Of a DNA stretch of 56,924 bases, positions 1 through 56,924 are shown in pieces; position 1 is the stretch's first letter; the number at the start of each line of letters is the position of its first letter. The stretch is from IMG/VR virus record IMGVR_UViG_3300032895_000004, positions 1 through 56,924 of that record. One strand, 5' to 3'. The translations under genes were made by a program, and so were the position numbers. The stretch is from a virus. Taxonomy: Duplodnaviria > Caudoviricetes. The notes under the pieces were generated by a model. It ran no database searches. It was not told the origin of the DNA and worked only from the letters and a program-made list of their open reading frames with translations.

Positions 1-208
1 GGTGTCACCATCCTCCCTGACCCCTCCAATCCTGAGCATGGGCACCCAACGGCCTCGTCGGAAACGGTCCGGCGCGTCGATAGCGACCTTCATGGCGCGA
101 AGCTCATCCCCTTCCGCTTCTTCCCCGGAAACCTCTTTTTTCCCCCGGCTTGGGCGGAGTGGTGGAACGAGGTCGACAAACTCGATCAATGAAACCACCG
201 GGGCGGAC

Positions 209-424
209 TTAGCTCGCTTGCTCGCTCTCCCGCCGCTCACGGTTCATTTTCATAAGCGCGCCACCGAGCTGGTCGAAGACCGCGCGCGTCACGATGTCGG
301 CGAACTCCTCAGCCGTCTCGGGCATTTCCCCTCGAGCCTCGAGCGACGTCCCGACACCCATCATTGTCTCGTGGAATGCCTGGATGAGATTCCCTCCGAA
401 CCACTCCGCATTTCCCTTGTCCAC
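209..424 (-). CDS. Hypothetical protein (non-repeated left flank)
   Basis: GTG start after a GGAGG RBS; helical, protein-like translation VDKGNAEWFGG... Confidence 0.55.
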   Translation of the reverse strand: MDKGNAEWFGGNLIQAFHETMMGVGTSLEARGEMPETAEEFADIVTRAVFDQLGGALMKMNRERRESEQAS

Positions 425-685
425 CGCTACCTCCCGCCTGAATCGAGCCATCGGTGTCGTCCCACGCCCAGCACAGGCCGGACCCACTTAGATTCAACCA
501 TCGGCGACAAGGCATCGGTTCATCAGTGCTGATGGGAAGCGGCGGCGATGATCGCCGCGCCGCCAAAGGTGACCAGATACCACAGCCAGCCGTAGCGATA
601 CCGGGCGGGCATGCGATTCCCGGTTCCCGCCTCTGCCTCGGCCCGTGTCACCGGAAGGAACGCCCGTCTGCTCAGTTCAAACGCG

Positions 686-949
686 GTGACTCTGCGTTGT
701 GAATGTGGGAAGCGGCTGGCGATGCTCCAGGTAAAGGACGGCGGTTACGGTTCAGCCGGTCCCGGAGGCGCATTCGTAGATGGCTTCTGGTATGTCCCGA
801 CACGGCGGGGACAGCCCGTCGTAGCTGACTACTGGCACCAACACACCTCCCGGTGTGGACGCGCTCCCGAGATCCGAGGGGAGCGGCTCGTGGAACTCGT
901 GCGGTCGGCACAAGCGCGGGGCGTCAAGTCGATCACCCTGCCGGATTAG
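686..949 (+). CDS. Small Cys/His (Zn-ribbon-like) hypothetical protein spanning the repeat boundary
   Basis: VTLRCECGKRL...HQHTSRCGR. Intact here, 5'-truncated in the second copy at 53415. Confidence 0.55.
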   Translation: MTLRCECGKRLAMLQVKDGGYGSAGPGGAFVDGFWYVPTRRGQPVVADYWHQHTSRCGRAPEIRGERLVELVRSAQARGVKSITLPD

Positions 950-1044
950 CCGGGCATCAGCACCCGACCGAACGAGTCTGCCAAGTCTCGGTCGCACCAG
1001 ACGACAGGTTGGCCCAAGCCCGAATAGGGGGCCGGACAGCCGGT

Positions 1045-1485
1045 CTAGGCGGCCGCGGCGATCAAAAGTTCCGCAGAGGTTGTCTCTGAGGTGTGACGCC
1101 GGAGGAGATGCTCGCGAGTGTGGGTGGCGAAGCGGTACGTGCACCCCTTCTCCATGCCACCATCCTCGATAAGCCGAGCCAACAACACTCCAACGGTCTC
1201 GTCGGCGCTCAGAACAGCCGGTCCGTGACTCCCGTGATCGCAGTCGCCGGGCACCCGCGACAACGAAACGATCATGAGGGCGTTGGACACAGGAACCACC
1301 AAGTTCGCCACGCCCCCCGACGCTTCGACCTCGGCCAGTGCGTCAGCGATCCGGTCCGAGCGGAGTGCCGGAACCACCGGAATCGACCCGTCGGGCGCGC
1401 GCTTCAGGAGGTCCGTGAACTCCGGCTCGATCATCTTCCGGGCGATCAGCGCGGTAAGACCGCCGCGTTCGCCGTCCTCAGGCAT
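1045..1485 (-). CDS. Hypothetical protein (captured segment)
   Basis: ORF from MPEDGERGG, overlapping the stop of the upstream gene; duplicated at 53648..54088. Confidence 0.55.
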   Translation of the reverse strand: MPEDGERGGLTALIARKMIEPEFTDLLKRAPDGSIPVVPALRSDRIADALAEVEASGGVANLVVPVSNALMIVSLSRVPGDCDHGSHGPAVLSADETVGVLLARLIEDGGMEKGCTYRFATHTREHLLRRHTSETTSAELLIAAAA

Positions 1486-1849
1486 CCTGCCACCTTGTGA
1501 GCTCCGCCGAGAGCTGTGTCTCGGCCAGTGCTTCTGCTGTGCGTGTATATACATCCTCGAGCGATCCGGGAGCAATCGGCCCGACCTGCCTGGGTATACC
1601 CGGGTCTGCGGTACGGCAATGCTCCCTGCGCCAGAGGCTGCCCTCCTCCGACCACATCTCAACGACCTCCCGATAGATAGGACTGCCGGACATCGTCTTG
1701 AGTGCGATGTGAAAGTACACCAATTCTCCCTGTTCACGGGCCATGTGGACATCCAGCCGATGTGCCTCCATCCCCAAGGTGCCCACTTTGAGCCGGAACG
1801 GGTGCAGCTCCGGGCCCTCCCACCCCGGAAGACTCATGGTGTCGCACAC
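1478..1849 (-). CDS. Hypothetical protein (captured segment)
   Basis: 123-aa ORF; duplicated at 54081..54452. Confidence 0.5.
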   Translation of the reverse strand: MCDTMSLPGWEGPELHPFRLKVGTLGMEAHRLDVHMAREQGELVYFHIALKTMSGSPIYREVVEMWSEEGSLWRREHCRTADPGIPRQVGPIAPGSLEDVYTRTAEALAETQLSAELTRWQDA

Positions 1850-1873
1850 TAGTTGACCAGGGAAAACGGCGGC

Positions 1874-2056
1874 CTAATTCGGACATAGAGCCTTCCCGCC
1901 CGGATCACCGTCTGGAAGCCGCGGAGGCTTGGGCAGCCCAGCCAACGTCCTCCCCAGCGAGGCGGCCAGTTCCTGATCGCGCTGCTCGAGGGCGTGCGGG
2001 TACACCCGAAGGGTGATCGACGGGTCGGCATGGCCGAGCCGAGCCCCAACCGTGAC
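1874..2056 (-). pseudogene. Tyrosine recombinase/integrase C-terminal remnant
   Basis: Frame absent from the ORF track reads VTVGARLGHADPSITLRVYPHALEQRDQELAASLGRTL, the box II LGH..S.T...Y motif with the catalytic Tyr. No 5' part is present. Confidence 0.85.
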
Positions 2057-2065
2057 GGCTCGCGC

Positions 2066-2294
2066 TCATGCCATCTGGCCTTCGTCTTCGAGAGGCAGTA
2101 GCTCGTCCCTCAACCTGAATGTGCCGTGACCGCACCACCGACAGGTAGATCCGAACCCGAAGTCGTCGGAGTGGAACTGCATGGCACTCTTGCGCTGGCA
2201 CTCGGGGCAACGGCGAGACTCGGCTGATCGCCTTGCAGCCGTCCGGCTGTTGGCGGTAGCGGTGCGGACGTTCCCGTTCTGAAAAGGTAGCCAT
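2066..2294 (-). pseudogene. Zn-ribbon protein with a 1-nt frameshift
   Basis: ATG GCT ACC TTT[T] CAG AAC: removing one T gives MATFQNGNVRT...RRCPECQRK...CRWCGHG...MA*. Length is 3n+1. Confidence 0.7.
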
Positions 2295-2296
2295 AT

Positions 2297-2854
2297 CTAT
2301 AAGAGTCCCTGAGCGTCCGGACCGTGACAGTCGTCGGGAGATTTCTCGGGAAACTTCTGTGGATTTAGTGCGGCCCGAAGATTGGCTAGCACCTTAGTCC
2401 ACGTCGGACCCCCGTCGCGGGTGTCAGCCCAGTCCACTACGGCTTGACCAACTTTCCGCAGCCGGTCCCGCTCGGCTTGGAGGCCGCTGGCACGGTGCCA
2501 CTGCTCGTTCGCGCTGGTCCTAGCCTCAGTCAACATCTGCTGAAGCGTGACCCTCTCGGATTCGGAGTGAGCGAGATCACCCTTTGTCTGTCGCCACCCC
2601 AACTCGGCCTGGTTCCGCTCGGCCACCAGGGCGTTGAAGGAGCGGTTGAACAACCGAGCGACCATGAGAGCCGTGGCCTGTGTCTCGGCACAGATGACGC
2701 AGTGATCTCCGGCCCAGTTGTTGTCGCAAGAGTGGTCCGAGGCGAGCGACTTCACGAGGTCCTGCTCCTCGCGGATGGCCTGTTCGAGAGCAGCGGTGCG
2801 GACCGCCTCCTCGACCCGTTGCGTAAATGTGGACGATGAAACCGGATCAGGCAT
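2297..2854 (-). CDS. Coiled-coil hypothetical protein with a small Cys/His motif
   Basis: Start MPDPVSS after GGAGG; HSC...HCVIC motif followed by heptad-rich helix. Confidence 0.7.
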   Translation of the reverse strand: MPDPVSSSTFTQRVEEAVRTAALEQAIREEQDLVKSLASDHSCDNNWAGDHCVICAETQATALMVARLFNRSFNALVAERNQAELGWRQTKGDLAHSESERVTLQQMLTEARTSANEQWHRASGLQAERDRLRKVGQAVVDWADTRDGGPTWTKVLANLRAALNPQKFPEKSPDDCHGPDAQGLL

Positions 2855-4130
2855 GGGCCACCTCCGGGTACTCGATCTCGACGAGCCACATGCCGACGCG
2901 CTGCCGGCCGAGCTCGGCGTTGCGCTCGTCCAGGTCGATCCCGATGGCGTCGCGGCCGTGGCCAGTGGCGACGGCGAGAGTGGTCCCTGAACCGGCGAAG
3001 GGGTCAAGCACGACACCGTTACGCCAGGAGTCGTGGCCGCAGTCCGACCATCCGAGGGTCAGGCGCTCTGAGAAATCAGGAGCGTCCGTCGATGAGCCAG
3101 CCCTTGCATGGCGCTGGGGATCTCCGAGCGTTCGGTGCCCGTTGCCAGTGCTGTTGACGTGCTCCACCAGACGCCGGCTGGGTTCGCCACAGACCGTGCA
3201 GACCCGGCGCGGGCACATCGCCTCGATGGGCGTCACGCACAGGTCGGACGGGAAGGCGGCGTAGTGGCTGCCTTTGTAGGGCTCAGTGGGGATCACCCAG
3301 TAGTCGAGGGGTGGCGCTCCGGCTGGATGCGACGGCACTCGGGTCTGGTAGTTCGCCGTCTGGACCTCGACCGGGTCGCCGTGCTTGGGCCCGTTGGTCG
3401 TGCGGAACCGCTGGTCGACTGCCTCGGTGCGGACCGCGTCCATATCGAAATACCGCGTGCGGCTCTTGCAAGCGATCGTCAGATAACTCGTGGCCGGTCG
3501 GAACTTGTCGCTGAGCGCGCCGACAGGAGGGTTCGGGCGGCACCAGGCGACCACGTTGCGGACCCGCCAGCGGTCGGTCTGCCGTCCTGTGAGCGCGTTG
3601 AACCCGTAAGACAGAGCGACGGCGAACAGTTCGGGGACGAGCACCTTGGACTTGTCGAGTGGCCAGCCGTCCCTGTCGGACCGCGTGCGTCCGGGTCCGG
3701 TGCGCTCGCCCGCGCCGGGTTGGTTATACGCCGTGTTCATAGGCTTCGCTCGAGCCGCCCGGGCTTTTGTTGCGCTCCCGTCAAACGTCGGCTGACCGGC
3801 ACGCATCGCCCAGGTCCCGTTGCTCGGGTCGGCCGGGGTGTAGTCCCCACCAGCACCACCGGAACCGCTGTAGGTGTCCCCGAGCTCGACCACGATGGAG
3901 CCGTGCGGAGCCAGCACCCGCTCGAGCGCCTCGATCACGTCAAGCAGGGTGTCGAGATACTCGCCGGGCGTCGGCTCTGACCCGATCTCCTTGGCCTTAT
4001 CCGGGTGGTCCTTGGGCAGGTAGGAGCGCAGAGCCAGGAAGGGCGGTGAGGTCATCACCAGGTCGACCGAGGCGTCTGGCAGCTTCGCCAGTGCATCGAA
4101 CACGTCGCCCACGATGTAGCGGGCGGTCAC
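2847..4130 (-). CDS. Beta-class N4/N6 DNA methyltransferase with Cys-rich insert
   Basis: Motif IV TSPPF near the N-terminus, H.A.FP motif, motif I DPFAGSGTT at the C-terminus; insert CPRRVCTVC...WSDCGH. Confidence 0.93.
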   Translation of the reverse strand: MTARYIVGDVFDALAKLPDASVDLVMTSPPFLALRSYLPKDHPDKAKEIGSEPTPGEYLDTLLDVIEALERVLAPHGSIVVELGDTYSGSGGAGGDYTPADPSNGTWAMRAGQPTFDGSATKARAARAKPMNTAYNQPGAGERTGPGRTRSDRDGWPLDKSKVLVPELFAVALSYGFNALTGRQTDRWRVRNVVAWCRPNPPVGALSDKFRPATSYLTIACKSRTRYFDMDAVRTEAVDQRFRTTNGPKHGDPVEVQTANYQTRVPSHPAGAPPLDYWVIPTEPYKGSHYAAFPSDLCVTPIEAMCPRRVCTVCGEPSRRLVEHVNSTGNGHRTLGDPQRHARAGSSTDAPDFSERLTLGWSDCGHDSWRNGVVLDPFAGSGTTLAVATGHGRDAIGIDLDERNAELGRQRVGMWLVEIEYPEVAHA

Positions 4131-4245
4131 GACGGGCCCTTAGCGGGAGAGTCCATACCCCGGCTGGACACTGGCGCCGAACCTGGGCGAGCGTCCTCGC
4201 GGATAGCCCCCTCTCCCGCAGGAGATTCTACCTGGTCAGGGGCGG

Positions 4246-4389
4246 TTATCGGTCGCGGTAAGGCGCGCACGCCGCCTCCCACTGATCGTCGGTCACGCTG
4301 TCGGGCTCGGCGAGCTCGGCGTCGAGAACAGCCCACAGGCGACGTTCGGCCTCGTCCCGCGGTCTACTGGAAGTGAAAGAAACCGTCAT
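4246..4389 (-). CDS. Small hypothetical protein (47 aa)
   Basis: MTVSFTSSRPRDEAERRLWAVLDAELAE...; ATGA overlap with the upstream gene. Confidence 0.5.
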   Translation of the reverse strand: MTVSFTSSRPRDEAERRLWAVLDAELAEPDSVTDDQWEAACAPYRDR

Positions 4390-4613
4390 TCGGCCAACTC
4401 GCATATGCGCCAAAGGCGAGCCATGAAGGAACGCACCGCCTCGCGGATTTCGGGATCGTTCAGCGGGTCAGTCCACCCAGAGTCGGGCGAATCCCACGGC
4501 CTCAGGTTCCCCGGTGGGCCAAACCCGTTCCGAGCCATCACAGCCCGAATCCGCATGGGACGTTGAAGATCGCCCTCGCTTAGGACGAACTCAGGCAGCG
4601 GTTGAACCGTCAT
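4386..4613 (-). CDS. Hypothetical protein
   Basis: 75-aa ORF, ATGA-coupled on both sides. Confidence 0.6.
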   Translation of the reverse strand: MTVQPLPEFVLSEGDLQRPMRIRAVMARNGFGPPGNLRPWDSPDSGWTDPLNDPEIREAVRSFMARLWRICELAE

Positions 4614-4924
4614 GGCGCAGCCAACCAGTCGTCAACGATGGCCTCGGCTTGCTCGACTACGTGCTCCTCATCGAACGCCTGGTGGATCGCCTCGTCACTG
4701 AAGTAGTGCAGCCCCCACCAGTCAGGGATCGGCACCTGACGGTCACCGTGCCACCGCTCCCCTTCGGGCTTACGGTCCCAGACGTGGAACGGCGGCTCCC
4801 AGCGGTCCCGACACTCCAAGATCGACGCCGGGTTACGCAGCGCCGGGCGGGGGGCCTCTGAGCCGAGGATGGCCCAACCCCAGACCAAGACCTGAGTGCG
4901 CCAATCGGGGAGCAGATCAGGCAC
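4610..4924 (-). CDS. Trp-rich hypothetical protein
   Basis: GTG start overlapping the upstream stop. Confidence 0.6.
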   Translation of the reverse strand: MPDLLPDWRTQVLVWGWAILGSEAPRPALRNPASILECRDRWEPPFHVWDRKPEGERWHGDRQVPIPDWWGLHYFSDEAIHQAFDEEHVVEQAEAIVDDWLAAP

Positions 4925-5228
4925 CGACCCACACTCCCTCGCGAAAGAACCCATGTGTCCCGCAGCCCTCAGGCGGCACGCAGTAGATCGACGGGCTGAC
5001 GGTCAGTGGCTCCCTCGACACCAGCGTCCAGCCTTCGCCACCGAGCGGAAGCATCGTGTGAACTCGGTGGCCACCCAGGGCCGTTGAACAGTCGTGGAAC
5101 CACCAGACGTGCTCGCCGTCATCGTCAAGGATGCAGTTCGGCGGCTCCCCCGTCATCGGGTAGAGCACGTCGTTTCGAGGAGGCACCTGGTCGCCCGCGT
5201 TTCTTCCAGGAGTACTTCGCTCAGTCAC
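4917..5228 (-). CDS. DUF6527-like protein
   Basis: WTL....PLTVSPSI.C.....CG.HGF...G.W signature. Confidence 0.7.
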   Translation of the reverse strand: MTERSTPGRNAGDQVPPRNDVLYPMTGEPPNCILDDDGEHVWWFHDCSTALGGHRVHTMLPLGGEGWTLVSREPLTVSPSIYCVPPEGCGTHGFFREGVWVGA

Positions 5229-5397
5229 GACTCGCCTCCAACCGCGCGCGCTCCCTGCGGCTCTCGCCCCTGCGCTGGTCGATGAGCGCGAGCTGCTCGT
5301 CGGCGGACCGAGTGCGGCGCCTCTCTTTGAGCATCAGGGCCTTCTCCTGGCGACGTTCACGCCACTTCGGCCAGTTCTTGCGGAGATGATTACTCAC
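5221..5397 (-). CDS. Small basic helical protein
   Basis: VSNHLRKNW...RSADEQLALIDQRRGESRRERARL; GTGA overlap. Confidence 0.6.
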   Translation of the reverse strand: MSNHLRKNWPKWRERRQEKALMLKERRRTRSADEQLALIDQRRGESRRERARLEASRD

Positions 5398-6098
5398 GAC
5401 GGCCCCACGGTGAAGGAACTGGCCGATGATACCGGCCCGGTGATCGCGCCGGGAATCTGATTGTCCACGTAATAGAGCCCGTATGCGTAGTAGCCGTAGA
5501 GCGGCACCCCATCGGAGCCCTGGGTAAACAGCGGGGCGTTCAGCGACGTGCCGGCATCCGAGATGGTGACGTCGGGGAACGGCGAAGGTGGCGTGCCAAG
5601 GGTGGGGTTGGTCTCCACGATGAACAGCGCCCCGGTGCACGTCGTGTCCGGTACGGCGGCCTTGGCCGACCACGACTTGGCGGTGGTCTCGTTGTCGAAC
5701 ACCACCGTGGCCCCTTGCGTCGAGTAGGTGGGGGCCTGGATGAACACCTCGATGGTTTGGCCCGGTGAGCACAACGTGGGCGGCGCATACTGCGTCTCGC
5801 CGTTGTACTCGTCGGTGGAGTAGTAACAGTCGGCGGCCGGGCCCGAGGCGTCCTCCACGCCGGCCTGCACATAGGTGGCGAAGGTGTCGTCGGTGGACTG
5901 ATAGTCGACCCACGCCGCCACCCCGGGGAAGTCGGGCACCGTGAACGTCGCGTAGACGGTCGACACCGGCCCGCTGTAGGCGGTGTTTGCCGAGTAGCCG
6001 TCGACGTCGTAGGACACGCTGGCTCCCGCGTGCGCGCCGCCGATCAGCGCCATGACGGATACCGCCACGACGGCGACGAGACTTCGGATCACTCTCAT
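5394..6098 (-). CDS. Secreted G1-family (eqolisin-like) glutamic peptidase
   Basis: Signal peptide ending AHA; ordered motifs DGY, ATFTVP, AAWV, VQAGVE (catalytic Gln), PGQTIEV, NETT, ALFIVET (catalytic Glu), FPDVTISDA. Confidence 0.75.
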   Translation of the reverse strand: MRVIRSLVAVVAVSVMALIGGAHAGASVSYDVDGYSANTAYSGPVSTVYATFTVPDFPGVAAWVDYQSTDDTFATYVQAGVEDASGPAADCYYSTDEYNGETQYAPPTLCSPGQTIEVFIQAPTYSTQGATVVFDNETTAKSWSAKAAVPDTTCTGALFIVETNPTLGTPPSPFPDVTISDAGTSLNAPLFTQGSDGVPLYGYYAYGLYYVDNQIPGAITGPVSSASSFTVGPS

Positions 6099-6373
6099 GG
6101 GTGTTTCCTTTCTGGGATGACGAGCCGGTCCCGGATTGGGAACGGCTTGACGTTGGGTAGCACCAACGTTCCATGCTCGACAAGCAGCGGGGGCTGAGAC
6201 ATGACCTCGCCCAGCCGCTCGACGTAGCGAACTACTGATTCCACTGGCAGGGGGTGATCGACAACCCGGCCGTCGCCGGTGAAGAAGATCAGGTGGAACG
6301 TGCGCTCGTCACACACGAGACAGTGGTCCTTGGCAAACGCGTACCCGGCCGATGCCATCGAAGTCATTTCCAT
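6095..6373 (-). CDS. Hypothetical protein with CxxC
   Basis: Start after GGAGGG; DHCLVCDERTFH. Confidence 0.6.
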   Translation of the reverse strand: MEMTSMASAGYAFAKDHCLVCDERTFHLIFFTGDGRVVDHPLPVESVVRYVERLGEVMSQPPLLVEHGTLVLPNVKPFPIRDRLVIPERKHP

Positions 6374-6810
6374 TGGTCTCGCTCCCTCCAAGTCGCGCGA
6401 TCGTCTGGACACTCCAACCGCAGGCGCAAACCGCACGCTCGAGCTGTCGGGTACTCCTCGTCGGACAGCGGCACGTACAGGTGGCCGACCATCGACTTGG
6501 GGTTCCACCACCACCACTCGCCGCGCCCGGTGGCTCCCACCCCGACCAGGGCCAGGCGGGCAAACCGCTGGATGGTCACCAGATCGGCCTCACGTGCCCT
6601 GTAGAGGCCGACTTCGTACTTCCGGGGCCTCAGAGCCGTCAGCCACGCAGCGACGTGCCAGGAGCCACCACAGACCCCCTCCACGGTCAGCATGATCCCG
6701 AGTCGCTGGTCTCGTCCGAGCGGGTGAACCTTGGTCCACGGACTGAGCGAGAAGTGATGACGCGGCAACGGGTGGTTGAGCGCGTAGGTGCGTTGTTGCT
6801 CGATCCTCAC
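6364..6810 (-). CDS. Hypothetical protein
   Basis: GTG start after GAGGAGG, coupled to the upstream stop. Confidence 0.65.
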   Translation of the reverse strand: MRIEQQRTYALNHPLPRHHFSLSPWTKVHPLGRDQRLGIMLTVEGVCGGSWHVAAWLTALRPRKYEVGLYRAREADLVTIQRFARLALVGVGATGRGEWWWWNPKSMVGHLYVPLSDEEYPTARACGLRLRLECPDDRATWRERDQWK

Positions 6811-7223
6811 GTCGCCTCCTCGACAAGATCGGGCGGCACCTGGTCGAGGACCTGACACGACCGGGCGAACCGTTTGGTGGCCGAGTCCCAGCCGTACACA
6901 CACGCACGACATTCCCGGATCAGCCACTGACGGAAGCCCGGGTCATCGTCGTCGGGCAGGAAGGCGGTCTGGCGTTCACAGTGTGTGCATGTCGCGCCGT
7001 CGACCACCTTCTCACAGAGATGAAGCAGCGCCATGAGCGGGTCCAGGCCGGCCGCAACCTTCGTGCCCTTCTCGTAGAGCGCCACCGCCAGCCACACGAC
7101 GGGCTCCTCGTCGTGAGAGAACCGAAGTTGAATCGCGCCTGCGCCGGTCCGGCCGAGCATGTCGACAGCGGCGACAACTTGTTCGGCGTGTTCGGGGGGC
7201 ATCCCCTCGGGGCGTGTGATCAT
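6807..7223 (-). CDS. Hypothetical Zn-binding protein
   Basis: CTHC...C..C motifs; GAGGAG RBS. Confidence 0.75.
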   Translation of the reverse strand: MITRPEGMPPEHAEQVVAAVDMLGRTGAGAIQLRFSHDEEPVVWLAVALYEKGTKVAAGLDPLMALLHLCEKVVDGATCTHCERQTAFLPDDDDPGFRQWLIRECRACVYGWDSATKRFARSCQVLDQVPPDLVEEAT

Positions 7224-7262
7224 CGTGGCTCCTCGATCACCCGACGAAGAGCACGCAGCGCG

Positions 7263-7937
7263 TTACCAGCCGCCGCCGCATCCGTCTTGGTCAGGTGGGT
7301 TCGACTCAATAGCTTCTGCCACCACGATCTGCTCGTCAGGCGTCGCGTTCGTCTCGTTGAAAGCCGAGCCGTACGTTGCCCAGTTCTGAACGTCGATGCC
7401 AAGAGAGCCGTAGAACTCGGGTCCTTCGGCATAGGTGGCCCACCCTCCGGGCTCCTCACAATTCGCAACGCGGGTCCACGCCGCGAACTGCGCGCACGTG
7501 ACGCCCGTGCCGTCATCGGGGTCCCAGCCATCACAAGAAGGGTCCGACGTCGGCGTCGAGGTCGTCGGGATCGGGGGGGCGCTCACGGTTCCGCTCGATG
7601 GCGTACTCGGCGAGCGAGGGCTGAGGGGTGGTTCGGATGGTGACGACGGCCCGGAGCGGTTCGTCGCCTGCGACGTCGTAGATCGGTCGCTCAGCAACCC
7701 CCACGAAGTGCATCGAGGTGCCAGCGTGTCGATGCTTGAACATCGCCAGTCCGTGCCATGCGGCCTCCTCAGTAAGAGCCGTGGGGCCGAGCTGGCCGCA
7801 GACACAGACGGCGTTGACCGTGCCGTTGCGGTTGTGCCGGAAGTAGGAGTGCTTGTGTGCAGCACCCCGAGCGTCGTCCCCGCCATCGCCAGCGCGATTG
7901 TCAGTCGAGTGCATGTGATTCTCCATCGTGGTCGCAG
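7263..7937 (-). CDS. Rpf-like (resuscitation-promoting factor) transglycosylase with overprinted N-terminus
   Basis: C-terminal WTRVANCEEPGGW...FYGSLGI...NWATYG...ATPDEQIVVAEAI matches the Rpf fold with its catalytic Glu. Start uncertain: CTG 7937 follows a good RBS and gives a signal-peptide-like N-terminus; ATG 7886 is the alternative. Confidence 0.8.
   Translation of the reverse strand: MRPRWRITCTRLTIALAMAGTTLGVLHTSTPTSGTTATARSTPSVSAASSAPRLLLRRPHGTDWRCSSIDTLAPRCTSWGLLSDRSTTSQATNRSGPSSPSEPPLSPRSPSTPSSGTVSAPPIPTTSTPTSDPSCDGWDPDDGTGVTCAQFAAWTRVANCEEPGGWATYAEGPEFYGSLGIDVQNWATYGSAFNETNATPDEQIVVAEAIESNPPDQDGCGGGW
7531..7914 (-). CDS. Hypothetical protein overlapping the Rpf-like gene in another frame
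   Basis: GGAG-6nt-ATG; strong G/C third-position bias; H/CxC/H motif. Confidence 0.65.
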   Translation of the reverse strand: MHSTDNRAGDGGDDARGAAHKHSYFRHNRNGTVNAVCVCGQLGPTALTEEAAWHGLAMFKHRHAGTSMHFVGVAERPIYDVAGDEPLRAVVTIRTTPQPSLAEYAIERNRERPPDPDDLDADVGPFL

Positions 7938-8290
7938 CCTTCTCTCCCTTGCTCGGCGGGTCCGACACCCGCTTTGTTGGTTAGGTGATCCACTACCGAC
8001 AACAAGCCTTGCAGGTTGGTGATCGCGACGCGTAGAGCCTCGTTGCGTTCACGAGCCTCGTCCGGGTCTCTCTGAACGCCATCCAACGCGATGACCATCG
8101 CGAACGACAACAAGGCGCGTTCGGCTTCGGACACCACGTCGGTCTCGAAAGGCTCTTCGATCACTTCGAGAATGGAGATCATCAATTCTCCACACGCCCC
8201 AATGGCAGCGGCGGGCGAACGGGCCACAAGCTCCATGCACATCTGTCGAGCCCGAGTGACGTCCTCGTTGAAAGTAGAGGGAAGAATCAC
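7901..8290 (-). CDS. Hypothetical helical protein
   Basis: 129-aa ORF, GTGA-coupled. Confidence 0.65.
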   Translation of the reverse strand: MILPSTFNEDVTRARQMCMELVARSPAAAIGACGELMISILEVIEEPFETDVVSEAERALLSFAMVIALDGVQRDPDEARERNEALRVAITNLQGLLSVVDHLTNKAGVGPAEQGREGCDHDGESHALD

Positions 8291-8634
8291 GCCACCCGTC
8301 CGATCCGACGACGAGCCATCTTGCTCGGCGCAGGGATCGAGGGGTGACGACGCAGGTACTCGCGCCGCATCAGATCACGCCTCGCGTCCTCTCGCGACAT
8401 GCCCCACCCCTCGGGGTGTTCATAGGCCCGGTACAGCAACTGGCCGGTGGCCGTCGACCACACTTCGGCACGCTTACACGTGCAGACGGTGCACCGCAGC
8501 AGGATGCGCTTGCAGGCCACCACGAACACGGCGCGACGTGAGAGTGGCGCGCCGTCATCGGGCACTTCATCCCATGAATGGCCGAACGTCCGACAGTGAA
8601 CGTAAGCCTCGGGTTGCTTGCTTCTCGTTGGCAT
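8287..8634 (-). CDS. Zn-ribbon hypothetical phage protein
   Basis: CRTFGHSW...RCTVCTC...Y.HPEG; strong RBS. Confidence 0.75.
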   Translation of the reverse strand: MPTRSKQPEAYVHCRTFGHSWDEVPDDGAPLSRRAVFVVACKRILLRCTVCTCKRAEVWSTATGQLLYRAYEHPEGWGMSREDARRDLMRREYLRRHPSIPAPSKMARRRIGRVA

Positions 8635-8637
8635 GTA

Positions 8638-8655
8638 TCTCTCCCTTGTGAGTTG
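8638..8655 (-). promoter_or_regulatory. 18-bp start-associated motif CAACTCACAAGGGAGAGA, copy 1
   Basis: Exact copy at 15080..15097; both lie directly upstream of a start codon and include the RBS. Confidence 0.7.
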
Positions 8656-8726
8656 GTGCCGACTGCACCGGGAGACCACGGCCGTTCTCGCGCCGTCCGT
8701 GGCTCCCCGCTGTTGTCAGCAGCGAG

Positions 8727-8828
8727 TCATCGTGTTCGTTCGGAATGCGCGGCTACGACCTCCGTCCACCAGCACCACGCGCCGACGAGGACGAAGCTCG
8801 CGAGGCACAGGTCAAGCAGAAGTCTCAT
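8727..8828 (-). CDS. Small membrane protein (33 aa)
   Basis: MRLLLDLCLASFVLVGAWCWW...; GAGGAGG RBS. Confidence 0.55.
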   Translation of the reverse strand: MRLLLDLCLASFVLVGAWCWWTEVVAAHSERTR

Positions 8829-9010
8829 CGTGTCTCACCTCCTCTCACACAATGTCTACAGGGTCTGACACTCGGGGATCAGTCTTTTCTCAGACGTGTC
8901 TAGGATCGTCTCTCCCGTCACCGCCTGACGCGCGAGACGAAGGGGACAGAGACGTCATCCGGACGGCTCACGGGCGATTCTAGAAATGTCTCAGACCGAT
9001 GCTCGTGGAA

Positions 9011-10042
9011 TTACGAAGCCACGACTTCGCGGGCCAACGTCAGAGCACGAGCCTTCGCCGCCTGCGGACGAAGCAACTGACGACCCATGTAGGTCTGCGT
9101 GTTCCGGTAACCCCGAAGGTGATCCAGGTACTCGCCAGCCGCCTGCACGAGCCCGTACGCATTGTCTTTGATCGGCTCGACGGTCGGTGTGCCGAACAGA
9201 CCGAACATCGCCGTGCGAGCCAGCTCGACGTTGCGCACCACGCGTTCACTCACGACGCCTTCAGGCGGCATCGGGATGAACTCATTGACGAACATCTGCC
9301 GATGCTTGGCGGTGACTCTGATCTTGGTCAGTTCGTTACAGATTTCCAACCACCGCGCTGTCTCGTCGCGCACGCCGTGAATCGCCTGCTTGGCCTCCTC
9401 GATCCGATCACGCCAGTTTTTGGTGTGCGCGAACGAATACGCCACGCCCTCTCTCTCCCCGAGAGCTTCGGAGGCTCCGTAGGTGTTGGCACACACCACT
9501 CGAACGTTGGTCGGCAACACCTTGCACCGACCGTGTCCGTCGTGACGATTGAGCACCACGAAGTAGGGATAACTCTGCGACGTGTCACCGCGCACCAGGA
9601 ACGGCTCGTCCAGATAGGCGCACACATAGGTCATGCGACCCTCGTCCAGACACCCGGCTGTATCCCACTGAGCCTTTTGATCGAGCAACGCCTCCACGAT
9701 CCCGCCCATCTCGGAGTTGTCGATCAGCGAATAGGACTCATTGGTGACGGCCAGCGTGACGTTCGTGTCCGATCGAACGATCCGCTTCCACCCCTCGATT
9801 TCCTGAATCTCGGCCGTCGTACGTTGCCGTCTGTCGGCGTCGTCGCCTTTGCCAGATCGAACGGTCTGAACTCTGATCGTCCGATCGTCCACGGCATAGA
9901 CGGGCTTCTCGATCGGGTCCCACGCCAGACCGGCCAACTCGCGCGCCTCGTCCCAACTGCCGGGGTAGTCGGGCACAAGCGTTTCGAGTTGGTGCCAGCT
10001 CGGTGTGCGAACACAAAAGCCGGACTCAAATAGATGACTCAT
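9011..10042 (-). CDS. DUF932 family phage/plasmid protein
   Basis: WH.L, TAGCL.EGR, LNRHDG, TNVRVVCANT, HTKN, NAYGLVQA..EYLDH motifs; AAGGAG RBS. Confidence 0.88.
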   Translation of the reverse strand: MSHLFESGFCVRTPSWHQLETLVPDYPGSWDEARELAGLAWDPIEKPVYAVDDRTIRVQTVRSGKGDDADRRQRTTAEIQEIEGWKRIVRSDTNVTLAVTNESYSLIDNSEMGGIVEALLDQKAQWDTAGCLDEGRMTYVCAYLDEPFLVRGDTSQSYPYFVVLNRHDGHGRCKVLPTNVRVVCANTYGASEALGEREGVAYSFAHTKNWRDRIEEAKQAIHGVRDETARWLEICNELTKIRVTAKHRQMFVNEFIPMPPEGVVSERVVRNVELARTAMFGLFGTPTVEPIKDNAYGLVQAAGEYLDHLRGYRNTQTYMGRQLLRPQAAKARALTLAREVVAS

Positions 10043-10074
10043 TGTTCTCCTTTGTCGGATGGGGCGATCTGCCC

Positions 10075-10145
10075 CGCACTCTCCTGACACCCACGCTGGA
10101 CGCTGCGCAGCCCCGTCAGCCATAGCGAGATGTCAGGAGAGTGCG
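10075..10145. repeat. Perfect 15-bp inverted repeat forming an extended hairpin
   Basis: CGCACTCTCCTGACA ... TGTCAGGAGAGTGCG, with further pairing inside the 41-nt spacer. Confidence 0.85.
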
Positions 10146-10161
10146 CGACGTACCGCGCTGA

Positions 10162-10431
10162 CTAACTCGCCTCCTCCCACTCCGACACCCAGCGCCCAGT
10201 CAGCCACCAGCCGCCGTGCTCGGTCTGTTGCCATCGCCACGGCCCGCGAGCCTCGTCCATCTGGCTGGCCATCTCGCGGGCTAGACGTTTGGCCACGATC
10301 AACGACGATGCGCAGTCCCACAGCTCATCGTCCGCCATGGCCTCGGTGCCGGGCCCGCACAAGTTGACGAGCCACGCTCCGTGGCTCCTAATGATCCACG
10401 CCCAGGTGGTGCGGCCCATGTCGCTACGCAC
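10162..10431 (-). CDS. Trp-rich hypothetical protein
   Basis: ORF coupled to the upstream gene; start uncertain. Confidence 0.5.
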   Translation of the reverse strand: MRSDMGRTTWAWIIRSHGAWLVNLCGPGTEAMADDELWDCASSLIVAKRLAREMASQMDEARGPWRWQQTEHGGWWLTGRWVSEWEEAS

Positions 10432-10612
10432 GGCCAGTCTCCTTCCGTCTGCGAGCCTTTCTCCGATGATCGGCCTCGGCACATTTCCGGGCCGCCTCGG
10501 GGTCAGTGAACTTTGCACCGCACACCGCGCATTTCCACGACGTGCCGCCGACGCCCATGACCCGTTGAGGGTTCGTGTATCGAATGATCGTCCGCGATTT
10601 CATCGCGGGCAC
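10424..10612 (-). CDS. Small zinc-finger-like protein
   Basis: WKCAVCGAKF.....ARKCAEADH. Confidence 0.6.
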   Translation of the reverse strand: MPAMKSRTIIRYTNPQRVMGVGGTSWKCAVCGAKFTDPEAARKCAEADHRRKARRRKETGRA

Positions 10613-10824
10613 AACTCGGTCTCACCGCACGCGGGATCATCGACCTCGTGAACGAGACACAGGTTCAGTTCGCTCCGCAGCACCTCGCGCTCCGAGGCGT
10701 CGGGCACCCAGTAGTGAGCACCGGCGACTTCGACATAACGCTCATCGGTGGCGCATTCAGCACACACCGAGAGGTCGCGGTGGGCACAGACGGCCGAACC
10801 GTCTGGGTTGTATCGAATGTTCAT
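10600..10824 (-). CDS. Small Cys/His hypothetical protein
   Basis: CAHRDLSVCAEC motif; AGGAGG RBS. Confidence 0.65.
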   Translation of the reverse strand: MNIRYNPDGSAVCAHRDLSVCAECATDERYVEVAGAHYWVPDASEREVLRSELNLCLVHEVDDPACGETELCPR

Positions 10825-10850
10825 TTGGTTGCCTCCTTTGAGGTTGAGTG

Positions 10851-10920
10851 GGACTCGGTGTCCCGCCCCGACTCGTTCACACGACAACGTGGGAACGAGT
10901 CGAGACGCGACATCGAGGTC
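10851..10920. repeat. Extended imperfect hairpin
   Basis: CGACTCGTTC/GAACGAGTCG core flanked by CTCGGTGTC/GACATCGAG. Confidence 0.75.
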
Positions 10921-10930
10921 GCCGGATGGT

Positions 10931-11671
10931 TCAGGCAGCCTTGACGGACGAACGACCGTTGCGGCGGGCGGGAGCCTTGACGCTCACGGCCTTCTTGGCA
11001 GCGCCGATCGACTTCTGCACCTTCGCCGCCTTCTCGGCGTCGATCGCGTCGCGGTTCGGCGTCGGAGGTCGCTTACCCTTCCGACCACCAGCGATCCATG
11101 CCTTCTCGGCACGGTTCTCGTTCATGGCTGCGCTGGCTCGCTCCGCCGCCGCCTTCGCGGCAGCCGACTGAGCGTCAGCTTCGGCAGTTCCGCGACGAGC
11201 GCGACTCGTCCCGGTACCACGAGAACGCTTCACTGACTTCGCCGACTCGGCGCGAGTCAGATCGGCAGCCGACAACTTCGGAGCTGGCTTGCCGTCAACG
11301 ACGGCACCGATCCGGTGTCCATTGGGCAGCACGATGTCCCAGGACTTGGCGTGCGGGTCGATGATCCCGTAGTTCGTGGCGAGCAGCGCGGCGAACGCCT
11401 GAACACCGAGACGAGGCGACCCATCGGGGTTCAGCCCACGCGAGAAGTGTCCGGCCATGCGGCTGAGTGAGTACGCCATCGGCGATTCGATGGGCTTGCC
11501 GTCGGCGGTCCACACGATGTTTTTGGGCTGGCGCGGCGTGCGCGTCGTCTTGGTTCGTGTGGTCGGCTTCTTCGCCGGAGCCTTCTTGGCTGCCGACACT
11601 GACTTGGTCGCTCGCTTCACGGGCGTCGCCTTGGCGGCGGTCTTGCGGGTGGTGCTCTTGGTGAGTGTCAC
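10931..11671 (-). CDS. Highly basic histone-H1-like/nucleoid-type protein
   Basis: K/A/T/R-rich N- and C-terminal tails (AAKKAPAKK) around a ~75-aa globular core. Confidence 0.7.
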   Translation of the reverse strand: MTLTKSTTRKTAAKATPVKRATKSVSAAKKAPAKKPTTRTKTTRTPRQPKNIVWTADGKPIESPMAYSLSRMAGHFSRGLNPDGSPRLGVQAFAALLATNYGIIDPHAKSWDIVLPNGHRIGAVVDGKPAPKLSAADLTRAESAKSVKRSRGTGTSRARRGTAEADAQSAAAKAAAERASAAMNENRAEKAWIAGGRKGKRPPTPNRDAIDAEKAAKVQKSIGAAKKAVSVKAPARRNGRSSVKAA

Positions 11672-11828
11672 TTCGATTCCCTTTCGTTTTGTTGACTCGA
11701 TCTGAGTCGATCACCAGACTACCCGACTCCCGAGTCTGAGGTCGAGTCGATCCCGAGAGGGACATCGACGTCAGCGACAATTCCGAAACAATCTTCGGCG
11801 GGTCGACTCGGCGCTACTGTCCCGGGAC
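11672..11828. promoter_or_regulatory. Divergent intergenic region with clustered GACTC/GAGTC motifs
   Basis: GASTC at 11694, 11704, 11725, 11732, 11744 and 11805, forming two inverted pairs. Confidence 0.55.
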
Positions 11829-12206
11829 GTGATCCCGGCGATCAGTGTTCGCCAGCCCTGGGCCGGTCTGATCGTCTCGGGCGTCAAGGACGTCGAGAAC
11901 CGGACGTGGCGTACCTCTCATCGCGGCCGTGTGCTCGTCCACGCCTCCGCACGCCCCGATGTAGTCGCGCAGGGCTCTCACGGCTCAGACGGCATTCTGG
12001 GGGCCAACGGAGCCATTCTGGGGGCGGTCACGCTGGTCGACTGTCTGTTCGATCAGAGCGTCAGTCGTTGGGCCGAGCCAGGGCTATGGCACTGGCTCCT
12101 GATCGACCCCGAGTTGTTCGCGGAGCCGATCCCGGCGTCGGGTCGTCTCGGTATCTGGCACCCGTCGAGAACGACGTGTCGCCAGTTACGCCGCGTCTTG
12201 CAGTAG
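11829..12206 (+). CDS. ASCH domain protein
   Basis: AISVRQPWAGLIVSGVKDVENRTW..HRG.VLVHAS...GRLGIW. Confidence 0.92.
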   Translation: MIPAISVRQPWAGLIVSGVKDVENRTWRTSHRGRVLVHASARPDVVAQGSHGSDGILGANGAILGAVTLVDCLFDQSVSRWAEPGLWHWLLIDPELFAEPIPASGRLGIWHPSRTTCRQLRRVLQ

Positions 12207-13334
12207 TCGTCTCGCCTCAGCGAGAGCCATCGTCTCGCCGGCCCACGCGAACGTCGCCGAGGGTCGAGCTCCCTGTTTCCACCACCCGCCCAGCGTTGTG
12301 TTGCGATTGGTCGGTCTGGCGACGCGACCGCTCGAGGTCGGCAAGCCAGGGCGATGCACCAAGGCCCACTCCGGAGACCGATCGAACGCCCGAATGAATG
12401 AGGGGTGCGCAGGATGAATGTGCATCCGGTAACCGACCGCCTTATAGCTAGCTGCCACACGGTTCATCAACACGAACACCAGACCGAGACCTTGCCAGTC
12501 CGGCAACGTGACGACGCGAGAGAACACCTTTATGTCACGGCTGCGAGCGTGCGGCTGGTGTAGAACGCCGCAGAAGGCGGCGGGCTCGTCGTTCGCGAAC
12601 AACACGAAGCACCGCGCGCCGCGGTTCAGCTCCTTGGTCAGATAGTGAAACGGAGCGAACAGGCTCCAGGCGGAATAGGGCACACGGCCGACCGTGACCT
12701 CGATGGGCGGTCGGGGTTGAAGATGCCTCCACTCGAACGACATGGTGGCCGGCTCCAACACCCAATCCGGTTGTAACCAGTCGATGATGTCGAAGTGACA
12801 CGACGCCGCCACGAAGCGCCGATCGTTGCGCCGGACCCACTTCTGCACGGCGTGCGCGCCGATCTTGGCAACCTGGCGATCGACAACGGACGTGAACTCG
12901 TCCACGGTGATGATCTGATCGCTCGGTGTTTCGAGCAGACGGCGCGCCAATTCGACGCGGAACTTCTCCCCCGTCGAAAGCACACCGTAGGGTCGCATCC
13001 AGGCGGGGATCGTGTTGAACCCGACCGCCTGACAGATGCCCGAAATCTCCTCCATGCTCAGATGCTTGGCGAAGTCGTCCAGGACGTTGGGTTCCTTCCA
13101 CCGCAGAGGCTTGTCGAACACGCCGCCACCGAACGCGTCCTTGAGAATCGTGCTCTTTCCCGCGCCAGACGGGCCCACGATGAGACCGACGTTCCAGTCG
13201 CGCTCCTCGATCGGCAGTTCGCCGTCCCACGATCGTTCGGTCGTCTCTGCTCGCGGGACGTCGAACATCGTCTCCAGTTGACGGGCGCGCACCGAACGAG
13301 AAACGGGCGACGAAACTTCCACGTGAACTCTCAC
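12186..13334 (-). CDS. ABC-type ATPase fused to a GNAT (Mom-like) acetyltransferase
   Basis: Walker A GPSGAGKST, signature LSTGEK, Walker B VDEFTS, H-loop SCHFD; C-terminal SRVVTLPDWQGLGL acetyl-CoA-binding motif. Confidence 0.9.
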   Translation of the reverse strand: MRVHVEVSSPVSRSVRARQLETMFDVPRAETTERSWDGELPIEERDWNVGLIVGPSGAGKSTILKDAFGGGVFDKPLRWKEPNVLDDFAKHLSMEEISGICQAVGFNTIPAWMRPYGVLSTGEKFRVELARRLLETPSDQIITVDEFTSVVDRQVAKIGAHAVQKWVRRNDRRFVAASCHFDIIDWLQPDWVLEPATMSFEWRHLQPRPPIEVTVGRVPYSAWSLFAPFHYLTKELNRGARCFVLFANDEPAAFCGVLHQPHARSRDIKVFSRVVTLPDWQGLGLVFVLMNRVAASYKAVGYRMHIHPAHPSFIRAFDRSPEWALVHRPGLPTSSGRVARPTNRNTTLGGWWKQGARPSATFAWAGETMALAEARRLLQDAA

Positions 13335-13717
13335 GCTGTCGCCGCCTCCAACTGCGGCAAGGCGGACCCGGCGTACAGCTCGAACAAGGTTCGCCCGTCG
13401 TCAGCAAGCATGTAGGGCAACATGACTTCCTCGACGCTGACCATCTCGGTCCGAATGATCGCCGCCTGAGCCGACCCAGTCCTTCAACACACACCACGCC
13501 ACTCTCGTGGCCTGATCCATGTCGGGCGTTCGTCGGCCCGGCTGTCGACCGGCACGTTGCAGCACGGCGTACACGTTGAGCGGGTGCACGGGCAATCGAA
13601 AGCGCCGCGGCCCGGTCACGGTGGGACAGACGAAGGACACACCGAAAGGGACGCCGCCCGTGTAGAGCGTGGTGACCTCCTCGGCTCCGTCGTGTAGTTG
13701 AGCAAGGGGCTGGCCAT
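13331..13717 (-). pseudogene. Conserved phage protein disrupted by a deletion/frameshift and a second frameshift
   Basis: Three frames give MASPLLNYTT / GAEEVTTLY..GVSFVC..FRLPV..QATRVAWCVLKDWV / AQAAIIRTEMV..EVMLPYM..GRTLFE. Confidence 0.75.
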
Positions 13718-14334
13718 CAGACGATGAGACCCGACACGTCGAGTCCTTCGGCCTCGAACCGCGCCAGCAACTCGGCCTGATGCGCCTCGTCGGTGCACAA
13801 GATCACCACTCGATACTCCAACAGATCACCGAGTTGGGAAGACGTGTCCAGATTCTTGACGGGCGGGCTCACTTTCGTTGCCAACGCCAACACTCCCGCC
13901 GAGTCGAACCCGGAGCCGAGCAGACGAGGACCGATCTTCTGTTCGTGACGTTGGAGAATCGTGAGCAGCTCCCCGTTATCCCAGCCGCCGAGAATCGTGT
14001 GCTGATTGTCGGCGACCACGTACGCCTCGGCCTCGTCGTCGTCTCGCGTCTCCACGCCGCGAATGACGGGCACCTGCCAATCGACAACGCCCATCGGCGG
14101 ATCGCCGCCCTGTTCGCGCATCGCTGCCAGTGCAGCCACCCGACCGTGACCCGTGAGCATCCGTCCGGTTCGTTCGTCAATGATCGGCGGACTGGTGAAC
14201 CCGAATCGTCGCATGGAGTCGATCAGTTCGGGAATGTCGTGCCGTTTCGGGTTGCGAACGGCGGGCATCTTCGCCACCTCATCGAGCGGCCGACGTTCGA
14301 TCCAGTGACTCTCTCGTTCGATCGTCTCAGCCAT
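13717..14334 (-). CDS. ParB/Srx N-terminal-domain protein
   Basis: NPKRHD..L..SMRRFGF..P...DE....L.GHGR..A...AYVVADN...LGGWD; C-terminal YRVVILCTDEAHQAELL. Confidence 0.88.
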   Translation of the reverse strand: MAETIERESHWIERRPLDEVAKMPAVRNPKRHDIPELIDSMRRFGFTSPPIIDERTGRMLTGHGRVAALAAMREQGGDPPMGVVDWQVPVIRGVETRDDDEAEAYVVADNQHTILGGWDNGELLTILQRHEQKIGPRLLGSGFDSAGVLALATKVSPPVKNLDTSSQLGDLLEYRVVILCTDEAHQAELLARFEAEGLDVSGLIV

Positions 14335-14554
14335 CGCCGACCGCCTCTCGGACCACCTTCGGGTTCACGCCGTAACTCAAGGCGATGGCTCGAACACTCG
14401 CACCGGCATCGCGCAATCGCGAGAAGGCACGAGCTCGCCGCGCGTACGCCTTGGCGAGCTGCGCCTTGCACTTCTCGACGTCGGCGATCGCCTCATCCGC
14501 CTCACGCCAGTCGCCGGGCGGCGCATCGCCGAGTTGCGGGACGGGAGCGGCCAT
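14327..14554 (-). CDS. Small HTH DNA-binding protein
   Basis: LRDAGASVRAIALSYGVNPKVVR. Confidence 0.7.
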   Translation of the reverse strand: MAAPVPQLGDAPPGDWREADEAIADVEKCKAQLAKAYARRARAFSRLRDAGASVRAIALSYGVNPKVVREAVGDG

Positions 14555-15072
14555 CAGTCCTCGATGCCGACCCCGGGCAACGGGTCCTGGCCCTTTGCAG
14601 CCGCCTCGGCCTCAGCGATCAGCGCGTTGACGCGGTTGGCTTCGTCTTGCAACGCCTGCCACGTCGAGTCGGGCGACAGGAAGGCTTCGGTCACCCGGAA
14701 GTGATGCTCACGCTCAGCTGCATCCTCGGCACCGACCACCGCCTTGTGGTTGATCCCGTTCACGAACCCGCGCAACACGATCACCACCGGCTCCGCGTGT
14801 TCGAGCTTGCGCTGCGTGGCTCGGAAGAAGGAGCGCAGCGACTTGGTCACGTTGTCCGCTCCGTTGCACCCGGACTGGATGACCTCTTCGCCCTCAAACT
14901 CGCCGAGACGGCGCCGCGGTTGAGTCGCCCGTGGCATCGCGCGTTCGGCGATGGCCTTCTTCGCTGGCGAACTGGCTTTCTTCGCCGGGGTCTTGCCGCC
15001 TGCGATGGCCTTCAGGCCGGTCGTGCCGACGCCTTGTGACTTCGCGCTGCGGGATTGGGTCGTGCTTGGCAT
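14554..15072 (-). CDS. Hypothetical protein with a basic AKK-rich N-terminus
   Basis: Start MPSTTQ after the 18-bp motif/RBS. Confidence 0.7.
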   Translation of the reverse strand: MPSTTQSRSAKSQGVGTTGLKAIAGGKTPAKKASSPAKKAIAERAMPRATQPRRRLGEFEGEEVIQSGCNGADNVTKSLRSFFRATQRKLEHAEPVVIVLRGFVNGINHKAVVGAEDAAEREHHFRVTEAFLSPDSTWQALQDEANRVNALIAEAEAAAKGQDPLPGVGIED

Positions 15073-15079
15073 GGTGGGG

Positions 15080-15097
15080 TCTCTCCCTTGTGAGTTG
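15080..15097 (-). promoter_or_regulatory. 18-bp start-associated motif, copy 2
   Basis: Identical to 8638..8655. Confidence 0.7.
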
Positions 15098-15101
15098 ACT
15101 A

Positions 15102-15515
15102 CTACAGGGACTGTAGCGGGAGGGTGTTCGACTCGGGCGGATGGGCACGAGCCTGGTAGGCGCGGTCGATCAGGTCGAACCCCTTGCCGGTCTTGATCAT
15201 GCTGGTCGGTACTCGGATCACCGCCCACCCGAGGATCGCTGCCTCGCCGTACTTCTCGGCGTCGTTCTCCAGCCCCTTGCCGGTCGAGTGGCGTCCCACG
15301 ATGATCGCCTTCGGCTTGCCGGTCTTGGGATCAGTGGTGATCACCGGACGCGAGAAGGTGCCGCCTTCGACCTCGATCGCCAGCTTCAGTTCGGGGTAGG
15401 CGAAGTCGAACCGCCAGCGGCGATGCGGGTGGAACTTGAACTCTCGCTCAAGTCCGAAGGGGTGGTAGGCGACGAGCCAGTCGTGCACTTCTTGCTCCCA
15501 ATCGCGTGTGGTCAT
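15102..15515 (-). CDS. PD-(D/E)XK endonuclease (DUF559/Vsr-like)
   Basis: EFKFHPHRRWRFDFAYP..KLAIEVEGG...GRH...D.EKY..A..LGW.V.R. Confidence 0.85.
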   Translation of the reverse strand: MTTRDWEQEVHDWLVAYHPFGLEREFKFHPHRRWRFDFAYPELKLAIEVEGGTFSRPVITTDPKTGKPKAIIVGRHSTGKGLENDAEKYGEAAILGWAVIRVPTSMIKTGKGFDLIDRAYQARAHPPESNTLPLQSL

Positions 15516-15700
15516 CGGTGCGCCCGCTGGGCTCGGAGGGTGGCCTTGCGTCCACGCCCGGTCAGGAACCGACCGAGACCGTCGAACGAACGCGCGAACA
15601 GCTCGCCCAGTGGCGTGCCGGGACGCGCTTCTGGCTCGTCCTCGACGGGTTCGGGCTGGCGTCGCCGGTCGTGCCACCATCTCGCCGGGTTGAACTTCAC
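15512..15700 (-). CDS. Small hypothetical protein
   Basis: GTGA/ATGA coupled on both sides. Confidence 0.5.
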   Translation of the reverse strand: MKFNPARWWHDRRRQPEPVEDEPEARPGTPLGELFARSFDGLGRFLTGRGRKATLRAQRAHR

Positions 15701-16065
15701 CGGATCACCAGTCCCATCGTCGTTGCCTCCTTCGGGTGATCTTCCACCCAATCGTTATGCGCCGCGCAAAGCTGCACGAGATTGTCGAGCGTGAACAGAC
15801 CACCGGCGCTCGCCTTCTTCAAGTGGTGCGGCGTTGGCGGTCCGAAGCAGATCAGATCGGCCAGCGTGAGCGCTGGCCTCGTGGCCTCCTCACAAGCCGC
15901 TCGGAAGGACAGAAACCGGCAGCCTTGGTCACGCTCGAACACCGCGGCCACCACGGCGTCATGCTCTGGCCGCGCGTCACGTCGCTTCTTTGACACGGGG
16001 TTGATCCGCTTGCGGCGAGCCAAGTGCTTCGTCCCGGCCTTGAGGCGCGTGCGTTTCATCGCCAT
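15697..16065 (-). CDS. HNH endonuclease
   Basis: VFERDQGC...HHLKKASAGG....DNLVQLCAAHNDWVEDHP. Confidence 0.85.
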   Translation of the reverse strand: MAMKRTRLKAGTKHLARRKRINPVSKKRRDARPEHDAVVAAVFERDQGCRFLSFRAACEEATRPALTLADLICFGPPTPHHLKKASAGGLFTLDNLVQLCAAHNDWVEDHPKEATTMGLVIR

Positions 16066-16286
16066 TCGTCAGGGACGGGCATCTCGCACGACCCGTCCTC
16101 GCCTTCGATAGGGAGGGCCATCGCCAGCGGCAACTCGGCCAGGAGCGCGCGCGCCGTGTCTTCGCGCATCTGGATCACCAGTCGAACGCCTCCCATCGTC
16201 TCGATGAACAGCAGCGAGTCGACGTGGCCGCAGCAGTCGCAGACCATGGCGCGCGGGATGATCTTCTTGACGCCGACAACCCTCAT
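16056..16286 (-). CDS. Hypothetical protein
   Basis: MRVVGVKK..CDCCG; ATGA overlap. Confidence 0.55.
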   Translation of the reverse strand: MRVVGVKKIIPRAMVCDCCGHVDSLLFIETMGGVRLVIQMREDTARALLAELPLAMALPIEGEDGSCEMPVPDEWR

Positions 16287-16492
16287 CGCACCACCGCTCG
16301 CACGAGGTCGAACACGCCATAGGCGGCCAGAGCCAACACCCCGCCGACCATGATCCCGAGCAGCCCGAGCGCACCCGCCGAGGCGAGCCACCGCGCAGCG
16401 GCTCCGACCCCGGGCATGACGTCGGGTTGCTGATCGGCGGGCAGCTCGTCGCCCTGCGCCATCCGTTCGATTCGACTCCGTCGGTCAGACAT
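16283..16492 (-). CDS. Small membrane protein
   Basis: C-terminal hydrophobic helix. Confidence 0.6.
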   Translation of the reverse strand: MSDRRSRIERMAQGDELPADQQPDVMPGVGAAARWLASAGALGLLGIMVGGVLALAAYGVFDLVRAVVR

Positions 16493-16781
16493 CCGCCTTC
16501 CTCCGATCCTTTCGCGGCCGCTGGTTGGGCCCGCGCTTACGAGCGGCCACCCGCTCGGGACTCTTGCACGTCGCGAAATGCATTCGATGAAGCGGCGTCC
16601 CGACGTCGCCAGCCTCGCCCTTGCGGAGCACGCGGACCGTGGGGGTGGGCACGTCGTAGTCGAGAACTTCCACGTTGCCGCCGTAGGGGACGGGCTCGGG
16701 ATCAACGGGGCACTTGGACCCGCGAAGCGTGACGCACCACATGACGTCGAGCCCGCAGAACTTGCAGGGCGACAGTCTCAT
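16485..16781 (-). CDS. Zn-binding hypothetical phage protein
   Basis: CKFCG..VMW...G...PVD.EP...GN...HFATC. Confidence 0.8.
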   Translation of the reverse strand: MRLSPCKFCGLDVMWCVTLRGSKCPVDPEPVPYGGNVEVLDYDVPTPTVRVLRKGEAGDVGTPLHRMHFATCKSPERVAARKRGPNQRPRKDRRKADV

Positions 16782-17317
16782 CGCCGTCGCCGATCACGGG
16801 GGAACTTCGGACACGCGTCGTTGCACACTTCCTCGTCGTACACGTGCCCGGTCTGATAACAGCCGTTTCGCCACGCCTCCCACTTCTTCGGCCGGCAGGT
16901 GGAGCAGGGGCGTGCCGAGACGTTGTTCCGGATGATCGTCTCCCAGTCGAGGGACCCATCCTCGGTGCGGAGGTCATAGGTCCACCCGGGTGGATCGTCG
17001 TTGCACTCCAAGCAGGGGCCTCGGTGCGCGGGGAGCGCGGCCTGAGCACGGCGCACCTTGGCAACCTCATCGCCGAACTGCGAGATGGTCGGCCACTTGT
17101 CATGGTCGGCGCACCACGCGCCCGCCGCTTCAAGCAGAGTCGCCAGGGGCACGTCGCTGAAGCGCAGCCCGATCAGCTCCTCGATGTCATCGAAGTCTGC
17201 ACCGAAGGGGACGTTCAACGGTGCAGCTCGTAGCAACCGCACGACGGCGTGAGCCTTGTCGCGTTCCTCGGGATTGGGAGCGAACAGTTCGGCGTCGAGT
17301 TCGCTGGACGAGCTCAT
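16778..17317 (-). CDS. Replication-associated protein (helicase loader/inhibitor-like) with Zn finger
   Basis: Immediately downstream of the initiator; W....KWPTISQF motif, then CLEC...RPCSTCRP. Confidence 0.55.
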   Translation of the reverse strand: MSSSSELDAELFAPNPEERDKAHAVVRLLRAAPLNVPFGADFDDIEELIGLRFSDVPLATLLEAAGAWCADHDKWPTISQFGDEVAKVRRAQAALPAHRGPCLECNDDPPGWTYDLRTEDGSLDWETIIRNNVSARPCSTCRPKKWEAWRNGCYQTGHVYDEEVCNDACPKFPRDRRRR

Positions 17318-18117
17318 GGGGCGGCCTCCTTGGGTAGAGGATCATGCGACTTCCGGCGTTCACTTGCTAACGCACTTCCTATGGTCTCACGTAACGACGT
17401 CTCGTGACGACCTCGCGCTGGGTCGCGGCGAACCGGCTTCGACTTCGCGATGGCAGTCTGCAACCCGGCCAGTGTCCACACTTCGACACCGGACGCGATG
17501 GCGCGTTCCACGTCGCTCACCGCAACACCGGCTCGAAGGACCGACTCGATGATGCCGAGCACTGCGACAAACGGCGTCTTGCCGTTGGATCGCAGCGCGG
17601 GCTTGACGGGTTGCTCGAAAGCCAGTTGCGTCAGATCGTGAGCCTTCCGAGACAACGGGTTGTCGCATCGTTTTGGAGAGACTGTGCCGTTGTCAAACGG
17701 CAAGAGTTGTGTTTCTTGAGTTTTATTTGAGTTACTAAGCAGAGAGGATCGTCCAGAGATTCCTTTTCGCGTCTTGGGTGATTCGTTTTTCGACCGTCTG
17801 AGATTCGTTTTTCGACCCTCAGAAAAGGCATCCCCCTGATTCGTTTTCTCTGGCATCAGGAAGCGATAGACCGACGGCACACCGCGACCGCGACCGATCG
17901 AGATGACTTCTAGGAGACCACGCTCGGTCATGTCTGCGAGCGTGCGCGTGATCGTCGGCACCGAGCATCGAGCCTTCGTCGCCAGCTCGTTACGAAGCAT
18001 CCAAATCTGTTGTTCGTGAACGTCGTTCACCACGTCGGCGATGGCCAGGTGCACGATGAGACGTTCGCCGAAATAGGGCGAATGCTTGAACACCCACGAC
18101 ATTGCTTCGACGCTCAC
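17314..18117 (-). CDS. Replication initiator (N-terminal wHTH, lambda O/DnaD-like)
   Basis: MSVEAMSWVF...ERLIVHLAIAD...ELATKARCSVPTITRTL...GLL; the central linker carries iterons. Confidence 0.82.
   Translation of the reverse strand: MSVEAMSWVFKHSPYFGERLIVHLAIADVVNDVHEQQIWMLRNELATKARCSVPTITRTLADMTERGLLEVISIGRGRGVPSVYRFLMPEKTNQGDAFSEGRKTNLRRSKNESPKTRKGISGRSSLLSNSNKTQETQLLPFDNGTVSPKRCDNPLSRKAHDLTQLAFEQPVKPALRSNGKTPFVAVLGIIESVLRAGVAVSDVERAIASGVEVWTLAGLQTAIAKSKPVRRDPARGRHETSLRETIGSALASERRKSHDPLPKEAAP
17701..17848. promoter_or_regulatory. Putative replication origin (iterons plus AT-rich tract)
   Basis: GATTCGTTTTTCGACC at 17780 and 17802, variants at 17758 and 17838 (22-bp period for the first three); AT-rich tract 17701-17740. 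Confidence 0.75.
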
Positions 18118-18279
18118 GCGTGGTCGAGTTTCGTCAGTCCTGACACGAGACGGGGAACGTAACACTCTCGTGTGTCGAAGTGTGGGACCCTGGGGTCATA
18201 CACCATCCCGTCACAGCCTCCCGTTACGATCGTGTTCGACGTGATTTTTCAAGGGTCACCGTCGGACGAGGAGAACCAC

Positions 18280-19473
18280 ATGCCACCAGCCACGAAACGT
18301 CCAGCGCGAAAGCGCGCTGCTACGCCCATCGACGCTCAATCGAAGGACGTCACACGCGCCAGCGATCCCGAGAACAATCCTGAGCCCGAGGAGGCCGATC
18401 ACGCCGATCTGCTTCCGGTAATCCACCGCGCCGAAGTGGTGCCGATCGCCGAAGGCGGGTTGGAGCTCCCGGTCATCGACACGGCGCGGCTCATCGAGCT
18501 GAACAAGGCCTATGTCGCCTTGTGCGAAGGCATCCTGAACGACAGCGATTATCAGTCGATCGGTAATCGAGCGTTCAAGAAGAAGTCCGCGTGGCGCAAG
18601 TTGGCGACCGCCTTCGGGGTGTCCGTCGAACTGATTGACGAGGACATCACCTACGACTCATCGACCAACCGGATCGTGCGCGCTCACATGCGAGTGCGAG
18701 CCACCGCGCCGAACGGTCGCTTCATGGAGGGCATCGGCATCTGCGACGTGTTCGAGCGGTGCTGCCTTCAGGGATGCGGCACGCGGCACACCCATTGCGA
18801 TGCCGCCTGCGACGGTGCGCGCCACTTCAGTCACGCCGAACACGACATACCGGCAACAGCGATGACTCGAGCCACGAACCGTGCTTGCGCGGATTTGTTC
18901 GGGATGGGCGAGGTCTCTGCCGAGGAGATGGAGGGCGACGGGGAACGGTCGCGGAGCGCGCCGTCCTCGTCCACCGGCCGGAAAGTCCCGAGCGTGAACG
19001 AGCTGCGTGCCGACATCGCGCGACGGATCGCGCAATGGCCCGAGGGGTCCGACGCCCGCAAGAGACTGGCGGCGGACTGGAAGCACCATCGACTTCCAAA
19101 GGGGAGCGTGCTCACGGCCGCGCAATGCCGTTTCGCCGGCGACCTCCTGAGCAACGTCGAGGCCGAGTACCCCTCAGCCCCCGCGTCAGAAGGCCAGGAG
19201 AGCCCCCCAGACGCCTCTGAGAGCCCCGCAACCTCGGGGGGCAATACCGATGACCCGGTGACCATTCCGGCGGACACACCCGACGATCTGGTGGAGGCGA
19301 CGATCACCGAGGCCCAGGAGCGCTCGCTAGCCGAAGTGGTCGAGTGGCTGGCCGCCCGCCATGTTGCCGTGGTCGGTGACGACGAGACCAAGATCAGGCG
19401 CGCCTACTGCGCGCGACGAATTCTCGAACAACGAGACGCCGGGAACGGCGAGACCAACAAGGAGCAGGGATGA
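18280..19473 (+). CDS. Single-strand annealing protein-like recombinase (Rad52/Sak-like)
   Basis: KKSAWRKLATAFGVS...VRATAPNGRF.EG.G.C...HDIPATAMTRATNRACADL.G.GEVSAEEM; long acidic C-terminal tail. Confidence 0.7.
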   Translation: MPPATKRPARKRAATPIDAQSKDVTRASDPENNPEPEEADHADLLPVIHRAEVVPIAEGGLELPVIDTARLIELNKAYVALCEGILNDSDYQSIGNRAFKKKSAWRKLATAFGVSVELIDEDITYDSSTNRIVRAHMRVRATAPNGRFMEGIGICDVFERCCLQGCGTRHTHCDAACDGARHFSHAEHDIPATAMTRATNRACADLFGMGEVSAEEMEGDGERSRSAPSSSTGRKVPSVNELRADIARRIAQWPEGSDARKRLAADWKHHRLPKGSVLTAAQCRFAGDLLSNVEAEYPSAPASEGQESPPDASESPATSGGNTDDPVTIPADTPDDLVEATITEAQERSLAEVVEWLAARHVAVVGDDETKIRRAYCARRILEQRDAGNGETNKEQG

Positions 19474-20045
19474 CCACCATCGAAACCTCAACACCGACCC
19501 GAGAGGAGCAGGTCGCCGTCTTCATCCAGGGGCTACGCGACTTGGCCGACTTCCTCGACGGTCACCCGGACGCCGTACCTTCGATCGGCGGCGTCACCGT
19601 CGAACGATGGGCATGGAGCGCCGACGAGCTGGCGGAGCGGGTTCGGACTCTTGGAGCGGGCGAGAAGTTCGAGGAGTACGGAACCATCGGCCTTCGTCTG
19701 AAGTTCGGGCCGCACAAGGTGCAGACGCGCGCCTTGCAAACGGACACCTGCGAGAAGAAGCCGACGGGCAAGATCACGACGATCACTCGCGAAGTGGACC
19801 CCGCCAAGGAGGAACTGCCGACCGGCGCACGCAACCTACGATCGCGCACCGTGATCACCTTTGACTTCGAGGAACCCGAATACGAGTGGGATTGCGCGCC
19901 GCTGCTGGCTGGCTCGAAGCCCGACCTGCACCTGGTGGAGTCACCCGACGACGCTGAGACTCCTGTCGAGGACTTGTCACCCGACGACCAGGAGCCCGAC
20001 CTGAACTACCCGCACGGGCGTGGCGAGGACGACGACACGTACTAG
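19470..20045 (+). CDS. Hypothetical phage protein
   Basis: GLRDLADFLDGHPD..P...EYEWDCAPLL; ATGA coupled. Confidence 0.75.
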   Translation: MTTIETSTPTREEQVAVFIQGLRDLADFLDGHPDAVPSIGGVTVERWAWSADELAERVRTLGAGEKFEEYGTIGLRLKFGPHKVQTRALQTDTCEKKPTGKITTITREVDPAKEELPTGARNLRSRTVITFDFEEPEYEWDCAPLLAGSKPDLHLVESPDDAETPVEDLSPDDQEPDLNYPHGRGEDDDTY

Positions 20046-20067
20046 ATCGCCAGGGGAAGGGGGGGGA

Positions 20068-20108
20068 CGAGAGAGCCCCGGGGGACTGACACCCCGGGGC
20101 TTCTCTCG
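20068..20108. terminator. GC-rich hairpin between convergent genes (probable bidirectional terminator)
   Basis: CGAGAGAGCCCCGGGG-GACTGACA-CCCCGGGGCTTCTCTCG. Confidence 0.7.
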
Positions 20109-20166
20109 CTTCAAGGGCGAGACGCCATGCCTAACGCCTCGGCCTCGATCGTAGCGGTGGGCCTGC

Positions 20167-20613
20167 TCAGGCCCCAGAGATCAGGCCGGTGACGAGCTGC
20201 ACGACACCAGCGATCGCCGCCGAGATGGCAGCGGTCACAACGGCCACCACGTCGGGCAGAGAGGTCACGTGCGTTGCGCCGGCCACCAGGCCCCCACCGA
20301 GAATCGTCACGAACGTCGCGACGATCGAGACGGCCAGCTTGCCGAGGTCGTGGGTGACCACGGGCGGCACGCTGAGTTGACGGTTCAGGCCGATCTTGCC
20401 GATCTTGGGGGCAGCCGGGATCAGACCCAGCACGTAGTGCAGGACGGCCACCAACCCCGCCGCACCCGCTGAGTACAGCAGGGCGAGAAGGGTCGGCATC
20501 GAAACGATGTTGGTCGCGCCTGCGACGAGCGCCGTGCCGAACGCGGCCAGGAAGGTCACGATCACGTGCACGACGAGCTGAACCGCTGCGGACTTCGTAG
20601 ACAGCTTGAGCAT
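20167..20613 (-). CDS. Holin-like protein with an internally duplicated 2-TM unit
   Basis: Two repeats of V.TF....G..LVAGAT...S.P......A..A........GLI; last gene of the lysis block. Confidence 0.7.
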   Translation of the reverse strand: MLKLSTKSAAVQLVVHVIVTFLAAFGTALVAGATNIVSMPTLLALLYSAGAAGLVAVLHYVLGLIPAAPKIGKIGLNRQLSVPPVVTHDLGKLAVSIVATFVTILGGGLVAGATHVTSLPDVVAVVTAAISAAIAGVVQLVTGLISGA

Positions 20614-21167
20614 TAGGAACCTCCGTTTGGTTGGGGACAGTGAGCGATCATCCAGGCGTACGCCGCCTCGATCTGTGAGGTGAGCAGCGACGCGTCGAAA
20701 GGCCAGAGCCCGATGGTGCATTGGTTGTTCTCCTTGCACGCCGACTCAGTCCAGTTGAACGACCCGGTGACCACGGCGGTGTCGTCGCCGACGTAGACCT
20801 TCCAATGCGAGATGTCCGTGCCGTCGGGTGCGGTGCCCACGGCCAGCCGCAGGTTCGGCATCCCGATGCAGGCGATCAGCGGAGCCAGCGCGCGCTGCTC
20901 GGTCTCCGACGCCCACTCGGATGAATCGAGGACGCACAACGTCGGCAGTCCTGCTCGGATCTTCGCCACGAAGGCCGCTATGAGCGCCGGGTGGGTGAAC
21001 GAGTACATGGCGAGGGCCTGGCGTACGCGCGTCGCGTTGATCGTGGCGACGATCGCCTCCTCCACCTGGTCGGTGGGAGAGTTGAACGTCAGATGATCCG
21101 CCGGCCAGCCCACCGGGAACGGCGAGGCCGCGTACTGATCGAGCGCGTCGAGGAAGGCGATGGTCAC
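20613..21167 (-). CDS. Phospholipase D superfamily protein (single HKD motif)
   Basis: AMYSFT, HWKVYVGD (HxKxxxxD), TGSFNWT, N.NQ-type motif. Confidence 0.87.
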   Translation of the reverse strand: MTIAFLDALDQYAASPFPVGWPADHLTFNSPTDQVEEAIVATINATRVRQALAMYSFTHPALIAAFVAKIRAGLPTLCVLDSSEWASETEQRALAPLIACIGMPNLRLAVGTAPDGTDISHWKVYVGDDTAVVTGSFNWTESACKENNQCTIGLWPFDASLLTSQIEAAYAWMIAHCPQPNGGS

Positions 21168-21370
21168 GTCTGCTCCTTGGTGGTCTCGAAGGCGCGGGGG
21201 TGCCGCTTGTGCAGGCGGTACAGCTTCACCGCGTCGCGAGCCTCATCGACTTCTCGACGTGGTGAGGGGTTACGGTGCCACCACGGCTCGAACACCCACA
21301 TGAGGATGATCGACGCCGCCACGATGGCGAGGCAGACCAGCGGAATCAGGATCGGGCCGATCGCCTTCAC
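21164..21370 (-). CDS. Small membrane protein
   Basis: N-terminal TM helix and basic tail. Confidence 0.6.
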   Translation of the reverse strand: MKAIGPILIPLVCLAIVAASIILMWVFEPWWHRNPSPRREVDEARDAVKLYRLHKRHPRAFETTKEQT

Positions 21371-22209
21371 GCGGCCGCCACGAGCTGTCGGTAGTCGCAT
21401 TGCGCGCCGAGGCTCACGAAGGTGGAGAGATGGAAGAAGTACGACCCGTTATCTCCCCAGCTTTTCGTCCAGTGATTGCGACCGCGCAGGATCGTCTTGT
21501 CCGGCACCACCAGGCCCGTCTCGGTCAGCGTCAGCTTCACGATCGCCGACCAGGTTGTCTCGTGACCACCGGCCAGCCCTGACTTGACGGCAGCCTCAAG
21601 ACCGCCCGCGTCGATGAAGCCGTTGGAGTCGGGGGTCATCCACGCGTTGTACCAGGGCTGGCCGATCTGGATGCACCCGGTCTGCATGAGTGAGACGAGG
21701 TTCTGCGCGCCACTCGCCACCTTGTCGCCTGCGATGAGCCCGAGGGACTTCAGGCCTTGCACGAGGTACGGGCCCGACGAGCCGCAGTCGGTCGGCGGCC
21801 ACTCCGAACCCGGGTCGCCCGTCGCGTCGGTAATCAGGTGATACAGGGCGATGGCGAACTTCTCCGCTCCCACCGTGTCGGCGTAGCTGGCGAGCGGGGG
21901 CAGGTTCAACTTGCCCGGGGCGGCGAGAAAGGCGGTCTCATCGAGCACGTTCGAGAGGCCCTCCACCCCCGAGTTCGCCACGCAGCTCCCGAGCGCGTCG
22001 ACCTCCGTCGCGCCGGGGATCAGCGTGGCGGTGTCGATGCCCTGCTCGATCAAGTCCTCCTGATCGAGCACGTCCACGTTGGGCTCGTGGTCGACCTCGC
22101 GCAGTGGCGTCCCCGCGTAAGCGTGCAACCGATCGAGGGTCAGATGAGGCTCGGCAACTTGGTAACGGCCGAACAACGTGGTGCGAGGAGTGGTCTTGTC
22201 AGTCGGCAC
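21367..22209 (-). CDS. Papain-like (C1) cysteine peptidase
   Basis: LDQ...LGSCVANS (Cys), AGGHE (His), RNHWTKSWGDNG (Asn). Confidence 0.87.
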   Translation of the reverse strand: MPTDKTTPRTTLFGRYQVAEPHLTLDRLHAYAGTPLREVDHEPNVDVLDQEDLIEQGIDTATLIPGATEVDALGSCVANSGVEGLSNVLDETAFLAAPGKLNLPPLASYADTVGAEKFAIALYHLITDATGDPGSEWPPTDCGSSGPYLVQGLKSLGLIAGDKVASGAQNLVSLMQTGCIQIGQPWYNAWMTPDSNGFIDAGGLEAAVKSGLAGGHETTWSAIVKLTLTETGLVVPDKTILRGRNHWTKSWGDNGSYFFHLSTFVSLGAQCDYRQLVAAA

Positions 22210-22219
22210 GGTCAGTCTC

Positions 22220-22510
22220 CTAGTGGTGGGTTACGGCGCTTCCGATCGCCACGCCAGCATAAGTCCCGGCGAAGTTCGCCGCCGAGATGGTCGCCATGAG
22301 CACCAGCGACTGCCTCGATCGCCACCCCGTCTTGAAGATCGAGTCAATCGCCAGCGCCGCGCAGACCAGGCTCGCAAGCCACTGGAGAATGTCGAGGCTT
22401 CCCGCGATGGGCGCGTTGTAGTGCGCCTCGGAAATGACCATCGCCGTGGCGACCAAGTCTTGGCAGGTCATGGCGATGAAGGCCAACAGAGCCGTTTTGC
22501 GAAGGGTCAT
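22220..22510 (-). CDS. Membrane protein (3 TM)
   Basis: MTLRKTALLAFIAM...; hydrophobic helices. Confidence 0.7.
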   Translation of the reverse strand: MTLRKTALLAFIAMTCQDLVATAMVISEAHYNAPIAGSLDILQWLASLVCAALAIDSIFKTGWRSRQSLVLMATISAANFAGTYAGVAIGSAVTHH

Positions 22511-22824
22511 CGCTCCGACTTGCGGTGGGCCTCGTGCAGCTCGTGTAGTTCGTTGAGGGTCGGGGCCCTCTTCGGAATCGTCGGGTGACAGTGGCGGCAC
22601 ACCTTGTACGGCGTCCCTGCGACCTCATGCTTCGCGAGCCGCCAGCACCCCTTCGTGTGACAGTTGTGGTGGCGGTACACGGCGACCACGCCAGCCAGCA
22701 GAGTGACCTCGCCGAGGTCGGAGCCAAACCCCGAGAAAAAGCCGTAATAGGCACCCGGCTCGTTGACCGTCCCGGTGCGTACCTCAATCCACCACCACAA
22801 CGAGGTGAAGAAGTGAGCGATCAC
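22507..22824 (-). CDS. Membrane protein with a Cys/His C-terminal domain
   Basis: YYGFFSGFGSDLGE + TM + HNCH..GCWR...H......VCRHCHP. Confidence 0.75.
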   Translation of the reverse strand: MIAHFFTSLWWWIEVRTGTVNEPGAYYGFFSGFGSDLGEVTLLAGVVAVYRHHNCHTKGCWRLAKHEVAGTPYKVCRHCHPTIPKRAPTLNELHELHEAHRKSER

Positions 22825-23162
22825 GGGGAGATACCAGGGAGGCTCGGCGGCGTTGGACACCCCGTCGTGGTCGGCGGGCACTCGTGCTCACCGACTTCGA
22901 TCAGATAAGTCGCGAACGCCACCAGCTCGGCGTCGACCGTGACAGCCGTCGTGTGATCCTTCGCCGTTTGTTCATGGTTCGCCTTGGACTGAGCCTCGGC
23001 TTCGTGCGCCGCCTTGTACGCCGCGTGCGCCGCCTGCTGTGCGCTGATGGTCGCAGCCTGTTGCGGTCCCGAGTTGACCAGAGCGTTGGAGAGATACACC
23101 AACGCGAGAACGACCACAGCTGATTCGAGCAACCGGAGCCAGAACCGCCAGGGATGGTTCAT
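22821..23162 (-). CDS. Membrane-anchored coiled-coil protein
   Basis: N-terminal TM, Ala-rich coil, C-terminal CPP...CP Pro-rich tail. Confidence 0.7.
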   Translation of the reverse strand: MNHPWRFWLRLLESAVVVLALVYLSNALVNSGPQQAATISAQQAAHAAYKAAHEAEAQSKANHEQTAKDHTTAVTVDAELVAFATYLIEVGEHECPPTTTGCPTPPSLPGISP

Positions 23163-23482
23163 AGCACGTCCTCCAGATCGGTCACGTCGTGGCCGTGGTC
23201 GACGCGGAGATGGCGGATCATCGCGCGGCCGAAGGCCTCCTGCTTGTGCTCGATCCGACCCAACGTCTCCCCGGCCGAGTTTGGGTCGCCGTTGCCCTTG
23301 CCATTTTTCCGGAGCTCCAACCGAATGGCCGGCATGAACACCCGGGTCCAGAAGAAACGAAGGACCAACCCGAGAAGCACCAGCGTTGCCGCGATTCCTC
23401 CTAGGAACTCGCCGACACCGGGGAGATTGGTCGCGAGGTACGCGCCGACAGCGGCCATGACGACCAGGAGCGCGGCGAGCAC
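23159..23482 (-). CDS. Membrane protein (holin/antiholin-like)
   Basis: Two TM helices followed by ELRKNG.G...LGRIE. Confidence 0.65.
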   Translation of the reverse strand: MLAALLVVMAAVGAYLATNLPGVGEFLGGIAATLVLLGLVLRFFWTRVFMPAIRLELRKNGKGNGDPNSAGETLGRIEHKQEAFGRAMIRHLRVDHGHDVTDLEDVL

Positions 23483-23483
23483 G

Positions 23484-23792
23484 TCAGCGCCTGTCGCCCT
23501 TCGCGACCGACTTCAGCAGGTCCGGCCACGCCTGATCGTCAGCGTGGAGAAAGTCGTGCACCGACTGGTCGAGGTCGGCCGGGTAGTGCGCGGGTCCCGA
23601 CTGCGATGCAGCGTTCGCGTAGAAGTTGAGAATCGTTTGCTGCTTGCCTCGCAACGCGTAGTAAGCGGCCCAGATCGGAATCTCCGACGTCGGGTTGAGC
23701 GCCCGCTGCCAGATGCCGAGCGCCTGGTCTTGCAACCACGCGGCGAGCTGGTCGGCGCTCTCGAGAAGGGGGTCGACGTAGGTGGTGGTCAT
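23484..23792 (-). CDS. Hypothetical protein downstream of the endolysin
   Basis: 102-aa helical ORF. Confidence 0.65.
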   Translation of the reverse strand: MTTTYVDPLLESADQLAAWLQDQALGIWQRALNPTSEIPIWAAYYALRGKQQTILNFYANAASQSGPAHYPADLDQSVHDFLHADDQAWPDLLKSVAKGDRR

Positions 23793-23805
23793 GGGCTTCA
23801 GCCTT

Positions 23806-24432
23806 TCACGCGTTGTTCAGCACGAGCATCGGTACGAAGGAGGGAGCAGGAGTGACGGCGAAGAACGACTCGAACTGCGCTTCGCTCCCGAGCCAGACAT
23901 CGAGGTCGACGTCGCTCGGGATGCCGTCGACCGGCCCGCCGTCGCTGAACTGGTGCATGAGGCACGGGTAGCTGGTGACGCCGGGCAGACCGTTCCACTG
24001 CGCGAGCCACAGTCCCGCCGCAATGTGGAACCCCTCCTGATACTCGGCCACGTCCAGGTACTGAAGCGCTGCTGGGTTGGCCGCGATCAGGGTCGCCAGG
24101 TGCGCGATGTACTCGGAGGTCGACAGTCCTTCGGGCAGCTCGTCGTCGTCGGCTTCCGGGAGCGCACCAACCAGCGCTGTGTACTTGGCCTGCTCAGCCA
24201 CTGGGTCGGCGGTGCCCTCGTCCATGAGATAACCGCCCACCGCGAACCCTGCTGCACGGATCGCGGCGAGAACCACTTGCAGGTTCGGCGTCACAATGCC
24301 GAGGCCCTGGATCACCTTCAACATGACGAACGGACGATCCCCACCCCCACGAGCTGCCAGGTCCGCGTAGGCGGCCGCCCAGTCAATCGCTCCGAGGTCT
24401 TGGTTGTCGGAGAGGTCTGTGCCGTAGTGCAC
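23806..24432 (-). CDS. GH25 muramidase endolysin (catalytic domain only)
   Basis: GTDLSDNQ..IDW, FVMLKVIQG, DDE, LWLAQW, HQFSD.G.VDGI...VDLD. Confidence 0.85.
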   Translation of the reverse strand: MHYGTDLSDNQDLGAIDWAAAYADLAARGGGDRPFVMLKVIQGLGIVTPNLQVVLAAIRAAGFAVGGYLMDEGTADPVAEQAKYTALVGALPEADDDELPEGLSTSEYIAHLATLIAANPAALQYLDVAEYQEGFHIAAGLWLAQWNGLPGVTSYPCLMHQFSDGGPVDGIPSDVDLDVWLGSEAQFESFFAVTPAPSFVPMLVLNNA

Positions 24433-24449
24433 GACCGCAGCCTAAGAGG

Positions 24450-25229
24450 TCACGCCGCTTTGATGCATGAATACAGCGCGTAATAGGGCGGGACGGTCGG
24501 TACCGAGGACCCGCTGCCGGTGTTGCCGATCGTGACCCCGGTGGCCGCGCTCCCTGTCACCGAGGCTGCCGTCACCCCGCTGCCGCTGGTGGTGATCGTG
24601 TAGGACCCGGCCCCGAAGGTGATATCCGCGAAGGCACCGGACCCCGGAGGATGCGTGTGGTCGGGGTCGGTGATCGGGTGATTGTGCGACGGCAGTTGAG
24701 CCACGGTCAATGTCACCGTTGCAGCGCCACCCTGGGCTCCCTCGGCGTAGCTGCCGCCCGCTCCGACGATGAACACCCCTTCGAGGTTGGGCAGCACGTT
24801 CGAGCCTCGAAACGCGTAAAGCGCCGGGTAGGTGGTCGGGTTGAACGTCGACCCGTTGCATTGAAGCCAGTTGGCGGGGGGTATCTTCTCCCACCACGCG
24901 ATCATCCCGACGTCGGTGGACCCGCCGCCTTGCACCGACGTGAACACCCACAGGTCGGTCCCCACTCCAAGAGCGATCACGGTCTGGCCCACGTAGGGGA
25001 TGAAGTCGCCCGCCACCGGGACGTTGGTCAGAACGGTCGGAGTCTGACCGGGCATGACCGGTGGTTGAAAGGAACAGGTGCACGGCGGACCAACCGTCAC
25101 AGCGGTGACCGTGCCGTATTGGACGACGGGAATCGGCAAGTTCGCGATGGCCGCGTTGACCGCGGCGGTGATCGCGTCGCTCGCGTCGCCTGCTTCGCCC
25201 GACGGGGTGCTGGGAGGAGTGGTGGTCAC
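24450..25229 (-). CDS. Tail collar/short fiber protein
   Basis: GMIAWW...P.NWLQCNG......YPALY...LPNLEGVFIVGAG...GG....TLT..QLPSHNH. Confidence 0.85.
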   Translation of the reverse strand: MTTTPPSTPSGEAGDASDAITAAVNAAIANLPIPVVQYGTVTAVTVGPPCTCSFQPPVMPGQTPTVLTNVPVAGDFIPYVGQTVIALGVGTDLWVFTSVQGGGSTDVGMIAWWEKIPPANWLQCNGSTFNPTTYPALYAFRGSNVLPNLEGVFIVGAGGSYAEGAQGGAATVTLTVAQLPSHNHPITDPDHTHPPGSGAFADITFGAGSYTITTSGSGVTAASVTGSAATGVTIGNTGSGSSVPTVPPYYALYSCIKAA

Positions 25230-26407
25230 GACACACGTCTCCCCGTGCCGTAGGCGAACTGGCTATTCCCCATCGAGTAGTTCCACGTGTCGATCACATA
25301 GGTCCGAGGCCCGACGACACCAGCGCGTGCGAAGGTGACCGCGATGACGTCGTTGGCGTCGAGTGACGCATCCGTCGGAATGTACATGATGATGCCGTCG
25401 AACAGACCCTTGCCGGCCAACCCGATCGCGTTCGCCATCGCCTGCGCCTGATCTTGGGTGGTGCACAGCGAGGTCGTCACATACTGGATCGTGAGCGGGT
25501 AGTTGCCGGTGCCCGCGACCGGGTAACTGCCTGGCCCGTTCGACAGCTCGCCGATGTAGGTATAGGAACTCGGGTCGGTGTCCTGCCAGTCGGCGCGGAG
25601 CGGCGTGGCGACCCCTGAGCCCTGCGAGATGACGATGACCCAGTTCGGCACCGAGTCGTTCGACAGCGTGTGTTTCAGTTCGTTGACCACGCAGTTGGGA
25701 CCTTGCACGAACTGGCGCACGACCGGCAGAGTGCTCGGGTCCACGACGGGCTGCAAGGTGATCACCCCGAAGGGATCGGCGAACAGTTCCATCCCGGCTC
25801 CCGAGGCCAGAGTGCAGCAGAACTGCCACGGGTCGTCGCCCACGTTGGCGTTCGCCACAGCGGGCACGAAAGAGGACGGCGAGAAGTTGTACTGAAACGT
25901 CACGTTCGGCAAGACCGTGGTGATCACGTCTTGGATCGCCGTGCCGACGTCGGACACACCGTCGGTCGCGTAGGGCTGGGTGAACAAGGCGCGTTGGATA
26001 CGACCGCCGTGGTCCGTGCCGCTCATGGTGATCACGACGGCTCCCGGATCGGCGCCGAGGTCGGCCACCACGTCGGTCAGCAGGAACACGCCCAGCGACT
26101 TCACCTCCGTGCTGCCGTCGGGATACATGACCCCGTGCCAGAGTTGTGCTTCGGCCCCGTCCGGCCACAACGGCGTCGTCGGGTCGCTCGGGATCAACTT
26201 GCTGTCTGTGCTCACGCACTGCACGTTGGTGAAGGTGCGACGGATCAGCGCCGTTTGATCGCAGACGACTTCGCCCGAGCTGTCGATCACGAGGATCGGC
26301 CCCGCGATCTTCGAGCCACCGATGGTCTCGAACACATTGATGAAGCGGTACAGCTCCACCACGTCGCTCGCAAGGGCGGACTCGTACGCTTCGGTGACCG
26401 CCTGCAT
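25226..26407 (-). CDS. Minor tail protein (baseplate hub, DUF5047-like)
   Basis: Position after the tape measure/distal tail genes; LGVF, LFADP.G, N.VIV, SLDANDVIAV motifs. Confidence 0.78.
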   Translation of the reverse strand: MQAVTEAYESALASDVVELYRFINVFETIGGSKIAGPILVIDSSGEVVCDQTALIRRTFTNVQCVSTDSKLIPSDPTTPLWPDGAEAQLWHGVMYPDGSTEVKSLGVFLLTDVVADLGADPGAVVITMSGTDHGGRIQRALFTQPYATDGVSDVGTAIQDVITTVLPNVTFQYNFSPSSFVPAVANANVGDDPWQFCCTLASGAGMELFADPFGVITLQPVVDPSTLPVVRQFVQGPNCVVNELKHTLSNDSVPNWVIVISQGSGVATPLRADWQDTDPSSYTYIGELSNGPGSYPVAGTGNYPLTIQYVTTSLCTTQDQAQAMANAIGLAGKGLFDGIIMYIPTDASLDANDVIAVTFARAGVVGPRTYVIDTWNYSMGNSQFAYGTGRRVS

Positions 26408-28900
26408 CTACGGGCTATTGACTTGGCGCAACGAGACCGTCGTGTCCTGAATGGGGTGCTGGCCGGTCTCATATTGGAACTCGACCTCGGGCGAACCGAT
26501 CACGGTCACATACCATTGACCACCGAGCGGTGACTGCAAAAGAAGTGCCCCGGTCTGAGTGAGCAAAGCTTCGAGGGCGTTCTGGTCGGTCAGGTTGCCA
26601 GTACGGAACACCAGCCCCCAATCCACGCCCTTGAAACCATCGGTCAGCTTCACGCCCAGCGGGCGACCTTGCGGATCGAACTCGGTGTCGACCTGGCGCA
26701 GGGTCTTGCTCGGGTTACCGTTCAGATCGAGCGCCACGCCACTGCCTTGCACGAGTGGGTTCGACAGGCCCCACTTCGGATAGACCGTCGACTGCGTCGA
26801 CACGGTATTGCTCCACGGCGAGTACACGGTCGTGCCCTGATAAGGCGCGACGACTCGGACTCGATAGACCATCGTGGTGAGAGGAACGGACTCGGTGTCA
26901 TAGCAGGATGCGGTCTGCGCAGCGGACTCCAGCACCAGCGCGCCGAACCGAAGGTCGTTCCACGTGGCGCCGCCGTCCTGGGAGACCTGGAATTCCATCG
27001 ACGCCACACCGACGTTGCCACCCAGGGTCCACTCCGTCGCCACGCCGGGGAACAGGCCCCACTGGTCGGCGAAATGTTCCTCGTTGGCCGCGCACCCGCT
27101 GATCGTCACGACGAGCGCCGCATACGCTGCGCCCGAAGGCGCGGTGGCCTGTCCTGAGAGCACGGTGTTGGCACTTGCCGAGTCGTTAGCGGTGTCGATC
27201 GTGGTGGTCGACAGCAGAGTGCCCGCTGAGTTGTACCAGGAGACCCCCAGAGTGGCGCTACGAGCCACGGAGGCGGCGCGCAGCACGACCCATACGGTCA
27301 GCTCCTCCCCGCCGCTTACAGGGCATCCTGAGAGGCCGCCCGACCACTGCGCGCTGATGGCCCCGCTGGCGGTGGCCTTCAGTTGCAAGGAGTACGAGCC
27401 GTCCGAGGCCCAGGTGGTCACCGCCGAAATGGCCGTGTTGGAGCCCGCACTGAAGCCAGTGGTGGTGCCGAGCTCGACCGACGACTGGTTGGCCGTGCCG
27501 AGGTTGTCCGCTCCGGTCGCGGTGAGCAACACGGCGGGCAACTGGGTGCCGGGGTAGTCCACGACGGAGCCCACCAGGCTCGGCTGAGCGGGCGAGTCGT
27601 AGTTGACCGAGAACGACGAATACTCCCAGGGGGAGGTCTCGCCATTGGATTGCGTGACTTGAACGTATGCACGGAAGCTGGTCGCGTTTGCCAACGCGAG
27701 CCCGACCATCGCGCTGGCCGCGGAACCGGCCTCGACCCCGGAGTCCCACGTCGATGGCGAGACGCCCGGGGTGAACCCACCGGCCCCGTACTGCGCGGCG
27801 CTGTAGATCACCACTCGCCACGCGGTGAGCGACTGACCGGAGGCGGGAGAGGGGGACCACACCACCGTCGGTTCAGGAGTGATCACCGACCCGCTCGGCG
27901 ACGTGACACTGAGAGTCGGTCCGAGGCTCGTGGTGAACTGACTGAAGGCGGCGAACGGGCCGTCGTCACCGGCCGAGGACTCTTGGGTCGCCAGTGCCCA
28001 CGAGATGGTGTGACCGTTCGCGAAGAGGTTGGCGGGGAGAGCGACGGTAAAGGTGGCGCCGGGCGCAGCGGCCAACGTGTTCCACACCGCCCCGCTCTGC
28101 AACGCTTGCGTGGTGGCGTTGAAGTACTGAACGGCACCCGAGTCGACTTTGACCTGAAGCGCGTACGCATGCATCGACGCCCCGTTGGTGGGGTTGTAGC
28201 TCGCTTCGAGGTCGATGATCTGCGTGGCATCTGCCGCCGAGCCCGACGTCGGTGAGGTCTGCGTGGGCGCCAGAGGCGCGATTGGGACCTCGTAGAGTGC
28301 GACGGTGATCTGTCCCTCGCCGCCCGCCGTCCCGGAGCCGGCCCACTGAATGTTCCCCGTCGAGCCCTCTGACGCCACGACGAGGTCGGCGACGTAGGTG
28401 CTGCAATAGGTCACATAGTTGACGGCGACGCGCTCGGTCCAACCCCCGGAGGGGACACCCGTAACCGGAGTGCCCCCGCCGCCGTAGGCCCCAATCAAGA
28501 TCGAGACCACCGTGTCGTTCGTATAGCTAGTGGTCACCGCTGGCGTGACGATTCCACTACTGATGCCGCCGACGTTCGCCGCGTCGATGGCGATGCCCCC
28601 GCCGGTCGCGCGATAGCCAAAGGCGTTGAGCACGTAGGAGGCGACGCCCGCTTCGCCGAAGCCGAACGTCAGTTCACCGGCCGAGAGATCAGCAGTGGTC
28701 AGAATCTTGCAAAGGCACGCCTGATCAGTCGCACCGATCGCCAACACGGTCCACCCCGAAGGCACCGAAAGGATGGAGCCGTTGGTGGCACAGGTGAGGA
28801 ACACCAGGTCGCCTTGTTGAGAGCCCGAAGGAATCTCGATCGACCCGCTGGCGCCCTCGCCTTCGACCGGCGTTTGCGCGGCGGTAAAGGCCAAGCTCAT
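26408..28900 (-). CDS. Large minor tail protein with Ig/FN3-like and carbohydrate-binding-like domains
   Basis: Beta-rich S/T/G composition; CBM-like DGSYSL...VSWY.SAG..LS...TAPSGAAYA; C-terminal distal-tail-like LLLQSP.G..WYV. Confidence 0.75.
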   Translation of the reverse strand: MSLAFTAAQTPVEGEGASGSIEIPSGSQQGDLVFLTCATNGSILSVPSGWTVLAIGATDQACLCKILTTADLSAGELTFGFGEAGVASYVLNAFGYRATGGGIAIDAANVGGISSGIVTPAVTTSYTNDTVVSILIGAYGGGGTPVTGVPSGGWTERVAVNYVTYCSTYVADLVVASEGSTGNIQWAGSGTAGGEGQITVALYEVPIAPLAPTQTSPTSGSAADATQIIDLEASYNPTNGASMHAYALQVKVDSGAVQYFNATTQALQSGAVWNTLAAAPGATFTVALPANLFANGHTISWALATQESSAGDDGPFAAFSQFTTSLGPTLSVTSPSGSVITPEPTVVWSPSPASGQSLTAWRVVIYSAAQYGAGGFTPGVSPSTWDSGVEAGSAASAMVGLALANATSFRAYVQVTQSNGETSPWEYSSFSVNYDSPAQPSLVGSVVDYPGTQLPAVLLTATGADNLGTANQSSVELGTTTGFSAGSNTAISAVTTWASDGSYSLQLKATASGAISAQWSGGLSGCPVSGGEELTVWVVLRAASVARSATLGVSWYNSAGTLLSTTTIDTANDSASANTVLSGQATAPSGAAYAALVVTISGCAANEEHFADQWGLFPGVATEWTLGGNVGVASMEFQVSQDGGATWNDLRFGALVLESAAQTASCYDTESVPLTTMVYRVRVVAPYQGTTVYSPWSNTVSTQSTVYPKWGLSNPLVQGSGVALDLNGNPSKTLRQVDTEFDPQGRPLGVKLTDGFKGVDWGLVFRTGNLTDQNALEALLTQTGALLLQSPLGGQWYVTVIGSPEVEFQYETGQHPIQDTTVSLRQVNSP

Positions 28901-31752
28901 CCCGACACCCCACCACGGATGGGCGACTGTCCCGTCTTGATCTGTTGGGTCAGCGCGGTGAGCCCTTGCTTCGCCGCCATCGACGCCTGACTGGCCGTCG
29001 CGCTGTCACCGACCTGGATCACCACGGCACCCGGCGCGACGGTGACCACCGAGGACTGCACGGTGGTAGTGCTCGACGCACCGAGCGACCCGATCCCGGC
29101 CAGTCCTCCCGGCCCTGGGCCGGTCTGCGTAGTCGGCATCGAGAGCCCGGCCGAGGTCAAAATTTCCACGATGCGCGCTCGGTTGTTCAGAGGCAGCACA
29201 ACCTCGGGCCCTGCTTCACCAACAAGCGCCAGAGTCGGCTTCGTGATCAGGCCGCCCTCGGCCAGGAGGCCGAAGGTGACGGTCGACAGCACGGACTTGC
29301 CCGCGTTCAGAATCCCGCCGATCGCCCCCGCCACTTTGGAGGCCACCGACTCGATGTCATCGAGCGCATCCTTGATCGCGTCAAAAATGGTTTTGACCCC
29401 GTCCCACGCGGTGGAGAGCACGGTCTTGATCCCGGACCAGACGTAACTCCACACGGTGCCCAGCGTGGACAGGGCGCCTTTTATCCCGTCGGTGATCCCG
29501 CTGCTGATGTCGTGGAACACGCCCGAGACAGCTCCCCACACGGTGCTGAGAACCGAAGACGCCCCGTTCCACACCGCGCTCCACACCGCCTTGAACCCGT
29601 TGACCACGGCGGTCAGAGTCCCGGTGATGAAGCCGGTGACGTCATCGAACACGGACTTGATCCCGTCCCACGCGGTCGAGATGACCGAGTGCAGAGCGTT
29701 GCCGAAAGCGGTCCAGTTCCCGGTGACCAGCGCGATGAACGCGTCGATGATCCCCTTGATCACGCCGATCACGGTGGCGACGATGGTGGAGATCAGGTCC
29801 CAGGCCGTCTTGAACACGCCGGTGATGACGTTCCACGCGGTCGTGAAGATGGCCTCGACCACTCCCCATGCTTCGGTCACGTTGTCGACCACGACGGCGA
29901 CCCCGTCCTTCACCACCCCACCGATCACGGACCACACGGCCTGGAAGGCCGCGTCGAGAACAGCCCATATCTGCTGCCAGTGCAGCGCGAACTCGATCAC
30001 CGCCGCCAGCACGATCCCGATGGGACCGAGGAAGGCCAGGAGCACGATGCCGAGCGTGCCGAACCCCGAGCGAAGATCGTTGACCGCGTCATCGAACCAG
30101 TGCTTTATGTCGGACCACACCTGTTGCCAGTGAGTCGCCAGGTAGTCGATCCCGGCCGCGAGCGCGGCGACCGCCAGAATGATGCCGCCGATGATCGGGA
30201 CCACCACGGACATGCTGGCGATCCAGAACCCGATGGCCGTGACCAGGATGCCGCCGATCACGGCTGCCAACGCGATCAGCAGCTCCTTGTGCTGCATGAC
30301 GTAGTTCCCCGCCTTCACCAGCCAGTCGAGGAAGGTCCGGATGGCGGGCAGCAGAACGCTGCCCAGCTTCGTCGCGTAGTCCTCGACGGTGGCCTTCAGC
30401 ATGTCGAACTGATGATCGAGAGTCTGCGCCTGCTTCTCGGCCGCCTCGTGCGCCGCGTTGGTCTTGTTGACCGAATCGATGTACTTCTGCAACACGGCCG
30501 GGCCGGCCTGGATGGTCTCGGCCAGTTTCTGCGATGCGGAACCGAACCCCAGAGTCTTGAGCGTCGCCGCCGCCTCGGCCGTCCCCATCCCGGCGAGGAC
30601 GGGTTGCAGCTCCGCGAAGATCGTGGTGAGGGGGAGCAGTTGGCCCTTCGCATTGAGGAAGGACACGTTCGCCGCCTGCTGCGCCGCGGTCACCGCAGCG
30701 GTCGGAGCGATGATCCCCGAGAAGGCGGACCCCAGCGCCGAGATGGCCCCACGGCCGGTCTCGCCGTGATTGGTGATGTCGACCAGCAAGCCGGCCAGCG
30801 CCGACAACGGTGGCGCTGCTGCGCCCATCTGCGTGCGGGCCCGCTGCAACGAGGAGGTCACCTGATCGAGCCCGACCCCGGTCTGACGTGACGCCTCGAA
30901 CAAGATGTCGCTGGTCGTGGCGGCGGCCGACAGCGGAAGCTGGTACGCCTGCATGATCTTCGCCAGATCGGACGTCGCGTTGGCGAGTGAGACCTGGGAC
31001 GCCTCGGCCAGATCGGAGGCCGTTTTCATAATCAGCGTCGAGTTCGCCGCGTCGAGTTGGTGACCCGCGATCTCCTCGAACACGGCGGCCACCGGGGACA
31101 GGGCCTCAATCATCGTGTTCCCACTGAAGATTGAGGTCCCCGCGGTGTCGAGGAGCGCGTTACCGATCCCTTGTGCCTTGGCGATGGAGATATCGGCGTT
31201 GGCCGACAGCGACGTGGTCGCGGTCTGGAAGTCCATGCCCAGCTTGATCGAGGCGGCCGCGAAGCCGAGGACCGCGACGGTGGTCCCGATCGCGATGACC
31301 TTGCCCAGCGCGCCCATCTTCCCGGCGAACCCATCGGTGGCCGTGCCGGCCGTGCCCATCTTCCCGGTGATGTTGTCGAGGGTGGAGTTCCCGGTGGAGT
31401 TGAGATTGACCAGGCCGCCGGTCAGGAATGAGAGCGCGGAGCCGAGGGAGTCCATGAGCCCCCCGCCCCCCTTCTCGGCGCTCTTGGCGATGTCGTCGCC
31501 GACGTTCTTTCCCGCGGTGTCCAGATCACCCAGCGCGAGAGCTCCGGCCCCAGCCGCGTCGGAGATGTCGCTCGCAATCCCGTCGGCTCCGTCCTTCACC
31601 CCGGCGCGCATTCCAGCGCCCGCCGCTGCCCCACTGGCAGTTGCGTCGGCCTCGAGCCCGGTGAAGGCCTCGGCGGTCTGACCCTGCAAGTCCTCCTCGA
31701 ACTGCGAGCCGTCAGCGGTGACGAGGATCGAGGCCTCGCCGATGACGTTCAC
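28897..31752 (-). CDS. Tape measure protein
   Basis: 951-aa Ala/Gly-rich helical protein with periodic W/F repeats and a C-terminal LAEGG...PTLALVGEAGPEVVLPL. Confidence 0.93.
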   Translation of the reverse strand: MNVIGEASILVTADGSQFEEDLQGQTAEAFTGLEADATASGAAAGAGMRAGVKDGADGIASDISDAAGAGALALGDLDTAGKNVGDDIAKSAEKGGGGLMDSLGSALSFLTGGLVNLNSTGNSTLDNITGKMGTAGTATDGFAGKMGALGKVIAIGTTVAVLGFAAASIKLGMDFQTATTSLSANADISIAKAQGIGNALLDTAGTSIFSGNTMIEALSPVAAVFEEIAGHQLDAANSTLIMKTASDLAEASQVSLANATSDLAKIMQAYQLPLSAAATTSDILFEASRQTGVGLDQVTSSLQRARTQMGAAAPPLSALAGLLVDITNHGETGRGAISALGSAFSGIIAPTAAVTAAQQAANVSFLNAKGQLLPLTTIFAELQPVLAGMGTAEAAATLKTLGFGSASQKLAETIQAGPAVLQKYIDSVNKTNAAHEAAEKQAQTLDHQFDMLKATVEDYATKLGSVLLPAIRTFLDWLVKAGNYVMQHKELLIALAAVIGGILVTAIGFWIASMSVVVPIIGGIILAVAALAAGIDYLATHWQQVWSDIKHWFDDAVNDLRSGFGTLGIVLLAFLGPIGIVLAAVIEFALHWQQIWAVLDAAFQAVWSVIGGVVKDGVAVVVDNVTEAWGVVEAIFTTAWNVITGVFKTAWDLISTIVATVIGVIKGIIDAFIALVTGNWTAFGNALHSVISTAWDGIKSVFDDVTGFITGTLTAVVNGFKAVWSAVWNGASSVLSTVWGAVSGVFHDISSGITDGIKGALSTLGTVWSYVWSGIKTVLSTAWDGVKTIFDAIKDALDDIESVASKVAGAIGGILNAGKSVLSTVTFGLLAEGGLITKPTLALVGEAGPEVVLPLNNRARIVEILTSAGLSMPTTQTGPGPGGLAGIGSLGASSTTTVQSSVVTVAPGAVVIQVGDSATASQASMAAKQGLTALTQQIKTGQSPIRGGVSG

Positions 31753-31761
31753 TAGCCCGCC

Positions 31762-32103
31762 CTATCCGGGTGCCAGCTCCTCGTCGTCATCGACCCACGA
31801 CTCCTCGTCGTCAAGACCCCAGGACTCGCGCAGGCGCTCTTCCCGCGTGGCGTCGTCGGTCGGCATGCAGATCGTGTCGTGGAACCAGATCGCGAGCTGA
31901 TGTCGGGTGCGTGGCTTCTTGCCACTCCACTGGACCATCGGCTGCTGCTGCACCAGGTCATCGACATACAGGGACTCTAGAACGTCGGCGGCCTCTTCCG
32001 CCGTGAGGCTTTCTAAGTCGAGACCCTGCCGTCGTGCACGACCACGGCAATCGGCTCCGGTCTCTTCGTACCATTGTCGGAGCCAGAGATACGCTCCAAA
32101 GGG
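31762..32103 (-). CDS. Tail assembly chaperone, -1 frameshift extension (gpT-like)
   Basis: Open -1 frame from the slippery site to just before the tape measure gene. Confidence 0.7.
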   Translation of the reverse strand, partial: PFGAYLWLRQWYEETGADCRGRARRQGLDLESLTAEEAADVLESLYVDDLVQQQPMVQWSGKKPRTRHQLAIWFHDTICMPTDDATREERLRESWGLDDEESWVDDDEELAPG

Positions 32104-32522
32104 CGGCCTGACCCGTCCTGCCAAGTGTCGCTGATCCACTTGACAAGGGTTTCGAGCATGTGCTCGCTGAACACCAGATCGCGGCGCTCCATCGTTTCGA
32201 TGAACCGTTCGCGCTGCTCGGGCACCACGATGTCGGCGATCAGGCGGGCCGCATCGTCCGGGGCTAACCGAGGCTCCCGCTTGCCGGTCTCAGGGTTGCG
32301 TACATGCTCGGCGCGGTTGAGCGCCGCGATCAGCCGCTCGGGCCGCATCGACACCGACACGTCGAAGCGGAACTCGAACCGCTGCCGCGCGCCGCGCTCG
32401 TCCTTCTCGGCGCTATAGCCGACGATTCGCAGCGGTTCGACCGGACGCGGGTTGTCGAGCGCCAGTGCGGCATCCATCTCCTCAGAGGAGAGGTCCGAGG
32501 GCAGATCGCCGAAGATGGGCAT
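32013..32522 (-). CDS. Tail assembly chaperone (gpG-like)
   Basis: Position upstream of the tape measure gene; ends ..WI...W...GRPL. Confidence 0.78.
   Translation of the reverse strand: MPIFGDLPSDLSSEEMDAALALDNPRPVEPLRIVGYSAEKDERGARQRFEFRFDVSVSMRPERLIAALNRAEHVRNPETGKREPRLAPDDAARLIADIVVPEQRERFIETMERRDLVFSEHMLETLVKWISDTWQDGSGRPLERISGSDNGTKRPEPIAVVVHDGRVST
32097..32103 (-). other. Programmed -1 frameshift slippery heptamer C CCT TTG
   Basis: X XXY YYZ pattern in the correct frame linking the two chaperone ORFs. Confidence 0.7.
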
Positions 32523-32536
32523 GGTGGTGTCTCCTG

Positions 32537-32941
32537 TCAGTCGTCTGTTGCGAGATGCAGACTAGCGGTCAAGAAGGGGATCGGCTTGGTTCCCGGGTGG
32601 TGGACCAGCTTCACCGGGTGCGGCGCGCCCTCCCAGAACAGGGCTTGCTTCTTGTTCGGGCGAATCAGGTGGGGCTCGGTGCCGTCGTGCACGAACAGCG
32701 CGTAGGGACAGGTCCACGACCCCACCTGAATGCTGAGCGTCGTGCCGGTCGAGGGCCCCCATCGCTTCGTGATCGACGCCGACAGCCGGCCGGTCTTGTT
32801 GTGTGGCACCAGATAGGCACGCGCCCCGTCCTGGACGCGCTGCGCCCGGACGGCGAGGTTGCGACCCACCGTGCCGTTCTGCGCGGAGAGCATGTCGCCG
32901 ATGATTGGTTCGTTCCACGTGATCTTGACGGCGGCGGGCAT
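32537..32941 (-). CDS. HK97 gp10-like tail completion protein
   Basis: KTGRLSASI...YALFVHDGT.PHLIRP...V.HPGTKP.PFL. Confidence 0.85.
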   Translation of the reverse strand: MPAAVKITWNEPIIGDMLSAQNGTVGRNLAVRAQRVQDGARAYLVPHNKTGRLSASITKRWGPSTGTTLSIQVGSWTCPYALFVHDGTEPHLIRPNKKQALFWEGAPHPVKLVHHPGTKPIPFLTASLHLATDD

Positions 32942-33456
32942 TACGTGGCTCCCACTTCGATGGTGGCGCGCGTGGCGATCAGGCCGCCCTCGGGGCCGAT
33001 CGACTCGATCCCGGTGATCGAGAAGCCGTCCCCCATGTCAGTGAACGAGTAGTCGGCCCAGATCGACACCAGCGCGTTCCACACCGCCGTTTGGTCCGAG
33101 ATGGCTGCGACCGCTGCCTGACCGATCACGCTCGGCGGTGCCGCCGTGCCGGAGTCGTCAACCGATGGGGTGGTGCGGATCAGGGTGACGATGAACTGCA
33201 CGGTGATCACCAGCTCGTCGGGGAGCTGCACATTGGTCTGCGACCCACGTGGGTCGCCCTGACGGATCAGTCCCACGTTCACGATCAAGGCCGGGCCATC
33301 GAACACGGGCACCGAGCCCGGGGACACGTACGCGTTCGGCGCGGGCGGAGTCGCGGTGTTCATCGGGAGCACCACGTCGGCGGCTTGCAGCTCGCCGACG
33401 AGCAGGCTCAGGAGTCGCTGGGCCTCACCAGGGAGGTTGTCGAATACGACCCCCAC
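32941..33456 (-). CDS. Tail terminator-like protein
   Basis: Synteny and C-terminal IGPEGGL motif. Confidence 0.65.
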   Translation of the reverse strand: MGVVFDNLPGEAQRLLSLLVGELQAADVVLPMNTATPPAPNAYVSPGSVPVFDGPALIVNVGLIRQGDPRGSQTNVQLPDELVITVQFIVTLIRTTPSVDDSGTAAPPSVIGQAAVAAISDQTAVWNALVSIWADYSFTDMGDGFSITGIESIGPEGGLIATRATIEVGAT

Positions 33457-33462
33457 AGGGGC

Positions 33463-33987
33463 CTACGAGCCGTCCGAGGCCCCGTCGGGTCCCTCACTAC
33501 CGCCCTCGTCGTTCGAGCCCTCAGAGGGGCTCTCAGGGTCGTCTGAGGCGGTCTGACCGTCACTCTGGTCGTCTCCCGAACCCTCGTCGTGGGATTCTGC
33601 GTCCCCGGGCTCGGTCTTCGTCTGAGACGATCCTCGGGTGACCTTTGACTTGGCCGGGGGCTTCTCGTCCTTCGCGCCGGTCTCGGCCAGCGCCTTGCGG
33701 AACTTCTCGACCTCCTGACGCAGGTCGGCGTCGGACAGCGCGTCGACGCGGGCCCGCTCGGCGGCTTGCTCGGCGGGGGAGTGATCCGCGTGCACCTGCT
33801 CGAAAAGATCGATCTCCTCGGCCGTGGCCCCGACCGCCTTGCGTTCATAGCGGTCGCGTGGGAACGCCGTCTCGCCTCGAATCAAGTTCGGGGCGTAGGG
33901 GTCGAAGGTCGATCGGGGGTTGGGGTACATGGCGGTCCCTTCGTGTGGGTCGCGCGGCTTCTTCGCTGCTCGCTTCCTCGGTGTCAT
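33463..33987 (-). CDS. Hypothetical protein with an acidic disordered tail
   Basis: Fills the gap between adaptor and terminator; alternative start at 33930. Confidence 0.6.
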   Translation of the reverse strand: MTPRKRAAKKPRDPHEGTAMYPNPRSTFDPYAPNLIRGETAFPRDRYERKAVGATAEEIDLFEQVHADHSPAEQAAERARVDALSDADLRQEVEKFRKALAETGAKDEKPPAKSKVTRGSSQTKTEPGDAESHDEGSGDDQSDGQTASDDPESPSEGSNDEGGSEGPDGASDGS

Positions 33988-34859
33988 GCCCCGGAGATTA
34001 GGCGACGAGGCCGCCCAAGATCGGGACTCCATACCGTCGCGTTCTCGGTGACGCCGTGCGGGTTCTGGTAGCGGAGGAAGAAGTCAATCTCGGGGATGCC
34101 GGTTCGACCTTCGGCGATGTAGTCGATGATGTCGCGCACCTGCGTGGTGACGCCTTGCCGAGCGGTCTGGGTGACCCGAGCGGGCAGCGCGTTGGGCCGG
34201 CCCATCGAGCCCAGCGCGAACTCGTAGGCCAGCCGCCGCGCCGCACGCCGGCCGGACACAGGCGGGTTGCGTCCCCACCGGAAGTAGACACTGAAGGTGC
34301 CCGGCTGAGTGTCGGGCAGATCGTTGCGTTGCGAGGTGGGCCAGCCGAACCGATCGGTCGGGTCGTAGTCGACGGTCGGCAGGATGCGCACCAGCGTGCG
34401 GAAGTCGGCGGCCAGCTCGTACTCCTCGGCCGGGATCAGCTCGCCGTCGATCAGCACGTGGTCGATCGAGACCACCGGGTAGAACCCAAGGTCGACCTCG
34501 GGGGGGTTGATGTTGCCGTAGTGCGAGAGCGGACCTTGCGCGGCCATGCCGCCGGCCATCGCCGAGCCGAGCGACGGCGCGTAGTAGCCGCCGTAGGTGA
34601 GGCCGAAGGGCTGGCGGGTGTCGAGGTCTGTGGGTCGGGCCACCGGGCGAACGTTGATCACCGGGGAGATGCCGGGGAACTTGCGACCGCTGGCCCAGTA
34701 CAGAATCTCGCTCGCCGACACCGCGACTTCTTCAGCCAGGTTGGGATCGGTGACCTGGTTCTCGGTGGCCCCCATGAACGGCGGGTAGCTGAGCACCGCC
34801 GCACCGTCGATCCACGGGCCGAGCGGACCCGCCCGAAGCCCCTCAGGGGGCATCGACAT
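33984..34859 (-). CDS. Head-to-tail adaptor
   Basis: ASEILYWASGRKFPG...WP..Q......GTFSV....G..PP...LP.RVT..ARQGV...TGIPEID.F. Confidence 0.85.
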   Translation of the reverse strand: MSMPPEGLRAGPLGPWIDGAAVLSYPPFMGATENQVTDPNLAEEVAVSASEILYWASGRKFPGISPVINVRPVARPTDLDTRQPFGLTYGGYYAPSLGSAMAGGMAAQGPLSHYGNINPPEVDLGFYPVVSIDHVLIDGELIPAEEYELAADFRTLVRILPTVDYDPTDRFGWPTSQRNDLPDTQPGTFSVYFRWGRNPPVSGRRAARRLAYEFALGSMGRPNALPARVTQTARQGVTTQVRDIIDYIAEGRTGIPEIDFFLRYQNPHGVTENATVWSPDLGRPRRLISGA

Positions 34860-34861
34860 GG

Positions 34862-35854
34862 CTACGAGTAGGCCCCAGCCGTCACGAGGCCGGGAGCAGG
34901 CACCGTGGCCGCACCAGCCCGCACCCGCTGGCGAACCTGCGTCGAGGCGACAGGCCAGTCGCCGTTCGGGCCCGCACCCCAGTTCGGGTTCTCGTACGCC
35001 TGGCCGGTGTAGGTGTTGGCGAACCGCGCGTCCGTCACGTCCGAGGCTTCACGGATGAACCCGTTGCACAGCGGGAGTGCCCACCAGAAGTACGGCAGAT
35101 AGGTGGCCTGCTTGCCCTTCAGGATGGCCTTGGCCCAGAACTCGAGCGACACGCCGTTGGGCTGGCCGACCGACCCCAGGTTGGGATCGGCGAAGCCGTA
35201 GTTCCCCGGACCGGCCGTGGTGTTCGAGGAAGGCAACGACCCATTGGGCACGATGACCCCGGTGTCGGTCCAGGTGATCGCTCCGTCGCCGACGATCGCC
35301 AGGAACTGCTCCGCGCCCTCGGTGCGCCCGTAGATCTTGTAGTAGACCGCGCCGGTCACCGCCGTCCACGTCAGCGCGTTCGACCCGGTGGTGCCCGAGG
35401 CAACCGTCCCAACGACCTCGGCGCAGGCCAGGGTCTCACCGAGCTGGTTGCACGCCGACACTCGGTAGCCGTAGTTTCCCGCCGCTAGCTGGCCGCCGGT
35501 GGTCGAGGGAGTCACGGTCAGGCCGGTGGGGGTGGTCAAGGCCGTGGCGTTGTTCGAGAGGATCGTCCCGCCAGTGAGCAGGTTCTCGACGTAGTTGTCA
35601 GGCGTCACCAGGTCAAGCTGCACCGTCCAGTACTTGATCATGTCCGGGTGCTTGTAGTGGTCGGACATATCCCCGTTCGCGTTGATGGTCACGAGATCGA
35701 CGCCCGTCTCCTTCACCGGGGTGAGGGTGGCCTTGATCAGCTTCTCGGTCACGAACACGCTGGCACCGACCGGCACGTAGCCGTTCTGGTCGAGCTGCGC
35801 GATCCGCGTCGCGACCGCAAAAATCTGAGAGCTGCCGTCGTCCGCTGAACTCAT
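34862..35854 (-). CDS. Major tail (tube) protein with an inserted FN3-like domain
   Basis: RIAQLD..G, NA.G, GVSLEFW, PY.WWALP, G.A.ENPNWG.GP motifs. Confidence 0.82.
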   Translation of the reverse strand: MSSADDGSSQIFAVATRIAQLDQNGYVPVGASVFVTEKLIKATLTPVKETGVDLVTINANGDMSDHYKHPDMIKYWTVQLDLVTPDNYVENLLTGGTILSNNATALTTPTGLTVTPSTTGGQLAAGNYGYRVSACNQLGETLACAEVVGTVASGTTGSNALTWTAVTGAVYYKIYGRTEGAEQFLAIVGDGAITWTDTGVIVPNGSLPSSNTTAGPGNYGFADPNLGSVGQPNGVSLEFWAKAILKGKQATYLPYFWWALPLCNGFIREASDVTDARFANTYTGQAYENPNWGAGPNGDWPVASTQVRQRVRAGAATVPAPGLVTAGAYS

Positions 35855-35866
35855 GGCTTCGCCTCC

Positions 35867-37177
35867 TTAACTTTCCTTGTTGACCCGGCACGCGAAGTGT
35901 CGGGCACCGTCGAACGTCGCTGCCGCGTACCGCTCAGCGCGGAACGTGATCGTGTTCACTCCACGGTCCAGCGCCTCCTCGAAGGAGTCTGGGATCACCA
36001 CCGGAGTGTCGACGGCTGCGCTCACCAGGTCCGTGGCGTACATATATTCGGTGCCCGCCGCCGGGGTGGCGTTGTCCGGGCCGAGACCGTCGTAGCCGGG
36101 GTCGGGCACAACGATGTTGTCGAACGTGGTCAAGAGGAGCGGCGGGTCACCGGGCCACGTGTCGATGGCGATGGTCGAGACCGCTGTGCCCGGGCCGGTG
36201 CGACGAGCCCCGATGAACGACGGCGCGGTGTCCGGCGTGCAATGGATCATCCCCGGGCCGCCACCGCCGGTCTGCGCCAGCGCATCTTCGAGTATCTGCT
36301 GACCGCGCGCGATCGACGGCACGGTGCCTGGCGTCAGATCGACCACCGTGTCGGGGTTGGTCAGGTAGTCGTTCGGCAGGCCCTGCGCCTGGGCGAAGTA
36401 GCCATGCCAGAACTCCTTGCCCACCGCGGCGGGAGTCGCCAGGTCGAGCAGGTCGGAGGCCCACGTCTTGAAATCGTGCGCCTCGAACCCGAAGGCCGAG
36501 CAGGTGTCCTCCACCACGATGAGGTACGGCTTGAAGTTCACCCACCCCAGGTTCGTGTAGGTGCCCGGGCCACCCGTCGTGTTGGAGCTCGGCACCGCCG
36601 CACCGGGCGACGCGCTCCCGGTGTCGGTGTAGCTGTCGGTGGTCAACCCCTGCGCGAGCAACCCGAGCGACCCACCGATGCGGCCGTAGACCTTGGCCGT
36701 GATCCCACGCGCGACGTAGTCCTCGGGGAACACCCAGCCGGACACCACCACTGACCCCGCGCTCCCCTCGCCGGGGATCGTGGCGGTGACCGGCGTCGAG
36801 TCCGTGGTCTCGCCGTTGGCGTCCACGAAAGTGACCACGTAGGTGTACTCCGTGCCGCCGACCAGGTCGCCGCCTGTGGCCGACGGAGTGGCCGAAGCAC
36901 CCTCGGGGGCAGCCAGCGCCGGGGCGTCGACGGTCGTGTTGTCGCACACGTCTCGCAGCCATCCCGGCAGGTTGTTGCGCGGCCGGTAGCTGAACCCCCC
37001 CGTCCATCGCGTGTCGAGGCTGGCTCCCATCGACGTGCCGTCTGTGTTCGGCGCGGCCGTCGAGGGCTGCGCCTCCCAGCCGCTCGGCAACGGCAGAGCC
37101 GCGACGAGCAGGCTGAGGACAGGCGGCTTCGGGAGGTTGCCGTCTCGAAGCGGGACGTACAGGGGGTGATCGCTCAC
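35867..37177 (-). CDS. Second capsid protein (pentamer-type) with an inserted FN3-like domain
   Basis: Directly follows the major capsid gene; RW.GGF.Y, C...G, E.W.G, G.IH, G.GY.G, YAT, N.....AER. Confidence 0.72.
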   Translation of the reverse strand: MSDHPLYVPLRDGNLPKPPVLSLLVAALPLPSGWEAQPSTAAPNTDGTSMGASLDTRWTGGFSYRPRNNLPGWLRDVCDNTTVDAPALAAPEGASATPSATGGDLVGGTEYTYVVTFVDANGETTDSTPVTATIPGEGSAGSVVVSGWVFPEDYVARGITAKVYGRIGGSLGLLAQGLTTDSYTDTGSASPGAAVPSSNTTGGPGTYTNLGWVNFKPYLIVVEDTCSAFGFEAHDFKTWASDLLDLATPAAVGKEFWHGYFAQAQGLPNDYLTNPDTVVDLTPGTVPSIARGQQILEDALAQTGGGGPGMIHCTPDTAPSFIGARRTGPGTAVSTIAIDTWPGDPPLLLTTFDNIVVPDPGYDGLGPDNATPAAGTEYMYATDLVSAAVDTPVVIPDSFEEALDRGVNTITFRAERYAAATFDGARHFACRVNKES

Positions 37178-37180
37178 TGG

Positions 37181-38926
37181 TTACCCAGTCGGGGCGATGG
37201 TCCCCGAGGAAGCACCGTTCGGGATCACCGCTGCGTAGACGAGCAGAGATTCGATCCCACGAAACGCGACCGTCTCGAACACTTCAACGAAGGTCTCGTA
37301 GTCGTTGGTGCTGTCGAGCGAGCTGTCCCGCACCACGCCCAGGTCGAGCGTGCCGCCGTCGAGCCGCTGGAAGTTCCCTTCGGGGAAGAGGGAGAAGGCC
37401 AGGTGCGTCGGCCACGCGTCCACCGCGCCGGTGGCTTGCGCCCCGAAGGCCTGCGACACGATGGTCACCGTCTTGCCCGACGCCCCGTAGGTGCCCGCCG
37501 GCCGGCCGTCGATCATCCAGATCGGGTTGACCCCACGGTTCTGGAGCCACTGGTTGATCAGCGCATCGGTCACGCCTCGAGGGTCGAAGCCCGCCGAGTC
37601 GTGGGCAATCTCCTGCGCCACGTCGGAGCGGATCATGTCCTTCAGCCACTCGGGAGCGACGAAGGAGAGCATGATCGAGCGCGGGATGCGGTGACGCTGC
37701 CGATAGGCCGAGCAGATCAGGTCGAGGTCGGTGAGCAGATCACGCGACACGCCCAGGGTCTCGCCGATGGTGACGCCCGTCGAGTTGGCGTCCAGTTTCG
37801 ACAGGGCGTTCAGCTCACGCACCTGCGCGGCGTAGGCCATCGCCAGCGTGGTCTGCGCGGCGACCCACTCCGGGTCGAAGCGACCTTGCATGTTGCCGAT
37901 CTGGATGCGGGTCGGCACCGCGTCGACGTACACAGTCACCGGGTCCGGGCACACGATGGCGGCGATGGCCTTGGTGTCGTCACCCGGGTCGGCGTCGGTC
38001 GCCTCGGTCCACACGGCGGTGGAACCCGACAACGTGCCGAAGTCGGGCGGGGGCACGAACATGAGCGCCCCTCGATCGGCCTGGCTTGAAGGCAGCGCGT
38101 CGATCAGCGGCGTGTCGTCCGTCGCCCAGGTGGGCACCGAGTAGTCGACGGCGGGCGGGCCACAGATGCCACCGGAGGCCACCAGCGCTCGGCTGTCGAA
38201 CCGCTCCCGAATCTTGCGCTCGTTGCCCACGACGTCGCCAGCCCGAAGGCGGGCGTACTCGGGGTATTCGGACTCGGCGTGCGCGACGTACACGACACCG
38301 CGCGGTGCGCCACGTCGGGGGAGGCGGCGCAACAGGTGCGCCATCTCGTCGCCCAGCTCGGCGGCGGACTCGAACACGTGCCCGTTGGGGAACCGGCCAC
38401 CGGCCCCGGTGGAGTACACCTTCGTGTCCCCTTGCGGAGCGCCACCGTTGGGAGACGGCTTGGCCGGGGTGCCCATGTTGCGCTGCGCCATGCGGGTCAC
38501 TCGCGACCCCTCAGCACCAGCGGCAGCGGCCGTGGGCTGAGTCTGGCCGTCGCCCTCTCCTTCAGCAGGAGCCGGCGTCTTGGCCTTGGCAGGGTCATCA
38601 TCGTATGCACCCTCGGCCTGGTCGCCCTCGCCGCCTTCGCCATCGCCCTCGCCGCCTTCGCCCTTCAGGACGTGCATACGCTGGCGCAGCTCCTCCGCGG
38701 TCTTGTCGGCTTCGGCCTGAGCCTGCGCACGACCATCCCGCTCGGCCTTCACCTTCTCGGCGTTCTCGACCACGGCCCCCATCGCGGCCACGACCTCGGG
38801 ACTCTTGGTCTCGGTCGCGTCCAGCTCGGACCATTGCTCATCGAGGCGCGCTGAAACCTGATCCAGCTCCTCGGGAGTCGCAGCACTGAGGTCTGCGAGC
38901 AGTTCTGCAAGTCGTTCGTCGTCCAT
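37181..38926 (-). CDS. Major capsid (hexamer-type) protein with an N-terminal scaffold-like region
   Basis: Coiled-coil/acidic N-terminus; LVASGGICGP...Y, RG, GNMQGRFDPE, P.W, GTLDLGVVRDSSLDSTNDYE.F.E.FE. Confidence 0.9.
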   Translation of the reverse strand: MDDERLAELLADLSAATPEELDQVSARLDEQWSELDATETKSPEVVAAMGAVVENAEKVKAERDGRAQAQAEADKTAEELRQRMHVLKGEGGEGDGEGGEGDQAEGAYDDDPAKAKTPAPAEGEGDGQTQPTAAAAGAEGSRVTRMAQRNMGTPAKPSPNGGAPQGDTKVYSTGAGGRFPNGHVFESAAELGDEMAHLLRRLPRRGAPRGVVYVAHAESEYPEYARLRAGDVVGNERKIRERFDSRALVASGGICGPPAVDYSVPTWATDDTPLIDALPSSQADRGALMFVPPPDFGTLSGSTAVWTEATDADPGDDTKAIAAIVCPDPVTVYVDAVPTRIQIGNMQGRFDPEWVAAQTTLAMAYAAQVRELNALSKLDANSTGVTIGETLGVSRDLLTDLDLICSAYRQRHRIPRSIMLSFVAPEWLKDMIRSDVAQEIAHDSAGFDPRGVTDALINQWLQNRGVNPIWMIDGRPAGTYGASGKTVTIVSQAFGAQATGAVDAWPTHLAFSLFPEGNFQRLDGGTLDLGVVRDSSLDSTNDYETFVEVFETVAFRGIESLLVYAAVIPNGASSGTIAPTG

Positions 38927-39060
38927 CGTGGGGCTCCTCGGTGAGGTTGAAAACTCGCCTTCGTGGTGGCTGAGCGGTCTACGACCTGCCCCAACCGGGA
39001 GCCGCTACGCGACTTGCTGGCGGACAGCTAAGCATCTCGTTGCGACGGATGCAAGCATCC

Positions 39061-39411
39061 TCAGAACGAAGGCACCAGCGGGGGCTGTTCGACCATGAAA
39101 GACCCTGCGTCTGTGACCTGTGGCGCGCCACTGCTGGCCCACTCGTAGGTGACCCGGAAGGGGTCAGTGGTCGGCGGGGTGAAGGGGGTGGTGTCAAGGT
39201 CGACGTGGTAGAGGCCGACGCCATCGCGCACCACTTCCTCGTCAGTGCCGTAGGTGTATTGCACCGGCTCGCTGCCGTCGACCTGGAACAGGAACACCAC
39301 CACGTCGGGGTCGCTGGGAGTCGAGGTCGGGTTGCCCTCGGTGTCATAGGTCACCACCGAGAAGGGCTGCTCGGTGAACACCTGCACGATGTCGCCTTGC
39401 ACGTAAGCCAA
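39061..39411 (-). CDS. Small Ig-like virion protein (paralog A)
   Basis: DP..V.......TYG.....R...G.Y...L.T...YEW...G. Confidence 0.7.
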   Translation of the reverse strand: MAYVQGDIVQVFTEQPFSVVTYDTEGNPTSTPSDPDVVVFLFQVDGSEPVQYTYGTDEEVVRDGVGLYHVDLDTTPFTPPTTDPFRVTYEWASSGAPQVTDAGSFMVEQPPLVPSF

Positions 39412-39423
39412 TGCCTCGTCCTC

Positions 39424-39621
39424 TCAGATGCGAGCGCCGACGACAACCGTAGCCAGCCGCCGATCGCTCGCCTCGACATGCGCCGTTGGCCTCGCGGCCC
39501 CTGTGAGGACACCCAGCGCCCGATCGCTCGTGAGAACGCTGCCCGCTACGGGCCCCCCGAGCTGTTGGCCCGTTGCCACCATGACGAGCTGGCCGGTGAT
39601 CGCGCCAGTGGCGAGCGACAT
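39424..39621 (-). CDS. Small beta-repeat hypothetical protein
   Basis: Internal SDR..G repeat; TAATG coupling. Confidence 0.5.
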   Translation of the reverse strand: MSLATGAITGQLVMVATGQQLGGPVAGSVLTSDRALGVLTGAARPTAHVEASDRRLATVVVGARI

Positions 39622-39953
39622 TAGAGGGGAGGCGTGACGATGTTGACGGACTGGACGTTGACGACGGCCACGTTCCCTTCTCCGATCCACTCGATCGTGA
39701 GTGGGCCATTCATGCCGCTGGTGTTGATCGGTGCCGAGTAGACCCCGGTGCTCGATCGCACGATGGAGCCCGTGCCCCCGTAGGTCCAGACTGTCTCCGT
39801 CCCCGCGTTCAGGAACTTGAGGACGATCGTTGAGGGGTCAGTGAGTACCCCGCTACCGCCGAGCTGCGGAGGCAGGCCATCGTAGAACTCGACTTGCGCC
39901 GTGATGGCCGTGCCCGCGTAGACCGGCTGCGGAAGCTGGTTGCTGATCGTCAC
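39621..39953 (-). CDS. Small Ig-like virion protein (paralog B)
   Basis: Same DP...TYG...VR..TG.Y...I.T...IEW.G.G pattern as 39061..39411. Confidence 0.7.
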   Translation of the reverse strand: MTISNQLPQPVYAGTAITAQVEFYDGLPPQLGGSGVLTDPSTIVLKFLNAGTETVWTYGGTGSIVRSSTGVYSAPINTSGMNGPLTIEWIGEGNVAVVNVQSVNIVTPPL

Positions 39954-39977
39954 CGGCTCAAGTATGGACGACGGCCG

Positions 39978-41000
39978 TCATGGGACAAGGGACACGAGCG
40001 CCACCCCGGCCGAGACCGAAGTCACTGCCGCACCCGCTGGGGTGACGCCTACGGTGGCGAACCCGCTGGTGAGAGAGACCACCACCGAGCCAGGCACTTG
40101 GCTCAGCGGGTGGACGGCGAACGAGATGGCCGCTGCGTAACTGCCGGAGGCTGGCACCTGCACGACGCCTTGACCGGTCATGTGGATGGACCCGGCAACC
40201 GCACCCGACCCTGGCACGTCGATCAGCCCCGCGGCAGCGGCGGTGATCGACCCGTGCAACGTCCCGCTCGCGTACTGATCGAGCGAGGTGCCGCTCATCG
40301 AAATGGACGCGGACAGTACGCCGGTCTCGACCAACTTCGGCTGCGGTGCCGACATGGTCACGCTGCCCGCGAATGATCCGCTGCCCGGGAAGTAGGGATA
40401 CAGGATGCACCCAACCGTCCCCCATGTATGAGACGACGCCAACGTCCACGTCGCGGTGACGGCACCGCTCGCGGTGACGGTCTGGTAGCAGTCGGTCAGG
40501 TCCTCGACCGTGTCGGTGTTGGGGTTGTCGTTCCACGGTGAGGCTGGGCCGGCCGTTGGCACAGCGCCGGACGCAAACATCGCCGCAAAGGCTGTTTGAT
40601 TGGCCGCAGTCGGGTCAATGGTGAGTGCCGGTGCTGTGCTCGCCCCGTTGGCCGTCGTGAACGAGCCGGTAACTACGGCTGTGTCGGGCCAGTCCTCACC
40701 AGAGATGCGCCACTGTGAGCCGGTCGCGGTAGTGGCCGTCAGTTTGTTCGATGTCCCACTGGCGTAACACCACCACAGCTCGATGCTCTTGCCGTTGTTG
40801 AGCAGCACGCCGCCCAGGTATTGCCAGCCAGCCGAGTTGGCGATGCCGCTGAGGTTTGAGAAGTCCGGGACGGAGGTGACCGACCCCGAGTTGTCGCGGA
40901 GCGCCGCTATCACCAGATCGCCCGCCACCGGGGTGGCTGTGAAGACATTGCCGGACTGTGCGCCCGAGTTGACCTGGCCGGTGATGATCGAGAACTGCAC
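39978..41000 (-). CDS. Beta-rich virion/head-fiber-like protein
   Basis: AGDLVIA, IELWW; C-terminal G/S/A-rich beta repeats. Confidence 0.7.
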   Translation of the reverse strand: MQFSIITGQVNSGAQSGNVFTATPVAGDLVIAALRDNSGSVTSVPDFSNLSGIANSAGWQYLGGVLLNNGKSIELWWCYASGTSNKLTATTATGSQWRISGEDWPDTAVVTGSFTTANGASTAPALTIDPTAANQTAFAAMFASGAVPTAGPASPWNDNPNTDTVEDLTDCYQTVTASGAVTATWTLASSHTWGTVGCILYPYFPGSGSFAGSVTMSAPQPKLVETGVLSASISMSGTSLDQYASGTLHGSITAAAAGLIDVPGSGAVAGSIHMTGQGVVQVPASGSYAAAISFAVHPLSQVPGSVVVSLTSGFATVGVTPAGAAVTSVSAGVALVSLVP

Positions 41001-41025
41001 CGCGTCGCCCGCTCTGGGCTACCGC

Positions 41026-41301
41026 CTACGCCGGGGCAGCGTCGGCGTCAGGCAGGGGCGTGTCGAGGAACCGACCGGCCGCGTGGTGCGCCTTGTGGAT
41101 CGCCAGTTGCAGCTCGGCCAGGTGTTCAGGCTTGACCGCGATGGCGAAGGGAGTCACGTCGTACGCGCTGCCGTCAGAGAGAACGAAGGTGCCACCGATC
41201 GGTCCGGTGGCGAAGTTGACGGTGCGGCCAGCCGCCATGTCCTCGTCGTCCAGCGCGTAGTCACAGTCGAAACCACCGCCGGGTTGAGGGGTGACCTTCA
41301 T
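41026..41301 (-). CDS. Hypothetical protein
   Basis: TGPIGG...L.DG..YDVTP..I.V; AAGGAG RBS. Confidence 0.7.
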   Translation of the reverse strand: MKVTPQPGGGFDCDYALDDEDMAAGRTVNFATGPIGGTFVLSDGSAYDVTPFAIAVKPEHLAELQLAIHKAHHAAGRFLDTPLPDADAAPA

Positions 41302-41310
41302 GCAGTCTCC

Positions 41311-41892
41311 TTAGCTGAACGAGCCCGTGACGGCCCCGATGGCGAAGCCCACCGTGGCCCCGGAGGAAACGGTCAGAGACGAGGTCAACGCCCCGCCCAC
41401 GATGTAAGTCCCCGAGGACGACGCGGTCCAGATGCCGAAGTACCCCACCGTGGCCGAGGGCATCGACGTGAAGTTCTGCGCGGTGGTCGAAGCGTTGGCT
41501 CCCGCTGAGGCGGCTCCAAAGCTGATCGACTGCCGGGCGTACGAGCCGCCTGTGCATTCCGATGCGCCAGTAGTGCCGGGGTCAGCGGTGTGCAACGACA
41601 GGTATTGCGGGGTGACCGCGAAGGTCAGGGTCACGGTGCCCGTCGCCGTCGCGTTGGCCGACAGCAGCAACTCGGTGGCCGAGATGACGTAGAGCACGGT
41701 GGTCGAGCCCGGGATGCCCGTGCCGGTCACTCCCATTCCCGCCACGATGTTCGAGGTCGTGAAGGAGTTGGTCGTGGTGACGATCGGCGACCCGTTGGTG
41801 GTGGTGCAGGAGGCAACGGTGCCAGCGGTGCCGCTCGGAGGGATTACCGCCTGGAGGGCGGTGTTCTCGTAGGCCGTCGCCAGGCGCGACAT
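41311..41892 (-). CDS. Virion fiber-base/decoration protein with an inserted beta domain
   Basis: YLSLHTADPG.TGA.E..GGSYARQ...F...GIW.A...GT family motif, interrupted by a GMGVTGTGIP..TTV...LSANATATG insert. Confidence 0.75.
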   Translation of the reverse strand: MSRLATAYENTALQAVIPPSGTAGTVASCTTTNGSPIVTTTNSFTTSNIVAGMGVTGTGIPGSTTVLYVISATELLLSANATATGTVTLTFAVTPQYLSLHTADPGTTGASECTGGSYARQSISFGAASAGANASTTAQNFTSMPSATVGYFGIWTASSSGTYIVGGALTSSLTVSSGATVGFAIGAVTGSFS

Positions 41893-41953
41893 GAACTGCG
41901 TCCTGACCCACAGGATGAGCAGTCGAGCTACCAGCAGCATGGGGTCCTCCGGG

Positions 41954-44122
41954 TCACGAGCGGGTGGCTGCCATACGGTCGCGCAGGTCCCTCACCGCAA
42001 GTCGACTGAGAGGCCCCCAGAGGCCCGTCAGAGCGGCGTAAGCGGCCTGGCCGGGGTCATCCTGCCCAGCACGCAGAGCGAGCTGCTCAGCGACCCCTGA
42101 GGCCACCAGGGATCGAGGGGCACCATCGGCCACGCGCGCCCGCATACGAGGCATCCGAGTGACCGGGAACCCGCCATAGTTGACGGCCAGCGCGGCGATC
42201 ATCTCCCAGTGATTGCCGACCCGCCGCCAGTCGGGCGAGATGACCGAGGCCCGAAGTAGCCGCACGTCCTCTTCGGTCGCCCAGGGACGAAGCGCCCCGC
42301 AGAACCACAGGCCGTGGACTCCGTCGCGCACCGCCACGTCGGCAATGGCCTTGCCGGTGTGGACGTAGTGCGCCTGCGCCTCGGGGGCCCACAAACTCAG
42401 ATCGGCGTGGGTCGTGTTGACCGTGATCGGCCCCGTCGGGATTTCGTCGCCTTCGGCGGTGAGCACATAGCCGGCCGTGAAGCGCCGATATGAGTACTTC
42501 CCGCCTTTCGGAGCGACGAGGCACTGACCTTGTGGTGAGCCGGTGTGGCACACGCCCCAGGGCACATGGCCGTAGACCCGGCCGTCCTCCTCGACGCGCA
42601 TCGGCGTCACTTCGTCGGGCTCGTCCATGAGGAACCAGCCGCTCGGCGGACGAGACGGTGCGGCGCTGGCGGTGAGAGCTCCGTCCGCACAGGGCTCGCA
42701 ACTCTCGAAGTCGAGCACGTGGATCGCCTCGATCGCCGCCTCCTCGCCATCACCCACCGGGCGTTGCGCGGGAATCGAGCCGGGGTCGGCCGAGCCGTCG
42801 CCCATGACGATGTACGCACCGGGGAAGGCGGGCTGCGTGCACATGGTCATTGCCATGATCGTGCCCTGCGTCAGCGTGGTGACCGGCATCGCCGTGTCAT
42901 CGAAGTTCGACGGGCCGATCGGAAGCGGCATCTCGATCGGAGCCTCGATGTCCTCGATCACGTTGCCCACATCGATCGAGATACCGAGACGGCCCATCTG
43001 CTCCAACGCCTGCGCCGCGTCGAGCGCGTCCTCCGTTGTCAGGAAGTGACCGTTCCCCGAGATGGTGGTGCCGTCACGGCTGATCGCCTCGATCACGCCC
43101 ACCAGCACCGCACCCGCATGACCACCGAACTCGGGCGTCTTGTTCAGGTACATGAGGGGCATCGGCGGATTGCGCCAGTCGAGGGCCTGAGGGGCGATGG
43201 TTCGACCGTCGTCGGTCAACGTCCCTTCGGTCACGGCGACCGGGATGGTGAACGCTGGCCCGAGCGCCGCAGGCGACACGTCCGGGGCAGCCGCGCTCGG
43301 GCCAGGAGTGGGGGCTGCGAACCCGGTCCCTCCCTGAACCGCAGCGGCGTCCTTCAGAGAGCCGTCGGCGTTCCAGTTGTCGGGAATCTTCGAGACGCAG
43401 CCCAGCGACTTGGCGCGCTTCTGAATGTGACGGCGGATCGCATCGTGATCGGCCGACCCTCGGCCCACCGCGCTGATCGCGCTGTCGACCGAGTTCTCAC
43501 CGGAGCAGGAGAGGATCGGATAGGACCCGTCGGGCATCGCTGCACCGGAGCTGGCCGCCTTGTCACGATCGGCTTGCGAGATGAACGCCCAGTACGGCAG
43601 CGCACCAACAGCGAGCCCGGGCGAGAGGTCGAAGCCTCGGCCGTAGCGGTACATGAGCAGCATGACGTCGTGTGGCGCGATGGGCTCGCCGCGTTGAGCG
43701 AAGGCGAGAATGCGTTGAATCTCAGCCTGCCCGTTGTTGCCTTCGGCCGTCGGCTGGTCCGTGTCATCGACCGGGGTCTCACCTGGTACGCGTATGCCGG
43801 GACAATCGCAGTTGACCATCGAGCACGGGCCGGTGTTCGTGCCGGTGTCCGTGTCGGCGTGCGCCGAGGCCAGATGGTTGCACTTCGACCCATCCGATTG
43901 CGTATTCAGGCATTGCACGTCGTCGGCCACGTCCCCGGCTGGTTCAACCCCGGGCGCACCATCCGACTGGGGCGGAGGAGGAGCAGCCGGTGGCGCCGAG
44001 TTCGGCGAGGGCGGGGGCGGTGCCGCTGCGGTCAAAGCCCGATAGAACTGATCGACCACTTCGGCGCGGGTGCCCACGGCGGTCAGTCTGCCAGATACCA
44101 GTGCCAGGGCGGCATCTTTCAC
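41954..44122 (-). CDS. Capsid maturation protease with extra N-terminal domains
   Basis: EG..T.DGR, H.GAV.VG.I, GISID, PAF, GRVYGH..W..CH.G, G.W..G.LRP, S.DWR, LAVN..GFP. Confidence 0.85.
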   Translation of the reverse strand: MKDAALALVSGRLTAVGTRAEVVDQFYRALTAAAPPPPSPNSAPPAAPPPPQSDGAPGVEPAGDVADDVQCLNTQSDGSKCNHLASAHADTDTGTNTGPCSMVNCDCPGIRVPGETPVDDTDQPTAEGNNGQAEIQRILAFAQRGEPIAPHDVMLLMYRYGRGFDLSPGLAVGALPYWAFISQADRDKAASSGAAMPDGSYPILSCSGENSVDSAISAVGRGSADHDAIRRHIQKRAKSLGCVSKIPDNWNADGSLKDAAAVQGGTGFAAPTPGPSAAAPDVSPAALGPAFTIPVAVTEGTLTDDGRTIAPQALDWRNPPMPLMYLNKTPEFGGHAGAVLVGVIEAISRDGTTISGNGHFLTTEDALDAAQALEQMGRLGISIDVGNVIEDIEAPIEMPLPIGPSNFDDTAMPVTTLTQGTIMAMTMCTQPAFPGAYIVMGDGSADPGSIPAQRPVGDGEEAAIEAIHVLDFESCEPCADGALTASAAPSRPPSGWFLMDEPDEVTPMRVEEDGRVYGHVPWGVCHTGSPQGQCLVAPKGGKYSYRRFTAGYVLTAEGDEIPTGPITVNTTHADLSLWAPEAQAHYVHTGKAIADVAVRDGVHGLWFCGALRPWATEEDVRLLRASVISPDWRRVGNHWEMIAALAVNYGGFPVTRMPRMRARVADGAPRSLVASGVAEQLALRAGQDDPGQAAYAALTGLWGPLSRLAVRDLRDRMAATRS

Positions 44123-44418
44123 GAGTCCTCCTCGTCCGGGGCGTCGGTCCCCTCGGTGAACAGCACGGTGAAGTCGCAGGTGCAGCCGTCATGGTCGCCG
44201 GGTGCGAAGTACTCCACCTCGGGCCAGCCGTAGGTGTTCTGAAGCTGCTCGTCGTCCCACTCTGTGAACTGCACGCCGTCGAGGTCAGCGTGGGGCTCGA
44301 AGGCGTGAAGTGGATCGCCATGCACCCATTGGTACGAGACCACGTCAGCGTTCGCGTCGGACAGAAGGTCGGACACGATGGGCCCGGTGCCGATCTGACC
44401 CAACAGGTCGTCAGCCAT
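44119..44418 (-). CDS. MuF-like minor head domain (separate ORF after the portal)
   Basis: YQWVHG....FEPH..LDG..F..WDD...PGDHDGCTCD; ATG overlaps the portal stop (GATGGCTGA). Confidence 0.7.
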   Translation of the reverse strand: MADDLLGQIGTGPIVSDLLSDANADVVSYQWVHGDPLHAFEPHADLDGVQFTEWDDEQLQNTYGWPEVEYFAPGDHDGCTCDFTVLFTEGTDAPDEEDS

Positions 44419-46783
44419 CGTCCGCTGACCCAACCGAGTCCGGAGAGCGGCCACCCGCGATGGCAAGGGCGCGCCGCACCACGCCGGTTGGCACCAGGGT
44501 TTCGGGATCGAGCGGAGCCTGCGTGCCCTTCGCTATCGACGGCTCGGAGCTGAACAGGGCCGAGGCGTACAACTGCTGTATCTGCTCGGCCAGGTAGTCC
44601 CAAGCCTGCCCACGAGCGGCCGCCATTTTGTCCCTGGCGGCCTGCAGCCTGACCGCGTTACCTCCAGGACCCGCAAGCAGTTGCGCCGTGCTTAGAGCGG
44701 CCTCCTGGGCCGTCTGGACCCACGCCTCGAAGGTGGGGCGAAGATCAGTCAGGTCGACGTGAGACGGAGAGGCCGTGACCCCGTGAGGATCGAGGCCGAA
44801 CCGCGCCGACACTTCGACGCCCAGTGCCCACGCAACTCGGGCGTTCGGCACGCTGCGGATCGCAGACGTCAGCGCCTTGTCGGTGCGCACCTTGGTCCGC
44901 AGCTTCGCCCCGGCGCGCTCGAGCTCGTGCATCAGCGTGGCCGACGCCAGCACTTGCAACCGGGTCCGAAGGTCACGGTCGATGGCGGTCAACTTGGCCG
45001 AGAGCTGGCGCGCTCGGTCGGTGATCCGAGGGTGAGCCTGCCCGAGCGACGACAGCCGGTGACCGTTCACCATCGTTACCGCGCCTTGCTCAGTGTGCGG
45101 CGGTGGACCGAGAGGTGGGCCGCCGACGGGATGCGGCGCAGCTTCGGGCGCGGGCGGCGCGCTCGACCCGGCGGGCACCGGCCCCAGCCCTGGTGGTGAA
45201 CCGGCTGGGCCGGTCGCCACCGGACCAGGAGGCGGCGTGCCGGGTGGAGGCTCGGGCACCATCGCCAGTCCACCTTTGACACCGGGCACGAGTCCCGCTC
45301 CCGTGATCGGGGGCACGGTCAGCGACGGGTCCATCCGGGCGGCGATGGCAAGAGAGATGTTGGCGGGCCACGCGCGCTGGTTGGCGATCATGCGTCCGAG
45401 CACCTCGATCGGGGTCGGCATGTCATCGTCACTGAACCCGGCGGCAGCACGAAGCGACGACCCGGACAGCTCACGCAGGTTGTAGAGCGATAGCGCGTTA
45501 GCGAACTTGTCGGGGTGAGTGACAATCTCGGTCGGGTCGTACCAGAGCAAAACCTGCGCAACGTCGGCCACGGTGTAGCCGCCGGCCGCGCCGCAGCGTG
45601 GGTCCGACATGAGCGCCATGCGGTAGTAGCCGACGGTGAGCGCATCGACGCACCGACGTACATGAGGCTCGATGTGATAGCGGAACGTGTTGTCATCGAC
45701 GGCCCAGGCGGTCCAGTGGTTCAGATCGGCCAGTCCTTCGAGCACGGCCTTGGGGAGGTCCACGCCGGTGGCGATACGCCCGATCAGCTCTTGGCGTTGC
45801 TGCGCCATGATGGCGTCGTACGGCCGGGCGAAGTCGATGAGCCTGATCTGCTGCAAAGCCTCACCGGGCCCACGCACCACGATCGGCACGACCGCCGACG
45901 CCACCCCCTCGTCGGCGATAGGCTCCATCATCGCCCGTTCGAGCTTGCCGGTGAACGATGAGTCCTCGTCGGTCTGCGCGTTGTTCGGGTTCTCCTCAAT
46001 GGAGAGCTCGGCTGGTATGCCCAACAGGCCGGAGGGCAACCGCGAGCGGCCCGAGGCGCGGATGCCCTTGCTGAGGATCATCAGCTCCTCGCACACGTCG
46101 AGGATCGAGCGCATCTCACTGTCGGCCAGCAGCTTGAACCGCGGGTGCGGCACCCACACTCGGGACACCACCGACGTGGCGGCTTCGAGTGGTATCCAGC
46201 CGTAGGCACCGCCGGGATCGACGGGGACCTCGCGCAGTTGCCAGACGTTGTTTTTGACCTGGACCTCGTCAATCGACCGGACGTTCCACTCGTCCTCGCC
46301 CGTCTCGGGATCGACGGTGCCGACGATGTACGCCTCGCCCGTCGTGGTGAAGGAAGTGCTCAGCGTCTCCATGTGCTCGGCCATCGCCACTCGGCCGTTG
46401 GCGAAGTCGCGCATGGCGTCGGCGCTGGCGTCGATCAGAGCTTGAGGGATACGGCCGGGAACCTCGGCGTTCGCCTCCTCGAAGGTCATGGGCTCGCCTT
46501 CGCCGTCCGCGGTAAACGCAGCGGGGTAGACGCGCATACGGCCGGCGGCGTTGGCTCGGTAGCGCACAGCGAAGGAGACCTCGGGGATGGAGTCACGGTA
46601 GGCCCACGAGTCGAGCTGCCACCGTTCACGAAGCAACTTCACCCGCCGAGCCTCGGGCTGCGAACGCAGGTCGATGGGCGCGGCAGCGGCCACCAGGCCT
46701 CGGTTGTTCATCGGCCCCTTGTTGAACACCGGCCGGCGGCGGGCGTTCCGACGCGGGAGGGGCAGCCGTAAGGATCGAGCCAT
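44411..46783 (-). CDS. Portal protein with a Pro-rich linker and C-terminal extension
   Basis: WQ..SW.Y.D.IPE..F, GEAY, RVW.PHP....ADS, R.R...G.L..P, SAVVP....GP, R.ATG.D.P...L.G....NHW.AW. Confidence 0.9.
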   Translation of the reverse strand: MARSLRLPLPRRNARRRPVFNKGPMNNRGLVAAAAPIDLRSQPEARRVKLLRERWQLDSWAYRDSIPEVSFAVRYRANAAGRMRVYPAAFTADGEGEPMTFEEANAEVPGRIPQALIDASADAMRDFANGRVAMAEHMETLSTSFTTTGEAYIVGTVDPETGEDEWNVRSIDEVQVKNNVWQLREVPVDPGGAYGWIPLEAATSVVSRVWVPHPRFKLLADSEMRSILDVCEELMILSKGIRASGRSRLPSGLLGIPAELSIEENPNNAQTDEDSSFTGKLERAMMEPIADEGVASAVVPIVVRGPGEALQQIRLIDFARPYDAIMAQQRQELIGRIATGVDLPKAVLEGLADLNHWTAWAVDDNTFRYHIEPHVRRCVDALTVGYYRMALMSDPRCGAAGGYTVADVAQVLLWYDPTEIVTHPDKFANALSLYNLRELSGSSLRAAAGFSDDDMPTPIEVLGRMIANQRAWPANISLAIAARMDPSLTVPPITGAGLVPGVKGGLAMVPEPPPGTPPPGPVATGPAGSPPGLGPVPAGSSAPPAPEAAPHPVGGPPLGPPPHTEQGAVTMVNGHRLSSLGQAHPRITDRARQLSAKLTAIDRDLRTRLQVLASATLMHELERAGAKLRTKVRTDKALTSAIRSVPNARVAWALGVEVSARFGLDPHGVTASPSHVDLTDLRPTFEAWVQTAQEAALSTAQLLAGPGGNAVRLQAARDKMAAARGQAWDYLAEQIQQLYASALFSSEPSIAKGTQAPLDPETLVPTGVVRRALAIAGGRSPDSVGSADDG

Positions 46784-47049
46784 CAGGTGTGCTCGGTCAG
46801 GAACCCAGCGACGGCCGACAACGCCAGCACGTAGCACCCCCACCGCACGATGCTCCACTCGAAGTGTGTCAGGGCGAGCAGGACGACGCCGAGCCACACA
46901 GAGCAACACCAGGGGCACTCAGCCCAATCACGCAGCTTGCCCCCGAGACGCTGGCGGATGGGCTCAGTGAGCAGGTCCCGACCGATGAACCACGCCAGGC
47001 GATAGATGCACAGCGCCACGATCAAGGCGTTGAGCGCCGTCCACCTCAC
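46783..47049 (-). CDS. DUF1360-like membrane protein
   Basis: YRL..FI..D..TEP.R......CPWC.SVW. Confidence 0.82.
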   Translation of the reverse strand: MRWTALNALIVALCIYRLAWFIGRDLLTEPIRQRLGGKLRDWAECPWCCSVWLGVVLLALTHFEWSIVRWGCYVLALSAVAGFLTEHT

Positions 47050-47201
47050 CGCAGCGCCTCACGACCGGCGATCAAAGTCCCGAGCCCACCGAGAACGAGG
47101 GCGGCCCACCACAGCCCAACGGACGTCACCAGGCCGGTGCCCGCAACGGCGCCACAGACGACAGCCGCACCGACGAGACCAACGGCGACAGCCAGCCTCA
47201 C
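47046..47201 (-). CDS. Small membrane protein
   Basis: Two hydrophobic helices; GTGA coupling. Confidence 0.55.
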   Translation of the reverse strand: MRLAVAVGLVGAAVVCGAVAGTGLVTSVGLWWAALVLGGLGTLIAGREALR

Positions 47202-47521
47202 CACGGGAACCCCGCCACTTGGTGACGAGTCGCCGACGTGCAGCCGCACCCCCGACCCGGGTTCAGATGCAACGTGCCTTCGGTGGTCTCAACCGCCAGG
47301 TGCGCCCGGTAGGGCAAGCGCTCGGCGCGGTCCCGGGTCGGGGGCTCGCCGGTCAGCTTCAGCTCGATGGTGACCACCTTGCGATTCGGCGCGAAGTGGA
47401 TGAACGCCCGCCGGTTAGTGATCGTCACCCGGGCCTGCGTGGCGATCTGCTCGCCGTCCAGCACGACCTCGACCGGGTGCAAGTTGCGACGGAGCCGTTC
47501 GACTTCAGTGACGACAGGCAC
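47198..47521 (-). CDS. Hypothetical protein
   Basis: 107 aa with a C-terminal GCGC motif. Confidence 0.65.
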   Translation of the reverse strand: MPVVTEVERLRRNLHPVEVVLDGEQIATQARVTITNRRAFIHFAPNRKVVTIELKLTGEPPTRDRAERLPYRAHLAVETTEGTLHLNPGRGCGCTSATRHQVAGFPW

Positions 47522-47541
47522 GCAGGTGAGTGTAGAGGCAG

Positions 47542-47733
47542 CTAGCTCGTGGTTTCGTGATCGGTGGTAGTGGGCAGCGCGTCGATCTGCGCCTGAAGTT
47601 CGGCCGCCCAGCCTGGGTGTTCCCCGAGGAACAGTGCTTCGTACGGCGCGGTGTGGTCACGCTGGCCCAGGATCGCCCGGCGCGCTCGGCGTCGACGCCA
47701 GCGACCCGCCTTCCACCAGAGCCAGGTCAACAT
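47542..47733 (-). CDS. Small hypothetical protein
   Basis: TGATG coupling to the upstream ORF. Confidence 0.45.
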   Translation of the reverse strand: MLTWLWWKAGRWRRRRARRAILGQRDHTAPYEALFLGEHPGWAAELQAQIDALPTTTDHETTS

Positions 47734-47900
47734 CAGCCAGTGCGAGGTCGTGGGCCTGGCGGCGTTCGCAGTTCGGTCCAGAGCTTTTCACGCAGTCTCC
47801 GGATTTCGGCACGGCTGTCGGCGGTCATCGGTCGCACGCGCTCAGCTTGGTCGAGTCTCCGCACGGCGGCGAGAAGTCGACGTCGTCTCCCATTGTTCAT
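47733..47900 (-). CDS. Small basic hypothetical protein
   Basis: MNNGRRRRLLAAVRRLD...; starts 1 nt after the terminase stop. Confidence 0.45.
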   Translation of the reverse strand: MNNGRRRRLLAAVRRLDQAERVRPMTADSRAEIRRLREKLWTELRTPPGPRPRTG

Positions 47901-47901
47901 G

Positions 47902-49548
47902 TCAGCCTCTTCTCAGCGCCGCCCGTGCGGCTCGTTGCATGTGTGGTGGTAGTCCTTCTAGCGCACCGGGGCGGCCGCGACCGGGAATCCGCCCTGTCGC
48001 CAGTTCGATCGTGGTCGGACCGCCACTCAGCAACAGCAGATCGGTCACTCCGAATACCAGAGCGTCGACCCGGTCGGGCGACTCGCTCGGCTGATCGCGG
48101 TCGTCGTCGGCGTCGTCAGCTCGACGTCGATCAGCAGCCGCTCGATCGGCAACGCGTTCACTCCGAGCGGCACCACCATCCGACTCCTCGCGTTCTTGCG
48201 GCGGTACCCAGGTGGTCATCTGCTCCTCGAGCCCGGCCAGTTTCGTGCCGACATGATGAACCCGGCCCTGTTCGTAGAGCGCCACCACCGGCTCCGCTCG
48301 CAGTCGCTTGCCGAGACTGGCTGGGACAAGCTTGAACGGCAGCGTGGCTTTCAACGCCGTGGCGGTGGAACGCATGACCAGTCGTACCTGCTCGCCCTGA
48401 AAGTTTTTCTCGCCGAGAACGCGATCGAGTCGGCCGGGAAAGTGAGGCACGCTCACCCGCCGATGGCCGTCGCTGGTGGTGAGCCGTTCCGGGTCGTTGA
48501 GCAACGCCAGCCCGGCCAGTTCGCCCCACTCGCTGGGTGTCATGCGACCGGACAGATCGGCCAGCACGTAGGCGTGTTGATCGGAGCCACGAGCGATCAC
48601 CACGATCCCGCACTCGTCCCCAGTCGTCCCCCAAGAGGGGTCCACCGCCACCACGGCCATGACCAACCGCGGGAGATCGTCGGGATCGAGCACTCGATGT
48701 TCGTCCAGCAGGTCTTGGGTCCACAAGGCTCCCTCGACCGCTTCGAGCAGTTCCCCCATCATCTCCTGGCGACCGAGCCGGGTGCCGTCGTACAACTTGT
48801 GGAGCTGAGCCACGTACTCGGGATCGGCGAACGGGTTGTCGTCGGCCGAGATGCCAGTCACCAGCCGGATGCGCGCTTGCTTGCTGCCCTCCTTCTTCAG
48901 CTCGGCGATCAGCGGACGTGTCCGAGGGGTGGTCGACGCCACGGCGTGTACTCGTCGCCCGGTCAGATCGGCTCCCACGTGGGCGTAGCGCCGGGCGATC
49001 CGCCGAGACAGAGTGGCCTGGTCGTAACCGCTGCGGAGATAGGGCCACGCCGCCAGCTCCTCGTACCAGTCGAAACACGAGTTCCCGCTGGCTCGGAGCC
49101 GGTCGACGTCCTTCTTCGAGTTGACACCGAGGAGGCGAGCCTGCGACCCGTTGGGCCAGAACGCGAAGCTGCCGCCGCGCCTGGTTTGCCCCACGACCTT
49201 CGGATTATGCGCTGTGAGCCCCGAGACGCCCTCCACGCAGGATTCCCAGGCGTCGCCCAGTGTCGGGGCGATGATGCGCATTCTGTGCGGTCTCCTGCCA
49301 CGTAGGCACGGCGGGCCTTCAGCGTGCGCGTTCATGGCGGCGGCGCAGGCATCCGTCTTGCCGGTGTTGCGGCCGGCCATCAGGAGCCATAGGGCCCAGT
49401 CGTCATCCTCGGGCAGGCGCTGGTAGGGAAGTGGCCGCCAGGCCAACGGGTCCGGGGCGTCGAGCGCGATGTCCTCGGTGATCTGCGCGGTCCGCAGGCG
49501 CAGGTACTCGGCAACCAGCCAGTCCCGGTCGACGGTGGGGGTGGTCAC
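47902..49548 (-). CDS. terL: Terminase large subunit
   Basis: Walker A LMAGRNTGKT, Walker B WYEELAAW, STTPR, YDGTRLGRQE, nuclease VAVDPS, EKNFQG, K..RAEPV..LYEQGRVHH, SPDRVDALV. Confidence 0.95.
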   Translation of the reverse strand: MTTPTVDRDWLVAEYLRLRTAQITEDIALDAPDPLAWRPLPYQRLPEDDDWALWLLMAGRNTGKTDACAAAMNAHAEGPPCLRGRRPHRMRIIAPTLGDAWESCVEGVSGLTAHNPKVVGQTRRGGSFAFWPNGSQARLLGVNSKKDVDRLRASGNSCFDWYEELAAWPYLRSGYDQATLSRRIARRYAHVGADLTGRRVHAVASTTPRTRPLIAELKKEGSKQARIRLVTGISADDNPFADPEYVAQLHKLYDGTRLGRQEMMGELLEAVEGALWTQDLLDEHRVLDPDDLPRLVMAVVAVDPSWGTTGDECGIVVIARGSDQHAYVLADLSGRMTPSEWGELAGLALLNDPERLTTSDGHRRVSVPHFPGRLDRVLGEKNFQGEQVRLVMRSTATALKATLPFKLVPASLGKRLRAEPVVALYEQGRVHHVGTKLAGLEEQMTTWVPPQEREESDGGAARSERVADRAAADRRRADDADDDRDQPSESPDRVDALVFGVTDLLLLSGGPTTIELATGRIPGRGRPGALEGLPPHMQRAARAALRRG

Positions 49549-50075
49549 ACGCCGTGGATGATCTGACGCAGGTGGCTCGTGCACCAGCGGTCTTGCGGCG
49601 AGTGAACGGCCTCTCGGCACCCAGGGTGCGTGCAGGCATCCGCCAGTTCAGTCTCGAGGTCGGGGTGTTCACTGGCCTGGTGAGCCTCGGCAACCTGGCG
49701 ACGCAGTTCGGCTCGTTCGTCGGCGTTGACCTCTCCGACGTACATGACTCGTACCGTGCGGTTGCAGACAAGGCACACGTGCTGAGTGCTGGGCGCAGCG
49801 AGCGCGGCGGCCTCGTGATCATCGACCCGTCCGTAGAGCTCTACGGGACGTTCCCGGCCGAGAACGGTCGCCCCATCGGCATGAACGGTCGGCTCACGAG
49901 CCTTCGACTTCCGAGCAGGACGAGGCCGCTCGAAAACCTCAAACCCAGCGGGCTCATCGACCAACGGCGCCAGCGCCTCCAGAGCCGTGTCGATTCGCGC
50001 TATCAGATCGACCAGCTCGGCGCGACGAGCCTGAAGCTCCCTGATCGTTTCTGACAGTCCGGGGAGAGGTTTCAC
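49545..50075 (-). CDS. Hypothetical protein (coiled coil plus Cys/His motifs)
   Basis: CLVC...H; CTHPGC...WCTSH. Confidence 0.65.
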   Translation of the reverse strand: MKPLPGLSETIRELQARRAELVDLIARIDTALEALAPLVDEPAGFEVFERPRPARKSKAREPTVHADGATVLGRERPVELYGRVDDHEAAALAAPSTQHVCLVCNRTVRVMYVGEVNADERAELRRQVAEAHQASEHPDLETELADACTHPGCREAVHSPQDRWCTSHLRQIIHGV

Positions 50076-50782
50076 GTCCCAGACGTCTCGAACGTCTCGG
50101 CATCGTCTGAGACACGATCCTGAGCCGTCTCAGACGATCCTGACGTGCCCACGGGGAGAGCAGAGTCGTCCACGAGAAGGGACGAGACGTCGATCGCCTC
50201 TCGCATGGAGGCGATTCGAGCCTCCAGAGCGTCAACGTCGATCCCGGCCGCTGTCATCAGATCACGTAGCTGGTCAAGGTGTTCGTTCAGCGCCTGCTCG
50301 GTGAACTGTTTGACTTCGACCACCTGAACAATGGGGGCATACACGCCGGTCAGACGGGCCTTCATGTCGAGCGCCATCAGAGCGGCGCGCGTGCTCTCCA
50401 CGCGAGTCCGATGCGAGACCTTCTCGTACACCGGCCGGCCAGCGGCCATCACCTGATTACCGAACTGGTCATACAGCGGGACCAGCCCGCGTCGAAGATG
50501 CGTGGTCTCCAAGAAGAGCTGATCGACCGCCTCCTCGATCAGTTGCGCCGAGACGGCCTTGTCCGTGGCCGTCAGCGTCCGATTGGCTCGTTTGACGGCG
50601 GCGTGCGCCCGACTCGGGCTGGTGAAGCCCAGCTCCTCGGCGATCTGGCGATAGCTGGCACCCCCCACTTTCAGCGCCCACGCTGCGGCGTCGCGTGACG
50701 TCCGATCGTCGGTTGAAGGCGCTGCGGGGGCCTCCGTGCCTGTCGGCGTGTCTACGACAGCTGGTGTTCCGGAACGGGGCAC
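50072..50782 (-). CDS. HTH protein, probable terminase small subunit
   Basis: A.ALKV.GASYRQIAEELG..S.S.A...V...RA.L.G.YAP; near terL. Confidence 0.7.
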   Translation of the reverse strand: MPRSGTPAVVDTPTGTEAPAAPSTDDRTSRDAAAWALKVGGASYRQIAEELGFTSPSRAHAAVKRANRTLTATDKAVSAQLIEEAVDQLFLETTHLRRGLVPLYDQFGNQVMAAGRPVYEKVSHRTRVESTRAALMALDMKARLTGVYAPIVQVVEVKQFTEQALNEHLDQLRDLMTAAGIDVDALEARIASMREAIDVSSLLVDDSALPVGTSGSSETAQDRVSDDAETFETSGT

Positions 50783-51182
50783 TCTGTGACTGTAGCCAGT
50801 CCGAGAAGCACCGAGATAGGAACCCACCCTCCGTCGCTCCAGACGAGGGCGTCCCCACACACAACGAATCGCAGCCGCAGCGCCAGATCAACAGCCGTGA
50901 CACCCCACGAGATAGGTGGCCCCGTCACCTTCAGACCGGAACCCCGTTCGGCCTCCATACAGGCCCAGTACCGCCGAGGGTCACCGAGGGCAGGGACCGG
51001 GTGGTCCGAGCGCTCGGACACTCGAACAACCCCATCAGGAAGCTGCGCACGGCGTCCCCCTCGGTGCCTTCGTCATCCCGCCGAGCGAGGACCCACGCCA
51101 CGTCGGCCTCCTCAAACCGACGCTGAATCATGCGAGCTCGAATCTTGTCGTCAGAGAGGTCTACTCTCCCGCCATTAGGCAT
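50752..51182 (-). pseudogene. Hypothetical protein, possibly split by a 1-nt deletion near 51022
   Basis: The protein-like frame switches at TTC GA/GTG TCC; total length is 3n+2. Could instead be two overlapping ORFs. Confidence 0.35.
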
Positions 51183-51711
51183 TGCCGACCACCGTGAGGT
51201 GCCGCGAGTACTTCGACCGCTTGGGGTTGGTCCAGTCCTCTGGCCGAGCCCGGCCCTGGTGGATGCGGAGTCCCTGGATCGTGTCGAAGATGCGCCCGCA
51301 GGAGCACTCACACCCCCGCGTGGGGGCTCTCAGGTTGGTTGGGTCGTACTCGGGGTGTTTGGTCCGCATGTGCCGGGCCAGCGCCGTGAAGGCGCGGTTG
51401 CAGCACGGGCATACGCCGTGGGCGAAGCGGTGACGGTCGCGAATCAGCCGTTGACGGGTCGCCTCGGCATCCGCCTCAGCGGCTTGAAGTTGGTCCGCCA
51501 GATGGCGCTCGCGGGCTTCGGCGTTGCGGAGCTTCTGCTCGGTCGTCTCGCCGAGCCACACGCGTGGATGACCTCTTGGGCAGTACCAGGTCTGCCCAGT
51601 GCGCTTGGTCTCGTCGTAGTAGCGGCGCGACATCGCGAAGTGCTGATCGCAGCCCGGCGCTCCGCACTCGACCGTCTCGTATTCCTTCTCGAGCCAGATA
51701 CTTGCCATCAA
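51175..51711 (-). CDS. Multi-zinc-finger coiled-coil phage protein
   Basis: C...GC...WYCPRGH, coiled coil, GVCPCCNRAF..L.RHM..KH, CSCGR.F....GL..H... Confidence 0.82.
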   Translation of the reverse strand: MMASIWLEKEYETVECGAPGCDQHFAMSRRYYDETKRTGQTWYCPRGHPRVWLGETTEQKLRNAEARERHLADQLQAAEADAEATRQRLIRDRHRFAHGVCPCCNRAFTALARHMRTKHPEYDPTNLRAPTRGCECSCGRIFDTIQGLRIHQGRARPEDWTNPKRSKYSRHLTVVGNA

Positions 51712-52073
51712 GTTCGCACCGCCTCGATCACGCGGCCACGAACCTCCAACCGTTCACCCAGGTCGCCCCAGCGCACCTGGACGACGATCAGGTGGGGGTC
51801 CTCTGCCAAGCATTCGGTCACCGTGGCTCGGAACACGTCGCCGGTGTCGCTGGTCTCCCACCACTCCATGCTGCCGTCTGGGGCGATATAGAACGACGCC
51901 TCGCCGTTGATCATGGAAGGGACCACCGGTGATACGAGCTGAGTCCAGTCATCGTCGTGTCCGGGACTCGAAGGCAAGTGCGCGGCGATATTGAGGACGG
52001 TCTGGCGAGCTTCCTCGACCCGTTCGGAATCTCACCCGCTCACGATCATGGCGTCATGCGAGTTCGTGCCCAT
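51708..52073 (-). pseudogene. Conserved phage protein with a premature TGA at codon 14
   Basis: MGTNSHDAMIVSG*DSERVEEAR...LVSP......NG..SF.IAPDGS.E.W..SD; ATG is coupled to the upstream stop; in-frame TGA at 52032-52034. Confidence 0.7.
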
Positions 52074-52330
52074 CAGGTTTCTCCTGTATCTTCGTCGCCA
52101 ACTTCGCCAAACTGAATGCGCTGGGCCAGTTCCAAAAGATCGGCCTGGGTCCGTCTGGCGCAGATGTCGGCCCACGCCAGCATCCGCTCCTCGGCGGCTT
52201 GCCGCTGCGCCCTGGCCTCGGGACCACCTATGTGGCGATCGAGAGCCTCCACCTCCTCAAGCGTGACGCCGAACCCTTCGCAGATCATGCGCTTTATTGC
52301 CTCGTCGGAGAACAGACTCGGATTAGACAA
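52073..52330 (-). CDS. Hypothetical protein
   Basis: TTG start overlapping the exonuclease stop. Confidence 0.55.
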   Translation of the reverse strand: MSNPSLFSDEAIKRMICEGFGVTLEEVEALDRHIGGPEARAQRQAAEERMLAWADICARRTQADLLELAQRIQFGEVGDEDTGET

Positions 52331-52853
52331 GGGACTGCACCGCCTCGTAGAGGGCCTTGGCCCACCGGGCGTCACCGAGGGCTGAATGCTCCAGGAACCC
52401 GCTACGGTCCACGCCCATCAGCTCGGAGAGCTTCGTGCTGTCCCAGGGCAACCCGACCTTGAGCCCCTGGGCTGTCAGGACGCCGACGCAGAGCGTCTCT
52501 ACGTCGATCAGGTGGTAGTGCCAGCCGGGGTCGATCTCGTACCGCCACATGAGACGGCGCAGCCGCTCCTCGTCGAAGTTAGGGACTGCTCCGACGAGGT
52601 GACGGCCACGGGTGAGGCGAGCCAGCATCGACATGGCCTCGTCCTTCTCGATGCGCTTGTGCGGGAGGTACCGCTCCTCGAAGTGCGTGATCTCCAACGC
52701 CCTCGGGTCGGCGAGCGCCAGCTCCCGTGCGGTCACGGGTAGCTGCCACTCATACGCCTGGCCGTCAACAATCAGACCGATTTCCCAGATGGGGTGCACG
52801 TCCGGGTCGAGGCCGAGCGTCTCGGTGTCGATGAATGCGACCTGTTCAGGCAT
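52323..52853 (-). CDS. DnaQ-like DEDDh 3'-5' exonuclease
   Basis: FIDTETLGLD, PNFD, WHYHLIDVE, HSALGDARW. Confidence 0.92.
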   Translation of the reverse strand: MPEQVAFIDTETLGLDPDVHPIWEIGLIVDGQAYEWQLPVTARELALADPRALEITHFEERYLPHKRIEKDEAMSMLARLTRGRHLVGAVPNFDEERLRRLMWRYEIDPGWHYHLIDVETLCVGVLTAQGLKVGLPWDSTKLSELMGVDRSGFLEHSALGDARWAKALYEAVQSLV

Positions 52854-53121
52854 CTTTGCCCCCTAACATTTCCGTGTGGACGTTATGAAGCGTGGTCGCT
52901 AGCTTTGTCAGCGTACCGCACGTCTCGGCCATTGATATGGCGTGGGCTTTGAACAGGTCGGCCGCTCGATCAAAGAAGGCGTTGATCCGCTCGACCATTT
53001 CCTCATCGCTCAGGTCGTCCAGCGAGTACCCGAACCAGCGGAAGTGCTCTCGGATCTGCGCGCAGACCTTGGCGTTCCTTCGCTCGAGTCGATGCTGCTT
53101 CCAGGCTCTCAGAGGAGTCAT
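52846..53121 (-). CDS. Hypothetical protein
   Basis: MTPLRAWK...FGYSLDDLSDEEM. Confidence 0.6.
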   Translation of the reverse strand: MTPLRAWKQHRLERRNAKVCAQIREHFRWFGYSLDDLSDEEMVERINAFFDRAADLFKAHAISMAETCGTLTKLATTLHNVHTEMLGGKDA

Positions 53122-53125
53122 CTGC

Positions 53126-53416
53126 TTAGGTCGGCTCCCTCGTGTAGAACCCGCGTTCGATCGTGAAATCCAGGCCAACGTCGCAAACAGAGCAACGACC
53201 TGAATAGCTGGCTGTGACCTCGCCCGTTTCGGCACCATAGACCTCATAGTCCTCGCGAAACGTTCGCAACGCCTCATGGTCGATGGGCGTATCGGCTTCG
53301 CGCCGAAGTCGGTCGAACTCCTCCATCGGCAAGGTCCCGTAGCCTTCATCGGCCTGCTTGCGGGCGTCGGCCCGTTGCTGCTCTGCGAGGTGGAGACACT
53401 TTGGGCAGATCGCCCA
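53126..53416 (-). pseudogene. 3' part of a Zn-binding phage gene interrupted by a 1.24-kb insertion
   Basis: Reads WAICPKC...YG.LP.EEF...TFREDYE.YG.....SYSG.C..C with no start (in-frame TAG six codons upstream). The missing start ATG AGC GCG AGC is at 54672-54661. Confidence 0.8.
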
Positions 53417-54660
53417 GCCCGTCGTAGCTGACTACTGGCACCAACACACCTCCCGGTGTGGACGCGCTCCCGAGATCCGAGGGGAGCGGCTCGTGGAACT
53501 CGTGCGGTCGGCACAAGCGCGGGGCGTCAAGTCGATCACCCTGCCGGATTAGCCGGGCATCAGCACCCGACCGAACGAGTCTGCCAAGTCTCGGTCGCAC
53601 CAGACGACAGGTTGGCCCAAGCCCGAATAGGGGGCCGGACAGCCGGTCTAGGCGGCCGCGGCGATCAAAAGTTCCGCAGAGGTTGTCTCTGAGGTGTGAC
53701 GCCGGAGGAGATGCTCGCGAGTGTGGGTGGCGAAGCGGTACGTGCACCCCTTCTCCATGCCACCATCCTCGATAAGCCGAGCCAACAACACTCCAACGGT
53801 CTCGTCGGCGCTCAGAACAGCCGGTCCGTGACTCCCGTGATCGCAGTCGCCGGGCACCCGCGACAACGAAACGATCATGAGGGCGTTGGACACAGGAACC
53901 ACCAAGTTCGCCACGCCCCCCGACGCTTCGACCTCGGCCAGTGCGTCAGCGATCCGGTCCGAGCGGAGTGCCGGAACCACCGGAATCGACCCGTCGGGCG
54001 CGCGCTTCAGGAGGTCCGTGAACTCCGGCTCGATCATCTTCCGGGCGATCAGCGCGGTAAGACCGCCGCGTTCGCCGTCCTCAGGCATCCTGCCACCTTG
54101 TGAGCTCCGCCGAGAGCTGTGTCTCGGCCAGTGCTTCTGCTGTGCGTGTATATACATCCTCGAGCGATCCGGGAGCAATCGGCCCGACCTGCCTGGGTAT
54201 ACCCGGGTCTGCGGTACGGCAATGCTCCCTGCGCCAGAGGCTGCCCTCCTCCGACCACATCTCAACGACCTCCCGATAGATAGGACTGCCGGACATCGTC
54301 TTGAGTGCGATGTGAAAGTACACCAATTCTCCCTGTTCACGGGCCATGTGGACATCCAGCCGATGTGCCTCCATCCCCAAGGTGCCCACTTTGAGCCGGA
54401 ACGGGTGCAGCTCCGGGCCCTCCCACCCCGGAAGACTCATGGTGTCGCACACTAGTTGACCAGGGAAAACGGCGGCCTAATTCGGACATAGAGCCTTCCC
54501 GCCCGGATCACCGTCTGGAAGCCGCGGAGGCTTGGGCAGCCCAGCCAACGTCCTCCCCAGCGAGGCGGCCAGTTCCTGATCGCGCTGCTCGAGGGCGTGC
54601 GGGTACACCCGAAGGGTGATCGACGGGTCGGCATGGCCGAGCCGAGCCCCAACCGTGACG
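53417..54660. other. Captured foreign segment (1244 bp; also at 814..2057)
   Basis: Bounded by GC on both sides. Both ends truncate genes: the integrase 3' fragment and the plus-strand Zn-ribbon gene. Confidence 0.78.
54477..54659 (-). pseudogene. Tyrosine integrase C-terminal remnant (copy 2)
   Basis: Duplicate of 1874..2056. Confidence 0.85.
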
Positions 54661-54899
54661 GCTCGCGCTCATGCCATCTGGCCTTCGTCTTCGAGAGGCA
54701 GTAGCTCGTCCCTCAACCTGAATGTGCCGTGACCGCACCACCGACAGGTAGATCCGAACCCGAAGTCGTCGGAGTGGAACTGCATGGCACTCTTGCGCTG
54801 GCACTCGGGGCAACGGCGAGACTCGGCTGATCGCCTTGCAGCCGTCCGGCTGTTGGCGGTAGCGGTGCGGACGTTCCCGTTCTGAAAAGGTAGCCATAT

Positions 54900-55457
54900 C
54901 TATAAGAGTCCCTGAGCGTCCGGACCGTGACAGTCGTCGGGAGATTTCTCGGGAAACTTCTGTGGATTTAGTGCGGCCCGAAGATTGGCTAGCACCTTAG
55001 TCCACGTCGGACCCCCGTCGCGGGTGTCAGCCCAGTCCACTACGGCTTGACCAACTTTCCGCAGCCGGTCCCGCTCGGCTTGGAGGCCGCTGGCACGGTG
55101 CCACTGCTCGTTCGCGCTGGTCCTAGCCTCAGTCAACATCTGCTGAAGCGTGACCCTCTCGGATTCGGAGTGAGCGAGATCACCCTTTGTCTGTCGCCAC
55201 CCCAACTCGGCCTGGTTCCGCTCGGCCACCAGGGCGTTGAAGGAGCGGTTGAACAACCGAGCGACCATGAGAGCCGTGGCCTGTGTCTCGGCACAGATGA
55301 CGCAGTGATCTCCGGCCCAGTTGTTGTCGCAAGAGTGGTCCGAGGCGAGCGACTTCACGAGGTCCTGCTCCTCGCGGATGGCCTGTTCGAGAGCAGCGGT
55401 GCGGACCGCCTCCTCGACCCGTTGCGTAAATGTGGACGATGAAACCGGATCAGGCAT
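54900..55457 (-). CDS. Coiled-coil hypothetical protein (copy 2)
   Basis: Duplicate of 2297..2854. Confidence 0.7.
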   Translation of the reverse strand: MPDPVSSSTFTQRVEEAVRTAALEQAIREEQDLVKSLASDHSCDNNWAGDHCVICAETQATALMVARLFNRSFNALVAERNQAELGWRQTKGDLAHSESERVTLQQMLTEARTSANEQWHRASGLQAERDRLRKVGQAVVDWADTRDGGPTWTKVLANLRAALNPQKFPEKSPDDCHGPDAQGLL

Positions 55458-56733
55458 GGGCCACCTCCGGGTACTCGATCTCGACGAGCCACATGCCGAC
55501 GCGCTGCCGGCCGAGCTCGGCGTTGCGCTCGTCCAGGTCGATCCCGATGGCGTCGCGGCCGTGGCCAGTGGCGACGGCGAGAGTGGTCCCTGAACCGGCG
55601 AAGGGGTCAAGCACGACACCGTTACGCCAGGAGTCGTGGCCGCAGTCCGACCATCCGAGGGTCAGGCGCTCTGAGAAATCAGGAGCGTCCGTCGATGAGC
55701 CAGCCCTTGCATGGCGCTGGGGATCTCCGAGCGTTCGGTGCCCGTTGCCAGTGCTGTTGACGTGCTCCACCAGACGCCGGCTGGGTTCGCCACAGACCGT
55801 GCAGACCCGGCGCGGGCACATCGCCTCGATGGGCGTCACGCACAGGTCGGACGGGAAGGCGGCGTAGTGGCTGCCTTTGTAGGGCTCAGTGGGGATCACC
55901 CAGTAGTCGAGGGGTGGCGCTCCGGCTGGATGCGACGGCACTCGGGTCTGGTAGTTCGCCGTCTGGACCTCGACCGGGTCGCCGTGCTTGGGCCCGTTGG
56001 TCGTGCGGAACCGCTGGTCGACTGCCTCGGTGCGGACCGCGTCCATATCGAAATACCGCGTGCGGCTCTTGCAAGCGATCGTCAGATAACTCGTGGCCGG
56101 TCGGAACTTGTCGCTGAGCGCGCCGACAGGAGGGTTCGGGCGGCACCAGGCGACCACGTTGCGGACCCGCCAGCGGTCGGTCTGCCGTCCTGTGAGCGCG
56201 TTGAACCCGTAAGACAGAGCGACGGCGAACAGTTCGGGGACGAGCACCTTGGACTTGTCGAGTGGCCAGCCGTCCCTGTCGGACCGCGTGCGTCCGGGTC
56301 CGGTGCGCTCGCCCGCGCCGGGTTGGTTATACGCCGTGTTCATAGGCTTCGCTCGAGCCGCCCGGGCTTTTGTTGCGCTCCCGTCAAACGTCGGCTGACC
56401 GGCACGCATCGCCCAGGTCCCGTTGCTCGGGTCGGCCGGGGTGTAGTCCCCACCAGCACCACCGGAACCGCTGTAGGTGTCCCCGAGCTCGACCACGATG
56501 GAGCCGTGCGGAGCCAGCACCCGCTCGAGCGCCTCGATCACGTCAAGCAGGGTGTCGAGATACTCGCCGGGCGTCGGCTCTGACCCGATCTCCTTGGCCT
56601 TATCCGGGTGGTCCTTGGGCAGGTAGGAGCGCAGAGCCAGGAAGGGCGGTGAGGTCATCACCAGGTCGACCGAGGCGTCTGGCAGCTTCGCCAGTGCATC
56701 GAACACGTCGCCCACGATGTAGCGGGCGGTCAC
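55450..56733 (-). CDS. DNA methyltransferase (copy 2)
   Basis: Duplicate of 2847..4130. Confidence 0.93.
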   Translation of the reverse strand: MTARYIVGDVFDALAKLPDASVDLVMTSPPFLALRSYLPKDHPDKAKEIGSEPTPGEYLDTLLDVIEALERVLAPHGSIVVELGDTYSGSGGAGGDYTPADPSNGTWAMRAGQPTFDGSATKARAARAKPMNTAYNQPGAGERTGPGRTRSDRDGWPLDKSKVLVPELFAVALSYGFNALTGRQTDRWRVRNVVAWCRPNPPVGALSDKFRPATSYLTIACKSRTRYFDMDAVRTEAVDQRFRTTNGPKHGDPVEVQTANYQTRVPSHPAGAPPLDYWVIPTEPYKGSHYAAFPSDLCVTPIEAMCPRRVCTVCGEPSRRLVEHVNSTGNGHRTLGDPQRHARAGSSTDAPDFSERLTLGWSDCGHDSWRNGVVLDPFAGSGTTLAVATGHGRDAIGIDLDERNAELGRQRVGMWLVEIEYPEVAHA

Positions 56734-56924
56734 GACGGGCCCTTAGCGGGAGAGTCCATACCCCGGCTGGACACTGGCGCCGAACCTGGGCGAGCGTCCT
56801 CGCGGATAGCCCCCTCTCCCGCAGGAGATTCTACCTGGTCAGGGGCGGTTATCGGTCGCGGTAAGGCGCGCACGCCGCCTCCCACTGATCGTCGGTCACG
56901 CTGTCGGGCTCGGCGAGCTCGGCG

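Follow-up and report, generated by a model that had tools for sequence, protein, structure and literature searches.

The window analysed here, a single stretch of DNA from an uncultivated phage, 56,924 nucleotides long, contains a real Rpf-like domain on the minus strand at 7302-7490. The preferred reading, held at a probability of roughly 0.5, is that 7937..7263(-) is a single gene of 224 codons, initiated at a CTG codon, whose product is an Rpf-like muramidase either anchored in the membrane or secreted. The open reading frame lying in the -1 frame of this gene, referred to here as gene X, is most likely a shadow of the Ser/Thr/Pro linker and not a second gene; possibly it is a real overprinted orphan gene. 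The features on which the argument turns are the following.

7263..7937, minus strand: proposed full Rpf-like gene, 224 codons plus the stop TAA at 7263-7265, comprising anchor, linker and catalytic domain
7941..7950, minus strand: Shine-Dalgarno (SD)-containing motif AAGGGAGAGA, 3 nt upstream of CTG 7937
7935..7937, minus strand: proposed non-canonical start CTG, aligned with the ATG or GTG of relatives (L053 MRTQ.., L034 GTG-RPRW..)
7857..7934, minus strand: predicted N-terminal signal or membrane anchor, residues 2-27, the Arg-rich RPRWRITCTR followed by the hydrophobic core LTIALAMAGTTLGVL
7536..7856, minus strand: linker, residues 28-134, two Ser/Thr/Pro-rich stretches around a middle that is not Ser/Thr/Pro-rich (residues 53-90)
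7266..7535, minus strand: catalytic region, the Cys135/Cys148 extension (CDGWDPDDGTGVTC), the Rpf domain and the C-terminal NPPDQDGCGGGW
7584..7586, minus strand: GTG picked as start by the public gene call (P0005, a 107-residue product without export signal)
7573..7579, minus strand: C7 homopolymer at the point where the coding signal leaves the gene X frame for that of Rpf; candidate site of a +1 slip or an indel
7531..7926, minus strand: gene X, -1 frame of the Rpf gene, start ATG 7926 or ATG 7914, stop TGA 7531-7533
7901..8290, minus strand: upstream gene of 129 residues, whose 3' end overlaps the CTG start by 37 nt

The Rpf match proposed in the initial annotation is significant. The PF06737 model matches residues 151-211 of the 224-residue frame with an E-value of 7.7e-8 and 33.3 bits (cut-off 27), and a six-frame scan of the whole record returns 7302-7490(-), at 34.6 bits, as the sole match in the record. 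A phmmer search of the PDB matched M. tuberculosis RpfE, RpfC and RpfB with E-values of 1e-5 to 3e-3, and the PHROG 29757 'transglycosylase' profile matches the Rpf-like product with an E-value of 2.5e-5. The Cys-Glu catalytic motif, Cys160-Glu161-Glu162, is invariant in alignments of 6 and 19 sequences and is aligned with the CES of RpfE and RpfC in the PDB sequence search; C160 and C220, the pair that bridges the Rpf domain, are both present, and the window frame retains 25 of 25 columns invariant among five relatives. In the AF2 model the catalytic region reaches a pLDDT of 82-94, and the top 11 Foldseek rows shown against the PDB are all RpfE, RpfB or RpfC chains, with TM-scores by target of 0.26-0.67 (0.58-0.67 and an rmsd of about 2-2.7 Å for single-domain Rpf chains). 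Because most of the query is disordered, the corresponding E-values reach only 0.04-0.16. As modelled, the fold is the lysozyme-like Rpf fold with its bridging Cys pair; the enzymatic activity is presumed. The second pair, Cys135 and Cys148, is jointly present in three of the proteins compared (relatives or window) and jointly absent in two, a pattern that would fit an exported, disulfide-bonded protein.

The catalytic domain is shared with the Rpfs of Actinomycetota (M. tuberculosis RpfE, RpfC and RpfB; Micrococcus luteus Rpf; PF06737) by HMM, PDB sequence search and modelled fold, including the Cys-Glu motif and the domain-bridging Cys pair, and an N-terminal export or anchor segment, predicted for the window protein, would be common to both, followed in the window protein by a predicted low-complexity linker. 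The window protein differs from them in several respects: it is only about 30-35% identical to the PDB Rpf chains, its motif reads CEE rather than CES, its C-terminal signature, NPPDQxGCxxxW, is distinct, an additional DGTGV extension bridged by Cys is present, and its gene is carried by a phage and has no canonical start codon. Stand-alone exported genes of this type are found on two other uncultivated IMG/VR viral contigs (L002 and L003), whose proteins of 132 and about 155 residues consist of a signal, a short linker and an Rpf-like domain 47-50% identical to that of the window, but which differ in having ATG starts, short linkers and other gene neighbourhoods.

The frame that encodes the domain runs without a stop from 8048 to 7263 (261 codons) and covers all of the open reading frame 7531..7914/7926, as the initial annotation had stated. 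Its only canonical starts 5' of the domain are ATG 7886 and GTG 7586, and no in-frame ATG, GTG or TTG occurs between the stop at about 8049 and ATG 7886. The earlier observation that a nearby canonical start with a ribosome-binding site is lacking also holds: the anti-SD duplex is -1.5 kcal/mol for ATG 7886, equivalent to no SD, and a weak -5.5 kcal/mol with a spacer of 2 for the GTG, which that annotation placed near 7587 and which does exist, its exact position being 7586. ATG 7886, having no SD, was ruled out as start; it would also halve the anchor. For CTG 7937 the duplex is -9.4 kcal/mol with a spacer of 5, beyond the upper quartile of 35 gene starts (median -7.3 kcal/mol), and only 4.3% of random positions reach -9 kcal/mol. 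The motif AAGGGAGAGA occurs in three exact copies in the window (7941-7950, 8638-8647 and 15080-15089). The copy at 8638-8647 lies 3 nt before ATG 8634, confirming the reported equality of spacing with CTG 7937, and the copy at 15080-15089 is followed by an ATG at 7 nt. The tract at 7941-7950 could also serve ATG 7926, 14 nt downstream, with -8.8 kcal/mol and a spacer of 10. The codon score of the Rpf frame climbs only from about 7940-7920 onward.

The N-terminus predicted from CTG 7937 had been described as signal-like, and it does align to the N-termini of relatives, the alignment of the Rpf frame beginning at the CTG itself. The best Smith-Waterman score, 50, belongs to L053, against which residues 1-45 align over their full length; none of 156 off-frame nulls and 1 of 1000 shuffles scored as high. 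The alignment with L034 (score 44) sets CTG-RPRW against GTG-RPRW. In a search with an HMM of the relatives' N-termini the window peptide ranks third of 1174 six-frame peptides (5.5 bits, E about 1.5), a score that is not significant by itself. The AF2 model places a helix at residues 5-17, with low pLDDT. This predicted anchor is in frame and matches relatives, and would be translated only if initiation occurs at CTG 7937. CTG 7937 appears most likely to be the translation start. Against it stand the absence of a canonical start, the poor performance of CTG as an initiator wherever measured, the possible use of the same SD tract by ATG 7926, and the choice of GTG 7586 and ATG 7914 by the public gene caller. 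Three values given below also count against this reading: the codon score of the Rpf frame over 7934-7587, the linker-versus-gene likelihood, which is below every positive control, and the composition of residues 53-90. In E. coli, CUG initiation amounts to 1-2% of AUG according to one preprint (bioRxiv 10.1101/063800). The arrangement resembles other bacterial non-AUG initiation (CUG, AUU, AUC) in that a strong SD precedes a near-cognate codon at the optimal spacing, with use of the CTG in the window being presumptive.

Most of about 56 distinct relatives open with a canonical start and an Arg-rich N-terminus, after which come a hydrophobic anchor, a Ser/Thr/Pro linker and the domain, and three that share the DGTGV extension (P0004, P0007 and L008) have Arg/Trp-rich N-termini, a transmembrane segment and such a linker. 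The 60 metagenome loci with the motif yield 47 distinct N-termini, of which 43 show a canonical start in frame at most 30 codons before a hydrophobic core, one lies at a contig edge and three are without such a start; canonical starts are found in six of eight genome loci. Of about 56 distinct N-termini, about 6 have no canonical start ahead of the anchor, a share far above that of ordinary genes, and some of these may be assembly errors. L056 and L040 have CTG at the corresponding position, L078 has ATT, and the 5' ends of others are disrupted, with an SD and GTG in another frame in L037/L064 and an offset ATGA in L071. A shared frameshift suggested by 'NTGA' overlaps before the open frame (L040, L056, L071 and L078) was dropped, as three of the four bases before any TGA make a start codon.

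These observations bear on the rather improbable alternative that an ancestral GTG or ATG at 7937 was lost to CTG, leaving a silent or nearly silent gene that is starting to decay and making gene X a shadow. The CTG is one base from the GTG of L034 at the aligned position, and the disrupted 5' ends in L037/L064 and L071 would be in keeping with such a loss. However, the gene retains 224 codons without a stop, all of the invariant columns noted above and an intact SD, and the recurrence of CTG at the equivalent place in L056 and L040 also speaks against decay. A broader proposal, speculative and on balance unlikely, is that the Acidimicrobiia/Saccharimonadia/phage Rpf clade repeatedly uses weak non-canonical starts behind strong SDs, holding a potentially self-lytic enzyme at trace level, and that in this phage the tolerant, disordered linker additionally gave birth to a translated -1 frame orphan gene.

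The linker was correctly recognized in the initial annotation as rich in Ser, Thr and Pro, which make up 58% of residues 28-134, although unevenly: 68% over residues 28-52, 34% over 53-90 and 73% over 91-134. Residues 53-90 (RLLLRRPHGTDWRCSS..) resemble off-frame sequence more than linker. The linker passes unbroken across GTG 7586, and AF2 assigns it a pLDDT of 46-63 and no secondary structure. For this region the linker-versus-gene likelihood comes to -0.08 bits per codon, higher than in any of 61 negative controls (maximum -0.11) and lower than in any of 25 positive controls (minimum +0.12). This intermediate value may be a calibration effect, as the controls rely on codon models of other genomes. 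A reading of the protein as a SAR endolysin was rejected, since the 107-residue linker parts the Gly/Ala/Thr-rich anchor from the domain, the gene has small non-structural genes as neighbours and is some 13 kb away from the block of tail and peptidase genes, and chromosomal relatives have the same architecture.

Were the public annotation right, gene X would be real and the Rpf-like protein would begin at GTG 7586 as a product of 107 residues with no export signal, released only at lysis or acting in a cytoplasm-facing lysis pathway, and the upstream signal would be a relic. The gene caller's choice (P0003, P0005) favors this, as do the codon scores of the Rpf frame, which give a clearly positive coding signal no earlier than about 7590 (-0.23 bits per codon ahead of 7586, +0.81 beyond it), and the 97-residue relative P0006, which is likewise called from within the linker without a signal. 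Nevertheless, this reading seems quite unlikely. Its SD is weak, with the 2-nt spacer, its product would open with 17 linker residues, and it would remove the export signal from a member of an exported family whose domain has paired cysteines; moreover, the region upstream scores above all 61 negative controls, and an open frame, an SD and a significant N-terminal match are unlikely to coincide there by chance.

The initial annotation had further proposed some 380 bp of dual-coding DNA. In its fullest form the overprinting would be true: the CTG-initiated Rpf-like protein and an orphan of 127-131 residues (7914/7926..7531) would both be made from about 390 nt of dual-coding DNA, a new gene having arisen in a tolerant, disordered linker. 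Both frames are open. Publicly, gene X is called as a 127-residue protein from ATG 7914 (P0003); this ATG is preceded by GGAG 5-6 nt upstream (spacer 5), with a duplex of -6.8 kcal/mol against the median of the gene starts given above, and the codon scores are typical, with GC by codon position of.71/.48/.79 and +0.40 bits per codon. Over 7934-7587 the Rpf frame scores -0.44 and the gene X frame +0.39 bits per codon, a gap wider than in 17 of 17 controls, and in the middle of the overlap (Rpf residues 53-90) the gene X frame is the more protein-like. The likelihood of -0.08, falling between the two sets of controls, is as would be expected under mixed constraint, although calibration may account for it. 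Given the gene X protein, with codons resampled, the Rpf frame is open with P = 0.053, or 0.26 by codon-order permutation; given the Rpf protein, the gene X frame is open with P = 0.12-0.23. For comparison, when the +1 frame of real genes here was sampled in 4246 segments of 134 codons, 104 of them (2.4%) were free of stops.

The ribosome-binding site and normal codon bias noted for 7531..7914 were correctly described but do not prove a gene, because the -1 frame of a Ser/Thr/Pro linker yields the codon bias, the open frame and a start with an SD unaided. Among 25 canonical relatives, 12 possess in the -1 frame an open reading frame of at least 100 codons with a canonical start that overlaps at least 200 nt of signal and linker, some with strong SDs; the -1 frame is stop-free in 11 of 17 relatives, and in several its score in the same codon test equals or exceeds that of the true frame. 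GC3 and codon log-odds were accordingly discarded as evidence for gene X, the controls showing that the linker mimics a gene in this frame. The high His content of gene X (6.9% against 1.5% in the proteome) is likewise an expected by-product, arising because ACN and CCN codons are read one base early. Gene X matched only itself among 1.84 billion representative proteins and had no homologue in a set of 5.8 billion proteins or in 76 related loci. Its models are of low confidence (AF2 pLDDT 38, Atlas 0.45) and are uninformative rather than negative, and its Atlas look-alikes scored 0.85 or less, under the bar. Since gene X lacks a homologue and shadow frames are present in 12 of 25 relatives, the dual-coding claim is not upheld, and true overprinting is judged unlikely.

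A frameshift could in principle join the two frames. Translation would start at ATG 7926 or ATG 7914 in the gene X frame and shift by +1 before the anchor, or at the C7 run at 7573-7579, which would yield a gene X-Rpf fusion; the other possibility is that the run is a sequencing indel. The frame scores do change over near 7590, close to this run, CCC_C is a known +1-prone context, and canonical starts supported by an SD exist in the gene X frame only. However, an independent Logan contig, although probably from the same sample, is identical to the window over 6800-8700 with 0 gaps, and the C7 run is not an assembler artefact. In addition, the fusion would be without the export signal typical of the Rpf family, the N-terminal match starts upstream of both ATG 7926 and ATG 7914, and a slippery motif is absent near both. 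A frameshift is accordingly considered very improbable.

Under the preferred single-gene reading, the product would be an exported, probably membrane-anchored, Rpf-like peptidoglycan glycosidase. An Arg-rich N-terminus and hydrophobic anchor (residues 1-27) would be followed by a disordered linker of ~107 residues, largely Ser/Thr/Pro-rich, and then by a small Cys-bridged extension and the Rpf catalytic domain with its Cys-Glu motif. Initiation at CTG 7937 would be aided by the strong SD of AAGGGAGAGA 3 nt upstream, and the low output expected of a CTG start would suit an enzyme that cuts the wall of its own cell. The enzyme might loosen or remodel the peptidoglycan of the infected or a neighbouring cell, such that growth-arrested hosts become productive, which would be its benefit to the phage. 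Rpf enzymes control the exit of actinobacteria from dormancy; that the phage protein is a factor waking dormant hosts, as first suggested, we only infer. If true, a phage with its own exported Rpf would represent a concrete viral action on host dormancy or wall growth, beyond a tail motif. Piuri and Hatfull reportedly described Rpf-like motifs inside mycobacteriophage tape measure proteins in 2006, which would likewise be a phage use of an Rpf-type muralytic motif; that motif, however, forms part of a virion protein and works at the time of infection, whereas the window encodes a free protein, predicted to be exported, in a block of small non-structural genes, and its tape measure gene (28897-31752) is separate from the Rpf-like gene.

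The locus also illustrates two hazards of annotation, namely that gene callers would split the gene and lose its export signal because the start is probably CTG, and that the probable shadow of the linker, of a kind common in the Rpf family (12 of 25 relatives), is annotated as an orphan gene. If CTG initiation is confirmed, the gene could serve as a simple test system in which to study how high-GC bacteria and their phages throttle the expression of lytic enzymes.

Blastn at a distant setting found no DNA relatives among deposited phages, tblastn with the 107-residue product gave zero matches in 50,697 deposited phage genomes, and gene X and two flanking genes have no relatives in viral contigs. 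The 129-residue gene at 7901..8290 has no Pfam or PHROG matches. Between 6700 and 9100 no promoter-like site and 2 terminator-like sites on the plus strand were detected, a result at background level. No RNA sequencing run and one DNA run, X1, were listed as containing the locus; X1 is probably the source sample and is available as contigs. Literature searches found no description of a stand-alone Rpf encoded by a phage. The nearest chromosomal members of the Rpf subfamily are in Acidimicrobiia and Saccharimonadales MAGs, and because those in Acidimicrobiia MAGs are among the nearest, the phage gene looks host-derived. The phage host is probably a high-GC actinobacterium. Host rpf genes are described in one report as induced in phage WC1 infection (PMC10986025), and a conference note states that host Rpfs modulate phage infectivity (PMC12908700).

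The frame 7937..7263 on the minus strand, when translated, is an open frame of 224 residues. Residues 151–211 match PF06737 (Rpf/'transglycosylase-like') with an E-value of 7.7e-8 and 33.3 bits against a cut-off of 27, confirming the Rpf domain proposed in the initial annotation, and a six-frame scan of the whole record returns a sole PF06737 match, at 7302–7490 on the minus strand (34.6 bits). A phmmer search of the PDB retrieves eight Rpf sequences (M. tuberculosis RpfE, RpfC and RpfB; E 1.1e-5 to 2.7e-3) with the Cys-Glu catalytic motif aligned. An AlphaFold model built from a 19-sequence alignment has pLDDT values of 82–94 for residues 135–224, and each of the first 11 Foldseek matches listed is an RpfE, RpfB or RpfC chain; TM-scores by target are 0.58–0.67 for the single-domain Rpf chains, with rmsd values of about 2–2.7 Å and E-values of 0.04–0.16. 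The Rpf domain family is well known: its enzymes cleave glycan strands and, in actinobacteria, promote growth and resuscitation.

Two called proteins of this record appear in a large protein collection:

From ATG 7914, minus strand: P0003, a 127-residue protein
From GTG 7586, minus strand: P0005, a 107-residue Rpf protein

The existing annotation is thus two genes with a 56-nt overlap, and the annotated Rpf is without an export signal. This would be a mis-annotation of the locus, caused by the putative CTG start. The Rpf frame is free of stops from 8048 to 7263 and so, as initially described, stays open through the whole of the overlapping ORF (7914/7926..7531, in the −1 frame; hereafter gene X). 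Ahead of the domain the only in-frame ATG, GTG or TTG codons are ATG 7886 and GTG 7584–7586, whose best duplexes with a generic anti-Shine-Dalgarno sequence reach −1.5 and −5.5 kcal/mol (spacer 2 for the latter), compared with a median of −7.3 kcal/mol for 35 confident gene starts of the phage; the earlier observation that the domain has no nearby canonical start backed by a ribosome-binding site therefore stands. The descriptive statements of the initial annotation all hold, with one small correction: the internal GTG placed near 7587 is at 7586. The linker rich in Ser, Thr and Pro (73% of residues 91–134) runs uninterrupted across it, and a product initiated there would open with 17 linker residues. 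The CTG at 7935–7937 lies 3 nt downstream of AAGGGAGAGA, a 10-mer with three exact copies in total, the others being 3 nt before ATG 8634, the same spacing as had been claimed, and 7 nt ahead of an ATG at about 15072. The duplex at CTG 7937 reaches −9.4 kcal/mol with a spacer of 5, and −9 is attained at 4.3% of random positions. Along the Rpf frame, the sliding codon score remains strongly negative as far as about 7950, then climbs to about 0 at 7920.

Domain searches yielded 2 viral contigs, 15 proteins, 66 metagenome loci and 8 loci in species-representative genomes, the top genome matches being Acidimicrobiaceae and Acidimicrobiales MAGs (56–57% identity) and the others an Actinomycetota MAG and Saccharimonadales MAGs. 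The order of elements is uniform in the family: a start codon, an Arg-rich stretch (M/V-R-x-R in many cases), a hydrophobic core, a linker commonly rich in Thr/Pro/Ser, and a domain ending in NPPDQxGCxxxW. The domain motif is present in 60 of the 66 metagenome loci, which give 47 distinct N-termini; 43 have a canonical in-frame start within 30 codons ahead of the hydrophobic core, one runs off the contig end, and three (L037, L064, L056) are without such a start. Six of the eight genome loci are canonical, L071 and L078 being the exceptions. The nearest relatives (proteins P0004 and P0007 and locus L008) share the window's extra DGTGV(T/S)CAQF extension, and all three combine an N-terminus rich in Arg and Trp with a transmembrane-like segment and about 60–90 residues of linker. 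Cys135 and Cys148, in the segment upstream of the Pfam domain (residues 135–148; 7494–7535, minus strand), occur together in the window, P0004 and P0007 and are jointly missing from P0006 and L008; this pairing suggests an extra disulfide and hence a putative extracytoplasmic protein.

Read from the CTG, the Rpf frame begins (M)RPRWRITCTRLTIALAMAGTTLGVLHTSTPTSG..., and a relative, L034, opens GTG-RPRW-STIIVELAVVV. In local alignments of the window's first 45 residues with relatives' N-termini, the best score is 50, obtained with L053, which aligns end to end from residue 1 (MRPRWRITCTRLTIALAMAGTTLGV vs MRTQRRSALSRIVITVLFIATTIGV). This score is reached by 0 of 156 nulls (45-mers free of stops, taken in the +1 frame from real genes of the phage) and 1 of 1000 query shuffles, and the sum of the top five scores is matched by no null and no shuffle. 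An HMM of relatives' N-termini ranks the window peptide third of 1174 six-frame peptides, a match that is weak alone (5.5 bits, E about 1.5). Together, the N-terminal matches, the rise in codon score and the unbroken linker are read most economically as a coding unit, 7937..7263, initiated at the CTG or very close to it, use of this codon by the host being putative. An exported Rpf-like enzyme with a CTG start is plausible, with a probability of about 0.5 to 0.7 if the variant in which both overlapping genes are made is included. A preprint (bioRxiv 10.1101/063800) gives CUG initiation as 1–2% of the AUG level in E. coli.

That the CTG is instead a start codon recently killed by a GTG to CTG change is improbable, since the 224-codon frame and the Shine-Dalgarno sequence are intact and the window keeps all 25 columns that are invariant in five relatives. 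Signal anchors without an in-frame ATG, GTG or TTG ahead of them occur at other loci of the family:

L056, 596: CTG, as TGA-CCG-CTG-RRW...
L040, 2201: CTG, as TGA-ACA-CTG-SRVPRW..., with a TTG only within the hydrophobic core
L078, 1165: ATT, 6 nt after a strong Shine-Dalgarno sequence, AAGGAGAGG
L071, 1198: ATC or CTG candidate, or a Shine-Dalgarno sequence and ATG 1 nt out of frame
L037, 2413, and L064, 895: Shine-Dalgarno sequence and GTG out of frame with the anchor, the frame of this GTG beginning MTRQ.., similar to MRTQ.. of L053

These cases hint that non-canonical 5' ends are recurrent in the Rpf subfamily, although some are perhaps assembly errors.

Taken alone, gene X has the appearance of a gene, with GC contents by codon position of.71/.48/.79, a codon log-odds of +0.40 bits per codon (the Rpf frame scores −0.35 across the overlap) and an ATG preceded by GGAG with a spacer of 5. 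However, the GC-rich second position of the ACN/CCN/TCN/GCN linker codons falls in third position when the −1 frame is read, and the linker thereby mimics a gene, as controls bear out. Across the signal and linker segment of 17 canonical relatives, the −1 frame is stop-free in 11 cases and in about seven scores equal to or above the true frame. Of 25 relatives, 12 carry an ORF in that frame which spans 100 codons or more, opens with a canonical start and overlaps the segment by at least 200 nt; in four of these 12 the shadow ORF begins no more than 7 nt from the true start, with a Shine-Dalgarno sequence common to both. When the Rpf protein is fixed and its codons are resampled, the gene X frame is open in 23% of trials (12% with codon permutation). 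Gene X retrieves itself only, whether from 5.8 billion proteins (29 candidates sharing words with it) or from 1.84 billion representatives searched in full with phmmer, and tblastn against 76 related loci gives no E-value better than 0.14. His makes up 6.9% of gene X compared with 1.5% of the phage proteome, and reading TSTPTSGTTATA one base early yields exactly such stretches as HKHSYFRHNRNG. The structural models of gene X (single-sequence AF2, pLDDT 38; Atlas, pLDDT 0.45, best feature score 0.85) are uninformative either way.

A likelihood contrast between a linker codon model for the Rpf frame (leave-one-out on relatives) and the phage gene model for the −1 frame separates 25 positive controls (+0.12 to +0.82 bits per codon) from 61 negative controls, 130-codon chunks of real genes (−0.11 or less). 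The window overlap, at −0.08, lies over all 61 negative and under all 25 positive controls. By sub-region the values are +0.14 (7934–7791), −0.24 (7790–7692), −0.23 (7691–7587) and +0.81 after 7586, and residues 53–90 of the Rpf frame (RLLLRRPHGTDWRCSSIDTLAPRCTSWGLL) look like off-frame sequence where the gene X frame resembles ordinary protein. Mixed constraint, with both proteins made, would fit this intermediate value and protein-like middle, as well as the low odds of an open frame (2.4% of 134-codon windows in the +1 frame of real genes; 5.3% for the Rpf frame with the gene X protein fixed). The same facts are also consistent with an atypical linker scored by codon models taken from other genomes, and true dual coding is unlikely. 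Of the initial proposal, the exported, CTG-initiated enzyme is thus retained as plausible, whereas two genes in one stretch of DNA find no support in the controls, given the lack of a gene X homologue in these searches and the shadow ORFs of relatives.

The coding signal changes frame at a C7 run (7573–7579) just after GTG 7586, where a sequencing indel or +1 slip would fuse gene X to the Rpf domain. This explanation is very improbable: a separately built Logan contig (9,563 nt, word depth 11), though probably from the same sample, is identical over 6800–8700 with no gap, the fusion would be without the family's export signal, and the N-terminal match begins upstream of both gene X ATGs.

For the CTG-initiated enzyme, the N-terminal anchor would insert the protein, and the small glycosidase domain, on its flexible linker, would be able to reach peptidoglycan. 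With its own copy, the phage could sustain or induce metabolic activity in the host or its neighbours, which would thus be productive; alternatively, the enzyme could soften the wall ahead of lysis. A weak start codon would suit an enzyme acting at very low dose. Stand-alone exported Rpf-like genes are present on at least two other uncultivated viral contigs, and one PHROG matches (29757, 'transglycosylase'); tblastn against 50,697 deposited phage genomes found no such gene, and literature searches found no description of a phage-encoded free Rpf. What is unusual at this locus is the putative CTG start, the mis-annotation that would result from it and the hint of recurring non-canonical 5' ends.

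The window, one IMG/VR virus record of 56,924 bp (65.5% GC; estimated completeness 77%), is from a tailed phage, and the Rpf-like gene sits on the minus strand inside its non-structural block:

2.8–17 kb: small non-structural genes, a DNA methyltransferase and a ParB-like protein
5394–6098, minus strand: 234-residue protein with signal peptide MRVIRSLVAVVAVSVMALIGGAHA, Peptidase A4 (PF01828; E 4.2e-7, 30.1 bits against 22.3)
8287–8634, minus strand: 115-residue Cys-rich protein, upstream of the Rpf-like gene, phrog_4480 (unknown function; E 1.7e-6)
24–50 kb, minus strand: terminase, two portal-like proteins, major head protein, 951-residue tape measure and tail proteins
41954–44122 and 44411–46918, minus strand: two large adjoining genes, portal-type PHROGs 859 and 776

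Encoded two genes downstream of the Rpf-like gene, the Peptidase A4-like protein adds a second exported hydrolase, which is unusual phage cargo. The Cys-rich gene has a Shine-Dalgarno motif identical to that of the Rpf gene. An 18-nt sequence, CAACTCACAAGGGAGAGA, at 8638–8655 and 15080–15097 on the minus strand lies 3 and 7 nt ahead of two ATG starts and looks like a start-associated motif common to a few early genes; before CTG 7937 the match is limited to its last 11 nt. An exact direct repeat of ~3.5 kb (901–4321 and 53504–56924; offset 52,603) extends to the right end of the record, its identity dropping to chance left of about 800, and because of it a 427-residue DNA methyltransferase ORF is present twice (2847–4130; 55450–56733). 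The repeat may be the wrap-around of a circular or permuted ~52.6 kb genome, or an assembly artefact. Gene 41954–44122 additionally matches a head maturation protease family and so may be a fusion, portal-like or protease.

Follow-up and report, generated by a model that had tools for sequence, protein, structure and literature searches.

A small gene of a wetland tailed phage is interrupted by a 1,244-bp segment of apparently foreign DNA bearing an integrase gene remnant

Near the right end of the window, which is the whole 56,924-nt stretch of DNA analysed here, a small phage gene is found on the minus strand in two parts. Its start (54672..54661, MSAS) and its body (53416..53126, WAICPKC) are separated by 1,244 bp. 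In the direction of transcription, the features at this locus are the following:

54669..54899, minus strand: phage ORF upstream of the split gene; it has cysteine pairs (CPEC...CRWC) and matches phrog_12574 weakly, and its extent at the 5' end is putative.
54661..54672, minus strand: orphaned start of the split gene, ATG AGC GCG AGC (MSAS), which now opens a 54-codon out-of-frame ORF.
54477..54662, minus strand: 3' stub of a tyrosine integrase gene, 61 codons plus stop, cut just before AVTVGARLGHADPSITLRVY.H.
54081..54452, minus strand: orphan ORF of 123 aa, complete and within the segment; its lead to DUF7718 is weak.
53648..54088, minus strand: orphan ORF of 146 aa, likewise complete and within the segment; its coding bias is good (GC3 0.78).
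53417..54660, no strand assigned: the segment, apparently foreign, in its copy within the phage unit; 1,244 bp, with each junction ambiguous by 2 nt.
53126..53416, minus strand: body of the split gene, WAICPKC...REPT, 96 codons plus stop.

The upstream ORF ends ...EDEGQMA and its TGA overlaps the ATG of the orphaned start, in agreement with the preliminary description, where ATG AGC GCG AGC (54672-54661) had been proposed to be ATGA-coupled to the upstream gene on this strand. The codons TGG GCG ATC TGC CCA AAG TGT from 53416 are followed in frame, over 96 codons, to the stop at 53126, and the proposal that this frame continues the gene was likewise upheld. Upstream of W, an in-frame TAG is reached after five codons with no start codon between; judged from the reading frame, only a product of 66-68 aa, minus the first CxxC, could come from the body.

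The gene is intact in all three relatives detected, on viral contigs L005, L006 and L007, which are 35-58% identical to the body. It had been predicted that homologues would begin MSA..W.ICP.C. All three begin M-S-[AD]-[SD]-N-W-A-[IT]-C-P-K-C (MSASNW, MSADNW and MSDDNW), a pattern that MSAS joined to WAICPKC fits with the exception of one extra residue, the Asn, which is absent from the window and is the sole unaccounted codon. The alignment (A1) has 20 invariant columns, among them C4, C7, C75 and C78. In L005, the start of the gene is also coupled to an upstream ORF, with a GTGA overlap where the window has ATGA. This small gene is the only one that the three relatives have in common with the window. 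Starts of the form M-S-[AD]-[SD] occur at 10 of the 113,848 strand-positions of the window, two of them being the two copies of this site, and by our own arithmetic the chance of finding one within ±3 nt of the break and on the correct strand is about 6e-4, with the break point fixed independently by the end of the integrase homology. The AlphaFold model of the split gene (pLDDT 80.3) gave no Foldseek match in PDB at E ≤ 0.001, and in BFVD a single unnamed 201-aa protein (E 1.3e-6), nothing informative. Judged by its homologues and reading frames, the split gene is a real, interrupted small early-region gene, with a predicted product of ~100 aa and two CxxC pairs.

As for the segment, the 2-nt ambiguity on the left is due to 53415-53416 being also identical to the copy next to the leader (the unique sequence at the window's left end), and that on the right to 54661-54662 also fitting the integrase Ala codon. 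The flanks read ...GATCGCCCA and GCTCGCGCT.... Searches with the 123-aa and 146-aa ORFs in Pfam, PHROG, PADLOC and NCBIfam returned no match and no sign of a defence function; no transposase gene was found. For the 123-aa ORF, the Atlas lead to a DUF7718 cluster has a feature score of 0.86, 190 shared features and a TM of 0.68; the DUF7718 profile (PF24839) did not match this ORF in Pfam even at E ≤ 10, and in the 5.8-billion-protein set ('near' length band) the ORF found only itself. For the 146-aa ORF, modelled with a pLDDT of 0.41, the Atlas gave no usable lead, and no relatives of the segment or leader ORFs were found among viral contigs.

The hallmarks of a mobile element are absent from the segment. 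Among 25 of the 36 inverted-repeat pairs (seed 7), none has its arms at 53417 and 54660, and among 20 of the 27 direct-repeat families, none flanks both segment ends as a target-site duplication would. The tRNA gene search gave zero genes, and Rfam families gave zero matches in 1..2500. An insertion sequence or MITE was rejected given the lack of terminal inverted repeats, target-site duplication and transposase. The likeness of the locus to insertion sequences, MITEs, homing endonuclease genes and introns is that a discrete block of ~1.2 kb breaks a phage ORF; the differences are the lack of a transposase or homing-endonuclease domain, the lack of any intron RNA family, and the fact that the block ends within a truncated gene. 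This right end, inside the integrase gene, is an arbitrary one. The insert had been described as cut mid-gene at both ends, which holds for the right end, as seen from the integrase stub; the left end gave no such cut gene.

The stub corresponds to the last ~60 codons of a gene for ~390 aa; the ~330 codons upstream, including the HxLRH box, are absent. Integrase relatives carry an HLHALRHFSAT box, which the stub lacks, and a conserved ...HLHALRHFSATQAIAAGFD box. PHROG integrase profiles match the stub by their C-terminal ends only (phrog_7685, E 0.001; phrog_1, E 0.0036). A Pfam search of the stub itself found nothing, and its relatives of 393-405 aa contain PF00589 (positions 5-171) and PF14659. 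The PF00589 catalytic domain has ~170 positions with Arg, Lys, His-x-x-Arg, His/Trp and Tyr; in place of a complete catalytic domain and the N-terminal SAM-like domain, the stub has the last ~60 residues (LGH...Y.H). By sequence criteria, it is a remnant of a PF00589 family member and not a working member.

At E ≤ 0.001, the stub search gave 204 representatives, of which those of full length were matched at the C-terminus. By tblastn (E ≤ 1e-3), at least 42 loci passed among at least 600 pattern matches. Residues 1-40 of the stub are 84-90% identical, among the matches listed, to four ORFs of ~390-400 aa in Acidimicrobiaceae/Acidimicrobiales MAGs, the nearest of them (88-90% aa identity) belonging to Acidimicrobiaceae. 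Identity is 88% to the C-terminus of L008, a 395-aa open frame running off its contig start, and 67-76% to L009-L011, the four values in the alignment being 88, 76, 73 and 67%. Followed along the left copy, the blastn homology to these relatives stops at window position 2058/2059, no more than 2 nt away from the phage start codon. In same-family bacterial genomes, 26 of 92 match the window, with every substantial match within 1928-2057 (the 26 include G086, flagged as unpublished, on which no claim depends). Besides the stub region, the search of 5 and then 92 such genomes gave a few matches of 23-73 nt at chance level. The donor would be an Acidimicrobiaceae-like replicon, most likely the phage host or a mobile element in the host. 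This assignment rests on a single gene family, itself mobile, and on ~120 nt (40 aa) of its sequence. It provides a host lead, Acidimicrobiaceae, for an uncultured wetland phage.

Profiles of PF00589 and PF00239 searched against the whole record gave zero matches at E ≤ 1, while the same profiles found their positive controls in 14/14 and 13/14 genomes, respectively. No lysogeny functions were detected in the record, and the phage lacks an integrase and is probably virulent. Since the segment's right end matches the 3' ends of full-length Acidimicrobiaceae integrases and an integrase is otherwise lacking from the record, there is independent backing for a foreign origin of the segment. That foreign DNA was inserted into the split gene is very probable.

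The analysis of both window ends involves four further features:

1..811, no strand assigned: leader, unique; putative left flank of the segment in the donor replicon.
209..487, minus strand: 92-aa ORF of the leader, with only itself as a relative in the 5.8-billion-protein set ('near' length band).
812..2057, no strand assigned: left segment copy, the next turn of the phage unit, entered via the leader.
53415..56924, no strand assigned: wrap-around repeat, identical to 812..4321.

Positions 812..4321 and 53415..56924 are identical over 3,510 bp with zero mismatches, up to the window's right end, and the repeat period is 52,603 bp. Because of this repeat, the record is seen to wrap around a unit of 52,603 bp (812..53414), and the left segment copy, 100% identical to 53415..54660 over 1,246 bp, is the next turn of the same unit. 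What the record contains is the genome of a tailed phage, 52,603 bp long and assembled over a little more than one full turn. The earlier statement that the segment 53417..54660 is repeated at the left end was correct for 812..2057 and understated the extent, the identity running on to 4321.

The leader and 52604..53414, the sequence that precedes the segment in the phage unit, are 27% identical, and the longest exact match of the leader with the unit is at most 14 nt. Its GC content is 62.6%, compared with 62.2% in the neighbouring phage region 52000..53414. Loose ends at 338 and 556, as well as 24-33-nt pieces of other contigs with 2-4 mismatches, were treated as chance matches in GC-rich DNA. 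A plus-strand gene at 686..949 had been reported to be intact across the leader-segment boundary. This was not confirmed: the frame is open with a weak coding signal (GC3 0.68, GC2 0.53-0.57), and its longer form of 112 aa, 611..949, is without a homologue in the 5.8-billion-protein set ('near' length band), where none of 9 candidates scored. Since the ORF across 811/812 is weakly coding and without a homologue, it is no proof that leader and segment are natively contiguous.

A second assembly was available in the k=31 Logan contigs of run X1, the probable source sample; it was used at the level of contigs, not individual reads, and is independent in method and not in data. In it, the leader is a separate dead-end contig of 842 nt with a depth of 3.65, compared with ~12 for the phage. 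A 9,563-nt contig (depth 11.4) starts exactly at 812 and is unbroken across 2057/2058. A 40,052-nt phage contig (depth 12.1) ends with 53385..53414 followed by 30 nt of segment, and this overlap of 30 letters is one below the tool's bridging criterion. Read support for the junctions had been proposed as a check; at contig level, run X1 provides it, with the shorter contig crossing 2057/2058 and the longer one entering the segment. No empty-allele contig and no contig branching at 2057/2058 toward a donor right flank were seen in the run X1 contigs, a type of assembly that drops rare variants.

These contigs also bear on whether the segment is in the phage at all. An assembly chimera, with bacterial sequence threaded into a phage that lacks the segment, would exploit the fact that the segment is a graph repeat with two entries, and the evidence does consist of contigs of one run, with no raw reads. 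However, two assemblers agree, and the k=31 contig that crosses 2057/2058 does so at phage depth and by thousands of bases, while the 40-kb contig continues into the segment with no branch to an empty allele. De Bruijn joins moreover require junction-spanning words in the reads, and all 272 of the 272 sampled words of 52700..55400 are present in the run. Such a chimera is hardly credible.

An exact probe of 32 nt ending at 2057 had no match in metagenome and genome contigs, and one of 31 nt from the leader had none in metagenome contigs; similarly, a 35-nt probe from the phage side of the left junction had none in viral contigs. In these scans of contig collections, the window's own or very near records were possibly excluded. 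The insert of a donor locus would continue on both sides. On the left, the continuation is the dead-end contig with a depth of 3.65, and on the right none was found in run X1 and three collections. The claim that 1..813 is the donor locus is therefore the most economical reading of this dead-end contig and falls short of proof; a phage integrated into the donor through homologous recombination would produce an identical graph. We consider it rather likely that the leader is the donor flank, joined to the phage only by the assembler.

The leader might instead come from a minor variant of the same phage, a mosaic sibling, rather than from a bacterial donor. It runs through the segment and on to the phage sequence, the graph offering no other exit, its ORFs are orphans like many phage genes, and its GC content is close to that of the neighbouring phage DNA. 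In that case, the 9.5-kb contig should be deeper than the 40-kb contig by ~3.65, whereas the observed depths are 11.4 and 12.1, and, the 40-kb contig being unbroken, the variant would not rejoin within 40 kb. In addition, the variant would have to begin diverging no more than 2 nt from where the body of the split gene starts again, which would be coincidental if the leader were anything but the native flank of the segment. A mosaic sibling is accordingly improbable.

The boundary at 812 could also be the edge of an attachment site, with the leader as bacterial DNA at attL of an integrated prophage and the segment as the phage's own decayed integration module. An integrase remnant does lie ~1 kb from the boundary, and the identity of the two contexts begins sharply at one base. 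This explanation was judged very improbable, given that the record has no functional tyrosine or serine recombinase and that no tRNA or RNA gene is found at the boundary. No attR-type branch leaves the 40-kb contig before its 30 nt into the segment, in contigs that drop rare variants. Furthermore, it leaves unexplained both the split of a gene that is intact in 3/3 relatives and the cut of the integrase exactly at the start codon of the split gene.

Finally, the join of leader, segment and phage could be real if the phage had integrated into the donor by Campbell-type homologous recombination via the shared 1.25 kb. The order in the record (leader, segment, phage, segment, phage) is that of the left side of such an integrant, 1,246 bp are shared at 100% identity, the independent assembly has no alternative exit from the segment, and an equal addition to both phage arms fits the depths of 11.4 and 12.1. 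On the other hand, an integrant needs a junction of the segment with the donor's right flank, which was unseen, so nothing is gained over a model with two separate molecules. Short-read graphs cannot link across 1.25 kb, which leaves the assembled path without weight, and the undetected lysogeny functions also speak against it. Real contiguity through integration is unlikely, and it is quite doubtful that this integrase-less phage now integrates into its host replicon by general recombination via the captured 1.25 kb. If it did, a single illegitimate capture would have created a makeshift route to lysogeny or persistence, and 1..811 would be the bacterial side of a host-phage junction, physically linking the phage to an uncultured Acidimicrobiaceae lineage.

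The explanation that we prefer as a whole, with moderate confidence, is a two-ended illegitimate capture in which the leader is the donor flank and its connection to the phage an assembler mis-join. A foreign fragment of 1,244 bp would have interrupted the ~100-aa gene with two CxxC pairs between codons 4 and 5-6, bringing two orphan ORFs, both complete, and the final ~60 codons of a gene for a tyrosine integrase. Illegitimate recombination would have occurred at both ends, either as end-joining capture at a double-strand break or as two template switches, with ~2 nt of microhomology per junction and a loss of at most 3 nt, i.e., one codon (Asn). The insertion would inactivate the gene and may be fixed, or nearly so, in this phage population. 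The leader 1..811 would be the segment's native left donor flank, found in this sample at roughly a third of the phage depth, and from it the assembler would have passed via the shared 1.25-kb repeat to the phage. Of all this, the split, the foreign integrase stub, the lack of mobile-element hallmarks and the topology of the graph are observed; the mechanism, the direction of transfer, the identity of the donor and the mis-join are inferred.

At the left junction, identity to the leader copy begins at 53415 and the W codon occupies 53414-53416, which gives an overlap of 2 nt. The 2 nt at the right junction are deduced from the relatives and need an Ala in the donor, as found in two of the four closest relatives (the others have Pro). 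By our own calculation, about 0.16 of random joins have at least 2 nt of microhomology, so 2 nt per junction is near chance. Of the earlier claim of foreign capture by microhomology recombination, the foreign origin was sustained, and the microhomology amounts to 2 nt per junction, with the right one read from relatives. An illegitimate capture with two ends is nonetheless probable.

In comparison with known systems, the locus resembles the mosaic junctions that illegitimate recombination makes in genomes of tailed phages, especially actinobacteriophages, in that the foreign join is unrelated to gene boundaries, has no site hallmarks and shows little or no homology, and in that the small gene recurs in otherwise unrelated genomes. 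It differs from them since most described junctions are old, visible at protein level only and tidied to gene boundaries by selection, whereas here the event is raw, a gene is destroyed, a gene stub is left, and the same sample contains a 100%-identical copy that is flanked differently. In specialised transducing phages of the lambda gal/bio type, host DNA adjoins attP in place of phage DNA from the opposite end of the prophage. The likeness is in bacterial DNA entering a phage via illegitimate recombination, a process that a published account links to specialised transduction (PMC13492144). The difference is that here both junctions lie within 3 nt in one gene, nothing else is lost and there is no integrase. 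Aberrant excision was rejected, both junctions being inside one gene. Capture of filler DNA at a double-strand break, by non-homologous or microhomology-mediated end joining, is similar in its arbitrary-ended fragment, its 0-2 nt of microhomology per junction and the few bases lost, and two replication template switches would leave an identical scar. Ku/LigD are found in Actinomycetota and some mycobacteriophages, and by analogy the locus may resemble an end-joining product.

Phage mosaicism is assumed to be driven by illegitimate recombination, a process nearly always deduced from old junctions that selection has since cleaned. The scar in this phage is fresh: the break in the conserved phage gene follows codon four, that in the donor gene falls in the middle of a domain, and the position of both junctions is known to 2 nt. 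The interrupted allele is also the sole allele seen in the run X1 contigs. The locus is a usable natural example for asking about the joining pathway and the cost of the insertion to the phage. The type of event is already known; this is a clear and ordinary capture of outside DNA, and knowledge of phage evolution is not changed by it.

With 51000..56924 as the query, blastn against annotated phages gave four records, each covering 1-2% of the query only, with the matches at a methyltransferase or at one hypothetical gene. The 811-base leader had masked the wrap-around, and a complete genome of 52.6 kb is in consequence catalogued as a linear fragment, estimated to be 77% complete. The source of the phage is a wetland.

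A small phage gene near the right end of the record is split by a foreign segment of 1,244 bp (53417..54660), and its two parts lie on either side of it:

53416..53126, minus strand: body of the split gene, 96 codons, WAICPKCLHLAEQ...REPT
54672..54661, minus strand: orphaned start ATG AGC GCG AGC (MSAS), 1,244 bases upstream of the body

The frame of the body is closed by a TAG five codons upstream of its W, with no start codon in between; the best possible product has 66-68 aa, without the first CxxC. The orphaned ATG shares bases with the TGA that ends the preceding ORF and now opens only a 54-codon out-of-frame reading. Scanning IMG/VR with the 96-aa body gave three relatives in viral contigs, at 41, 35 and 58% identity; two of the ORFs have 101 and 110 aa, and the third has an internal ATG. 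Their N-termini are MSASNWATCPKC, MSADNWAICPKC and MSDDNWAICPKC, and in one contig (L005, 5986..5989) the GTG start of the intact gene overlaps the stop of the upstream ORF (GTGA), the same translational coupling as the orphaned ATGA of the window. Judged from these N-termini and the start/stop overlap, MSAS is the missing N-terminus of the split gene, the Asn codon alone being unaccounted for. The split phage gene proposed in the preliminary description is thereby borne out, since the relatives carry the predicted N-terminus with only that codon extra. The window has 10 starts of the form M-S-[AD]-[SD] among 113,848 strand-positions, and two of these are the orphaned site in its two copies; for such a start to fall on the right strand and within 3 nt of the break, which was defined independently, the chance is estimated at about 6e-4. 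The alignment with the relatives shows four invariant cysteines; the protein model is confident (pLDDT 80.3), and structure and family searches gave no informative match. Except for one weak methyltransferase match, the three relatives have no other gene in common with the window, and the split gene is a wandering small gene of mosaic genomes.

At its right edge, next to the orphaned start, the segment itself carries the remnant of an integrase gene, and farther in a 123-aa ORF:

54662..54480, stop at 54479..54477, minus strand: integrase stub, 61 codons plus stop, matching C-terminal ends of integrase profiles only
54081..54452 (= 1478..1849), minus strand: 123-aa ORF with a lead to DUF7718

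A scan of species-representative genomes confirmed at least 42 loci related to the stub. Among the matches listed, the best four show 84-90% identity over residues 1-40 and are all from Acidimicrobiaceae or Acidimicrobiales MAGs. At those loci, the stub aligns with the end of open frames some 390-405 codons long (the L008 frame runs off the contig start and the L011 frame is cut by an in-frame stop), and the related integrase ORFs carry PF00589 and PF14659. Homology starts exactly at AVTVGARLGH, preceded by HLHALRHFSATQAIAAGFD in the relatives versus the phage ORF stop and MSAS start in the window, and DNA matches of 1..2400 to these loci all end at 2058/2059. An exhaustive search of representatives agrees: of the 204 proteins it gave at E<=0.001, those of full length (about 380-410 aa) are matched over their last ~45 residues. 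The closest Acidimicrobiaceae genome (G002) carries this type of integrase in three separate copies (C10, C15, C18), 76-78% identical to the stub in DNA, which makes the family multi-copy in these bacteria and probably itself mobile.

Elsewhere in the insert lie two ORFs, of 123 and 146 aa, complete and on the minus strand; each has reasonable coding bias, and no relatives and no family were found for either. The 123-aa ORF resembles DUF7718 both by language-model features (0.86) and in its predicted structure (TM 0.68), with no Pfam match; its 146-aa neighbour gave no lead. There are no inverted repeats at the insert ends, no duplication in the flanks and no RNA family within 1..2500.

The IMG/VR entry has 56,924 bases, is classed as linear and is estimated by CheckV at 77%. 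Shifting the sequence by 52,603 and comparing it base by base showed 812..4321 to be identical to 53415..56924 for 3,510 bases, right to the end of the record, while the first 811 bases (the leader) have only 27% identity to 52604..53414; the longest exact match of the leader to the 52,603-bp unit is 14 nt. The record therefore spans a little over one turn of a 52,603-bp unit (812..53414), with an 811-base leader in front whose sequence is found at no other place in the record. The genome is likely complete, though catalogued as linear and 77% complete; the leader shifts the repeat off the left end and probably hid the wrap-around from terminal-repeat detection. The 1.24-kb second copy reported at the left end (812..2057) is indeed identical, but since the identity runs over 3,510 bp it is the same phage site met again on the next turn, and only the leader is extra. 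At position 4304 (= 56907), 17 bases from the wrap-around end, the window has G versus C in the main contig (depth 11.4) of an independent assembly; a polymorphism there may explain the stop of the original contig.

One public run, a wetland metagenome and possible source of the record, contains all 272 of 272 sampled words of 52700..55400. A separate assembly of this run at k=31 (Logan contigs) was compared with 1..7000:

1..841: 842-nt contig, depth 3.65, with its end one base to the left of window position 1
from exactly 812: 9,563-nt contig, depth 11.4, unbroken across 2057/2058
53385..53414 then 812..841: end of a 40,052-nt contig, depth 12.1

The last contig reaches 30 letters onto the segment, one under the bridging criterion, as expected of a k=31 graph at a two-entry node. 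The graph therefore has two entries to the segment, from the leader (3.65x) and from the phage (12x), and a single exit; the phage junctions were found in two assemblies of probably the same data. Neither an empty-allele nor a donor-right contig was found among the run's contigs, where rare variants get dropped.

The leader is a low-depth tip. If molecules bearing it continued through the 9.5-kb contig but lacked the other phage arm, the depth of that contig would be expected to exceed that of the 40-kb contig by about 3.65; it was not deeper, which argues against a variant phage. The graph fits both a donor replicon beside free phage and a phage integrated into the donor by way of the 1.25 kb they share, and both require a donor-right branch, which is missing. 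As a rough estimate, at 3.65x about 10-20% of such branches would drop out through tip clipping and a gap in coverage close by. A separate donor is preferred because it needs the fewest assumptions and explains why divergence from the phage starts no more than 2 bases from where the split gene picks up again. The gene described as intact across 811/812 lends this weak support, the frame 611..949 having poor coding statistics and no homologue; the leader as donor flank is likely rather than proven.

At the left junction, identity between the leader and phage copies begins at 53415 (= 812), within the W codon (53414..53416), so two bases are common to both partners. On the right side, the overlap is likewise two bases, between the MSAS Ser codon (54663..54661) and the integrase Ala codon (54662..54660), as read from the relatives, two of the four closest having Pro instead of Ala there. 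By our calculation, two-base microhomology is expected at about one random join in six; the overlaps fit end joining or template switching, without proving a microhomology-driven mechanism.

Probes from the right end of the segment and from the leader gave no matches in metagenome, genome or viral contigs. In 5, then 92 genomes of the family of the best integrase relatives, substantial matches were confined to the stub region; any match was found in 26 of the 92, with identity reaching 82% across 117 nt (one of these genomes is flagged as unpublished, and no claim depends on it). The donor is absent from the collections searched. The integrase type points to a putative Acidimicrobiaceae-like bacterium, or a mobile element in one, with GC similar to that of the phage.

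Illegitimate recombination has long been held to generate phage mosaicism, according to PMC3706429, and the insertion in the window works alike; PMC13492144 links such recombination to specialised transduction. Lambda-type aberrant excision differs, since no phage DNA was replaced in the window's phage. End-joining capture of filler DNA resembles the insertion, and Ku/LigD are present in Actinomycetota and some mycobacteriophages. The process is known, and the insertion is a clean and recent case of it. The observation stands, and the reading of a phage gene split by captured DNA holds, amended by the 3.5-kb wrap-around and by the likely, unproven status of the leader as donor flank.

An origin as a transposon, intron, homing element or att-site event was rejected because none of the defining features tested was found.

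Coding-biased ORFs of the record (GC 65.5%) are nearly all on the minus strand, and PHROG profiles recognised large terminase, portal, major head protein and major tail protein. No tyrosine or serine recombinase was found in the whole record (controls positive in 14/14 and 13/14 genomes), and no tRNA. Close to the split gene are genes for a DNA methyltransferase and a 3'-5' exonuclease-like protein.

55450..56733 (= 2847..4130), minus strand: N6/N4 DNA methyltransferase, 427 aa (PF01555, phrog_67)
41957..44122 and 44414..46918, minus strand: two adjoining large head genes, one of them portal (phrog_776)

The methyltransferase profile matches in two stretches across residues 22-305, which suggests a large insertion inside the domain. 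In the other head gene of the pair, the C-terminal half matches portal, head maturation protease and virion structural protein profiles, and its product may be a fusion or MuF-like protein.
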